A stretch of 38,669 bases of DNA from Candidatus Aenigmatarchaeota archaeon (GCA_030614705.1 JAUWTN010000003.1:1-38669), one strand, 5' to 3'; shown: positions 1 through 38,669, counted from the first letter of the stretch. Notes: generated by a model not told the origin, from the sequence alone. Translations and numbers: made by a program.

Positions 1-249
1 GCAGATCCAACAAAAGATGAAAAAGCTGAATTCGTGGAAGAAATAAACAGAGATAACTGGGAAGAAATTAAGAAATATCTCGGATGTTCAGACGGGACGG
101 ATGTAACCGGGGGTATGATTCATAAAATTGAACAGGGAATTGAACTTGCAAAAGAAGGAGTTGAGATTGAAATCATTAATGGGCTGAAAGAAAGAAATCT
201 CAAAAAATGCTTGCTTGGTGAAAGAATTGGGACTTTGATTAAATGGTGA
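1..249 (+). CDS. ipk: Isopentenyl phosphate kinase, C-terminal part (5' end outside the window)
   Basis: Frame 1 is open from base 1: ADPTKDEKAEFVEEI...DVTGGMIHK...IINGL...GTLI. These are amino-acid-kinase family motifs of the IPK type, next to other mevalonate genes. Confidence 0.85.
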   Translation, partial: ADPTKDEKAEFVEEINRDNWEEIKKYLGCSDGTDVTGGMIHKIEQGIELAKEGVEIEIINGLKERNLKKCLLGERIGTLIKW

Positions 250-364
250 ATTATAGATCTATTGAATATAAAATATTATAATCCATGAAATTACTAAAAT
301 AAGTTACTCGGCAAATGACGAAGTGCATTTCGACATATTTAAAAAGTTTTTTTGAAATATTTCA

Positions 365-583
365 ATGGTGGATTTAAATGAATATAAAGCTCAAAAAATA
401 GATGAACTGCTTGGGGTCAATCCAAGATATCTAAACGAAGTGCCTATATTGAGTCAATGGGGTCTGGATGCAATAAAAACAGCGGAAGGGATTTTAGGAA
501 CTTCTTATAAATCTATGGAAGAATTAACTAAAGACCTAAAAAAATTAAAGTCTGATGTGGAAGACTATCTTCTTTGGGATTAA
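365..583 (+). CDS. Hypothetical protein (72 aa)
   Basis: ATG-started ORF filling the gap between ipk and ubiD, with a TATA-like TATTTAAAAA about 25 nt upstream. No recognisable motif. Confidence 0.6.
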   Translation: MVDLNEYKAQKIDELLGVNPRYLNEVPILSQWGLDAIKTAEGILGTSYKSMEELTKDLKKLKSDVEDYLLWD

Positions 584-603
584 TTTTAAAAATAAGATAT
601 AAT

Positions 604-1893
604 ATGAGGAATTATTTAGAAACTGAAAAAATAAGGGAAATAAAAAAAGAAGTTTCTATTGACTATGAACTTTCTTCCCTTTGCGCCAAAATTGAAGATA
701 AACCAACAATAATCAAACTGAAAGAATATCCAAATGTAAAAGCAGTTGTTGGTCTCTGCGGAAACAGGGATTCCCTTGCAAAAGGAGTTGGAACCACAAA
801 AGAAGAATTAATTTTTAAGATTTCAAAATCAATGGATAAACAGGGGGAACTTTCTGTTTTGGATAACGCACCTTTTCTTGAAAATAAAATAGAAAAACCT
901 GATATTATAAAACACATTCCTGTACCAATTTTTTACAGGGAAAAAGAAAGAAAATATTTTTCATCATCTATGGTAATTGCGAAAAACAAAGAAACCGGAA
1001 AACAGAATATGTCATTTCACAGAATGATGTATCTTGGAGAAAACAGGTTTTCAATTAGGATTACTCCGCGACATCTATATGAATTATTCAACAAAGAATC
1101 CGGTGATTTGGAAGTTGCTGTTGTTATTGGAGTTCATCCCGCTATTGAAATCGCAGCAGCAACATCTTACACCTCGGATTTTGAAGAACTTAAATTTGCA
1201 TCAACTTTATTGGGCGGACTTAAAGTAACCAAAGTCGGCAATTTATTTGTGCCTTCGGAATCTGAAATTGTTTTGCACGGAAGAATAACAAAAAAACTTG
1301 CTGAAGAAGGACCTTTTGTTGATTTAACCGGAACAACAGATATTGAAAGAGAGCAAAATGTTTTTGAATGCGATACTCTATATCATCGGAATGAACCTTA
1401 TTTCAGGGTTATTATTCCCGGGGGACTGGAACACAGAATATTAATGGGTGTGCCTCAGGAACCAAGAATGTATAAAATTATATCAAACACAGTTCCCACA
1501 ATTAAAAATGTTTGTTTAACCGAAGGAGGCTGCTGCTGGCTTCATGGTGTTGTCTCAATCAAGAAGAGAAAAGAAGGTGATGGCAAAAATGCTATTCTTG
1601 CGGCTCTTGCGGCCCACCCCTCAATGAAAAGAGTTGTTGTTGTTGATGAAGATATTGATATTTTTAATCCTCTTGATGTTGAGTGGGCAATTACCACAAG
1701 ATTTCAGCCAGACAGGGATTTAGTTATTGTTCCGGGAGCAAGAGGCTCAAGTCTTGACCCATCCTCTGATTTGGAAAAACACACAACTTCAAAGTGGGGT
1801 TTAGATGCAACAAAACCTCTTGATAAAGATGGAAAATTATTTGAGAAAACTGAACTGCCTTTGGAGTTAAAGAAAGAGGATTATTTGGAATAA
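604..1893 (+). CDS. ubiD: UbiD-family prFMN-dependent decarboxylase, probably trans-anhydromevalonate 5-phosphate decarboxylase
   Basis: UbiD motifs SFHR, EGPFVD, VVVDEDID, VEWAITTR, SSLDPS and GLDATKP. ATG 604 is preferred over TTG 574. Clustered with AcnX, UbiX, MVK and IPK. Confidence 0.9.
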   Translation: MRNYLETEKIREIKKEVSIDYELSSLCAKIEDKPTIIKLKEYPNVKAVVGLCGNRDSLAKGVGTTKEELIFKISKSMDKQGELSVLDNAPFLENKIEKPDIIKHIPVPIFYREKERKYFSSSMVIAKNKETGKQNMSFHRMMYLGENRFSIRITPRHLYELFNKESGDLEVAVVIGVHPAIEIAAATSYTSDFEELKFASTLLGGLKVTKVGNLFVPSESEIVLHGRITKKLAEEGPFVDLTGTTDIEREQNVFECDTLYHRNEPYFRVIIPGGLEHRILMGVPQEPRMYKIISNTVPTIKNVCLTEGGCCWLHGVVSIKKRKEGDGKNAILAALAAHPSMKRVVVVDEDIDIFNPLDVEWAITTRFQPDRDLVIVPGARGSSLDPSSDLEKHTTSKWGLDATKPLDKDGKLFEKTELPLELKKEDYLE

Positions 1894-1895
1894 AC

Positions 1896-2477
1896 TTATT
1901 TCTCAAGAAATATTATTTTATAATTTTTGCCATAGAATTTTTCAGTAAATAATTTTAAAATATTTTTATTTTTTACATAAATAACTGGTGGAAATAGATC
2001 TCTTGAATTTCGGTTATTTATAGAAGCAGATTCTGGTAAAATAAGAATGAAATCGAGATTATTTTCAAATATTTTGGATTTTGTAATGAAACCTTTGTCC
2101 CCAACCAAATTTCCTATTTTTGAAAGAAAATTAAACAATAGGGTATAAAAAATAACACCACCGAGGTAATAATTTTGATAATCTATTTCATCTTTCTCAA
2201 TGATATGATTAACCGCTTTTAGTAATTTTGATAATATTTTGTTTTCTGTTATAATGGTATGGCTGTCTATTCCAGAATCCAAACTTGTAACTTCGATTAA
2301 TATTTTCTCATCATCTATTCTAAAATCAAATGTTTTCTTATCCTTTCTTTCGGGTATTTTTACCGCCTGACCTATTGGTTTAAAAATTTCAATAATTTCA
2401 TCTTCATTTGAAGGTGATAATATTTTAGTTTTCTGGAAATCTTCATATTTTTTAAGTTTCTCTAAATCAACTTTCAT
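1896..2477 (-). CDS. Hypothetical protein, possible PD-(D/E)xK nuclease-like fold
   Basis: 193-aa ORF exactly filling the gap. KTFDFRIDDEKILIEVTSL resembles a degenerate PD...ExK motif. Confidence 0.6.
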   Translation of the reverse strand: MKVDLEKLKKYEDFQKTKILSPSNEDEIIEIFKPIGQAVKIPERKDKKTFDFRIDDEKILIEVTSLDSGIDSHTIITENKILSKLLKAVNHIIEKDEIDYQNYYLGGVIFYTLLFNFLSKIGNLVGDKGFITKSKIFENNLDFILILPESASINNRNSRDLFPPVIYVKNKNILKLFTEKFYGKNYKIIFLEK

Positions 2478-2500
2478 AAAATACTAAAATACAATTAATT

Positions 2501-3697
2501 ATGTACCTGACAAATGAAGAAGAATTAATGCTTAAAGGAAGACAGGGGGCTGTTGTGGGGAAATGCATGAAACTGCTTGTTCGGCTTGGCGAGATTTACG
2601 GGGCAGATAAAATGATAAATATTTCATCCTCGCAGGCATCAGGGGTTTCCTATAAATCAATCGGTGATCCGGGTCTTGAGTTTCTTAATGGATTTGCTGA
2701 TGAAGGGGCGAAAGTTAGAGTGCCCACATTTCTTAATCCCGCGGGAATGGATCTTGAAAACTGGAAAGAACTTGGAATCTCCGAAACATTTGCGAAAAAG
2801 CAAATGGAAATAATTTCAGCATTCAGGAAAATGAATGTTGTAACAACCTGTTCATGTACGCCTTATTTATTTGGCAATCTTCCTGGATTTGGAGAACACC
2901 TTGCGTGGAGCGAGTCTTCTGCAGTGTCATTTGCGAATTCTGTAATAGGGGCGAGGACAAACAGGGAAGGAGGTCCCTCAGCACTGGCTGCAGGAATCAC
3001 AGGAAGAACTGCAAATTATGGGCTTCATCTTGAAGAAAACAGGAAGCCGGATTTCTTGATAAATTTAAGTGTTGATTTGAAAACAAGTTCTGATTTTGGG
3101 GCTCTTGGGTATTTTATCGGGAAAATTGTGAAAAACAAAATTCCTTTTTTTGAAGGAATCAAAGAATGCAACACAGATAATTTAAAATTCCTTGGGGCTG
3201 CAATGGCTGCGTCAGGGGCTGTTGCTTTATATCACGTTAAAGATAAAACTCCGGAAGCAAAAAATTATGAATCAATTGCTAACACACTTGAAAAAATTGA
3301 ATACTCAGCAGAAGATTTGAAAAAAAGTTATGAAGAACTTACAGACAGTTCTGAACCTGATTTAATTGTTATTGGTTGTCCACACGCATCAATTTCCGAG
3401 ATAGAACTTCTTGCGGAAAAGTTGAAAAATAAAAAACTTGAAAAAGAATTCTGGGTATGCACCTCAAAGTCCATAAAAACCTGGGCGGACAGGATGGGTT
3501 ACACAAAGATAATTAATGATGCTGGGGCAAAGATTGTGTGCGATACCTGCATGGTTGTTTCCCCTCTTGAAGAAACTGATTATAAATGCATTGGAACAAA
3601 TTCAGGGAAAGCCGCAAAATACATTCCGGGATTTTGCAAAAAGAAAGTATTTTTTGGGGATTTAAACACTTTGATTGAAAAAGGTTTAGGAAAATGA
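2501..3697 (+). CDS. acnX: Aconitase X large (catalytic) subunit, putative phosphomevalonate dehydratase large subunit
   Basis: AcnX/DUF521 motifs SGVSY, LNPAG, CSCTPY, AWSESSAV, NSVIGARTNREG, IGCPH, DTCMVV and TNSGKAA. Confidence 0.92.
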   Translation: MYLTNEEELMLKGRQGAVVGKCMKLLVRLGEIYGADKMINISSSQASGVSYKSIGDPGLEFLNGFADEGAKVRVPTFLNPAGMDLENWKELGISETFAKKQMEIISAFRKMNVVTTCSCTPYLFGNLPGFGEHLAWSESSAVSFANSVIGARTNREGGPSALAAGITGRTANYGLHLEENRKPDFLINLSVDLKTSSDFGALGYFIGKIVKNKIPFFEGIKECNTDNLKFLGAAMAASGAVALYHVKDKTPEAKNYESIANTLEKIEYSAEDLKKSYEELTDSSEPDLIVIGCPHASISEIELLAEKLKNKKLEKEFWVCTSKSIKTWADRMGYTKIINDAGAKIVCDTCMVVSPLEETDYKCIGTNSGKAAKYIPGFCKKKVFFGDLNTLIEKGLGK

Positions 3698-4095
3698 GAG
3701 CAATAAAAACGAGGGGGATTTCAGAAGGAACTGGAAAAGGGGAGCTTATAATTTTGAAAGAACCTTTTGGGTTCTACGGGAACATTGACCCGAAAACAGG
3801 AATCATAATTGAAAAAGGAAATCCTCTTGAAGGGGTCTGCATAAAAGACAAGATTTTTGTTTTTCCAAATGGGAAAGGAAGCACAGTTGGGTCTTATGTG
3901 ATTTACGGACTGAAAAAGAATGGGGTTGCTCCATCCGCAATAATCAATCTTGAAACAGAAACCATTGTTGCAACCGGGGTAATTTTAGCGGGGATTCCCT
4001 GCGTTGATAAACCAGATGAAAACATTATTGAAACACTGAAAGATGGTGATGTTGTTGAAGTTGACGGGGATAAAGGAGAGATTAGAATATTATAA
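3694..4095 (+). CDS. Aconitase X small (swivel, DUF126) subunit, putative phosphomevalonate dehydratase small subunit
   Basis: Motifs IDPKTG, FPNGKGSTVGSY and AGIP. ATGA overlap with the large subunit. Confidence 0.92.
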   Translation: MRAIKTRGISEGTGKGELIILKEPFGFYGNIDPKTGIIIEKGNPLEGVCIKDKIFVFPNGKGSTVGSYVIYGLKKNGVAPSAIINLETETIVATGVILAGIPCVDKPDENIIETLKDGDVVEVDGDKGEIRIL

Positions 4096-4154
4096 ACAAA
4101 ATAGTAAAAAATAGAAACTTTATTTCAGTAAATATTTAACAATTAACTTAAAAA

Positions 4155-4883
4155 TTATCTGTTTCTAAGTTTAGCCAACAATCTTAAGATTTCAAGATAC
4201 AGCCAGATTAAAGTAACCATCAATCCAAAAGCTCCGTACCATTCCATATATTTTGGGGCTTTGGCTTTTGCCCCGCTTTCAATAAAATCAAAATCCAGAA
4301 CCAAATTTAATGAAGCAATAACTATTACAACCAGACTAAATCCAATTCCTATCAAACCGCTTCCATGTATATAAGGCACACTCATTCCAAAAATACCCAG
4401 CACAAAAGTAAGAATGTATATTAAAAAAACAGCTCCTGTGGCTGCGACAACCCCCAGTCTGAAATTCTCAGTTACTTTTATCAATCTTGATTTATAAGCT
4501 GTAAGCAGACAAAAAAGCGTGCCAAATGTCAACAATACCGCTTGAATTACTATTCCCGGATAGGCTTGCTCCATTATGGCTGAAATTGCCCCGAGAAACA
4601 ATCCTTCAAAAAGCGCATAAACAGGGGCAGTATAACCAGACAAATGTTTTTTGAAAATTGTTATTATCGCAGTTATGAGACCTCCAATTAACCCCACGAT
4701 TAAAAGAATTGAAAATAATTCTGGATGATTCCAGCTCCATATAGAAGTTGCTACTGTAAGCAATAATAAAAAATAGGTTTTGTTCACAGTTCCATTAATT
4801 GTCATTGCTCGTTTTGAAGAAGAAAAACCTTCTCTTGAAAATACCTTATCATTCTTTAAAACTGGATTTCCGGAACGCATCAT
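4155..4883 (-). CDS. Bax inhibitor-1/YccA-family membrane protein
   Basis: About 7 hydrophobic segments, with MRSGNP, MTINGTVNKT, LVLDFDFIE and EWYGAFGLMVTLIWLYLEILRLL. Confidence 0.88.
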   Translation of the reverse strand: MMRSGNPVLKNDKVFSREGFSSSKRAMTINGTVNKTYFLLLLTVATSIWSWNHPELFSILLIVGLIGGLITAIITIFKKHLSGYTAPVYALFEGLFLGAISAIMEQAYPGIVIQAVLLTFGTLFCLLTAYKSRLIKVTENFRLGVVAATGAVFLIYILTFVLGIFGMSVPYIHGSGLIGIGFSLVVIVIASLNLVLDFDFIESGAKAKAPKYMEWYGAFGLMVTLIWLYLEILRLLAKLRNR

Positions 4884-4948
4884 TATTATATAAGGTAAAA
4901 CTAAAAGATTGTAAGGAATTTATTATAAATTCGTTTCCAGTTCATATT

Positions 4949-5506
4949 ATGACAAAAACCTATATTGTTGGGATTACAGGAGCAAGCGGAGTAATTATCG
5001 GGAAACGATTAGTTGAACTATTGTCAAAAGAAAATAAAGTTTATGTCATTATTTCAGATGCGGCAAAGCTGGTTGCAAAATATGAACTTAAGGAAGAAAT
5101 TAAATTTGAGAACTCAGAGAATATTATTGTTTACGGAGAAAAAGAATTTGACGCCAACATAGCATCAGGAAGTTTCAAAACCGAAGGCATGATAATTGCG
5201 CCCTGCACAATGAAAACCGTATCCGCAATTGCAAACGGATTCTCGCACAATTTAATTGCAAGGGCTGCGGATGTTTGCATAAAGGAAAAAAGAAAACTTG
5301 TTATTGTTCCCCGGGAAAATCCATTAAGCGAAATCCATCTTGAAAATTTATTAAAACTTGCAAGACTTAATGCTTATATTGTTCCACCATTAGTTCAGTT
5401 TTATTCCTCTGAAACAAAAGAAGAATTAATTGATTATATTTGCGGGAAAGTTTTTGATTGTTTTGGAATTGAACATGAATTGTATAAAGAATGGTCTGGA
5501 AATTGA
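4949..5506 (+). CDS. ubiX: Flavin prenyltransferase UbiX
   Basis: Motifs IVGITGASG, IASGS, IAPCTMKT, RAADV-KE and PRENPL. The true start is taken as ATG 4949 (MTKTYIVG) rather than 4799. Confidence 0.93.
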   Translation: MTKTYIVGITGASGVIIGKRLVELLSKENKVYVIISDAAKLVAKYELKEEIKFENSENIIVYGEKEFDANIASGSFKTEGMIIAPCTMKTVSAIANGFSHNLIARAADVCIKEKRKLVIVPRENPLSEIHLENLLKLARLNAYIVPPLVQFYSSETKEELIDYICGKVFDCFGIEHELYKEWSGN

Positions 5507-5552
5507 TTGTAAATATGCAAAAAGAATCCCTTAGAAAGAAAATTAATTAATT

Positions 5553-6506
5553 ATGATACAAACATCTGCCCCGGGAAATATTTTCCTTTTTGGAGAACAC
5601 GCTGTGGTTTATAACAGACCCGGAATTATCTCCGCAATAGGTTTAAGAACTTACTGCGAAATTGAAAAAAATGAAGATTCTCTTGTAAATATTTATTCTG
5701 ATGGTTACGGGGAATTCAGCGCAAAAATAGAAGACTTAAAACAAGTTGGCAATTACGCGGAAAGAATTGATTTAATCTGCGATTTGATTTCAACTTATTA
5801 CCGAAAATTTAAAATCAATGATGGTGTGACTTTAAAAATCACATCTGAGATTCCAAAAGATTCCGGGGGGATGAGTTCATCAACAGCGGTTTTGTGTTCG
5901 GTCTTTGAGGGTTTAAATAAAATATTTCAGAAAGTTGATAAAAAAGATTATTATGAATTTCTGCTTCCTTTCCAGAAAAAAATTCACGGTGGAAGTGCTT
6001 CAGGGGTTGAACTTTTCTCATCAACTTTCGGGGGTTATAATAAAGTAAGAATTGATCCGGTCAGATGCGAAAATCTTGGAGAACTTAAATTACCAATATT
6101 GATTGCGGATACTGAAATTGAAGCAAAAACTTCTGAGACAGTTCCTTATGTAAGGGCGGGATGGGAAAAAGACAAAAACAGTTATGAAGATATTTTTTAT
6201 CGCATCAGGCAACTTGTTGAAGAAGGAGAAAAAGCAATTAAAAATCATGACCTTGTTGTGCTTGGAAACCTGATGACAAAAAATCATGAAATTCTTGCAA
6301 AAGACCTCGGAGTATCTCATCCTAAACTGAACAAAATAGTAAAGATTGCCCTTGAAAACGGAGCTTATGGGGCAAAACTCTCCGGTGGGGGGAAAGGCGG
6401 GGCTGCGATTATTCTGGTCAGCAAAGATAAAGAAGATAAAATAATCGAAAAACTTGATTTCTGTAAAATCTATAAAACAGAGATTGGGGTTAATGGGTGC
6501 AAATAA
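5553..6506 (+). CDS. mvk: Mevalonate kinase (GHMP family)
   Basis: Motifs APGNIFLFGEHAVVY, IPKDSGGMSSSTA, HGGSASG and GAKLSGGGKGG. Confidence 0.88.
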   Translation: MIQTSAPGNIFLFGEHAVVYNRPGIISAIGLRTYCEIEKNEDSLVNIYSDGYGEFSAKIEDLKQVGNYAERIDLICDLISTYYRKFKINDGVTLKITSEIPKDSGGMSSSTAVLCSVFEGLNKIFQKVDKKDYYEFLLPFQKKIHGGSASGVELFSSTFGGYNKVRIDPVRCENLGELKLPILIADTEIEAKTSETVPYVRAGWEKDKNSYEDIFYRIRQLVEEGEKAIKNHDLVVLGNLMTKNHEILAKDLGVSHPKLNKIVKIALENGAYGAKLSGGGKGGAAIILVSKDKEDKIIEKLDFCKIYKTEIGVNGCK

Positions 6507-6579
6507 TTCATCACAAAATACCTATTAATGCAATAAATCAGAATTACTGAAAAATTAAAGATTGATTCCTTTATAGATT

Positions 6580-7197
6580 ATGTCCTACTCTTTTGACTAT
6601 GATTTGGGGAAACTTCCAAGAGAATTTTTTAGAGAAATCGCTAAAATCGTTGATAATCAAAAACTGCACAGAAAAATGGGCGGGGTCTCAAAATTAATTG
6701 TTAAGAGATTTGGGGTTGATAATCTTCTTGGAATTCAGGTTGAAGATGCAATTTCAATTGTTGAAGATTTGATAGAAGTAAACCTCAACACTGCAATTAT
6801 CCGGGAAAAATTCAAAGGTGAAAAAGAAAAAGTTTTACTGTTGCCTCACTGCTGCAGGAAATATATGGACTCAAGATGCAAAGCAAAAGTTGAAGAAGAA
6901 GTTTCTTCTTATTTATGCGCGCACTGTTCAGAAGATTGTCTTGCAAATAAAGCAACAAAACTTGGGGAATCAAAAGGATACAAAGTATTCATCCTTCCAG
7001 GCGGGAGTTGCATTAAAAAAATTCTGGATAAAAGAAATTGTGAAGTGGTTTTTGCAATTGCATGTCCCGAAGAAATAACTATGTGCGTTGAACTTGTAGA
7101 AAGTAAAGGGAAATCCTGCATCGGAGTGCCCCTTACAAAAAACGGGTGCTCAAATACAAAATTCAGCTTGACAACCCTAAAAAAGGCTTTGGTATAG
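6580..7197 (+). CDS. DUF116-like Cys-rich protein (copy 1)
   Basis: LLLPHCCR...CKA...CAHCSEDC...PGGS...AIACP...GC pattern. Confidence 0.78.
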   Translation: MSYSFDYDLGKLPREFFREIAKIVDNQKLHRKMGGVSKLIVKRFGVDNLLGIQVEDAISIVEDLIEVNLNTAIIREKFKGEKEKVLLLPHCCRKYMDSRCKAKVEEEVSSYLCAHCSEDCLANKATKLGESKGYKVFILPGGSCIKKILDKRNCEVVFAIACPEEITMCVELVESKGKSCIGVPLTKNGCSNTKFSLTTLKKALV

Positions 7198-7225
7198 AAA
7201 CAATAAAAATGAATACTACCTAATT

Positions 7226-7843
7226 ATGTCATACTCTTTCAATTATGATTTAGGGAAACTTCCAAGAGAATTTTTCAGGGATGTTGCTAAATTAGTGGAT
7301 AAACGGGATTTACACAAAAAAGCCGGGGGTTTATCTAAATTCCTTGTTAAAAAATTTAAGGTTGATGAAACCCTGGGAATAAACTCAAAAGACGCAATTT
7401 CAATTGTTGAAGATTTGACAAAAGTTTATGTAAAAAATATGATTTATGCGGAAGATTTCAAAAAAGCAAAAGTGAAAATCCTGCTGTTGCCTCACTGCTG
7501 CAGGAAATATATAGATTTTAGATGTAAAGCAAAATTTGACCCAAAATATTCCTCTTATTCCTGCGCTCACTGTTCCAAAGACTGCCCTGCAAATAAAGCA
7601 ACAATACTTGGTGAATCCAAAGGTTATCGGGTGTTTATTCTTGCCGGGGGAAGTTGCATTAAAAAAATTCTGGATAAAGTAAAATGTGATGCTGTTCTTG
7701 GGATTGCCTGTCCTGAAGAATTAAAACTTGGGATAAAATTTGTTGAAAGTAAAAATAAAATTGTAAAAATTGTAGTACTTACAAAAAACGGATGTTTAAA
7801 CACAGAATTTAATATTGATAGCCTGAAAAAGGAACTTGTTTGA
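7226..7843 (+). CDS. DUF116-like Cys-rich protein (copy 2, tandem paralog)
   Basis: Same length (205 aa) and same Cys pattern as copy 1. Identical DNA blocks such as CTGTTGCCTCACTGCTGCAGGAAATATAT. Confidence 0.78.
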   Translation: MSYSFNYDLGKLPREFFRDVAKLVDKRDLHKKAGGLSKFLVKKFKVDETLGINSKDAISIVEDLTKVYVKNMIYAEDFKKAKVKILLLPHCCRKYIDFRCKAKFDPKYSSYSCAHCSKDCPANKATILGESKGYRVFILAGGSCIKKILDKVKCDAVLGIACPEELKLGIKFVESKNKIVKIVVLTKNGCLNTEFNIDSLKKELV

Positions 7844-7873
7844 ACTATTTAAAATTTAAGATTGCATTACTTT

Positions 7874-8296
7874 ATGGTATATAAACCCGATTGTACGCAT
7901 GCTTTTCATGAACTAAACCGATTAAATTTTATTGCAAGAGTGTATTTAGCAAGTAAATCTTCTTTAGAAGAATTTAAAGAATCTGTTGAAGAAATTGATT
8001 CAAACAGATATATTAGCGATATACTTAAGTACCTTGATGACAATAATTCTGAACTTGCTAAAATGGAGAAAAGTCTAAGAGACCGCATAGCAAGTGAATA
8101 TGAACCCTTTCAATATCCTGAAAATTTTGAAGAAAATCTTAGGGATATTTTCGGAAAGATAACCAAACTAAGTGAAGGAAAACTTCCTGAGGCTGTAAAA
8201 ATATCATATAATGATTTACTAAACTTGCAGAAGATTATACAACCCGTTTACGATGATATTTACAAAAACCCGGATTATTGCTCTACTTTTCTCTAA
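7874..8296 (+). CDS. Hypothetical protein
   Basis: ORF filling the gap. ATG 7874 is preferred over TTG 7862. Helical and acidic, no motif. Confidence 0.6.
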   Translation: MVYKPDCTHAFHELNRLNFIARVYLASKSSLEEFKESVEEIDSNRYISDILKYLDDNNSELAKMEKSLRDRIASEYEPFQYPENFEENLRDIFGKITKLSEGKLPEAVKISYNDLLNLQKIIQPVYDDIYKNPDYCSTFL

Positions 8297-8360
8297 AATA
8301 TCCTCTTAACTGATAATTAAACTCCAAATAAGATTCTTAAACTTAATTAATAATTGAATA

Positions 8361-9728
8361 ATGGTTAAAGATGTGCTAATGCATAAATTTGGCGGGGAAA
8401 TCGTTAGTACCCCTAAATATCTTGAAAAAAGCGCTGAGATTATCAAAGATAATCACGAATATGCAAATGTCGCAGTGGTATCTGCTCTAAGAGGGGTTAC
8501 TGAAAGTTTAGCGGAAAAAGGCGGTTATTTTTCAGGAAATGGTTCTGAAGAAGAAATTAACTCTTATATTCAAGAACTCAGGCAAATGCATTATGATATA
8601 ATTAATCCTCTTGGAGAACGAATAATTATTGAAGAAAATCTGGAAAGAAAATTGGAATCTCTTAAATCACATTTTAACAGCATTTATGATTTTGAACATA
8701 TTGACCCTCTAATGAAAGACAAAGTTCTTGTATATGGAGAAGGTCTTTCTTCAGAAATATTCCAAGGCTACTTTTTAGAAAAAGGGTTAAATCCAGAAGT
8801 CCTCACCGGAAAGAAAATTGGAATTATTACAAATAATATTCATGGTGATGCTGATATTGATTGGGAACTCACAAAGAACAATATTGCAAATTATCTAAAA
8901 CCTCTGCTTGAAGAAGGGATTACTCCAATTGTGACGGGATTTGATGGAAAAACCACTGAAGGAAAAATAACAACTCTTGGACGGGGCGGATCAGATACCA
9001 CTGCCTGTGCAATCGGACGCGACCTGAAGGCAAAGGAAATCAATTTATACAAAACAACAAAAGGGGTTACAACCGCAGATCCAAAAATAGTTGGAGAAAA
9101 AGTGAGAACAATCCCTTTTTTAAATTATTACGAAGCAATGGAAGCCGGAAAAATAATTCACAGGAAAGGCGTAAAGCATGCTAGAAAAGGAGAAATCCCC
9201 ATAACCGTCAGATATATCTCAGACCCTGAAATAAAAACTGTAATTAATGGAAACAAAAATGTTGAGAAAGGCGTAAAATTAATTACCCGCGAAGATGGTT
9301 GTTATATTATTGAAATCTACGATCCAGAAATGGCTGAAAAAAAAGGTCAGCTTGGATATCTAAGTGATATGATGGCTGACAATGGGATTAACCTTAAACT
9401 AGCAAGGGATGGTTTCAACAGCTTGACTTTCGTGCCGGATAGCAATACAACTAAAGAATCCATCAAAGCGGTAAAAAAAACACTTGAAGAAGAATATGAT
9501 TCTGTAATTATAATCCCTGAGGTGTCCATACTCAGAGCCATTGGAAACCTGGGTTATGCCTGGCGTCAAAGCGCTCAGTTCAATGAAATTATAGATGAAA
9601 ACACAAATCAAAAAGAAACCTGCCTTGGATCTTATCCTTATGAATATACCTGGGGTCTTGATGGGGTGGTGCCGGATTCAAAATCAGAAGATATAGTCCG
9701 TAGATTACATAAAAATCTAATAGAATAA
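8361..9728 (+). CDS. lysC: Aspartate kinase-like protein with C-terminal ACT-like region (divergent)
   Basis: Motifs HKFGG, VVSAL, PIVTGF, TTLGRGGSDTTA and TADPK. Confidence 0.8.
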   Translation: MVKDVLMHKFGGEIVSTPKYLEKSAEIIKDNHEYANVAVVSALRGVTESLAEKGGYFSGNGSEEEINSYIQELRQMHYDIINPLGERIIIEENLERKLESLKSHFNSIYDFEHIDPLMKDKVLVYGEGLSSEIFQGYFLEKGLNPEVLTGKKIGIITNNIHGDADIDWELTKNNIANYLKPLLEEGITPIVTGFDGKTTEGKITTLGRGGSDTTACAIGRDLKAKEINLYKTTKGVTTADPKIVGEKVRTIPFLNYYEAMEAGKIIHRKGVKHARKGEIPITVRYISDPEIKTVINGNKNVEKGVKLITREDGCYIIEIYDPEMAEKKGQLGYLSDMMADNGINLKLARDGFNSLTFVPDSNTTKESIKAVKKTLEEEYDSVIIIPEVSILRAIGNLGYAWRQSAQFNEIIDENTNQKETCLGSYPYEYTWGLDGVVPDSKSEDIVRRLHKNLIE

Positions 9729-10258
9729 TGGGAATCCAAACAAATTGGCATGTTTTAACAGGGGGTCCATGTTCTGGTAAATCAAAAGTCATTGAATACA
9801 TCAAATCCAAAGGACACAATACATCCAAAGAAGTTGCAAGAAATATAATAGATAATGGGATTGCAAATGGAAAAACTGTGGAAGAAATCAGAGAAAATAC
9901 AATAAAATTTCAAAATGACATCCTAAACCTTAAGATTAAACTTGAAAATAATCTAGATCCAAAACAGACAATTTTTCTTGACCGGGGAATTCCTGATTCA
10001 ATTGTTTATTTCAAAGAAGCTGGACTTGATATAAATATTGCAATTAAAGAGTCCAATAAAAGACAATACAAAAAAGTTTTCTTTCTTGAACAACCACCCA
10101 TCAAAAATGATTACGCAAGAACAGAAGATGTAAAAACCTCAAAAAGAATCAGCAAACTCCTGTTTAAAGCGTACCTTGATTTGGGGTATAATTTAATAAC
10201 CGTGCCGGTAACCAAAATAATTGAGGAAAAAGCCGAGATTATTTTAAATAATTTATGA
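9728..10258 (+). CDS. P-loop ATPase/kinase (AAA_28, NadR-like)
   Basis: Walker A VLTGGPCSGKS, plus EVAR, FLDRGIPD and DYARTE. TAATG overlap with the upstream gene. Confidence 0.82.
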   Translation: MGIQTNWHVLTGGPCSGKSKVIEYIKSKGHNTSKEVARNIIDNGIANGKTVEEIRENTIKFQNDILNLKIKLENNLDPKQTIFLDRGIPDSIVYFKEAGLDINIAIKESNKRQYKKVFFLEQPPIKNDYARTEDVKTSKRISKLLFKAYLDLGYNLITVPVTKIIEEKAEIILNNL

Positions 10259-10263
10259 ATTAT

Positions 10264-10278
10264 AAGAAATTTATTAAG
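10264..10278 (+). promoter_or_regulatory. Putative BRE/TATA promoter of tRNA-His
   Basis: AAGAAA-TTTATTAAG about 27-40 nt upstream of the tRNA. The AT-rich background limits specificity. Confidence 0.35.
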
Positions 10279-10304
10279 AATAAAATAATTTAAATATCTT
10301 TTAT

Positions 10305-10487
10305 GGCCGGGATGGTGTAGCCAACTCTTTTCTCGCTTTAATCTAAAGAATAACAGAAAAGGGTCTATAAGGTAGCATGAGAGACTGTGGAGAACCTATC
10401 GAGCCATAGGCGAAGATAGGATAAATGATTGAACTGTTTGCAGTTCATAGAAATCTCTTAGGGGGGGTTCAAATCCCCCTCTCGGCC
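10305..10487 (+). tRNA. tRNA-His(GTG) with encoded G-1 and two BHB introns (10323-10370 at position 17/18; 10391-10452 at position 37/38)
   Basis: Acceptor GCCGGGA/TCTCGGC plus C73, D-stem GTGT/GCAT, anticodon arm AGAGA-CTGTGGA-TCTCT after splicing, T-arm GGGGG-TTCAAAT-CCCCC. No encoded CCA. Confidence 0.92.
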
Positions 10488-10550
10488 CTATTTTTTAAAT
10501 TGTTTCTTATAAATTCCAAAATATTTATCTAAAACTCTTTACAAAAATTG

Positions 10551-12104
10551 TTAATCTCGGTTTGATATCCTTTTTGTTTTCATGTGATTTACTATATCCC
10601 TGATTTTATCCTTTTTCAAATAGACCAACACACCTAATCCAACCATTAAAAGAATTAACAAATAAACCCCGTAATTTGATTCTCCTTGTTTCGATGAATT
10701 GCATATTAAAGAAGTTGAATTGCAACCATATTCGCAGGTTTGAATTGCTATCCATTTGTTATCTCCACATTCCTGCAATATCTCTCCTAAACATCTCTTA
10801 GCCCCTTCATCACATATTCTTTCAGATATTTCCAGTCCTTCATCTCCCTCAATAATAGAGTCTCCTAAACTCTCCGCATAGAACTCCACAAAAGTATCAT
10901 TTATTAACTCCACCTCTTTTTCTCCGAAAACTTCGTAAGTTATAATAACTTCATTTCCTTCGCTCAATTCTGAATAAATAAATAAATATTCCGGATCATT
11001 TTCAACAATTTCTATTGTTGCTCCTAAAGCTGTTACGGTAATTAAATCCGTTGAATTTGCAAATGCTTTTGGAATAGAATCATAAATAATAAAGTTCTTC
11101 GCTGTTTCATTTCCACTGTATTTTATTTTCATTGATAATCTGGATCTATTTTGCTCTGCCTTGAATTCTCTTGTTGCTTCCAAATCAGAAGTTATACTCG
11201 CAGACAATCTCAACATATTCTGCTTTGCCTGTTCGCTCATTTTTCCCTTTGCAAGAACCTTTTCTATTGCTGCCTGCAATCTTAAATTATTTCTTAAACC
11301 AACACCCGGGATTAATTCAAGTTTCTTTGTTGCATTTTTTAATACTTCTTTCTTTGGTAGAATGGAAATACCTCCAGGACTGCTTCCACCCCCATCATCA
11401 TTATTATCCTCATCTCCACCAGGAATATCCACAGAAATCTCCTCAGACACAGAATCCGCATTTGAAGACACAACCTGAACTGTTAAAGTTCCTGAAGCAC
11501 CTTCAGACAGGGTTATTTTCCATGATGCTGCTTTTGTTTCACCTGAACCACCCTCACCACCAGAGATATCACCTAAATTTATGGAGCTTGAACCCGTAAC
11601 AGTTACACCTGAAAGAGAAGAAATAGTGGCAACACAATTTTCTGCGTCAGTTTCTCCCCAATTCTGCACAGTTATCTGAACAGTCTCACTGCCAGAAGAC
11701 ATTATTGTGCTAATTGGGGTAACAGATAAACTCAATGAAGGTGGAGAAACAACATCAAAATAATCTGAATCTGAAGACTCTGATCCTGATTGTGTAGTTA
11801 CAGTAACACTTATCTGTTGCATATTCAATTTTTCGTTTGCTTTCACAGTTGTCCATGAAACTGATGTTGTTCCTGAAGAAAAAGATTTTTCCTCAGATTC
11901 TTCCACACTGAATCCCGAAGGTAAATTAATTTTTGCTGTTCCGCTTTCAGACAACCCATTGACAGTTACAGTAAAAGCAATACCCTGCATAACGGTTCCT
12001 TCATTTGAACCTGGTTGTGATACAGAAACCATATAAGAACCAGCAGAAACCAATTGTAGACTCAACAAACAAAGCATCATCCCAATCAACAGTTTTCTTA
12101 TCAT
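10551..12104 (-). CDS. Secreted, C-terminally membrane-anchored surface protein (517 aa)
   Basis: Signal peptide MIRKLLIGMMLCLLSLQLVSA, Ser/Thr-rich beta domains (CARDB-like), acidic/Gly-Ser linker, Cys-rich module, then TM YGVYLLILLMVGLGVLVYL and a basic tail. ATGA overlap with the upstream frame. Confidence 0.85.
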   Translation of the reverse strand: MIRKLLIGMMLCLLSLQLVSAGSYMVSVSQPGSNEGTVMQGIAFTVTVNGLSESGTAKINLPSGFSVEESEEKSFSSGTTSVSWTTVKANEKLNMQQISVTVTTQSGSESSDSDYFDVVSPPSLSLSVTPISTIMSSGSETVQITVQNWGETDAENCVATISSLSGVTVTGSSSINLGDISGGEGGSGETKAASWKITLSEGASGTLTVQVVSSNADSVSEEISVDIPGGDEDNNDDGGGSSPGGISILPKKEVLKNATKKLELIPGVGLRNNLRLQAAIEKVLAKGKMSEQAKQNMLRLSASITSDLEATREFKAEQNRSRLSMKIKYSGNETAKNFIIYDSIPKAFANSTDLITVTALGATIEIVENDPEYLFIYSELSEGNEVIITYEVFGEKEVELINDTFVEFYAESLGDSIIEGDEGLEISERICDEGAKRCLGEILQECGDNKWIAIQTCEYGCNSTSLICNSSKQGESNYGVYLLILLMVGLGVLVYLKKDKIRDIVNHMKTKRISNRD

Positions 12105-13249
12105 ATTTTATCCATATCGCAATTACCAACCCTAAAATGTTCTCTTATTTTTTCTGTTCCCTTATCACTTTCAAGGTTTATTACAACCATATATTCCCCA
12201 TCAACCCATGAAGAACCCGGCAAGATTTTAAGCAATCCATATCCCTTCTCATTTGTCTGATTTAATACATAAGTTACACTATAATCACTACCCTCCTCAA
12301 GGATACTAAATCCAAATCCAAACATATAAATTTTCTCCACAGAAATATTTGCTCCTGAAATAGATGTTCTATTGAATTCGTAGGTTTTTATAACTACACC
12401 AAAAGTATCATTTTCATCAAGGCACCATTTATGCTTTGCAATTATCATTGAAGCATTGTTATAATACATAATTTCCCAGGAAGGTTGTTTCTCCCAAGAT
12501 AAGTTTTCTTGCTCTTCACCAAACCTGATTGAATCTGTCCAAATATCTGTTGGAAGACGGTTATAATATTCTTTATTGCCGGTTTCATCCCCATAGAAAT
12601 CATAATGATTATCCCCATCGCTTATCTCCGCAACTTCAGTATCATCATCCACTGCAAATTCTGTCAATTCCTGCACTCCATTATTCTTCCCATCATAGAC
12701 AACAATTGTGAAATTCTTGTTTGTAGATTTATTTAGGTCCAAATCCTGATTGCTCTCATTTATCATAGTATAATAACTTATTGTAGTGTCTGATAACCAT
12801 AATTTTACTCCCAAAGAAGATACATTTGCGGTTGTGATTCCTTCCCCTGGCCAAGGTCCTATTCCTGCAAGATATAATCCAGAAGTGAAATTCTCCCCAA
12901 CTTTCACTCCAACAGAATCAGAGAAATTTAAGTCTGTATCAAAAAATGCTGCGAGTGAGCATTCATCATCTGAACACGCAGGACTGCTCAGGTTCTTACC
13001 TTCTATTCCGCATGCAAGAATTACATTGTAAAGAGTACTGCTTATATTCAGTTTCTGCATATATCTCAACCTGTACTCATCACCCAACAAAGATAATATT
13101 TCAGAAGAATTAATCCCAGCAATTCCAAAGTCGAGATACCATTCCATATCAGAACAATTTGTTATTTTCAAAGTAATTAAAGTGTAATTCCTGTCAAAGG
13201 TTAAATTAATTTCACTTCCTTCTGAATATTCAACACCCAAATTACTCAT
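12101..13249 (-). CDS. Segment 4 of the interrupted giant surface protein
   Basis: The frame stays open upstream to TAG 13393. No signal peptide of its own. The confidence value is for it being an independent gene. Confidence 0.4.
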   Translation of the reverse strand: MSNLGVEYSEGSEINLTFDRNYTLITLKITNCSDMEWYLDFGIAGINSSEILSLLGDEYRLRYMQKLNISSTLYNVILACGIEGKNLSSPACSDDECSLAAFFDTDLNFSDSVGVKVGENFTSGLYLAGIGPWPGEGITTANVSSLGVKLWLSDTTISYYTMINESNQDLDLNKSTNKNFTIVVYDGKNNGVQELTEFAVDDDTEVAEISDGDNHYDFYGDETGNKEYYNRLPTDIWTDSIRFGEEQENLSWEKQPSWEIMYYNNASMIIAKHKWCLDENDTFGVVIKTYEFNRTSISGANISVEKIYMFGFGFSILEEGSDYSVTYVLNQTNEKGYGLLKILPGSSWVDGEYMVVINLESDKGTEKIREHFRVGNCDMDKI

Positions 13250-13390
13250 ATTGAAATAACAGGATTCGTTCTGGCTTATATAGAATTTTCCTGATGATTT
13301 GTTTAACAGGAAATACTTGTCTCCCCCATCCAGTTCCAGTGTTGTTATATTTGTAGAATCATTTCCAGGTCCAACAATTTCACAGCCTCC

Positions 13391-14977
13391 CTAAGGATGT
13401 GCTCCTCTCATAACACCCAAGACAGCCACACTACCACCACACCTGGTTTCATTTCTTAATTCATGAATATCCCCATAATTTTCCCACCCAAATCTTTCAA
13501 GTTTCACAGGTTCAAAACCTGAAATCATATGGGCATAACCTGAATAAGTAGTCACAAGATATTTTCTTGTTGTTGCTCTAGGCCATTTCCAGTCTTTCAT
13601 TTTCTCCATTCCTTCGCTTGATTCCGCAATAATTCCAAACGCATATCTGCCCGAAGAAATATTATAATCCTGCAGGTTAATTTTAATCTCACATAAATCA
13701 GAATTGCAGGTTGTTACATTTGAATTTATCAGGATTATCTGACCTGTTTCATCATTCCTCGCCTTATCTATTGTAAGATTTATTTCCCCGCTTCCCCCTC
13801 CAGGTCTTTTAACTATAACCGGAATTGTTATATTATCACCATATCTATAATCTCCAAGTTCAGGCCAGTCTCCTGTATTATTCCTGTAAAACATTATCTC
13901 AGTTCCTCTCGGGTCTATACTTAACAGGTACATTCCTTCAAATATTTCCCTCTCCGACTGGTTTGAATGAACAGAAATTATATTTCCGTTCAGGAAATTT
14001 TCAGAATCATTTGAAATAATCAAGGTATCATAAACTCCTTGTAAATTGGTGTCTGCAACAAGTAAATAAACCATATCCTCTTTAGTTTCTACTTCTCCTT
14101 TCATGAAGATTCCTGATTTTGAAAGAGAGGTATTTACAAAAATATAACTGCCTGCACTTACATTTATTCCGGATAAAGTAACCTCATTCTTTTTTATTAA
14201 AGTAATATTCCACAAAGCACCATAAGTATCCATTATTACCCCTCCTGTTGTGTTGTGAGGTGCATTTGTCATATTTGTTTCATTGGTAATCCACACAGTT
14301 GTTCCATTGTTATAAAAATAGACAGGTCTGTCCTGTGTGCAACCCTCATCATCGCATATTTCCCTGAAATATCTTTTTCCAAAATAGAAATTGCCATCTA
14401 ATTGTGGTGGGATAATCTCTATCAGTTCCTCTCCTTCGTGTGTACAGAATTCCCCGCAAATTCCGTTTGCTCTTTTAACTCTGAATTGTTGTTCATCAAC
14501 AGATACAACCTTCCAGTTTGTACCATTCAATTCAAACTCGTCGTCAGTTGTTAATGCGGATGATTCGGTTAAGTCTGTTGAGGCGTTAATCCAGACATGG
14601 GTGGAATTAGAAACTACATAAACTGTTTGTCCTTCATCACAAGATTCACCACCCCAATAATCTTTCCATTCCTTTTCAGATTCTACACAAAATCTCATTC
14701 CACGATTATTATCGTATTTATCAGACACATTCAACTCTAAAAATGGACTGCATTCTTCGCCCAAACAGATTTTAATTCTGTCTGCGAGCATAACTCTGAA
14801 AATATAATCATATGGATCACCATCCTCATACTTACCAACATCTAAAATCTTCCATTCCCTGCCACCAATAGTAAAACTATCTCCATCACTTAATCCCTGT
14901 GTAGAAGCCAGATTAACAGATGCATTAATCCATACGTGTGTTGTGTTTGATACAACATACACCGTACTGCCATTCAC
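13391..14977 (-). CDS. Segment 3 of the interrupted giant surface protein
   Basis: The GTG start falls inside a repeat unit. Carries VYVVSNxTHVWINAS repeats. Confidence 0.4.
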   Translation of the reverse strand: MNGSTVYVVSNTTHVWINASVNLASTQGLSDGDSFTIGGREWKILDVGKYEDGDPYDYIFRVMLADRIKICLGEECSPFLELNVSDKYDNNRGMRFCVESEKEWKDYWGGESCDEGQTVYVVSNSTHVWINASTDLTESSALTTDDEFELNGTNWKVVSVDEQQFRVKRANGICGEFCTHEGEELIEIIPPQLDGNFYFGKRYFREICDDEGCTQDRPVYFYNNGTTVWITNETNMTNAPHNTTGGVIMDTYGALWNITLIKKNEVTLSGINVSAGSYIFVNTSLSKSGIFMKGEVETKEDMVYLLVADTNLQGVYDTLIISNDSENFLNGNIISVHSNQSEREIFEGMYLLSIDPRGTEIMFYRNNTGDWPELGDYRYGDNITIPVIVKRPGGGSGEINLTIDKARNDETGQIILINSNVTTCNSDLCEIKINLQDYNISSGRYAFGIIAESSEGMEKMKDWKWPRATTRKYLVTTYSGYAHMISGFEPVKLERFGWENYGDIHELRNETRCGGSVAVLGVMRGAHP

Positions 14978-15560
14978 ACTGCCAGGACATTCTCCTGTTA
15001 CGCATCTATATTGTTTTGCTGTTTATTTATTCTGTGGGCCTTCATCACAATGACCTGCAACTCCATCTACGCTTTCATATAAAATGCATTGTACATTTAC
15101 GAAATTTTGCGGATATGTTAAACTTACATTAAATCTATAGTCCACATCATTACAATCAAAATTACTTACAATACCTCTCTCAACAAAATCCTCTGCAGAT
15201 ATTATCATCTTATTTGCATCATCAACCAAATAACAACCGCCCTCATCACACACATCCCTTTCTCCAATATTTCTTATGAACCATGTCCTGCCTCCCGCGG
15301 TGAAATTATCACCAATAGTTTTATTTATAGTGGAAGTCATATCCACAGGACTAACAGTTAAATTATTCTCTATTTTTATCCATAAATGAGTTGCGTTGGA
15401 GACAATATAGGTGGTATTGGAATCTACAGGACAACCATTAGGTTCTGGATTTGTCCAACTTCCATTTGGCAATATGCAATAAACTCTCGCAGTATTATTG
15501 TCATATTTCTGAGATACAGTAAAATTCCAACAATTCTTACAAGACCCATCACACCAGAGA
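14200..15560 (-). repeat. Four degenerate protein-level repeats of roughly 100-150 aa
   Basis: Cores TTYIVSNATHLWI, TVYVVSNTTHVWI, TVYVVSNSTHVWI and PVYFYNNGTTVWI, each followed by GxxW and preceded by Cys residues. Boundaries are approximate. Confidence 0.75.
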
Positions 15561-16459
15561 CTTATATTATTTGTGCCCCCAGAGCAGGATACATTGTCGC
15601 TCTCTAAGTGCCTCGTTCTTTCTATGTCTACATATACTGTTCGAGAATTATATGCATCATCGTGCAACCACCTCTCATTGTCGCATCTATCCTGATCATT
15701 ACCAACAGAAAAATCTTTATAAATTACTTCCTGCTCGTGTATATGGTAATTATTTATCTCAGGAACATTAAGAACCAAATCTTTTATCCTGAACATCATT
15801 TCCTCATCTACTATACTTCCGCCAATCTCCTCTATTTCAAAAACAACAAAGTATTTATCAGAAGTGAAGTTCTCCAAATAAAGAGTCAAATTGCAGATAT
15901 TGCCAATACAACTGACATCAAATGCATCTTCCAGACCCATATCCGGCATTTTTGCTTCTTCATCAAAAACTTCGAATATTGTTATATTCATCAGATTATG
16001 TGGCTGTGCACAGGAACCATCATCAGGAAGTTTGCATCCTTTAAAAATAATTGTAAGATTTTGGTTTCTTGAGAAAACGGGCCCTTCTTTATCATCTTCC
16101 TCATCCAAACCACCTTCAACAGACAGTTCAATATTATATTCTGAGAAAGAGAACCAGAAAGTTCCAAAGTCTTCCTTACCGTCATATTCTCCATTTATTA
16201 TAGCATAAATATCTGAGGTATCATTCTCATCTATATTTATTGATATATTATAGATTTTCATAGGCATACCAGGCCCTTCTCCAGGCCCTTCATCCAAACT
16301 GACATTAGCAATAAAAGTATCAACAACACTATAAGAGACCTTTTCCGTAGGAGACATAAAATCCTGCATTTTCATCATAGAATCTATGCTGAAATCCACA
16401 TCACCAAGGTTAATAGGCTGCCAATCTGAAACATCATTTGCAAAAATACCAAACAACAC
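15023..16459 (-). CDS. Segment 2 of the interrupted giant surface protein
   Basis: In frame with segment 1, 8 codons after its TAA. Acidic and Cys-rich. Confidence 0.4.
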   Translation of the reverse strand: MLFGIFANDVSDWQPINLGDVDFSIDSMMKMQDFMSPTEKVSYSVVDTFIANVSLDEGPGEGPGMPMKIYNISINIDENDTSDIYAIINGEYDGKEDFGTFWFSFSEYNIELSVEGGLDEEDDKEGPVFSRNQNLTIIFKGCKLPDDGSCAQPHNLMNITIFEVFDEEAKMPDMGLEDAFDVSCIGNICNLTLYLENFTSDKYFVVFEIEEIGGSIVDEEMMFRIKDLVLNVPEINNYHIHEQEVIYKDFSVGNDQDRCDNERWLHDDAYNSRTVYVDIERTRHLESDNVSCSGGTNNISLWCDGSCKNCWNFTVSQKYDNNTARVYCILPNGSWTNPEPNGCPVDSNTTYIVSNATHLWIKIENNLTVSPVDMTSTINKTIGDNFTAGGRTWFIRNIGERDVCDEGGCYLVDDANKMIISAEDFVERGIVSNFDCNDVDYRFNVSLTYPQNFVNVQCILYESVDGVAGHCDEGPQNK

Positions 16460-16483
16460 ATTACAGACAACAGGATAAACTAT

Positions 16484-18976
16484 TTACCGGTCAAAAGCCC
16501 ATATAGATTTTGTTCCATTGTAAATAACAGGCAGAACATTTATGAAGAAATTCCTTATCTCAAATCCACCCCATCCAAAATATTCATCCCCTGTATCATT
16601 ATTCCTCAAAATAATATCAACTCCATACCATCCAGTTGGAAGGTTTCCGGTTATTGTGAGATTTGCTCCTGAAGTAGTGCTCATTATTACAGTGGAACTT
16701 GAATTAAAATCACCTGAATCAAATTCTTTCATCAACTGGTCATTTCTTAAATGATTTACTTCAACTATCAACCCCTCGCATCCAGAACACATTGGAGAAG
16801 AACTGTCTGCAAACTCAGGATCAGCCACAGTTACTCTCAAAGTAACCGGTTCTCCTTCTTTTGTGAACCACATTCCTTCCTCTGCATTTACAGGTTCAGC
16901 AAATATAATATATTTCTTGACCATGAAAAAAGATTCTCCTGTACCATACTCATTACTACCTTCATAATCCGCCTTATACCTGAATTTAATAAAATAAAAT
17001 CCCTCACTGGAAGGAGAATTAAACGATAATGTTGAATTTGCAAAAGATTCATTTATATTGTTTCTATAAACCGAGTCTGAAAATACATTTTCATAATTAG
17101 GAAACTCCCTATGAATCTCCATTATGCTGATATCAAGCAAAGCAGAAGAATTCAATTTTTCTCTTGTCTTTAAATCAGTTAAGTCAATTTTTATTTTTGC
17201 AGTTGTATTTGGTTTTAAAAACCATATAGATTCACCATTTTCACCAATCAAAGAACCTTCTGCGATTAAATGCTGGATTCCAAAAAATGTTGAGCTAGTA
17301 AGTTCATCATCTAATTTTACCTTTACATTATAAACACCTGTCTTATTTAAATTATTAATTATTAAAATACATTGGTCCGCCATTTCTGCCGGGGTACCCT
17401 CCATAGGGACATTGGATAAATTCAGAGCCTCAGTGAAATTATAAAAATTATAATCAACCAAATCTTTATAAGAATTCCCAAGTTCATCAACGATATCAAT
17501 TAAACTGAGTCTTGAACAGTTGTGTGTTGAATTAATTATTGGTATTGTATCTGGTCCATTTGGACCAAAACCATTTTCTGATAATTGCATTATTGCAACA
17601 GTAACATTATCCTCAGGGGAAAATGCACTAACCGTGACACCAGATCCACCCTTATCCATTTTATCAATAAAATTCATATTTACAGCTACCAAAAAAAGTG
17701 ATGATGAAGAAATAGAAAAGCCCATAACAAAACTCTGCTCTTGGGTATTGTGCGTTCCTTTTAGCTCTAATTTATATATCCCCTCTTCTTCTGTATTATT
17801 ATAGGTCCCTTTATATACGCCATCACTCTCTTTTGTTAAACTAATTGTACTTTTAACCCCTTTCGGAGTTATTATCTCTGCAATTGGATAACTTGGATTA
17901 ATTAAATTGCCATTATTATCCTTCGCTATTGCAACAATTGATACAGTAGAATTTTTGGAAAACTGGGAAGTAACAATCCCAACTCTATTTGTTGCATACC
18001 CATACAACTTAAACGAATCTACGAAAATATCAATTAAATTCAGATTATTATTTAGAGAAATTGTATATTTTCCTGTATTGGAAATATTGAATATAAATCT
18101 TACATAACCTGCACTATTTGTTGTGTTTGAATTTGTTGATATTGAATTTCCTGAAGAATCCCTGAGAGAAAAATCTATGGTGCAATTTGTACAGAAACTT
18201 AGGTTTTCATAAATAGCAAGCACAAACATATTCGTTTCTACAGTGAAATCATATTCATCTTTTAACTCAATCAGTATAATCTTTTTACCGTCAGAGTTTA
18301 TACCCGCCACAAGATATTTCGTGCCATTTAAAACTACAATTTTATTTATCCCTGATTCCTGCTCCACTTCATTACCAACATCTTCAGAAGTATTATACAA
18401 TGCAAAATTAGGATCATCATCTATATATAAAGTATCAAAACCTCCTGCCTTGTTTCTGTCAAGAACCGCAAAATAATAAGTATCCAATCCAATAACATAG
18501 GTTCCATTATAAACAGCAGATTTGTTCAGGTTATGTAAATCAGAAAAATTACTTCCTGTTGCCAAAGTTGTTGTATTCACAACAATAACACTATTACTGC
18601 TGTTTCCTGTAAAAAAAGATATAAGATTAAACTTCTGTTCTAAGATTCTAAACTTTATTTTTACTTCTTCTGAACTTGTGGAAAGCAATGCATAATATTC
18701 TCCTTCAGTATAATTGGTCAAAGAAAATGATATATCAAAAGAGGTATTGACAGAATAATCTGTTGAATTTTTCAATGTATCTGAAGAATTATAAATTTTT
18801 AGAGTTAATATTGTTGAACTGCTTAAATCTCCACTTAGTATTAAATTTTCATCAGGCGTGTATATTATTTTTGATGAGGTTACCATCAAAGCATTTACAG
18901 GAGATAATAATAAAAATATTAACAATAAAGATAAAAATAATTTTGGTTTTGTAAATCTTATAGAATAAATAAACAT
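16484..18976 (-). CDS. Segment 1 (N-terminal, signal peptide) of the interrupted giant surface protein
   Basis: Signal peptide KPKLFLSLLLIFLLLSPVNA, MG2/Ig-like starts (SKIIYTPDENL), many N-x-S/T sequons. Confidence 0.6.
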   Translation of the reverse strand: MFIYSIRFTKPKLFLSLLLIFLLLSPVNALMVTSSKIIYTPDENLILSGDLSSSTILTLKIYNSSDTLKNSTDYSVNTSFDISFSLTNYTEGEYYALLSTSSEEVKIKFRILEQKFNLISFFTGNSSNSVIVVNTTTLATGSNFSDLHNLNKSAVYNGTYVIGLDTYYFAVLDRNKAGGFDTLYIDDDPNFALYNTSEDVGNEVEQESGINKIVVLNGTKYLVAGINSDGKKIILIELKDEYDFTVETNMFVLAIYENLSFCTNCTIDFSLRDSSGNSISTNSNTTNSAGYVRFIFNISNTGKYTISLNNNLNLIDIFVDSFKLYGYATNRVGIVTSQFSKNSTVSIVAIAKDNNGNLINPSYPIAEIITPKGVKSTISLTKESDGVYKGTYNNTEEEGIYKLELKGTHNTQEQSFVMGFSISSSSLFLVAVNMNFIDKMDKGGSGVTVSAFSPEDNVTVAIMQLSENGFGPNGPDTIPIINSTHNCSRLSLIDIVDELGNSYKDLVDYNFYNFTEALNLSNVPMEGTPAEMADQCILIINNLNKTGVYNVKVKLDDELTSSTFFGIQHLIAEGSLIGENGESIWFLKPNTTAKIKIDLTDLKTREKLNSSALLDISIMEIHREFPNYENVFSDSVYRNNINESFANSTLSFNSPSSEGFYFIKFRYKADYEGSNEYGTGESFFMVKKYIIFAEPVNAEEGMWFTKEGEPVTLRVTVADPEFADSSSPMCSGCEGLIVEVNHLRNDQLMKEFDSGDFNSSSTVIMSTTSGANLTITGNLPTGWYGVDIILRNNDTGDEYFGWGGFEIRNFFINVLPVIYNGTKSIWAFDR

Positions 18977-19081
18977 AATATTAGTTTAATATATATTTAT
19001 AATTAAAAGTATATTTTAAAAGATATATAATTTATTAATAAAAAATAATTAAATTGGTCCTAGTTGAGTTTACCTGCACTC

Positions 19082-20602
19082 TTACAAATTCTCAAATCTA
19101 TCAATAACTTTATTTCTCCCAATTGCATCAACCAACATTGCAATCCTTGGTCCTTGTTTTTTTCCAATTAAAACCTGATAAATTATCTGGAAAAATTCCT
19201 TCCCTTTTGGTTTTACAATTCCAAAAATCTGCTGTTGCAATTCTTCAGTTGAGCTTTCTTTTTTTAGAAGTTCTGCAATTTCTTTTAATCCTTCTCTTTG
19301 GTCTTCTGTTATTTCCACCTTATTAGCTACAAGTTTAATCTTGACATTTTCAGGTGCGTATTTTTCAACCCAATATTTTACTTTTTCTGACCTTTCAATT
19401 GCCAGTTCCAGATCAGTTTCATCCATTTCAATTCCCCTTTCTTTCATCATCTTTGAAATATAATTTTTTAGTTCTGTTGGGGGGACTACCTGTACCAATA
19501 ACACAAGTTCTGAAAAAGAAACTCTTTTTGGGCAGGTCTTATGCTCTTTAATTTTAATTAATTCATATTTTCTTTTTAAATCTTCGTCCATATCTTCCAG
19601 ACCAAAATAAATTCTTTCGCATTTGTCAAACTCATTGTAAATATTGTAGACATCCATATCAAATGGTATGAATATTGTTTTGTTTAGTCTCTGCGCATAA
19701 ATAAATCTTACAACTTCAGGTTCATAAATCCCAAGCAACTGCGAAACTGTTGCAATATTTCCCTTTGAACTTGACATCTTTTCTTTCTGTCCTTTTAGAT
19801 GAATAAATTCATACATTGGACCCACAGGCGGATTATAACCAAAAATTTCTTTTGAAATCAAAACTCCTGTGTCCCACGAACCTCCCTTTGATTTATGGTC
19901 TTTTCCCGAACTCTCAAAATCAACTCCGTAATAAGCCCATCTTGCAGGCCAGTCCACCCTCCATTTGATATTCACAACATTAGTAATTTCCCTAAAATCA
20001 ATTTCATTCTCATTTCCGCATGAACAAATGTAAGAAATCTTATAATCTCCAAGATATTTTATCTTTGTAAAATCTTTCCCGCATTTTTCGCAGTAAGCTC
20101 CTATTGGAACCCAGTCATCAGCCAGAGGTTCTTTCCTGAATTTATTAAGAAGCTCTTTTATTTTCTCTGTTTTTTCCAAAGCGATTTTTATATTTTCAGC
20201 GAAAATTCCTTTTTGATATAACTCTGCTGCGCGAAGATAAACAGGTTCTATATCCAATTGTTTCATTTCCTGAATTATTAAAGACTCAAAATGCTCTGCG
20301 TAAGATTTATGGCATCCCCAAGGGTCGGGTACTGCGCTCAGAGGCATTCCCAGATATTTCTCAAATTCTTCAGGTACTCCTTTTGGCACCTTCCTAAATC
20401 TATCAAAATCATCCCAAATATACAAAAACTTTGCCTGTTTTCCTAATTTCAAAATTGACTGATAAACAAAATATTGAGTCATTATTTCCCTCGCATTCCC
20501 TATATGAACCACTCCTGAAGGGGTAATACCGCTCTCTACAATATACACTTCTTTATTCCCTCTTTCTAATACCTGTTTCGCAAAATTATCCGCCCAGTGC
20601 AT
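19082..20602 (-). CDS. lysS: Lysine--tRNA ligase, class I
   Basis: Motifs MHWAD, SGITPSGVVHIGN, WDDFDRFRKVP, KWRVDWPARW, GKDH and KMSSSKGN. Confidence 0.97.
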   Translation of the reverse strand: MHWADNFAKQVLERGNKEVYIVESGITPSGVVHIGNAREIMTQYFVYQSILKLGKQAKFLYIWDDFDRFRKVPKGVPEEFEKYLGMPLSAVPDPWGCHKSYAEHFESLIIQEMKQLDIEPVYLRAAELYQKGIFAENIKIALEKTEKIKELLNKFRKEPLADDWVPIGAYCEKCGKDFTKIKYLGDYKISYICSCGNENEIDFREITNVVNIKWRVDWPARWAYYGVDFESSGKDHKSKGGSWDTGVLISKEIFGYNPPVGPMYEFIHLKGQKEKMSSSKGNIATVSQLLGIYEPEVVRFIYAQRLNKTIFIPFDMDVYNIYNEFDKCERIYFGLEDMDEDLKRKYELIKIKEHKTCPKRVSFSELVLLVQVVPPTELKNYISKMMKERGIEMDETDLELAIERSEKVKYWVEKYAPENVKIKLVANKVEITEDQREGLKEIAELLKKESSTEELQQQIFGIVKPKGKEFFQIIYQVLIGKKQGPRIAMLVDAIGRNKVIDRFENL

Positions 20603-20624
20603 AATTAAATCAATATTTAATTTA

Positions 20625-21503
20625 TCAACACAGTTTATTTAACAGATTATTTCTTGTTCCTTTGTATATTTTCGAATCTGTAACCCAAATTGAAAGTGGA
20701 TATAATTTATTTAATAAATTAATTTTATATTTTTCACCTATCACCTCAGAAATTGAATCTAATTCAAATTTATATTTAGTTAATAACTTAACTAAATCCG
20801 GCTCACTAATACCTTTATCTCCATCAGATATATCATCCTTTATCTGAGCCACTATACCCAGCAAAGAAACCAATCTTCTGACATCTTCGGACTTATTTTC
20901 CATAAAATCCGGAAAAGTTTCAATTAAATCCACCAAGGTTAAATGCATATAACTGCCAACAAATTTTAAATTTTTTTCATAATCCCCGGGGTTATTATAT
21001 CCCCCACCACCATATCCTCCTTTAGACAAACCAATAAAATCAGTTATAAATTGTTCTTTATCCACAGGATAAACCTCTAAATCATCCCTAAATATCTCAG
21101 CAATTTTTAAAGAACCCTCCAAACCTTCAATATAAGGCAATTCGTCCCTAATATTTTTTTCATTATCAACATAAGATATAAAATCAACCAGGGAATCCAA
21201 CATCTCTTTTGTTAATTTTCTATCCAAACCCTTACCCGTTATATGACCGTCTATCACATTATCCAGAACCCTTATCATAAAAAGATAATCACCGCATAAA
21301 GACAGAACTTCTTTGATATAATCCTTACCGCCGCCTAAATTATAATAATATTTTCCCGCATAACCTTTCTCAAAAGCACAAGTATTTTTTAAACTTTTTT
21401 CCAAAAAAAGTCTTTCTTTATCAGGTAAATCTGAATTTTCAATAATTCCACTCATGTTTTTATAATTTCTGAGTGTGTTGTAATAATCACTTACACTAAC
21501 CAT
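20625..21503 (-). CDS. Divergent class I isoprenoid synthase-fold protein (prenyltransferase/terpene synthase-like)
   Basis: Two Asp-rich motifs at plausible spacing: IRVLDNVID and LGIVAQIKDDISD. Helical character. Confidence 0.6.
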   Translation of the reverse strand: MVSVSDYYNTLRNYKNMSGIIENSDLPDKERLFLEKSLKNTCAFEKGYAGKYYYNLGGGKDYIKEVLSLCGDYLFMIRVLDNVIDGHITGKGLDRKLTKEMLDSLVDFISYVDNEKNIRDELPYIEGLEGSLKIAEIFRDDLEVYPVDKEQFITDFIGLSKGGYGGGGYNNPGDYEKNLKFVGSYMHLTLVDLIETFPDFMENKSEDVRRLVSLLGIVAQIKDDISDGDKGISEPDLVKLLTKYKFELDSISEVIGEKYKINLLNKLYPLSIWVTDSKIYKGTRNNLLNKLC

Positions 21504-21573
21504 AATAATTATAATTCAGTAATAAATATATATTTAAAGATATTATCAAATTAATCCTTAATTATCTTATTAT

Positions 21574-21701
21574 GGGCCTGTAGCTCAATTGGATAGAGCG
21601 CTGGACTTCGGATCCAGGTGTTGGGGGTTCAAGTGAACCTTTCTTTTTAGAAAAACATTTTAACTTCATAAAAAAGGGTTTTGAAAATCCTCCCAGGCTC
21701 A
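21574..21701 (+). tRNA. tRNA-Arg(TCG) with a BHB intron in the T-loop (21634-21687, position 59/60)
   Basis: Acceptor GGGCCTG/CAGGCTC, D-arm GCTC/GAGC, anticodon arm CTGGA-CTTCGGA-TCCAG. Splicing restores GGGGG-TTCAAGT-CCTCC. Confidence 0.93.
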
Positions 21702-21766
21702 TTTTAAATTAATTAATCCTATTTCTACATTCCTAATCTCAATATTAGTAAGAAGTTATATTAATT

Positions 21767-23155
21767 ATGAAAAAATTTACATACTCAATACTTTTGATGT
21801 TAGTGGCTTTATCGGCCGTAATTGGTCTAAGCATCACAAATACCTATGTGTTAAAAAATAATCCTGAAAATTTGGAAGTAACAGTATACAACTCGAATCT
21901 TGGAGTAATCAAAGAATTAAGAACGCAATATTTAAACACTGGAACAAACCACCTTCTTTATGAAGGAGTTGCTTCAAAGATAGATCCAACCTCGGTAAAA
22001 ATCAAATCAATTAACGGAAACGTAGAAATACTAGAACAAAATTACCGGTATGACCTGATAAGTAAAGCTAAGATTTTGCAAAGATATATTGGAAAAAATA
22101 TAACTGCATACCAGACCTACGGAGACAAAAAAGAAATTGTTGAAGGGACTTTATTAAGTCATAGCAATAATCAACTAGTGTTAAAAACCCGGGAAGGAAT
22201 AAAATTATTTTCTTCTGATGACCTTGACCTACAGGAATTGCCTGAAGGATTAATAACAGTTCCAACTCTTGACTGGCAAATTTACACTGAAGAAGAAAAG
22301 ACGCATAATCTGGAAATGTCTTACATGACTTCCGGGATGAATTGGAAAGCTGACTATGTTGCAACAATGAACAAAGATGACACAAAACTGGATTTCAATG
22401 GCTGGGTGACTGTAACAAATAATGCAGGAACAACATTTAAAAACACTTCATTGAAACTAGTTGCAGGAGATGTGAATAGAGTATCCACTCCAGAAAGGTA
22501 TTCGGATGAAATATATTATAATGCTGAAAAATCCGGCGGTGGAAGCAGTTTTGAAGAAGAAAGTTTGTTTGAATATCATATGTATACACTCCAGAGAAGA
22601 ACAACCCTAAACAATAATGAACAAAAACAAATTTCTTTCTTGACTTCAGAAAATATTGATGTTGAAAAAGAATTCGTCTACGAAAACAACCGATGGTATG
22701 GAAGCAACAACAAAATAAATGTAATGCTTAACTTCGATAACACCAAAACCAATAATCTTGGTATGCCATTACCAAAAGGAACAATAAAGATTTTCAAAAA
22801 GGACAGCGAAGGAAAACTCCAATTTATAGGAGAAGATGGGATTGACCACACCCCAAAAGATGAAACCCTTAGACTGCTTGTAGGGCAGGCATTTGATATT
22901 GTGGGTGAAAGAACTCAAATGGATTATAACAAATTGCCTGGGTGGTATGAATACAAATGGAAAGTAACTCTAAAAAACCACAAAGACGAAAATATTGAAG
23001 TCACCGTTCTTGAGAATACCGGAGGGGATTGGGAAATTGTTAGTGAAAATTACCCGCACACCAAAGAATCAAATTACAAAGTGAAATGGAAAATTCCGGT
23101 AACAGCAAATTCCGAGTCCAATTTGGAATACACAATCAGATACAAACGTTGGTAA
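21767..23155 (+). CDS. DUF4139-family secreted protein
   Basis: Signal peptide, then VTVYNSNLGVIKE, IDPTSV, LEQNYRYDL, SYMTSGMNWKADY, LVAGDV, EYHMYTL, PLPKG and IDHTP. Confidence 0.85.
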   Translation: MKKFTYSILLMLVALSAVIGLSITNTYVLKNNPENLEVTVYNSNLGVIKELRTQYLNTGTNHLLYEGVASKIDPTSVKIKSINGNVEILEQNYRYDLISKAKILQRYIGKNITAYQTYGDKKEIVEGTLLSHSNNQLVLKTREGIKLFSSDDLDLQELPEGLITVPTLDWQIYTEEEKTHNLEMSYMTSGMNWKADYVATMNKDDTKLDFNGWVTVTNNAGTTFKNTSLKLVAGDVNRVSTPERYSDEIYYNAEKSGGGSSFEEESLFEYHMYTLQRRTTLNNNEQKQISFLTSENIDVEKEFVYENNRWYGSNNKINVMLNFDNTKTNNLGMPLPKGTIKIFKKDSEGKLQFIGEDGIDHTPKDETLRLLVGQAFDIVGERTQMDYNKLPGWYEYKWKVTLKNHKDENIEVTVLENTGGDWEIVSENYPHTKESNYKVKWKIPVTANSESNLEYTIRYKRW

Positions 23156-23249
23156 ATGTTTTTTTAATTTTTTGTATATTTTAAATTATAAAATATTTTT
23201 AGATGTCAAAAATTGAGAATATTATTTAAAAATAATTTTAGATATCCAA

Positions 23250-23873
23250 CTATAAATCAAAAACTCCAACCCACGCTTTTTTCAGGTTTTCATCCCCGAG
23301 GAAAAAAGGGTAATTCAAGTTTTCAAGTTCTCTCAATAAATTATCCAAACCCTGCACTCTTACAAGTTCAAGAAGGGATTTTATTTCACCTTCTTCTCCT
23401 ATCTTTTTGAAAATTAAATAATAGGAATAAAACTCAAGATACTCTTCTTTTGAAACATTCTCGGTTTTGTAAATCTTCTTTGAAATTTTCTCAAGGAAAA
23501 ACCTGTGCATATCCTGTTTAAACCCATATTTTACCGCTTTCAAATCAGCAAAAAAATTCTGCACAAATTCAACAAGTTTTGGGACTTCGAGTTTCTCCTT
23601 AATCTCCTGATTAACTTTTTCTTTTTCATCAATCAACATAAAAACAAACCTTGCGAAATGCCCGTTGAATAAGAATTTGTGTTCAAGAATTCGGTTTTCA
23701 GGATTAATAATAATCTCCATATCTTCGTTTGCTTCACCTCCAAGAAAATCTGTCTTATAACTGGAAGATATTTTTATGTGATTAAATCTAAGAGGATAAT
23801 CAACTTTTGAAAAAAGATTTTTCACAGAATCCCTTAATTGTTCGTTTTCTATATCCAAAAGTAGTTTAGTCAT
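23250..23873 (-). CDS. Hypothetical protein (207 aa)
   Basis: Long ORF with normal composition and an ATT-ATG start. No motif. Confidence 0.75.
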   Translation of the reverse strand: MTKLLLDIENEQLRDSVKNLFSKVDYPLRFNHIKISSSYKTDFLGGEANEDMEIIINPENRILEHKFLFNGHFARFVFMLIDEKEKVNQEIKEKLEVPKLVEFVQNFFADLKAVKYGFKQDMHRFFLEKISKKIYKTENVSKEEYLEFYSYYLIFKKIGEEGEIKSLLELVRVQGLDNLLRELENLNYPFFLGDENLKKAWVGVFDL

Positions 23874-23932
23874 AATTATATATAATTATAGTGGTTATAT
23901 AATCCTTTGAACGAGGTTTAAAAATAGAATAT

Positions 23933-24784
23933 TTAACTAATAATTCTCTTCATTCTGTTTGTAGTTTGTCTCAATATACCGGGCTTCTCTATATTCATCT
24001 CTGCCTGTGGATTAATTTCAACATTCAGCACTTCCAGTAAATCACCAAGATAATCAGAACTCAACAAATCGGGTCCTTCCTGTGATCCACCCTTGGGTGC
24101 TGAAACATTAAGTTCAATATGGTCCCTTTCATTGTATTTGTTTATCTTCAACCACAACCTAGACTTGTCTGTTTCATTGGATATTGTATATAATTGTATA
24201 TCTCCATATTTTCCTATTTCATCGATTAATTCTGACTCATTTCTAACAAATTTAAGAGGTGTATGGTGCGGTAAAATACACTTATCATCCCTCTCACCTA
24301 TATAAAATCCCTGTTCCTCTGCTTCATCACAATATTCCTCTAATTTATCTCTTTGATTTTTATCAGGTGCAACTGCATAAAAAAGCCTTCTTTTATCTTC
24401 TGGTATGCAGAAAAAAACACCAAATAAATCACTGGAAGGAATATATTTTGTATGATTGTAATAAGATAAATCTGTATTATCTGCAGGTCTTGTCTGAATG
24501 AATGCATAATCGCATAAATCTCCTTCAAGTTTTTTTAAATATCCCGGTAATTTAGAATAAATATCTAGGGTCTGCAGTTTTGAAGTCTCTATCTTCAATT
24601 TAAGCCTTAAATCAGAACTGTATTCTCGTTCAACATCTAAAAAATAAGGAGGTTCAATACTTAATTGTTCAAAATATATCTTATAAACATCTCCGGATTT
24701 AATATCACCAATCATTTTTTCAATAGAATGCACTAGACTTCCATCATATCCAATTTCTCCGGCTGAAATCATTTTATCCTTCAT
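23933..24784 (-). CDS. Hypothetical protein (283 aa)
   Basis: Long ORF with an SD-like AAGGTGG shortly upstream of the ATG. Confidence 0.75.
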   Translation of the reverse strand: MKDKMISAGEIGYDGSLVHSIEKMIGDIKSGDVYKIYFEQLSIEPPYFLDVEREYSSDLRLKLKIETSKLQTLDIYSKLPGYLKKLEGDLCDYAFIQTRPADNTDLSYYNHTKYIPSSDLFGVFFCIPEDKRRLFYAVAPDKNQRDKLEEYCDEAEEQGFYIGERDDKCILPHHTPLKFVRNESELIDEIGKYGDIQLYTISNETDKSRLWLKINKYNERDHIELNVSAPKGGSQEGPDLLSSDYLGDLLEVLNVEINPQAEMNIEKPGILRQTTNRMKRIIS

Positions 24785-24802
24785 ATTCTACCACCTTATA
24801 TT

Positions 24803-25276
24803 TTAATCTTTACCATATACTTCAACAGTTCCCATCTTCAAAATTTCTTTCATGCCTCTATATTTATTGGTTTCTAATAAAGAATCATCTAAACAATTAG
24901 AAATCCCTAAATACTTATATTCCAAAACCCTTGAACCCCCATCAGATATATAATATTCTCCTTCCCCCACTTTTCTGGTGATTTCTACTGCTCTGACCGG
25001 TTCATCGCACCAAATTTTAATAAGATATTCAGAGCCCTCTTTTCTTTCATAATTTATTTCTCCTAACAAATTATACAAAAACCAACCAGTAGTATCATCC
25101 GTTTTACATTTACCTCCAACATGAACCGCATCAACAAAATAACCGTCTTTACTGGTTTTCGCCTGTTCGTCCATTAACATCTTAGCAATAGATTTATCTA
25201 ATTTCTGCCTTTTAATAGCATCATACACAGCGTCCCTTATGACCTTATCAGGAATTTCAATCTTCATATTTAACAA
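24803..25276 (-). CDS. Hypothetical protein (start may be ATG 25267)
   Basis: ORF directly downstream of rpl23 on the same strand. No motif. Confidence 0.7.
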   Translation of the reverse strand: MLNMKIEIPDKVIRDAVYDAIKRQKLDKSIAKMLMDEQAKTSKDGYFVDAVHVGGKCKTDDTTGWFLYNLLGEINYERKEGSEYLIKIWCDEPVRAVEITRKVGEGEYYISDGGSRVLEYKYLGISNCLDDSLLETNKYRGMKEILKMGTVEVYGKD

Positions 25277-25313
25277 TGATAAAAAAATTTAAATACTTGA
25301 TAGTGATTAAAAA

Positions 25314-25589
25314 TTAGATAATTCCCAACTTAACCCCAATATCTCCAGCAGAGAATTCAGAGTTTAATTTCAATATTGCTCTCTTTGCTCCTTTTCTTGT
25401 AATCAGGATATTTATTTTATCTAGTTTTACTTTGAATTCTTCTTCAAAAGTTTCCTTAACATCTTCTCTCCAGATGTCCAAGCCTTTTAACTGAAATACC
25501 AATTTATTTTCGTCTTCGATTAATCTTACTGCTTTCTCTGAGACAACCGGGTAATCAACTAAATCCCAAAAATTAATTTCTCCCGTCAT
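25314..25589 (-). CDS. rpl23: 50S ribosomal protein L23 (uL23)
   Basis: YPVVSEKAVRLIEDENKLVF...GAKRAILKL...KLGII. ATGA overlap with rpl4. Confidence 0.95.
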   Translation of the reverse strand: MTGEINFWDLVDYPVVSEKAVRLIEDENKLVFQLKGLDIWREDVKETFEEEFKVKLDKINILITRKGAKRAILKLNSEFSAGDIGVKLGII

Positions 25590-26383
25590 ATTAATTTATT
25601 TGCCTGTTCAACAGCGGATTTAGTCCATAAAGTAAGTCTTCCAGGTACAGTTCCAGGAGCAAGTTTCTCAACATTTAATTCACTAACAAGAGATACCTCA
25701 ACACCTTCTATATTTCTTGCTGCTTTTTGCAATTCGCATTTATCAGACACGACTATCAAAGCGGATTTCTTCTTTTTGTACTTTCTTCCTCGGGTCTTTC
25801 CTCTTCCGGCTCTGACTTTCTTTTCTTTTGCTCTTTCAAGTTCTTTTTCAAGACCTAATAGAGTTAAAGCAGAAAACACTTCTTTGGTTTTCTGTATACC
25901 TGAAAAATCATCTGAAATTATCAAAGGAACTTCCTTTAAACTTTCAATTTTATGGCCCCTCTTTAAAATTAATTCCTTATTTACTGAAGCTGAAATAGCT
26001 GAATAAAGAGCGAGTTTTTTCTCCTTTTTATTCATATCTCTTCCAAAATTCCTTTCTGCTTTCGGAGGATGGGCCTTTCTACCCTTTATTACCTGAGGTG
26101 CTTCTCTTGCTCTAAATAACATAGGTCCCTGACCATGAATTCTTGGTAATCTGGCCATTTCCCTTCCGGCCATTCTTGCATGAGTATAAGCTGTAGAACT
26201 GCCATGGTAATGCGCGCTTGTCCTTAACCCAGCAAGCTTATCAGCTCCATACTTCTGCCTTCTGTTCGCCTGTGAGATAACAACCGCTTTTTTTATTAAA
26301 TCTTCTCTTAAAGGGTAACTAAACACTTTGCCTAATTGTACCGTTCCCTGTTTTTCCCCTTTCATGGAGTATACTTCTACCAT
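25586..26383 (-). CDS. rpl4: 50S ribosomal protein L4 (uL4, archaeal type)
   Basis: Motifs REDLIKKAV, ARLPR, GRKAHPPK, RAGRGKTRGRKY and LAPGTVPGRLTLWT. Confidence 0.97.
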   Translation of the reverse strand: MVEVYSMKGEKQGTVQLGKVFSYPLREDLIKKAVVISQANRRQKYGADKLAGLRTSAHYHGSSTAYTHARMAGREMARLPRIHGQGPMLFRAREAPQVIKGRKAHPPKAERNFGRDMNKKEKKLALYSAISASVNKELILKRGHKIESLKEVPLIISDDFSGIQKTKEVFSALTLLGLEKELERAKEKKVRAGRGKTRGRKYKKKKSALIVVSDKCELQKAARNIEGVEVSLVSELNVEKLAPGTVPGRLTLWTKSAVEQANKLI

Positions 26384-26467
26384 AACTTTCTTAAATAAAT
26401 TTTAAAATAACAGGTTCTATCAGAATTTATTGAATGGAGTTCTATTTGTATAAACCTAGAGATTATT

Positions 26468-29400
26468 ATGGGTAATCAATCTTTTAAAGGGTTTTCTCCT
26501 CATTTCATAAATTCTCAGTATTATCTTAAGATTTCTATCATTTTGATGTTTTTGGTAATCTCACTCACCAGTTCGGTAATTATCGCTGATCCCGCAGCAT
26601 ATCTCACAGAAACAATTAATGTTGAATTTGACCATAATGGAACTATAATAAACCAGGAAAACAGGGGTTTTATTGAAGTGGAACTATTTAATACAGAAGA
26701 TGTGCTGCAAAATGTAGAAATTAGTCTATCTAACACACTTGGAACAAATTTAATCAGTAGTGAAACCTATGCAACAGTTGCTGCATCCCCTTCAAGCGGG
26801 GACAAGACCCGATTATATATGGATACAGGCGAAGGTGATGGAACTATCCGTTATCTTTTTAATGATGCCACACTTATAAATATAAGCATTAACTATTGGA
26901 ATGAAGCTGGTGGGAGAGACCTCACCCCCGAAAATAACACAATTTATTTTGAAGTTTTCCTAAACGCAAGTGAACCTTTAAATAACATACAATTCAATTT
27001 GAATATAGCCCGAGATACTTTAATCACCAGCGATTCTATGAATATTTTAGCTGTAGATTCAGACTCAGGAATTGCTTCTTTAATAAACAGCGATTTCGAT
27101 AGTTTTAATGATATCATTCAATGGACCGGCAACCTGAACACAAATACAAGAATAAACTTTACAAGCAAAATAATACCTGATATAAATTATCCAATAAATC
27201 AACTGAGGATTGATATTGATTCGCATGAAAGCTCCCTCAATTATTCGCAACCAGTAACCTTCACGGGAATAACTTTATCAAATAGATTTGCAAGAGGTGC
27301 TGTAAGACAGGGTTTGCGTATAATGGCAGAAGAAAAAAACTGGACTATAATGGGTTTTATGAAAAATATAGCGAGTGGTATTGTGTATGATATTTATAAC
27401 TGGAATTTATATAAAGTACTTGACAATGGTTCACTTAATAGTACTTCAGTATTATCCAGCTCAACAGGAAAAACCCTTCTACCCGGAAATCTTACAACAA
27501 CCCCTGTTTTTGATTGCGTGGATAATTATACTTTATGCACAGGAATTTATGATACAGGCATAACCGCAAATACCTCAGAAAAACCAACAGCCTCAAATAT
27601 ATACTATGCAGCTTCATTTAACTGGAGCATTGAATGGGGTATTTCAGAGTACTTGGGAATTATTAATGAAAAAGTAAATCTGCCTGTTTTTTATCAGATG
27701 GAAGTCGGACTTGATAAAAGAATAAATCTTCTTTACAACGATGGAACCGGAAGGCTTCTCAGTATTGAAGATGAAATAAGACATCTCGGACATGCAACCT
27801 TGCAACTCGCAAACATAAGCATCAACATCACAGGTTTAACGGGATGGGAAAATTCAACTTTAGAAATTTTTTATGTAAACAACATAAATGAAACAAAAAT
27901 ATCTGACTATACCTGTATTAAAACTGGCGACACTCTTACAATAGATATCTCTTCAATCACTTCAGAAAAAATTCATGTAAATGAATTCATTCTTATTAAA
28001 TATAATCTCTCCAGAGGTTCTGAAAACTCAGACATAACCTACCCGTTTGGTCTGAACACAATAGTCACGACAAAAAGCGGCACACCTGTTAAAAAAAGTT
28101 TAACTGACAGCATCAATATACCTGGGATTCAACAAGATGAAGAGGATGACGAAGGTGGTAGTGGTGGAAGCAGCGGCGGGATGCCAGAAACAAAAGATTT
28201 TATAGACATTTTAAAAATAAAATCCACCAGCAAATTCATAACAACCTCGCTGATTAAAAATGAAATTTCATTTAAAATACTTGATACAGGCGCTAAAGGA
28301 ATACGAGACCCGCTATTTTTTATATACCTGCCTGAAAAATCAAATATATATTCAGACGAAGTAAATATTTTTCTGTTAAGAAATAACAAAAAAGAAAAGC
28401 TAAATGTTGAAATCAAAAAAACAAGCAACAAAACAATAGGCTCTGGAATTTACACTGAATACCTGGTTCAAAAAATAACAGGGTCAACGGAAACATTCAT
28501 ATTGTATAACCAAGACATTATAACTATTGATTACAGGGCATACATTCCTTTAGGCACCAGTGAAATAATAACCCGATTATACGGACACAACTATTACGAT
28601 GATGTATATATGTTTGAAGATGCAATTACAAAAATAAGAAGGGAATACTGGAACCTGCAAAATTTAGATATAAAAAAAAGTAAATTTGAACCCAATAAAA
28701 TATTTGTTGGAAAACCCGTGGAATGGATTAAAACCCTGGAAATTTATAACCCAAATGAAAGAACTGTAAAAGAAATGTACACCGCAAAAATTCTAAGTGA
28801 TAGATTAAACAGCAAAGTGAAAGAATCAAAAGACGGGAGCACCTATGAAATTCCCTTAGAAAATGAAAAAAAAGAAACCATTGATTTTCTAATTAATATA
28901 AAACCAAAGGAAAGAGTCACTTATTTTGTTTTCGCAACAACATCACCCATACTTGAAACAAAAAGAGAAATAAATATTCTGGAAATAACAAACAATTCAG
29001 TAAAACTAAATTTGAAAATCCTGATAAAAAATTTAGGTAAATATGATTATCAGGAAATTTATCTTAGACTGCCAATACAAAATATATTGGAATGTAACTT
29101 TAATTATTCAAATGTTAATGGTCAGACCGAGATAAAAATACCAAATATGAGTTCACTTGAAGAAAAAATGATAGAAATTACCTATGAAGAAAAACCGCCG
29201 GTTCTTAAAATATATCTTGATAAATCAGAATATCTTAACAAAGAAAATATGAACCTTACAATCATTGTTGTGCAGGCAGATAAAAAAGGGTATCTTGAAC
29301 TTGAGATAACAGGTCCCGGGAATAACCCCAACACCCTTTATGCTGATTTAATTCACCTTGACAAAACAAATAAAAAAATAAACCTTGAACTTCCTCTGGA

Positions 29401-29626
29401 TAAATACCTTGATGGAGATTATATATTATCCGCATATTATAAATCAGACTTTCAACAAATTTTAATTGAAAAATTGGATATCTCGGTCTCTGGCGAAGAA
29501 TACAAAGAAATACATTGGATTTTATTTTTTATCTTAACTATCTTAATTGCAGTTTTTGCATACAATAAAAGATACAAGAGAAAAACACTCAGAGAAAAAT
29601 TAAGTGAATTAAAATCAAAATTATAA
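26468..29626 (+). CDS. Large membrane-anchored surface protein (1052 aa)
   Basis: N-terminal hydrophobic segment, sequon-rich beta domains, DEEDDEGGSGGSSGG linker, C-terminal TM HWILFFILTILIAVFAY and a basic tail. Confidence 0.85.
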   Translation: MGNQSFKGFSPHFINSQYYLKISIILMFLVISLTSSVIIADPAAYLTETINVEFDHNGTIINQENRGFIEVELFNTEDVLQNVEISLSNTLGTNLISSETYATVAASPSSGDKTRLYMDTGEGDGTIRYLFNDATLINISINYWNEAGGRDLTPENNTIYFEVFLNASEPLNNIQFNLNIARDTLITSDSMNILAVDSDSGIASLINSDFDSFNDIIQWTGNLNTNTRINFTSKIIPDINYPINQLRIDIDSHESSLNYSQPVTFTGITLSNRFARGAVRQGLRIMAEEKNWTIMGFMKNIASGIVYDIYNWNLYKVLDNGSLNSTSVLSSSTGKTLLPGNLTTTPVFDCVDNYTLCTGIYDTGITANTSEKPTASNIYYAASFNWSIEWGISEYLGIINEKVNLPVFYQMEVGLDKRINLLYNDGTGRLLSIEDEIRHLGHATLQLANISINITGLTGWENSTLEIFYVNNINETKISDYTCIKTGDTLTIDISSITSEKIHVNEFILIKYNLSRGSENSDITYPFGLNTIVTTKSGTPVKKSLTDSINIPGIQQDEEDDEGGSGGSSGGMPETKDFIDILKIKSTSKFITTSLIKNEISFKILDTGAKGIRDPLFFIYLPEKSNIYSDEVNIFLLRNNKKEKLNVEIKKTSNKTIGSGIYTEYLVQKITGSTETFILYNQDIITIDYRAYIPLGTSEIITRLYGHNYYDDVYMFEDAITKIRREYWNLQNLDIKKSKFEPNKIFVGKPVEWIKTLEIYNPNERTVKEMYTAKILSDRLNSKVKESKDGSTYEIPLENEKKETIDFLINIKPKERVTYFVFATTSPILETKREINILEITNNSVKLNLKILIKNLGKYDYQEIYLRLPIQNILECNFNYSNVNGQTEIKIPNMSSLEEKMIEITYEEKPPVLKIYLDKSEYLNKENMNLTIIVVQADKKGYLELEITGPGNNPNTLYADLIHLDKTNKKINLELPLDKYLDGDYILSAYYKSDFQQILIEKLDISVSGEEYKEIHWILFFILTILIAVFAYNKRYKRKTLREKLSELKSKL

Positions 29627-29729
29627 AAATAATTGAATTTAATTAATCCTCCAATATTTTAATTTTATTTGGTGATATTACCAAATAATTTTAACAAACA
29701 TAAAAATACAGAGAACTCATTGACAAAAA

Positions 29730-31934
29730 TTAATTCTTTAATTTATCATGGAACTGCGCTATCTTCACAAGTATGTGGGGATTGCCATCTTCATGCCGTT
29801 CATATTCCGATAAAAGTTTTATATAATATTCCTTAGCAGTTTCATAATTCCCTGAACTTATTAAGGTATCTATATAATTAATAAGTCGATTTATTTTTTC
29901 ATCTCTGGTTACTGGTTCTTCTTCCTGCGCTGGTTTAGTTATATTGAGTTTATTAATTGATAAATGGGATTTTCCTCTTCTACAATCAGATTTTATTTCT
30001 CTTGGTTCACTTCCAGTTGGTTCCAATTTATCTTCAATTTTATCATCCACGGATTTTGACAAGTCAACAAGCGCAACTTCAAAATCCAAAAACTTTTTCT
30101 CAATATATTCCTTGTCTAAATTTACCTTTTCATAAACTTCTTTTTGCTTCCGTTCTGTATCTCTTTCAAGTTTTTTATCAAGATATTCCTTAAATTCTGT
30201 TTTTAACAAATCCACTCTCGCAGTTAGTTCTTTATCCTTTTTGTCTTTATAGACATACAAATTATTTATTTTATTTGTAATCTCTTCCAGTTGATTTTTA
30301 TATGAATTTTTTAAAGCCTGTAGGTCTGCAGCATTATTATCCACCTTTGTATTTAATTCCAAACTAATGGTATTCAAATTATCAATCACTTTGAAATCCA
30401 CCATACCTTCGAGATTTTTAGTTAATCCTAAATTAACTGATTTTAATTCATTTATTTTGTTATTAATTTCTGATTGCTCTTCGGTTACAGAATTTAATTT
30501 GGACTTAAAATCATCAATATTCCCTCCTGAATTGCCTTCAAATTCATTCATTTTTTTGTCAAACTCCTGCAATTTAGAATTATACTCTGTAAGTTTATTC
30601 TCTAAATTTGATTTAACCAATTCAGGCAAACCATTTAAGTTATCTTCAAATTTTTTCTTTAATGATTCCACATCAGTGTTTGAAATTCCGCCCAATTTAT
30701 CTAATTTTACATTGGTCTCCGAATTAAGAGTTTTTAATTCTGAAGTAACTAATTTTAAATCTGTTAAATCATCTGCGACTTTGGAATGTTCTTTTTCCGC
30801 AAAAGATATCTTATTTTTAACATCTCTCAAATCCTCTTTATAACCATCAAGTTCTGCTACTGCTGAAGAAATGTCTGATAATTTTTCCTTGATTGTTTCT
30901 TCTGTTTTCTTATCTATCTTCGCATTAATATCAGACAAATGGCGATTATATTCCGCAAGCTTGTCATTTAAATCAGATTTAATTATCTTAGGTAAATCCT
31001 CTTTTAACTCGGGCAAATCCATCACCTTGTTTCTTATAAGCTCTTTAAGCACTTCCACGTCTGTTTTTGTGCCTCCGGCAATTTTCTTGTTAACATCCCC
31101 CACAATATCCGCAAGATCTCCTATTTTACTATTTGTATCAAACTTAAACTCCGCCATCTTACCCTCATATTCATTCTTTAATTTTTCCGCATTTTCTTTT
31201 GAAGAAGACTCTTCCACTTTAAGAGCTAACCGGTCAACAGTTCTTAACATCTCTTTAATTGAATCCTCATTCACTTCTATTTTTGAAAGATAGGTTCTCA
31301 TTTTGTTATAAGTTTCTTTCAATTCATAAAATAAAGAATCCACCTTCCCTGCATCTCTCTCTGTTTTTGTTTTTAATTCTTCGATTAAACTTATTTTCTT
31401 ATTTAATTCGTCTGTGATAGCCACCACATCTTTTAATCCCTCTATCTGTTCTACAGAAGAAGATATTGTTGCAAACTTTTTTGAAATTATTGAAACCTTA
31501 TCATTCAGGGATTCTACAACCGCAGTGTTCTTTTCAATTTTTGTATCTTTCTTTTCAAGGTTCTTAAAAATATCATCAAGCTCCAGTTCTTTTGCAACTT
31601 CAGAAATCTTATCAAAATTCTTTTCCAGTTTATTGTAACTCCTGTCACGCTCTATTAAAGAAGATCTTAATTCGCCTATTTTCTCAATTACACTGCTTAT
31701 CTTTTCATTTGTCTCGGGTCTCGTGCTTTCAAGTATCTCCACTCGACCGCCAAGTCTTTCAAGTTTTAATATTGCCTCCTGCAAAGGACCTTCAACATTC
31801 TGAGATTTTGGAATAAAAGAAACCACTTCTTTCTTTTTGAAAAAACCAAATTTCTTCTTTTTTACCTCATCCTCTTTCTTTTCAATATCCCGGAATTCCT
31901 CACCAGTCATCACATTTCCTTCATCTTCTACCAT
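29730..31934 (-). CDS. Long coiled-coil protein (734 aa)
   Basis: E/K/L-rich heptad character throughout, no TM or signal peptide. Starts 2 nt after the stop of the giant ATPase gene. Confidence 0.85.
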   Translation of the reverse strand: MVEDEGNVMTGEEFRDIEKKEDEVKKKKFGFFKKKEVVSFIPKSQNVEGPLQEAILKLERLGGRVEILESTRPETNEKISSVIEKIGELRSSLIERDRSYNKLEKNFDKISEVAKELELDDIFKNLEKKDTKIEKNTAVVESLNDKVSIISKKFATISSSVEQIEGLKDVVAITDELNKKISLIEELKTKTERDAGKVDSLFYELKETYNKMRTYLSKIEVNEDSIKEMLRTVDRLALKVEESSSKENAEKLKNEYEGKMAEFKFDTNSKIGDLADIVGDVNKKIAGGTKTDVEVLKELIRNKVMDLPELKEDLPKIIKSDLNDKLAEYNRHLSDINAKIDKKTEETIKEKLSDISSAVAELDGYKEDLRDVKNKISFAEKEHSKVADDLTDLKLVTSELKTLNSETNVKLDKLGGISNTDVESLKKKFEDNLNGLPELVKSNLENKLTEYNSKLQEFDKKMNEFEGNSGGNIDDFKSKLNSVTEEQSEINNKINELKSVNLGLTKNLEGMVDFKVIDNLNTISLELNTKVDNNAADLQALKNSYKNQLEEITNKINNLYVYKDKKDKELTARVDLLKTEFKEYLDKKLERDTERKQKEVYEKVNLDKEYIEKKFLDFEVALVDLSKSVDDKIEDKLEPTGSEPREIKSDCRRGKSHLSINKLNITKPAQEEEPVTRDEKINRLINYIDTLISSGNYETAKEYYIKLLSEYERHEDGNPHILVKIAQFHDKLKN

Positions 31935-31936
31935 AA

Positions 31937-34900
31937 TCAGACTTTCTCAAGCGACTTCTCAAGCGAAGTTATATATATCTCAACCATTCTGAAATTTCCT
32001 GTCTTAAGTTTTTTCATAGCAAGTTTAAAGTCAAGTTCATAATCCTCAGTATATATCTTGCGTTCTTTCAAATCCTTTATCTTGGCTTCAATAACTTTTA
32101 ATTTTTCTATATTGGTTTTGTATAAACTCAACTCAGCTTCAGTAATTTTATGCGGGTCATGTTTTGTTGGTCTGAACTCAACAAAGAAAGGTTTACCATC
32201 ATTATATTTTGGATATTGCATTAACCCTGCGCCAACACCCATCCTAGTAATTCTCTGCGAATATTGCTCGCCATATTTTGTTTTTACTTTTTCTATATCC
32301 ACCAAAGATTTTGTATTTAACTGGATTTCTGTAAGAACATTACCCGATATCGCTGATTTAAAGTCCGCCAATACCTGAGAACACATTATAATTCCAATAC
32401 CCCACTTCCTGAATTCCCTCGCTGCTTTTTCAAGAGCAACATAACCTCCAGTCCCCCCATATTTTTCAAGCAACCTATGAACTTCATCAAAAACGAGCAA
32501 TAATTTTAAATCTGAAGATTCTTCCCAAGTCTCTCCAAAAATGGATTTAATTATGTGGTCAACGGCTTTATCATATTCCCCGGGTTTTAATTTATTCAAA
32601 CAAAAAATTGTTATTTCGCCAGAGTTTATGAATTCTTTTATTTTTAATTCAAAGTCTGGTTTTTCAACATCATAAATCAATCCTGGATATGATTTTATAT
32701 CAAAATCACTCATACCAAATTCCTTATATTTCCTTGTGAGATTTGAATCTTTGCACGCCTTCACAAAACCAGTCCATTGCGCTGTTGGGTCAAAAACAAT
32801 TACAGGAATATTTTTATCAAGAGCTTCTTCAGCAATTACAGAAGCGGATACAGATTTCCCGGCTCCTGTTGCCCCAGCGGATATAAGGTGTGTTGTTAAA
32901 TCTTTAGGGTCGAAATAACAATAATTATCAGTTCCTGCAAATTTTCCAATTTTAAATCCTTCCCTCGGAACTTTCTTGTAATCCAAAGGATATAAATATC
33001 TTTGTTCTTTTTCCTTTTCTTTTTTCCAGATAAGATAATAACGCCAGATATAAGTCCCTCCTACGATTATACCGGTTAATAATGCCATTAAAATCAATCC
33101 AACCATCCAGGGTGATTCAAACAATGGTCTGACTACTTCGAAGGTTTCTACATCCATAATCCCTCTATCATAATATATTGCCCAAACTTCTAAATTATAG
33201 AAGCCTTTTTCAGTAATATCCAGCGGTATGTCCTCTCTTACTATCTTTGTGGTCTCTAAAATTACTGAAGTATTCACCTCACTCACCACTTTTCCGGTTT
33301 TCTGCTCTTTAATTATATAAGTTAAATTTATTGGCAACAACTTCTTTTCTCCAAGATTGATTAACTTAACAAGGAATTCAAGATTATCCCCGGGATTTAT
33401 TTCTTTTGTTGCAAGTTCCAGTTCAACAGAGAACACTGCGGTTGCTTTTTCAAGAACCGTAATCGAAATTGGAACATTCTTCGTTTGATCTCTCGCCTTG
33501 ATTACAATATTCCCTGTATAAATCCCGGTGCTTTGGTTTAAAGGAACTGTAAGATAAAGGGGTATCTCTTCTGTTGAATCCGGGGTTATAACTTTTCTTG
33601 TAGAACCCAAACTCAAAATCTCTTTCAAAGTTCCTGTAATTTCAAGACCCGTATCAATATCAGAACTCATTCTGCTCTTTAAAGAAAGTTGATAATTTCT
33701 TGAATCTCCCTGAAATATTCTTACATTGGCGAGATTAGTATCCACAATTAAAGGGAAATCATCCAAAGGACAATCCTGAGGACAGTTCTGGTAATTTTCG
33801 CCAACTTCGCAAACCCCATCCCCGCAAGTTGAAATTTCTAAATCAATTGTAGTGGTTCCGCCTGACGAACTTCCGCTAGGTGAACTTGTACCTGGATCAA
33901 CAGGTGGAGTATAATAATATCCGCTGCAATCAATCAAAGACTCACCAGAATAACAAGATTCCGCAATAATAAATGCAGAAAGCTCTGAAGTATTAAATTC
34001 AAATACATTGCCTGAAGGATCAAAATTTCTATCTAGATAATCAGAACTGGAATTGCATTGTTGAGCCGCATAATTCCAATCATGGCACACAAGAACTTCA
34101 AGATTATTTACATTTTTTATGGTCTTACCTGCAATTATTGCTGATGCAAGTGCCTGCTCAAAATCAATAGTAAAATCCACATTCTCAGTTAAATTTGTCT
34201 CAATTACAATACCTAATAAAACCGTCCCTACAGTATTGGGTAATCCTGCATGCACTAAAGGAAGACTTGTATAATTTGGATAATAATCAAACTTAAAAGG
34301 ATTATTGGTGTTATTGGAATTATTGAAATCAGCATCGCGCAAAACTATTTCCTGGCCGAACAAATCAACCTTCACATCATATTTTCTTTTATGTAATGTC
34401 CAGTTATATATCTCGCTGGTCTTCGTGTTATTTTCATGTATTCTATAAAGCTCATCCAAATCACACCCTTCCCTGTAAAAAGTAAAGTTTGCATCTATAG
34501 GAATTCCATCAGGGTCTATCAAATTGCCTGAAACCTGCACAGGGATATAAATATCAAACCATCCTGTTTTATTGCTCTCAACATTTCCTGCAGTAGTATC
34601 ATTTGCGTAAACAATTATATCATAATCTCCTGTATATTCGGGTCTTGAAAAATTGAAAACAAAATTTCTCTTATCAAATTCATTTTCAGCTGAAAGATAA
34701 GTTTCAGTATAATTACTTAAACCTAAATTCCATGATTGTCCGCTGTTGGTGTGGGTTACCTTAGCGTTCACAGAACTTATATTTTTGTTATCGGTTATAT
34801 TTACTTCAAAAGTTATATAATCTTGAGTATAAGTGTTATTGTTAATGAAATCAGCAGTTATATTTGAAAACCATGGCGAAATAGAATCAACATAGATTAC

Positions 34901-37900
34901 TGCGTCTTCTTCCAAATCAGACAACACCACACCATTCACTTCATAGGTTCCAGTAACTTTCAAATCATTCTCAATTATATTATTAGTAACATTTGGGGCT
35001 GTGCAATTAATATGCCATAACTCATTGCCCGAATGATATGAATAATTAACAACATTGCAATTACTCCCTCCAACTAAAACTGCCCAACTCATATTTTCAG
35101 TAACAGAAGTGCTTCCAGACAAAGCTCTTACACTAAGCTCTAAAGTATCATTTACATTCACATCTGCAACCGGAGTTGTCCCGTTTGGACTGATAATATC
35201 CACAGTAAAATTAATTATTTCAAAGAAGATTGAAATATTTATAAAATCAGGAGCATCTGAATCCAGATTCTCAACTTTAAGAGTATAATTATAAGTCCCC
35301 ACTGCATCAGGACCAACACTTGTATTATAAAATATTTCAACAATTCTTTCCGTATTATTGGTCACAGTAATCGAAAGTTGAGTTGCCTTGTTGGTATCAT
35401 TTAAAGTAAGATATTCTGCAGTTGTTCCTGAATTTACAGTAATTGATAAATTAAAATCGAAGTTTTCATCTTTTATATTATCAATCCCAATTTCGCCTAA
35501 TTTATTTACCTCTGCTTTCAAACCAACGGTTTTATTTAATGTTAAAGGTGCTGCATCCCAATCCAAAGGAGTTATATTCAAAGTAAACGGCAATATCTTT
35601 AAACAATCCAGACAATTGCTGACATTTGCAGTAATATTTAAATTATAAACTCCTATCCAGGAAGTGCCTAAAGTTGAAGCATTTACAGTCATTAATATTG
35701 TTTCTTCCCCCCCGCGATCTAAATTAAAATTATTGTTGCTGAAAGTTATCAGGTTTATAAAAGTTGAAGAATTATCTCCTGTCAGGTTTATAACCGCATT
35801 TGTTAAATTTACATTACCGTAATTCTGTATTGTAAAATTTGTTGTTCTGTCTGAAGATATTGGCACAGAAAGAGAAAGACTGTTTTCAACAAATTCCAAT
35901 TGTTTGTTTGGCTCAACAAAAATTGTTATATTTTTATTAACTGTGTCATAAGTAGCATCTCCGTTTTGCCAGGTAACATTAAACCATATCGTCCTGTTTC
36001 CGGTATCCGCTTCCGAAGTTATTGTTATATTAAATAAGTTTGTGCAATTCTCTCCAGTCCGGATTGGATCGCAAACAAGTTCCTGGATATATATCCCCGC
36101 AATAGAAGAAATATTTATAACTGGACTGTACATGTCCCCAGTCCCATTATTTATTAAAACAAAAGTCATGTTTTGCGTAATATTGTAAACAATGGTGAGA
36201 TTTGATGCTTCAAGATATTCGGGGGTTAAATTTAATTCCGCGGTGGTGTTGCCTCCTTCCACAATAGCCTCAACCACCATACTATCAACTCCCGCAACAT
36301 TATAAAAAATATTTGATTGGTCAGTTATATTGCAGGAAAAAGGGTAAGTATCAGCTCCATATATCTGCGATTCCTTAACTGCGATTCCCTGCGAATTTGT
36401 TGTGTTATTTCCTATATACAAAGTGGTTAAATTATAAAAATCCACTGAATAATCAACAATTCCATCATAAGTATAATTATCCGCCACCATACACTGCAAA
36501 GATAAACTCGCGTTTACCATGCATCTGTATTGCCAGATGCCTGTTGTTGAATTAAGAGTGCAATAATCAGAATCAATTGTCAGATTCTTCACATAAGAGA
36601 ATCCTGTTAAATTAAAATATCTTATTTCTGAATCAGATTCATAAAACGGTTTTTCCGCGTCCGCAATTATTTTCCTTCTCCCAACATTTTCTGTTCCTCC
36701 CAATAAATAAGTATCATTAACAAGTCCGCTGATGCTTTTTCTATGGGTTAAATTTAATTGAGTTGGATTTCCTGAATGGAAATTTACGCAAGCCCCATCA
36801 TCATCCACAAAGCAGATATAATTTATCTGGGCATAAGTCATATCCATAGCATTTTGCTCATGCTCATATTCATTTAGAATAACAGAAATATTTTCAGCTG
36901 AAGAATAAGAACCCGAACAGGTGGCCACAGTCCAGGGTTCTTCAGAAGAATTATAACCCCCATAATTATTCACTAAAGGAGTCAAACCGCATAACACACC
37001 CCCTATTTTTAACTGAAAATCTCCATGATAAGTGCCATCAAAAAACTCACCCCATGCCTTATAACTTATATTTATCTTATCTGTTTTTGTGATATTTGAA
37101 AGATTTTGGAACAATTCCACACCCCCTCCATCCCCAGATAAATCCGCAAAAAAGGTTTCATTCTCAAAGGAAACATTTGATACGCAATCATCACATGAAG
37201 AAACAGTCCACAAAGAAAAATCAGTGGAATCAAAACCCGCATTTAAAATATTATATCCAACATCATTTGTTGACGGATTGCTGTCTTTTAAATTTATTTC
37301 CAAAGTTTTGCTGGCGCTCGCAGTCAGGTTTATTAAAAAAACTAATTCGGTTAGATTATCCAGATATACCCGACTATTATTCAATTCTGATTTTGCTGTT
37401 GAAGTCCAGGGATAAACTGAAAAAGGTATTGTCGCTCCATCCATCCTAAGCTGAGTATTATTTAATTTCCAGTCAATTAATTCAAAATCACCATCCGCAA
37501 AAAAACTTCCATTCAAAATTATTGGGTAATTTACTCTGTCCCTTCCTGAAGTATCTTCAATAGTTACATTAAGCCTATATTTATTTACAAGATACCAACT
37601 CACGTTTGCGCCGCCAACACTTTGCCCGCAATTATCTTTCACTGAAGAATTTATACTTAAATTTTGTCCTTTATAATAACTTCCGGTTTCTAAAGGCGAC
37701 AGGATTGTTAAATTTAATCTGCCCATCAGGAATACTGATTTATTGGTCTGATTATTGGAAATATTATAATAATTATCAGCGCCGGTTTTATTAATTATTA
37801 CTATTAATATACTTTGTCCAACATTAAAACTGCTTGAACTATTATATTCCAGAGAACATCCTCCTGAAGAATTTGTCGAACTGTTCCCAATTGGTGTGGA

Positions 37901-38668
37901 GGTATTATCCATATAGAAAGAACAATTGTAGCCTGATTCTTCTGCAGGCGACCCATACAAATTTAATAACCTTGCATGAAAAATAGTGGATTCATTTTTG
38001 TAAAAAGAAAAATTAATCGGGTTGGTTATTTCAGGATGAATACTCCCCCTGATGGTTATATTTAATTCTGTTGAATTTCCTTCATTGTAATAAGGGTCAT
38101 TAAATATACCTATCTTCCAATTTGAATGTCCTAAAGAAAAATTCTGATTTGGTGTGAAATTAAAATTACAGAATCCACTTGCGTTTGACTGCGTATAATT
38201 TGCAAAAACACCCCCAACCCATAAAGAACAATTTGCGCCTTCAACACAATCCGAAGAATTTGTATTATTAACAAAAACAGAAAGAAAGATTGACTCGTTC
38301 CTAAAAACAAGAGAATTATTTCCTGAACCTAAAGAGCCATTGTAGATTACAGAAATCTCATGCTCAAATATATTGAAATTTATAATTGTTGTGTTGCTTA
38401 CGCTATGGAACTTCTGGGAAAGATTGCTCTGATTGCAATCGAAATATTCGAACAAGAACCTGCTTGTCCCTGTCCAGTTTTTATCTGAAGTTAAATTAAA
38501 TTCCACAGACTCATTGCCTACGTTTTTTAGACCTTTATTCACCCAATTCCCTGTCTGATTTTCAAAAACCCAGAGTGTTAAATTAGTTATATCCCCATCA
38601 ATATCCGATACATTAAGTGAAAAAGTGAAATTAGTGCCCCAGATTCCTGAATAAGGAGTGAGATCAAT
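31937..38668 (-). CDS. Giant surface protein fused to a C-terminal HerA/VirB4-like (DUF87-type) ATPase; 5' end outside the window
   Basis: Frame is open to the window edge (at least 2243 aa). Sequon-rich ectodomain, CGDGVC...CPQDC module, one TM helix, Walker A GATGAGKS (32852-32875), VIVFDP, Walker B LVFDEVH and REFRKWGIGIIMCSQ. Confidence 0.9.
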   Translation of the reverse strand: MDLTPYSGIWGTNFTFSLNVSDIDGDITNLTLWVFENQTGNWVNKGLKNVGNESVEFNLTSDKNWTGTSRFLFEYFDCNQSNLSQKFHSVSNTTIINFNIFEHEISVIYNGSLGSGNNSLVFRNESIFLSVFVNNTNSSDCVEGANCSLWVGGVFANYTQSNASGFCNFNFTPNQNFSLGHSNWKIGIFNDPYYNEGNSTELNITIRGSIHPEITNPINFSFYKNESTIFHARLLNLYGSPAEESGYNCSFYMDNTSTPIGNSSTNSSGGCSLEYNSSSSFNVGQSILIVIINKTGADNYYNISNNQTNKSVFLMGRLNLTILSPLETGSYYKGQNLSINSSVKDNCGQSVGGANVSWYLVNKYRLNVTIEDTSGRDRVNYPIILNGSFFADGDFELIDWKLNNTQLRMDGATIPFSVYPWTSTAKSELNNSRVYLDNLTELVFLINLTASASKTLEINLKDSNPSTNDVGYNILNAGFDSTDFSLWTVSSCDDCVSNVSFENETFFADLSGDGGGVELFQNLSNITKTDKINISYKAWGEFFDGTYHGDFQLKIGGVLCGLTPLVNNYGGYNSSEEPWTVATCSGSYSSAENISVILNEYEHEQNAMDMTYAQINYICFVDDDGACVNFHSGNPTQLNLTHRKSISGLVNDTYLLGGTENVGRRKIIADAEKPFYESDSEIRYFNLTGFSYVKNLTIDSDYCTLNSTTGIWQYRCMVNASLSLQCMVADNYTYDGIVDYSVDFYNLTTLYIGNNTTNSQGIAVKESQIYGADTYPFSCNITDQSNIFYNVAGVDSMVVEAIVEGGNTTAELNLTPEYLEASNLTIVYNITQNMTFVLINNGTGDMYSPVINISSIAGIYIQELVCDPIRTGENCTNLFNITITSEADTGNRTIWFNVTWQNGDATYDTVNKNITIFVEPNKQLEFVENSLSLSVPISSDRTTNFTIQNYGNVNLTNAVINLTGDNSSTFINLITFSNNNFNLDRGGEETILMTVNASTLGTSWIGVYNLNITANVSNCLDCLKILPFTLNITPLDWDAAPLTLNKTVGLKAEVNKLGEIGIDNIKDENFDFNLSITVNSGTTAEYLTLNDTNKATQLSITVTNNTERIVEIFYNTSVGPDAVGTYNYTLKVENLDSDAPDFINISIFFEIINFTVDIISPNGTTPVADVNVNDTLELSVRALSGSTSVTENMSWAVLVGGSNCNVVNYSYHSGNELWHINCTAPNVTNNIIENDLKVTGTYEVNGVVLSDLEEDAVIYVDSISPWFSNITADFINNNTYTQDYITFEVNITDNKNISSVNAKVTHTNSGQSWNLGLSNYTETYLSAENEFDKRNFVFNFSRPEYTGDYDIIVYANDTTAGNVESNKTGWFDIYIPVQVSGNLIDPDGIPIDANFTFYREGCDLDELYRIHENNTKTSEIYNWTLHKRKYDVKVDLFGQEIVLRDADFNNSNNTNNPFKFDYYPNYTSLPLVHAGLPNTVGTVLLGIVIETNLTENVDFTIDFEQALASAIIAGKTIKNVNNLEVLVCHDWNYAAQQCNSSSDYLDRNFDPSGNVFEFNTSELSAFIIAESCYSGESLIDCSGYYYTPPVDPGTSSPSGSSSGGTTTIDLEISTCGDGVCEVGENYQNCPQDCPLDDFPLIVDTNLANVRIFQGDSRNYQLSLKSRMSSDIDTGLEITGTLKEILSLGSTRKVITPDSTEEIPLYLTVPLNQSTGIYTGNIVIKARDQTKNVPISITVLEKATAVFSVELELATKEINPGDNLEFLVKLINLGEKKLLPINLTYIIKEQKTGKVVSEVNTSVILETTKIVREDIPLDITEKGFYNLEVWAIYYDRGIMDVETFEVVRPLFESPWMVGLILMALLTGIIVGGTYIWRYYLIWKKEKEKEQRYLYPLDYKKVPREGFKIGKFAGTDNYCYFDPKDLTTHLISAGATGAGKSVSASVIAEEALDKNIPVIVFDPTAQWTGFVKACKDSNLTRKYKEFGMSDFDIKSYPGLIYDVEKPDFELKIKEFINSGEITIFCLNKLKPGEYDKAVDHIIKSIFGETWEESSDLKLLLVFDEVHRLLEKYGGTGGYVALEKAAREFRKWGIGIIMCSQVLADFKSAISGNVLTEIQLNTKSLVDIEKVKTKYGEQYSQRITRMGVGAGLMQYPKYNDGKPFFVEFRPTKHDPHKITEAELSLYKTNIEKLKVIEAKIKDLKERKIYTEDYELDFKLAMKKLKTGNFRMVEIYITSLEKSLEKV

Positions 38669-38669
38669 A

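Follow-up and report, generated by a model that had tools for sequence, protein, structure and literature searches.

In Listeria, some strains have inlA alleles with a premature stop, which shorten this exported surface protein, and the gene is full length in others. Among archaea, diversity-generating retroelements (DGRs) are known in the DPANN group, according to two reports (PMC5758913, PMC8144416), and a third documents short, discontinuous conversion tracts in Sulfolobus acidocaldarius (PMC3367456). Here, we analyze a locus that recalls each of these systems in part, a giant surface-protein gene interrupted by three in-frame stops. It lies in a 38,669-nucleotide stretch of DNA from a Candidatus Aenigmatarchaeota archaeon (GCA_030614705.1, JAUWTN010000003.1:1-38669), hereafter the window. 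The gene belongs to a cassette that is dispensable in its lineage, and we tentatively favor the view that the stops represent a recent loss of function in the strain(s) behind the assembly.

Results

The minus strand of the window from 12101 to 18976 forms a single frame of 2,291 codons with three in-frame stops and no frameshift, and the natural stop of the gene follows as codon 2292. The interval and the peptide strings that an earlier note on this DNA had given for the gene are both found in the minus-strand translation, and the three stops that it had placed there are confirmed: TAA at codon 831 (16484..16486), TAA at codon 1318 (15023..15025), and TAG at codon 1862 (13391..13393). The gene is called as four ORFs of 830, 478, 528, and 382 aa. 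All four pieces share the same coding signature (codon log-odds of 0.21 to 0.24 per codon, with no further in-frame stop), and the other two frames of each piece contain 33 to 99 stops; therefore, such a single open frame is far from chance. The first ATG is found 35, 77, and 47 codons past stops 1, 2, and 3, respectively, and GTG codons occur 8 and 15 codons past stops 1 and 2. TAA, TAG, and TGA were said to be ordinary terminators in neighboring genes, and this is borne out genome-wide, with 496 TAA, 134 TGA, and 78 TAG ends among 737 coding-like ORFs, the remainder of which run off contig ends.

Relatives carry the gene as collinear single ORFs of 2,348 aa (genome G030), 2,358 aa (G299), and 2,084 aa (G002). 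When the read-through translation, with X at the stops, was compared by blastp, its residues 13 to 2284 aligned with residues 20 to 2344 of the G030 protein at 33% identity over 2,422 columns. Likewise, all 17 database homologs of 1,645 to 2,354 aa are single proteins. A survey of 371 genomes of the phylum found a match in 34, with a stop inside the match in only two besides the present genome, and none of the homologs that align at the three sites has a stop there; the two nearest have Tyr in place of codon 831, and all three that align at codon 1862 have Ser. The full-length alignment thus shows uninterrupted ORFs with no split into four separately initiated genes, and it fully supports the proposal that the window contains one gene. 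The gene is a single orthologue in an Aenigmarchaeota (DPANN) family of giant secreted proteins, which are ~2,000 to 2,350 aa long and uncharacterised.

The protein starts with a signal peptide (codons 1 to 30, 18887..18976, minus strand; predicted helix, residues 12 to 23), which is its only hydrophobic segment; no further membrane segment is present, and the protein contains 94 N-glycosylation sequons. Codons 249 to 313 (18038..18232, minus strand) encode an MG2-like (macroglobulin) β-sandwich domain that matches Pfam PF01835 with an E value of 1.1e-7 and a score of 32.6 bits, just under the 32.8 cut-off. A profile of the family hits the A2ML1 MG2 domain (E value of 5.4e-4), and the region gives fold matches to C5, C3, and A2M chains. 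The protein as a whole is predicted to be a sequon-rich chain of MG/Ig-like β-sandwich domains. In this model, the last confident β-strand ahead of stop 1 covers residues 798 to 807 and residues 813 to 830 have a pLDDT below 50, which fits the suggestion that the next domain begins after stop 1. Further downstream, four Cys-rich repeat units (14291..15409, minus strand) have cores starting at codons 1190, 1339, 1452, and 1552, which read, in order, YIVSNATHLW, VYVVSNTTHVW, VYVVSNSTHVW, and VYFYNNGTTVW. Stop 2 had been described as splitting a repeat unit, which is roughly right, as it falls in the Cys-rich linker 21 codons before the second of the four VYVVSN.THVW cores.

The giant gene is followed by an intact gene of 517 aa (10551..12104, minus strand), whose product combines a signal peptide with a C-terminal membrane anchor (residues 476 to 498) and whose ATG overlaps the TGA of the giant gene (ATGA). 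A gene of about 490 to 520 aa likewise follows the homologs in G030 and G002. The giant gene and its membrane-anchored partner are a translationally coupled pair, and the giant protein presumably plays a role in cell-surface attachment or shielding.

The two genes occupy an 8.8-kb interval of the window (10256..19084) between the AAA_28 and LysRS genes. This cassette is missing at the syntenic AAA_28-LysRS site of G009, a sister species of the same genus, in which the two flanking genes are ~420 nt apart and 84 to 89% identical to those of the window (other genes of the contig, 75 to 96%). The giant gene was found in only 1 of 10 other genomes of the genus, and all that is left in G308 is a decayed, truncated remnant that also contains a TAA and a frameshift. 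The giant gene is, hence, dispensable in the lineage. The window's protein deviates from the family at 132 of 475 conserved columns (27.8%), compared with 8 to 22% for most members and, in the N-terminal part only, 17.6 to 19.1% for the two nearest relatives. This pattern suggests that the gene is under relaxed constraint in the window.

Elsewhere in the genome, disruptions are rare. We counted 4 clear internal stops in 123,460 aligned codons, a background that predicts 0.07 stops for the giant gene, where 3 are observed (Poisson P = 6e-5). The disruptions in this genome amount to 7 stops versus 0 to 1 frameshift candidates; the same test on G009 gave ~5 frameshift candidates and 8 listed candidates for internal stops, partly verified, a background similar to that of the present genome. 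The isolated stops include TGA for Gly in a PurC-like gene and in a DUF92-like one, each sharing 92% identity with G009, and a TAA replacing Glu in an Rpp29-like gene. A second broken surface gene (C41:3691) shows a clean single-codon change with no surrounding patch of differences. Where the change could be deduced, it was mostly G to T or C to A, a bias that fits damage or error as well as mutation.

The locus was also compared with four independent public runs, in which the organism is represented by short contigs only, at a depth of 2 to 7 (contigs X1, X2, and X3). Contig X1 (depth, 6.5) reads GAA (Glu) at codon 831; it alone provides depth at position 16486, and the codon read there is a sense codon. 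The stop-bearing versions of stops 1 and 2 appear in none of the contig pieces and differences listed from the four runs. Over its 525 nt, X1 differs from the window at 11 positions, all of them within an 81-nt patch (patch 1; codons 814 to 840, 16457..16537, minus strand), a clustering with an approximate P value of 8e-8. Eight of these changes are nonsynonymous and three synonymous; nine are transversions and two are transitions, compared with 6 transversions and 15 transitions for the strain divergence in piece 4 (Fisher P = 0.008), where the X3 strain shows 12 synonymous and 9 nonsynonymous differences. Contigs X2 and X3 carry parts of the alternative allele of patch 1, which is thus present in three runs from two studies. 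This allele retains the family-conserved N823 and G837, both lost in the window, and the patch maps to a low-confidence predicted linker after the last strand of a domain. Around stop 2, the X2 contig matches the window perfectly over 254 nt on one side and aligns over 32 nt on the other, with 71 nt between them that are not alignable to the window (patch 2; codons 1302 to 1325, 15002..15072, minus strand). Since the X2 record totals 370 nt (254 + 71 + 32 + 13 loose), it also has 71 nt at patch 2. Therefore, the two stops that could be checked, stops 1 and 2, each lie within a 70- to 80-nt, length-preserving patch of dense differences with flanks that are identical across samples and studies. 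Contigs of the four runs break away from the window at many other places as well, at about 12435, 13786, 14794 to 14913, 15323 to 15372, 16250, and 17333 to 17367, making the giant gene a fine-grained mosaic between samples.

Discussion

The explanation that we favor, with a little less than an even chance, is that the stops mark a surface gene, dispensable, mosaic, and hypervariable, that lost its function recently in a strain-private allele. The strain(s) behind the assembly would have acquired three nonsense substitutions that are not programmed. Production and export would then be limited to the N-terminal 830 aa, which include the signal peptide, the 1,460 codons further downstream would be silent, and the patches would reflect short-tract exchange between divergent alleles. 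The stops are private to this assembly, and we infer that they are real in the DNA and that all three lie on one haplotype. The breaks would be young, given the lack of a frameshift, a coding signature that is still intact, and strain differences in the last piece that are still synonymous rich, and they are not fixed, because another sample has Glu at codon 831. Their tolerance would be due to the accessory nature of the cassette, which this lineage has often lost. However, several observations fit a recent loss of function poorly. None of the listed independent pieces and differences carries a stop, and X2 has a different 71 nt at patch 2. A simple point knockout predicts one difference, but stop 1 is accompanied by 10 more in 81 nt, and these changes are rich in transversions (9:2) and in nonsynonymous substitutions (8:3), resembling unselected noise. 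Furthermore, nearly all of the disruptions in the genome are substitutions, and the organism's depth is only 2 to 7 in all four runs.

Some of these observations also give weight to a possibility that we rate at about one chance in three, namely, that the organism's gene is intact and that the stops and patches are wrong or chimeric sequence from assembly or consensus building. Several alleles would have split a low coverage, leaving single-read paths, gap filling, or a per-site consensus of two alleles. Indeed, the contig pieces and differences listed from the four runs all lack the window versions of patches 1 and 2, and the alternative patch 1 allele recurs in these runs. The patches are length preserving and substitution only, have a random-like spectrum, and lose conserved residues. 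Since about 5% of possible substitutions make a stop, 11 random hits would produce one ~43% of the time, and the TAA at codon 831 can be read as a per-site chimera of the Tyr codon (TAY) of the two nearest homologs and the GAA of X1. The isolated stops in conserved housekeeping-type genes (PurC-like, DUF92-like, and Rpp29-like), with almost no frameshifts, point the same way. On the other hand, De Bruijn assemblers would not normally invent 11 substitutions in 81 nt, a path usually being present in the reads, and the 38.7-kb contig argues for a reasonable source depth. Random error also leaves three stops in 1% of the genome unexplained (P = 6e-5), unless coverage was locally split; the similar background of internal stops in G009 means that they need not be peculiar to this assembly, and the dispensability and decay of the gene in relatives are independent, evolutionary evidence. 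The dense patches also invite a biological explanation, a local hypermutation or patch-wise mutagenic repair, distinct from DGRs, that introduces 70- to 80-nt substitution-only tracts into exposed linkers and occasionally makes stops. Both checkable stops lie in such patches, with flanks that stay identical across samples and studies, and the clustering in patch 1, its departure from ordinary divergence in the same gene, its position in a linker, and the many additional break points are consistent with such a process. We nevertheless consider it improbable, because only two alleles are seen per patch and contigs give no allele spectra, the 78%-complete genome yielded no candidate enzyme or template, the second broken surface gene has no patch, and recombination of old alleles in short tracts, or artefact, accounts for the pattern by known processes. 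There is a similarly slim chance that the patches were left by a mutagenic process so far unrecognised, either template free or acting on short tracts, that diversifies exposed linkers of giant surface proteins in DPANN archaea and now and then produces nonsense codons.

A DGR target whose variable regions acquired stops is very improbable, although the patches approach the size of variable regions and DPANN archaea are reported to be carriers of DGRs (PMC5758913, PMC8144416). The search for template copies and a reverse transcriptase suggested by the earlier note returned neither in the 78%-complete genome: there was no RVT_1 match (the control was positive in 3 of 14 known genomes), and at word sizes of 7 to 9 no stretch of the gene recurred, either as a template repeat or as a paralog, apart from chance matches of at most 46 nt and weak internal repeats at 68 to 73% identity. 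Nor do the 11 patch 1 sites show an adenine or AAY pattern, as they fall 4, 2, and 5 times on codon positions 1, 2, and 3, with adenine not overrepresented on either strand, and the patches are internal rather than C-terminal. The DGR form of the hypermutation that the note had proposed is thus not supported; given the dense patches at stops 1 and 2, a local hypermutation of another kind keeps a small probability. Programmed readthrough or recoding of TAA and TAG, which would yield nested length variants or the full-length protein, is also very unlikely. It would explain why the frame is interrupted by stops alone and never shifts, and the downstream pieces, which lack signal peptides, hydrophobic segments, and early ATGs, would be useless alone. 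However, the stops are of two types in unrelated contexts, none is conserved in the aligned homologs, another sample reads GAA at codon 831, TAA and TAG end 496 and 78 of the 737 ORFs, and the 123,460 aligned codons contain no more than about 4 additional in-frame stops. No suppressor tRNA was seen, which is weak evidence since merely three tRNAs were detected in the genome. The lack of conservation of the stops already largely refutes programmed readthrough. Finally, gene fission into four independently translated genes can be dismissed almost entirely, despite the GTG codons shortly after stops 1 and 2: the full-length homologs are all single ORFs, which rules it out, the downstream pieces have neither a signal peptide nor a hydrophobic segment, and stop 2 interrupts a repeat unit. 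Among the four alternatives of the earlier note, recent inactivation and consensus error are, accordingly, both live; as it had stated, the sequence alone does not separate them, and raw reads are needed to do so.

For annotation, the four ORFs belong together as a single gene, broken or mis-assembled, and represent neither four proteins nor a decoding oddity; the case looks like an ordinary broken or mis-assembled gene copy, with no new mode of reading or mutating DNA. More generally, when low-coverage MAGs of this kind of organism show stops in hypervariable genes, the reads should be consulted before any interpretation. A cassette that is accessory and frequently lost in the Aenigmarchaeota fits a surface role under shifting host or virus selection, and, if the patches are real and multi-allelic, localised diversification in an archaeal symbiont would become tractable at this locus.

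The locus shares features with four known systems. The N-terminal 830 aa of the giant protein are modeled as consecutive β-sandwich domains, reminiscent of the alpha-2-macroglobulin/complement C3/TEP/CD109 superfamily, and their best Foldseek matches are C5, C3, A2ML1, TEP1r, and bacterial A2M, with E values down to 1e-16. However, the TM-scores are merely 0.1 to 0.2, the thioester CxEQ motif occurs in 1 of 18 family members, is absent from the window's protein, and is not conserved, and no A2M or TED Pfam domain was found at E values up to 0.01; the resemblance is confined to the domain type. The giant gene resembles a DGR target in that it encodes a surface protein and varies over short stretches by substitution alone, with no change in length. 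It differs in the internal position of its patches, in showing no adenine or AAY pattern, and in that neither a reverse transcriptase nor a template repeat was found in the 78%-complete genome. Gene conversion in S. acidocaldarius, in which tracts are short and markers 20 to 30 nt apart are separated (PMC3367456), could by analogy yield short mosaic patches and even chimeric codons. That case concerns a crenarchaeon studied by transformation experiments; ours concerns Aenigmarchaeota sequences only, with no donor allele identified. The Listeria inlA alleles are similar to the putative stops of this uncultured organism in that they, too, are a strain-specific truncation of an exported surface protein.

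Reading frame, stops and homologs

On the minus strand, from 18976 down to 12101, the giant gene runs in one frame of 2,291 sense codons, interrupted by three internal stops and closed by a natural TGA terminator at codon 2292. The stops, which cut the gene into pieces 1 to 4, are TAA at codon 831 (stop 1, forward-strand positions 16484-16486), TAA at codon 1318 (stop 2, 15023-15025) and TAG at codon 1862 (stop 3, 13391-13393). The earlier note had given these gene boundaries and these three codons, and both are borne out in the minus-strand frame. The stop pattern is real and not due to chance, because the coding signature is clear in all four pieces (0.21-0.24 log-odds per codon, without a further stop) and the two alternative frames of every piece hold 33-99 stops.

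Translated through the stops (with X at each), residues 13-2284 are collinear with a single 2,348-aa open reading frame (ORF) of another genome of the phylum (G030), with 33% identity over 2,422 columns, and the read-through also aligns with single ORFs of G002 (2,084 aa) and G299 (2,358 aa). The G016 homolog is split by a run of N only, and the nearest relatives, in G012 and G015 (about 40% identity), read through stop 1 before their contigs end. The databases returned 17 homologs of 1,645-2,354 aa, each of them a single protein. The reading as one gene, proposed from the sequence, is thus upheld: every long homolog is a single protein and none is divided into four separately initiated genes. 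Together with the lack of export signals on pieces 2 to 4, this rules out four separate genes.

Matches to the giant gene were found in 34 of 371 phylum genomes, and outside the window's own genome (G000) just two of the matching genomes have loci with a stop inside the match. One is a G123 homolog (G123:C66) with one in-frame TGA. The other (L011, G308:C76:1-3521) is a decayed family remnant: a TAA falls near codon 51, the frame shifts after about 460 aa and the gene is truncated. Behind it lies an ORF that is unrelated, rich in Cys and membrane-anchored. At stop 1, the two nearest homologs have Tyr and three others Pro or Gly. The linker around stop 2 is variable, and the only homolog aligned at that site has Ala; stop 3 corresponds to Ser in all three aligned homologs. 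Near-identical proteins from other assemblies were not found, the pieces being singletons whose best other matches are at most 37-41% identical. The stretch 12101-18976 is a single gene, from a family that is conserved yet accessory, and its three stops are not conserved.

Stop regions in other samples

Ten public runs from five studies, all cold-seep or marine-sediment metagenomes, hold part of the window (best word share, 0.40). They are kept as contigs. In the four runs compared with the window, the pieces are 200-540 nt long and have a depth of 2-7, and many are identical to it; when JGI metagenome contigs were scanned for exact 31-nt anchors, none matched. In a contig of run X1 (16301-16825, depth 6.5), 11 sites are unlike the window, all of them within 16457-16537 (patch 1), and codon 831 reads GAA where the window has TAA. 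Hence, at least one stop of the giant gene is a sense codon in another sample. The alternative allele keeps N823 and G837, two residues conserved in the family that are K and V in the window, and parts of this allele recur in contigs of runs X2 and X3. Eight of the 11 differences are nonsynonymous and three synonymous, with nine transversions and two transitions. In piece 4, a divergent X3 strain shows 21 differences, of which 12 are synonymous and nine nonsynonymous, with 15 transitions and six transversions, a spectrum distinct from that of patch 1 (Fisher P = 0.008).

Near stop 2, a contig of run X2 is identical to the window over 15073-15326 and rejoins it over 14970-15001. In between, 71 nt (a length derived by arithmetic from the contig-piece coordinates) are not alignable to the 71 nt of the window (15002-15072), a stretch centered on stop 2 (patch 2). 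Stops 1 and 2 therefore sit in short, length-preserving patches dense in differences. The region around stop 3 is among the parts of the gene that lack coverage in a run. Contigs from other samples also leave the window at about 12435, 13786, 14794-14913, 15323-15372, 16250 and 17333-17367, which suggests many short hypervariable stretches in the giant gene beyond the two stop patches. Since they do so at several places, the gene is a fine mosaic between samples, and not only at the stops.

Genomic background of stops

Scanning G000 for stops flanked on both sides by open frames of 120 aa or more gave 29 cases, among which, beyond the three of the giant gene, C41:3691 alone resembled a true interruption. 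This TAA breaks a second surface gene (C41:2146-4608, plus strand), which encodes a secreted protein of about 778 aa with LTD and CARDB domains. It is a clean single-codon Tyr-to-TAA change with perfectly conserved flanks and no local patch; orthologs are intact in five congeners, with Tyr at the position in four of the five aligned and His in one. Stops flagged in relatives of this gene lie mostly upstream of the start codon, and one such locus (L018) has no internal stop in the alignment.

Comparison with the same-genus sister genome G009 (about 581 kb) covered 413 ORFs that look coding, with 123,460 residues aligned. G000 showed a clear internal stop at four sites: C41:3691; a PurC-like gene (C40:25418) and a DUF92-like gene (C18:3755), each 92% identical to G009 and with TGA in place of Gly; and an Rpp29-like gene (C49:27181) with TAA in place of Glu. 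The last three are all compatible with G-to-T changes, and G000 is nearly free of frameshifts. For G000, the comparison also returned about three stops of ambiguous status and a single weak candidate for a frameshift, and its reciprocal listed eight candidate internal stops and five frameshift candidates in G009. At a background of about 3e-5 stops per codon, 0.07 stops are expected in the giant gene versus three observed (P = 6e-5).

Retroelement and recoding signatures

The earlier note had considered hypermutation resembling that of a diversity-generating retroelement, to be sought through a reverse transcriptase and near-identical template copies; G000 (78% complete) yielded neither. It has no RVT_1 match (the positive control matched; an RVT_2 search, whose control matched nowhere, carries no weight) and no template-like copy of the giant gene or the patches. 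Likewise, no paralog or silent-cassette donor for the gene was found in G000, and the patch 1 differences follow no adenine or AAY pattern. Programmed readthrough, another of the alternatives proposed, fares no better, since the stops are not conserved, use two different codons and are matched by few in-frame stops elsewhere, in a genome where TAA, TAG and TGA all end ordinary ORFs. This normal stop usage and the rarity of in-frame stops also led us to reject a change of genetic code, and two TGA-for-Gly cases do not suffice to suggest a TGA=Gly code. No suppressor tRNA was seen, which says little because ARAGORN finds only three tRNAs in the whole 729 kb of G000 and none in the window. A genome that is 78% complete should contain far more tRNA genes; the others may be unassembled, or may be intron-rich or split. 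Overall, the giant gene carries no retroelement or recoding signature.

Dispensability of the locus and origin of the stops

At the syntenic site of G009, the AAA_28 and LysRS genes lie about 420 nt apart, versus 8.8 kb in the window, and the whole cassette of giant gene and partner gene (10256-19084) is absent. AAA_28 and LysRS are 84-89% identical between the two genomes, and other genes of the contig 75-96%. A 296-aa ORF beyond LysRS (20628-21515) likewise has no counterpart at the G009 locus. The locus is a small variable island between conserved genes. A homolog of the giant gene is detectable in just one of 10 further congeneric genomes; as these are incomplete, in the remainder it is not found rather than absent. 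At 132 of 475 columns conserved in the family (27.8%) the window protein deviates, more often than most members (8-22%) and than the two nearest relatives (17.6-19.1%), and this is seen in all four pieces.

We tentatively favor, with nearly even weight, the view that the assembled strain(s) truly carry the stops, and that these mark a young loss-of-function allele of a gene frequently lost in this lineage. Short-tract exchange between divergent alleles, a mode documented in Sulfolobus (PMC3367456), is a plausible origin of the patches. A serious rival, somewhat doubtful but well within reach, is a consensus or assembly artefact in strain-variable stretches of low coverage: the patch alleles of the window occur in none of the sequence listed from the four runs, the patch differences look unselected, and the disruptions of G000 are nearly all substitutions, many of the G-to-T type. 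The difference-dense patches are the one unusual trait of the finding, and a genuine patch-wise hypermutation process in the giant gene appears improbable.

The giant protein and its partner

The sole hydrophobic segment of the giant protein is its N-terminal signal peptide; the protein contains 44 Cys and 94 N-x-S/T sequons (4.1 per 100 aa). The ATG of the partner gene (10551-12104) overlaps the TGA of the giant gene; the 517-aa partner combines a signal peptide with a C-terminal membrane anchor, and in G030 and G002 a gene of about 490-520 aa follows the giant-gene homolog. The window neighbors are ordinary archaeal genes (class I LysRS, AcnX, UbiD-like, GHMP kinase and ribosomal protein L4), in a source genome of 729 kb in 55 contigs, and database homologs of the giant protein carry the label Candidatus Aenigmarchaeota. 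A second giant ORF (31937-38668, minus strand; 2,201 aa from a GTG start, and still open where the contig ends, at 2,243 aa) is intact, contains a HerA/DUF87 ATPase domain (residues 1864-1959) and is 81% identical to its G009 ortholog.

NCBIfam has no family for either cassette protein, and the excerpted literature on Aenigmarchaeota cold-seep surface proteins, DPANN diversity-generating retroelements and premature stops in metagenome-assembled genomes yielded no description of the family or locus. A family-conserved motif, G.YDT.YIDDD / VDDD, occurs three times along the protein (codons 167-188, 1648-1657 and 2107-2115) and may be a metal-binding or structural repeat. Pfam gives a borderline MG2 match (E = 1.1e-7, 32.6 bits against a cutoff of 32.8) and weak Ig-type matches, and a profile from 18 family members matches nothing in the PDB but the MG2 domain of A2ML1 and of alpha-2-macroglobulin (A2M; E = 5.4e-4). 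The AlphaFold model of the first 830 aa (mean pLDDT, 76.5) predicts a string of beta-sandwich domains, for which the best Foldseek matches are complement C5/C3, A2ML1, TEP1r, CD109 and bacterial A2M (E down to 1e-16), with TM-scores of just 0.1-0.2. The thioester motif CxEQ, present in one of the 18 family members, is absent from the window protein, and we therefore reject membership of the thioester A2M family. Given this absence and the low TM-scores, the likeness of the giant protein to A2M/C3/TEP-type proteins is one of domain type rather than of family membership.

Follow-up and report, generated by a model that had tools for sequence, protein, structure and literature searches.

At one end of a 38,669-nucleotide stretch of DNA from a Candidatus Aenigmatarchaeota archaeon (the window, which is the whole of contig C31 in the 55-contig assembly G000) lies a frame in which a very long, sequon-rich sequence is joined through one hydrophobic helix to an ATPase of the HerA/FtsK type. 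The question raised by this locus is what such an ATPase does at the foot of a giant surface arm: whether it drives DNA or protein through a channel formed by the protein itself, or acts in some other way beneath the membrane.

The giant gene and its product

The frame (31937..38668; minus strand, as are all the features of the gene given below) is single and encodes 2,243 amino acids. No stop interrupts its 6,732 bases, the stop codon lies at 31937-31939, and the 5' end is open, cut by the end of the contig. The N-terminus of the protein, roughly 728 amino acids, is missing from the assembly. The complete form is available in P0002, a near-identical relative of 2,971 amino acids that shows 6 differences over the 2,243 shared positions. 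Its additional 728 amino acids comprise a signal anchor and a PQQ/FG-GAP-like beta-propeller (Pfam PQQ_2, 1.9e-12; Beta-prop_CGLA, 2.3e-13), the FG-GAP/Itfg2 match in this head being weak (E 5.6e-4, below cut-off).

The extracellular part, residues 1-1852 (33113..38668), runs off the contig end and is dense in N-x-S/T, as had been noted at first sight: 115 of the 116 sequons in the frame fall in the 1,852 residues that precede the hydrophobic helix, against 39.0 ± 5.6 expected from 500 composition-preserving shuffles, and one falls in the 365 residues that follow it (1.0 ± 1.0 expected). The single TM helix, announced at about 33040-33110, is placed at 33035..33112 (residues 1853-1878) by hydropathy, charge and an AF2 model. 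Hydropathy in a 19-residue window peaks at 2.16 at residue 1856, the 15 residues before the helix hold one K/R and the 15 after it five, and the model shows a helix at 13-48 (model numbering). A topology with both parts on the same side of the membrane is disfavoured by these sequon and charge counts, which put the large part outside and the ATPase inside. Hydropathy also exceeds 1.6 near residues 1140 and 1470, where the presence of sequons and charged residues suggests strands rather than TM helices.

The arm is presumably N-glycosylated and is probably beta-rich, as suggested by the propeller matches of P0002 and by the Ig-like, NEW3 and filamin families of relatives; Pfam resolved no Ig-like domains in the window's own arm. 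Towards the membrane, a Ser/Gly/Thr-rich stretch is followed by a Cys-rich segment (residues 1608-1640; 33749..33847), recognized in the translation by six Cys at 1615-1633, which may serve as a linker. Beyond it the membrane-proximal residues 1641-1852 (33113..33748) are poor in sequons, 0 to 3 per 100 residues vs 4 to 11 further out; this segment accompanies the ATPase in relatives, many of whose BLAST matches start near query residues 1610-1640. On the other side of the membrane the ATPase core occupies residues 1905-2170 (32159..32956), delimited by motifs, Pfam, AF2 and fold comparison, and is followed by a C-terminal helical tail (residues 2177-2243; 31940..32140) that the AF2 model resolves into helices 337-362, 368-382 and 386-402.

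The truncation of the gene by the contig end, together with the missing first 728 residues, might be taken as a sign that ectodomain and ATPase are not one protein, the junction being an assembly chimera or the gene decaying. Against this stand the stop-free frame, the full-length protein that differs at only 6 residues, and contigs of other runs that cover the TM region and show neither indels nor joints there (X1, 32927-33095; X9, 33043-33465; X2, 33070-33575). Moreover, the same fusion is open in 76 of 76 independent loci, full-length genes included. A chimera is vanishingly improbable and, for practical purposes, refuted. Pieces of the gene are also present in two RNA-labelled libraries, on short contigs only.

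The architecture is widespread. A total of 518 relatives of 1,233-3,926 amino acids were found, and searches returned 969 cluster representatives at E ≤ 1e-3 and 344 at E ≤ 1e-30; among the matches listed the ATPase is mostly C-terminal, and tblastn against species genomes confirmed 578 fusion loci. Within the phylum the family is carried by 75 of 151 sampled genomes, 43 of 89 high-quality genomes and 46 of 96 genera, and it is not essential, because about half of the sampled genomes do without it. In the class that contains two Nanohaloarchaea-labelled MAGs, 27 of 42 genomes encode ATPases with 41-64% identity, within frames that reach 12,145 amino acids, and 38% identity is found in a 4,079-residue protein of 'Ca. 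Nanosalina'.

This layout has been described before. Hamm 2019 (PMC6642349) reports the SPEARE proteins of Nanohaloarchaeota, 5,998 to 8,553 amino acids long and mostly extracytoplasmic. A TM helix close to the C-terminus sets off a cytoplasmic portion, which shows the highest conservation and matches the Pfam family 'type III restriction enzyme' (ResIII); similar sequences are recorded there in Aenigmarchaeota, Woesearchaeota, Micrarchaeota and Altiarchaeales. Reva 2023 (PMC10266531) re-reads SPEARE as an adhesin with a VirB4/TraG-like ATPase, and disputes serine protease, laminin-G and toxin-like modules as real family features. Two proteins discussed therein, SVXNc_0300 and BNXNv_0298, display in order a Sec signal, a PQQ-type beta-propeller, Ig-like repeats, one TM helix, a cytoplasmic VirB4/TraG-like ATPase and a terminal coiled coil.

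The window protein is likewise mostly outside, with one TM helix towards the C-terminus and a cytoplasmic end. Here too conservation is highest in the ATPase (57-96% identity among full-length orthologues vs 33-78% for the ectodomain), which gives a ResIII match (E 0.0089 in the window protein, and present in 18 of 30 relatives). Read together with P0002, in which alone the signal anchor and PQQ propeller are seen, and with Ig-like repeats suggested by relatives, the order of parts resembles that of SVXNc_0300 and BNXNv_0298, and no Pfam match to serine protease, laminin-G or toxin-like domains occurs in the window protein or P0002 (E ≤ 0.1). The differences lie in length, about 2,971 amino acids as opposed to the SPEARE range and about a third of SVXNc_0300 and BNXNv_0298, and in habitat, the window organism deriving from a cold seep or marine sediment and not from a hypersaline site. 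The window gene is very probably the 3' three quarters of a SPEARE-type gene of a DPANN archaeon, with the arm outside and the ATPase inside, its likeness to the named SPEAREs (NAR1_1133, AQV86_04780 and SVXNc_0300) being one of described layout, with the matches in Nanohaloarchaea-related genomes and in 'Ca. Nanosalina' as indirect evidence of homology. The layout is thus already published as SPEARE, an outcome that the first-pass annotation had listed among those that would refute it, and the window gene adds another member. The earlier remark that no characterised member is fused to a giant ectodomain still holds in that none is biochemically characterised in the papers covered.

Affinities of the ATPase domain

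The ATPase is intact, as initially claimed: Walker A (GATGAGKS) lies at residues 1932-1939 (32852-32875), Walker B (LLLVFDE) at 2056-2062 (32483-32503) and the RKWG..SQ motif, RKWGIGIIMCSQ, at 2087-2098 (32375-32410). In the window protein the Pfam families DUF87 (5.6e-9) and HerA_C (1.1e-7) are each above cut-off, and they recur in 30 and 29 of 30 relatives, respectively. The residues G92, T94, G95, G97, K98, E222, R225, R244, R247 and Q258 (alignment numbering) are invariant in these 30 relatives. Conversely, conservation is lowest in the TM helix, with an entropy of 2.79 bits vs 1.41 in the core; about 69% of this segment is L/I/V/F/G/A.

The assignment to the HerA/VirB4/FtsK superfamily is upheld and can be narrowed. 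In the AF2 model the ATPase core has a pLDDT of 92, and Sulfolobus solfataricus HerA (4d2i) is the top match in both a PDB profile search (1.5e-12) and a Foldseek search with the model (E 1.5e-13). In VIA-align the same structure reaches Z 26.5 (rmsd 3.1 over 254 residues), followed by a second archaeal HerA (25.4), defence HerA (25.2), DndH (24.2), VirB4 (23.7), TrwB (19.4) and FtsK (18.2). The domain is nearest to HerA, then to VirB4, TrwB and FtsK, and by analogy it is probably an active, ring-forming ATPase. HerA, including the anti-phage form, shares with it the RecA-type core fold, the Walker motifs and the R..SQ sensor region. The domain is not HerA proper, however: the HAS-barrel N-domain is missing, the TM helix running almost straight into the core with only two short strands before the P-loop in the AF2 model; there is no NurA, Sir2 or DUF4297 partner, no NurA match being found by Pfam among the neighbours; and the HerA NCBIfam model, whose cut-off is 800 bits, scores 37.9.

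Members of the FtsK-HerA superfamily are ring translocases. To our knowledge a polymer is moved by every characterised one, across a membrane in the case of several that are membrane-bound (CedB/CedD, VirD4, FtsK). The giant protein may accordingly be read as part of a trans-envelope conduit, a secretion or uptake 'straw' through which the ATPase drives effectors or DNA to or from a partner cell. A T4SS-like conduit was proposed by Reva 2023 (PMC10266531), and transfer through a conduit was also the first-pass reading; a motor-coupled appendage serving transfer or attachment coincides with hypotheses already in print. VirB4 and TrwB are indeed structural neighbours, and among the 30 relatives weak Pfam matches to TrwB_AAD_bind (15) and AAA_10 (14) occur alongside NCBIfam matches to TraC (22) and TraD (20). 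Yet the PDB profile search, Foldseek and VIA-align all place HerA-type proteins ahead of VirB4, which departs from the VirB4/TraG-like label of Reva 2023. In addition, the ATPase falls below the cut-off of every curated NCBIfam model.

The VirB4 N-terminal domain PF03135 is absent in the 30 relatives (E ≤ 0.001) and in the eight tandem short members described below, and VirB4_CagE matches a single relative, far under its cut-off. CedB and CedD are membrane-anchored HerA-clade DNA-import ATPases of Sulfolobales that possess a VirB4-like N-domain and work with the multi-pass proteins CedA and CedE (PMC11868833). A membrane-anchored HerA-clade ATPase is found here as well, but the Ced ATPases carry no giant ectodomain. 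With 29 of 30 relatives matched, CedD leads the NCBIfam models, but this match spans only about 50 residues round the P-loop and scores 42.8 bits vs a cut-off of 600. CedB is matched in three of the 30, again far under cut-off, the model contains no such N-domain, and no multi-pass neighbour recurs within 10 kb in the 76 loci. FtsK/SpoIIIE proteins have several N-terminal TM helices, a linker and alpha, beta and gamma motor domains. The window protein has one TM helix, its Z score for FtsK lies under those for HerA and VirB4, and the Pfam FtsK_SpoIIIE match is weak in 12 of 30 relatives (12.9 bits in P0002 vs a cut-off of 24).

The coiled-coil partner and a proposed mode of action

Two bases past the stop of the giant gene begins P0246 (29730..31934, minus strand), a soluble, Lys/Glu-rich coiled-coil protein of 734 amino acids; the two genes form one predicted operon and are likely to be co-transcribed. 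An alignment of 34 P0246 homologues reveals conservation of an acidic motif at the N-terminus, along with the motif EEIGELRS; P0246 itself has no Pfam, PDB or fold match above coiled-coil noise. A homologue is present at 68 of 76 loci, nearly always directly downstream of the giant gene on the same strand, whereas five loci have no partner and downstream genes on the opposite strand. When the 610 neighbouring ORFs of the 76 loci were clustered, with a scope of genes no more than 10 kb away and families common to several loci, only two families appeared in more than seven loci: the giant protein and the partner, the latter cluster including P0247-like ORFs absorbed by single linkage. The partner gene goes unmentioned in the covered portions of the papers, and literature searches returned nothing on it.

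These neighbourhoods bear directly on the conduit. At 10 of 76 loci a second, short family member stands in tandem, a situation resembling the second ATPase gene downstream in Reva 2023 (PMC10266531), although that gene carries PF03135, found in 0 of 8 tandem short members tested, and the gene downstream in the window encodes the coiled-coil protein instead. Cytoplasmic bridges of up to 11 nm, reported between a host and a nanohaloarchaeon carrying such a protein (PMC11001535), are also in keeping with a conduit. On the other hand, no conserved multi-pass membrane protein of the VirB6/CedA kind adjoins the giant gene (76 loci, within 10 kb), and a single, unconserved hydrophobic helix per subunit would make a poor pore lining. 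That conservation is lowest in the TM helix speaks against a self-contained channel, and the lack of a conserved multi-pass neighbour argues likewise against a channel made by the giant protein alone; a continuous channel of that kind is not supported. Since superfamily members move polymers, several of them across membranes, a conduit with partners encoded elsewhere keeps some plausibility, and the conduit reading as a whole is judged unlikely, though far from negligible.

The explanation preferred here, for which the case is evenly balanced, combines a SPEARE-type arm, a HerA-like ring and the coiled-coil partner. The exported arm would bind the surface of another cell, host binding being suggested by the domain types. 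The cytoplasmic domains would come together immediately beneath the membrane as a HerA-like ring, bundling several arms at the contact site. Hydrolysing ATP, this ring would serve as an anchored motor or organiser that cooperates with the partner on the cytoplasmic side. Its substrate would most likely be DNA, by analogy with the nearest structural relatives, or otherwise the partner scaffold itself, and the giant protein would form no membrane conduit of its own. This last element, action from the cytoplasmic side without a channel of its own, is advanced tentatively.

VirB4 is thought to dislocate pilin, and an ATPase that serves its own protein, by inserting, folding, extracting or recycling the giant arm, may be conceived. 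The module is tied to very varied ectodomains, in proteins of 353 to 7,878 amino acids in total among the matches listed, and because they are so many and so different it may act on whatever is attached. The signal anchor of the full-length relative, however, suggests ordinary Sec export, and a device for biogenesis or turnover leaves the conserved, separate partner gene unexplained. We know of no precedent for such a role in the HerA clade and consider it very unlikely.

In integrins the head is a beta-propeller, followed by a string of Ig-like domains, one TM helix and a cytoplasmic tail in contact with a rod-like adaptor; they lack an ATPase. The order of parts in the giant protein is analogous, and the resemblance is used as a lead on mechanism with no claim of homology. 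In a more ambitious and rather improbable version of the preferred explanation, a contact machine unrelated to T4SS and Ced would exist across DPANN archaea, with the giant protein and its partner as its two conserved components. In this machine a HerA-clade ring would bundle six integrin-like arms, the partner would act as adaptor, and ATP would be spent on capturing or moving DNA of the host or on generating force at the contact. If this were true, the two-part machine would represent a new kind of inter-cellular interface motor.

Occasional companions

Convergent with the operon lies P0247 (26468..29626, plus strand), a surface glycoprotein of 1,052 amino acids with an N-terminal anchor and a C-terminal TM helix that belongs to no Pfam family. 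Homologues occur at 18 of 76 loci, either up- or downstream, which marks it as an occasional neighbour; at the syntenic locus L001 a homologue occupies the same place and a paralogue lies upstream. Separate DUF87 ATPases are encoded elsewhere in the genome, on contigs C50, C29 and C19.

Anatomy of the giant gene and reality of the fusion

The window is one entire contig (C31, 38,669 bases) of an assembly (729 kb, 55 contigs, 33% G+C) with an estimated completeness of 78%. The giant gene (31937-38668, minus strand) occupies a single frame of 2,243 codons that is open at the contig end. Of the 116 N-x-S/T sequons in its product, the first 1,852 residues carry 115, against 39.0 ± 5.6 expected from 500 shuffles of the same residues; the last 365 carry a single one, against an expectation of 1.0. 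The hydropathy maximum of the protein is at residue 1856, and hydropathy places a helix at residues 1853-1878 (33035-33112), flanked by one lysine or arginine among the 15 residues on its N-terminal side and by five among the 15 on its C-terminal side. Two weaker hydropathy peaks, around residues 1140 and 1470, bear sequons and charges and are read as probable strands. C-terminal of the helix, and likewise on the minus strand, lie a Walker A motif, GATGAGKS (32852-32875), a Walker B motif, LLLVFDE (32483-32503), and the RKWGIGIIMCSQ motif (32375-32410); the Pfam families DUF87 and HerA_C both score over their cut-offs. The frame, sequons, helix and ATPase motifs are all as described in the first-pass annotation, which was right about both their arrangement and their position. 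The sequon-dense arm lies outside the cell and the ATPase in the cytoplasm.

A near-identical relative of full length, P0002 (2,971 aa), differs from the window protein at six of 2,243 positions. Its 728 additional residues comprise, at the N-terminal end, a hydrophobic signal anchor and, beyond it, a PQQ/FG-GAP-like beta-propeller (Pfam PQQ_2, 1.9e-12; Beta-prop_CGLA, 2.3e-13). The corresponding N-terminus is absent from the window's assembly: an overlap search with k from 15 to 127 found no other contig sharing sequence with the open end, and tblastn of the assembly with the first 760 residues of P0002 matched only the window itself. End-truncated, sequon-rich frames with signal-like starts do occur elsewhere in the assembly, on contigs C43 (+ end; 1,077 aa, 62 sequons), C19 (+ end; 729 aa, 36 sequons) and C55 (- end; 129 aa, six sequons); the tblastn search rules them out as the missing part.

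The fusion of arm and ATPase, claimed from the outset, stands. It recurs in 518 relatives of 1,233-3,926 aa and in a further 47 of 3,927-5,000 aa, and 578 places in species-representative genomes were confirmed by tblastn. Representatives of 50% clusters number 969 at E<=1e-3, of which 344 reach E<=1e-30. Among the 150 matches listed, which range from 353 to 7,878 aa, the ATPase is mostly at the extreme C-terminal end, with some exceptions that have longer tails after it. Short Logan contigs from other sequencing runs cross the helix region with neither indels nor joints; none spans the whole 2-kb stretch, and gaps in their cover carry no information. An assembly chimera can be dismissed because the fusion is so widespread and the run contigs cross the helix region intact. 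Pieces of the stretch also occur as short contigs in two libraries labelled RNA, which is not a sign of transcription.

Class and constraint of the ATPase

An AlphaFold model of the ATPase, built on 30 relatives, is confident (pLDDT 92, pTM 0.87). After a long helix (model residues 13-48), predicted to be the TM helix together with its continuation, come two short strands, a RecA-type core and, at the C-terminal end, three helices. A profile search against PDB sequences ranked HerA (4d2i) first at 1.5e-12, followed by seven rows that are HerA-type or DUF87, and then DotL (1e-3), FtsK (0.05) and TrwB (0.12). Foldseek returned the same order, with HerA at 1.5e-13. Structural alignment with VIA-align gave Z scores of 26.5 and 25.4 for HerA, 25.2 for a defence HerA, 24.2 for DndH and 23.7 for the VirB4 C-domain, with TrwB (19.4), R388 VirB4 (18.5) and FtsK (18.2) lower. 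Among the 30 relatives, Pfam matched DUF87 in 30, HerA_C in 29, ResIII in 18, TrwB_AAD_bind in 15, AAA_10 in 14 and FtsK_SpoIIIE in 12. The NCBIfam matches (CedD and HerA_Thermprot, 29 each; antiphage HerA and TraC, 22 each; TraD, 20; CedB, three; VirB4_CagE, one) all fall far under their cut-offs: the window domain scores 42.8 bits against CedD, for which the cut-off is 600.

As the profile and fold comparisons point nearest to HerA and every NCBIfam match stays below its cut-off, the ATPase is, by sequence and model, best placed as a distinct clade of the FtsK-HerA superfamily, nearest HerA. It lacks the HAS barrel that HerA possesses, and likewise the N-domain of VirB4 and Ced. It belongs to none of HerA, VirB4, Ced and FtsK proper. 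The initial assignment to the HerA/VirB4/FtsK superfamily is thereby confirmed, with HerA the closest member and VirB4 lower in the profile, Foldseek and VIA-align comparisons. Separate DUF87 ATPases are encoded on other contigs of the same assembly.

Judged by its conservation, the ATPase is strongly constrained: the 30 relatives show no variation in the P-loop, the Walker B glutamate, three arginines and the SQ glutamine. Across eleven full-length orthologues (2,909-2,990 aa) the arm is 33-78% identical, as against 57-96% for the TM segment plus ATPase. Within the 30-member alignment the TM segment itself is the least conserved part (entropy 2.79 bits versus 1.41 in the core) and consists almost throughout of L, I, V, F, G and A. 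The family tree, computed from the window protein and a random draw of 110 of 276 rows, includes one in-genome outgroup, which sits on a very long branch. Ectodomain size classes cluster on this ATPase tree, requiring 40 changes versus 61.8 in shuffles, none of 200 of which was equally low.

Neighbouring genes and possible function

Two bases past the stop codon of the giant gene starts the partner gene (29730-31934, minus strand), which encodes a Lys/Glu-rich coiled-coil protein of 734 aa that is devoid of hydrophobic segments. A homologue is present in 68 of the 76 loci that were kept out of the 578 tblastn-confirmed places, nearly always directly downstream on the same strand; in the other eight, either the sequence is too short or a same-strand ORF is unmatched (three loci), or the genes lie on the opposite strand (five loci). 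The conserved part covers the first ~290 residues, with an acidic N-terminal motif, long helices and a nearly invariant EEIGELRS. An AF2 model is all-helical (pLDDT 73, pTM 0.25) and found no PDB match in Foldseek at E<=0.001. A profile of 34 members returned only coiled-coil noise from PDB and Pfam (such as keratin, BLOC1_2 and Baculo_PEP_C), and the protein Atlas only unnamed DPANN clusters (best score 0.90); the partner matches no family, solved structure or fold in these searches. Complex prediction for the ATPase domain (model residues 45-403) and the first 330 residues of the partner scored 0.00, a value that is neutral on binding. No mention of the gene was found in the literature searched, which included passages of Hamm et al. 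2019.

Clustering of 610 non-nested neighbouring ORFs from the 76 loci yielded, besides the giant and partner clusters, no family present in more than seven loci, and no recurrent multi-pass membrane protein. The gene at 26468-29626 (plus strand) encodes a surface glycoprotein of 1,052 aa with an anchor at each end, and 18 of the 76 loci have a homologue nearby. At L001, a relative's locus whose ATPase is 96% identical to that of the window, with synteny on both sides, paralogues of this glycoprotein flank the giant gene; the upstream copy (L001 2-2157) is separated from it by an 89-aa ORF, and similar small ORFs occur in four loci. Ten of the 76 loci harbour a second, short family member in tandem, which hints at hetero-oligomeric rings; PF03135 was absent from all eight short members examined. 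In these loci (L020, L022, L023, L028, L032, L042, L058, L060, L067 and L072) the giant member comes first and the second, usually of ~550-730 aa, is on the same strand. The coiled-coil partner is next on that strand in eight of them; of the other two, L020 has its sole partner match on the opposite strand and L023 lacks one.

The layout of the giant protein is already in print. Passages of Hamm et al. 2019 (PMC6642349) give such nanohaloarchaeal giants the name 'SPEARE'. By that account most of each protein is extracytoplasmic, a TM helix lies close to the C-terminal end, and the cytoplasmic part, which is conserved, is interpreted as a type III restriction enzyme; sequences resembling them are noted in Aenigmarchaeota and further DPANN groups, and proteomics is reported to show that the protein is produced. 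In passages of Reva et al. 2023 (PMC10266531) the cytoplasmic part is re-read as a VirB4/TraG-like ATPase, and the order of parts corresponds to that of the window protein, completed at its N-terminal end by P0002. Later papers restate these ideas, one of them, in part of its text, reporting cytoplasmic bridges (PMC11001535). By its layout the window protein is a further member of a known family and nothing new in kind. The novelty initially granted to the fusion consequently falls; what stands is that no biochemical test of a SPEARE-type ATPase was found in the same literature. The Guaymas relatives (RLJ00211.1, RLJ03592.1 and RLJ00157.1) are distinct from RLG14629.1, cited by Hamm et al. 2019.

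The same passages of Reva et al. 2023 propose that the giants form a type-IV-like secretion 'straw'. The partners of such a conduit may be encoded elsewhere, but the reading is weakened because the single helix is unconserved, the VirB4 N-domain is missing and the 76 loci have no channel genes next to the giant gene; we consider it unlikely. The earlier suggestion of a surface appendage coupled to a transfer motor fares similarly: surface topology and an intact ATPase agree with it, whereas the variable helix and the lack of anything channel-like beside the gene do not. Alternatively, the arm would be exported by Sec, glycosylated, and use its propeller head and repeats to bind another cell, while the cytoplasmic domains would form a HerA-like ring below the membrane, gathering several arms. 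On the cytoplasmic face of the membrane such a ring might act together with the coiled-coil protein, a tentative proposal, by analogy, to which we give slightly less than an even chance. Its substrate would most likely be DNA, since the nearest relatives handle DNA, or else the scaffold itself.

Distribution, significance and the rest of the window

At E<=1e-30 the family is found in 75 of 151 genomes sampled from the phylum. Among the high-quality genomes of the sample the count is 43 of 89, and by genus it is 46 of 96; three of four other genomes of the window's own genus also have it. Of the 42 genomes in the class that includes two MAGs labelled Nanohaloarchaea, 27 carry the family, as do records labelled Woesearchaeota, Parvarchaeota, Micrarchaeota, Nanoarchaeota and others. 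Parts of the stretch occur in runs from 10 studies of cold-seep and marine-sediment metagenomes. The window encodes a class I lysyl-tRNA synthetase, which fits an archaeon.

Family members lie in stop-free frames of 13,242 to 14,526 codons in the same phylum (e.g. G138:C3, G103:C2, G141:C2, G183:C7, G071:C2 and G066:C1, as genome:contig), and the nanohaloarchaeal class has such a frame of 12,145 codons. As stop-free frames these exceed the protein of 9,409 aa that a passage of PMC10266531 describes as the largest in cultivated archaea. None of the nanohaloarchaeal frames listed equals 5,998, 8,553, 9,409 or 8,880 aa, the lengths of published SPEARE proteins, a comparison that is uninformative as the frames run from stop to stop.

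The genomes concerned are very small, and the giant genes fill a large part of them; roughly one in two of those sampled in the phylum has the family, as have several other DPANN groups. DPANN archaea are dependent on contact with host cells. Given this genome share, the wide occurrence and the strongly constrained ATPase, the family is among the most conspicuous candidates for host attachment or material uptake. The comparison sharpens the targets: the motor is nearer HerA than VirB4, the near-constant coiled-coil partner offers a second handle for biochemistry, and nothing channel-like adjoins the giant gene.

Elsewhere in the window, a run of genes at 574-10258, mostly on the plus strand, belongs to an archaeal-type mevalonate pathway and encodes a UbiD-like decarboxylase, the large and small AcnX subunits, a UbiX-type flavoprotein, a GHMP kinase and an amino-acid-kinase-family protein, accompanied by two DUF116 paralogues and a Bax-inhibitor-like membrane protein. 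DPANN-type archaea are often said to be without lipid precursor synthesis, and the run is notable in such a genome of 0.7 Mb. Five large ORFs in a row at 10551-18976 (minus strand; 517, 382, 528, 478 and 830 aa), with weak Ig-like matches under cut-off (DUF11, MG2, filamin), may form a second surface-protein cluster. A 462-aa DUF4139/DUF4140 protein is encoded at 21767-23155 (plus strand), between the genes for lysyl-tRNA synthetase and ribosomal protein L4.
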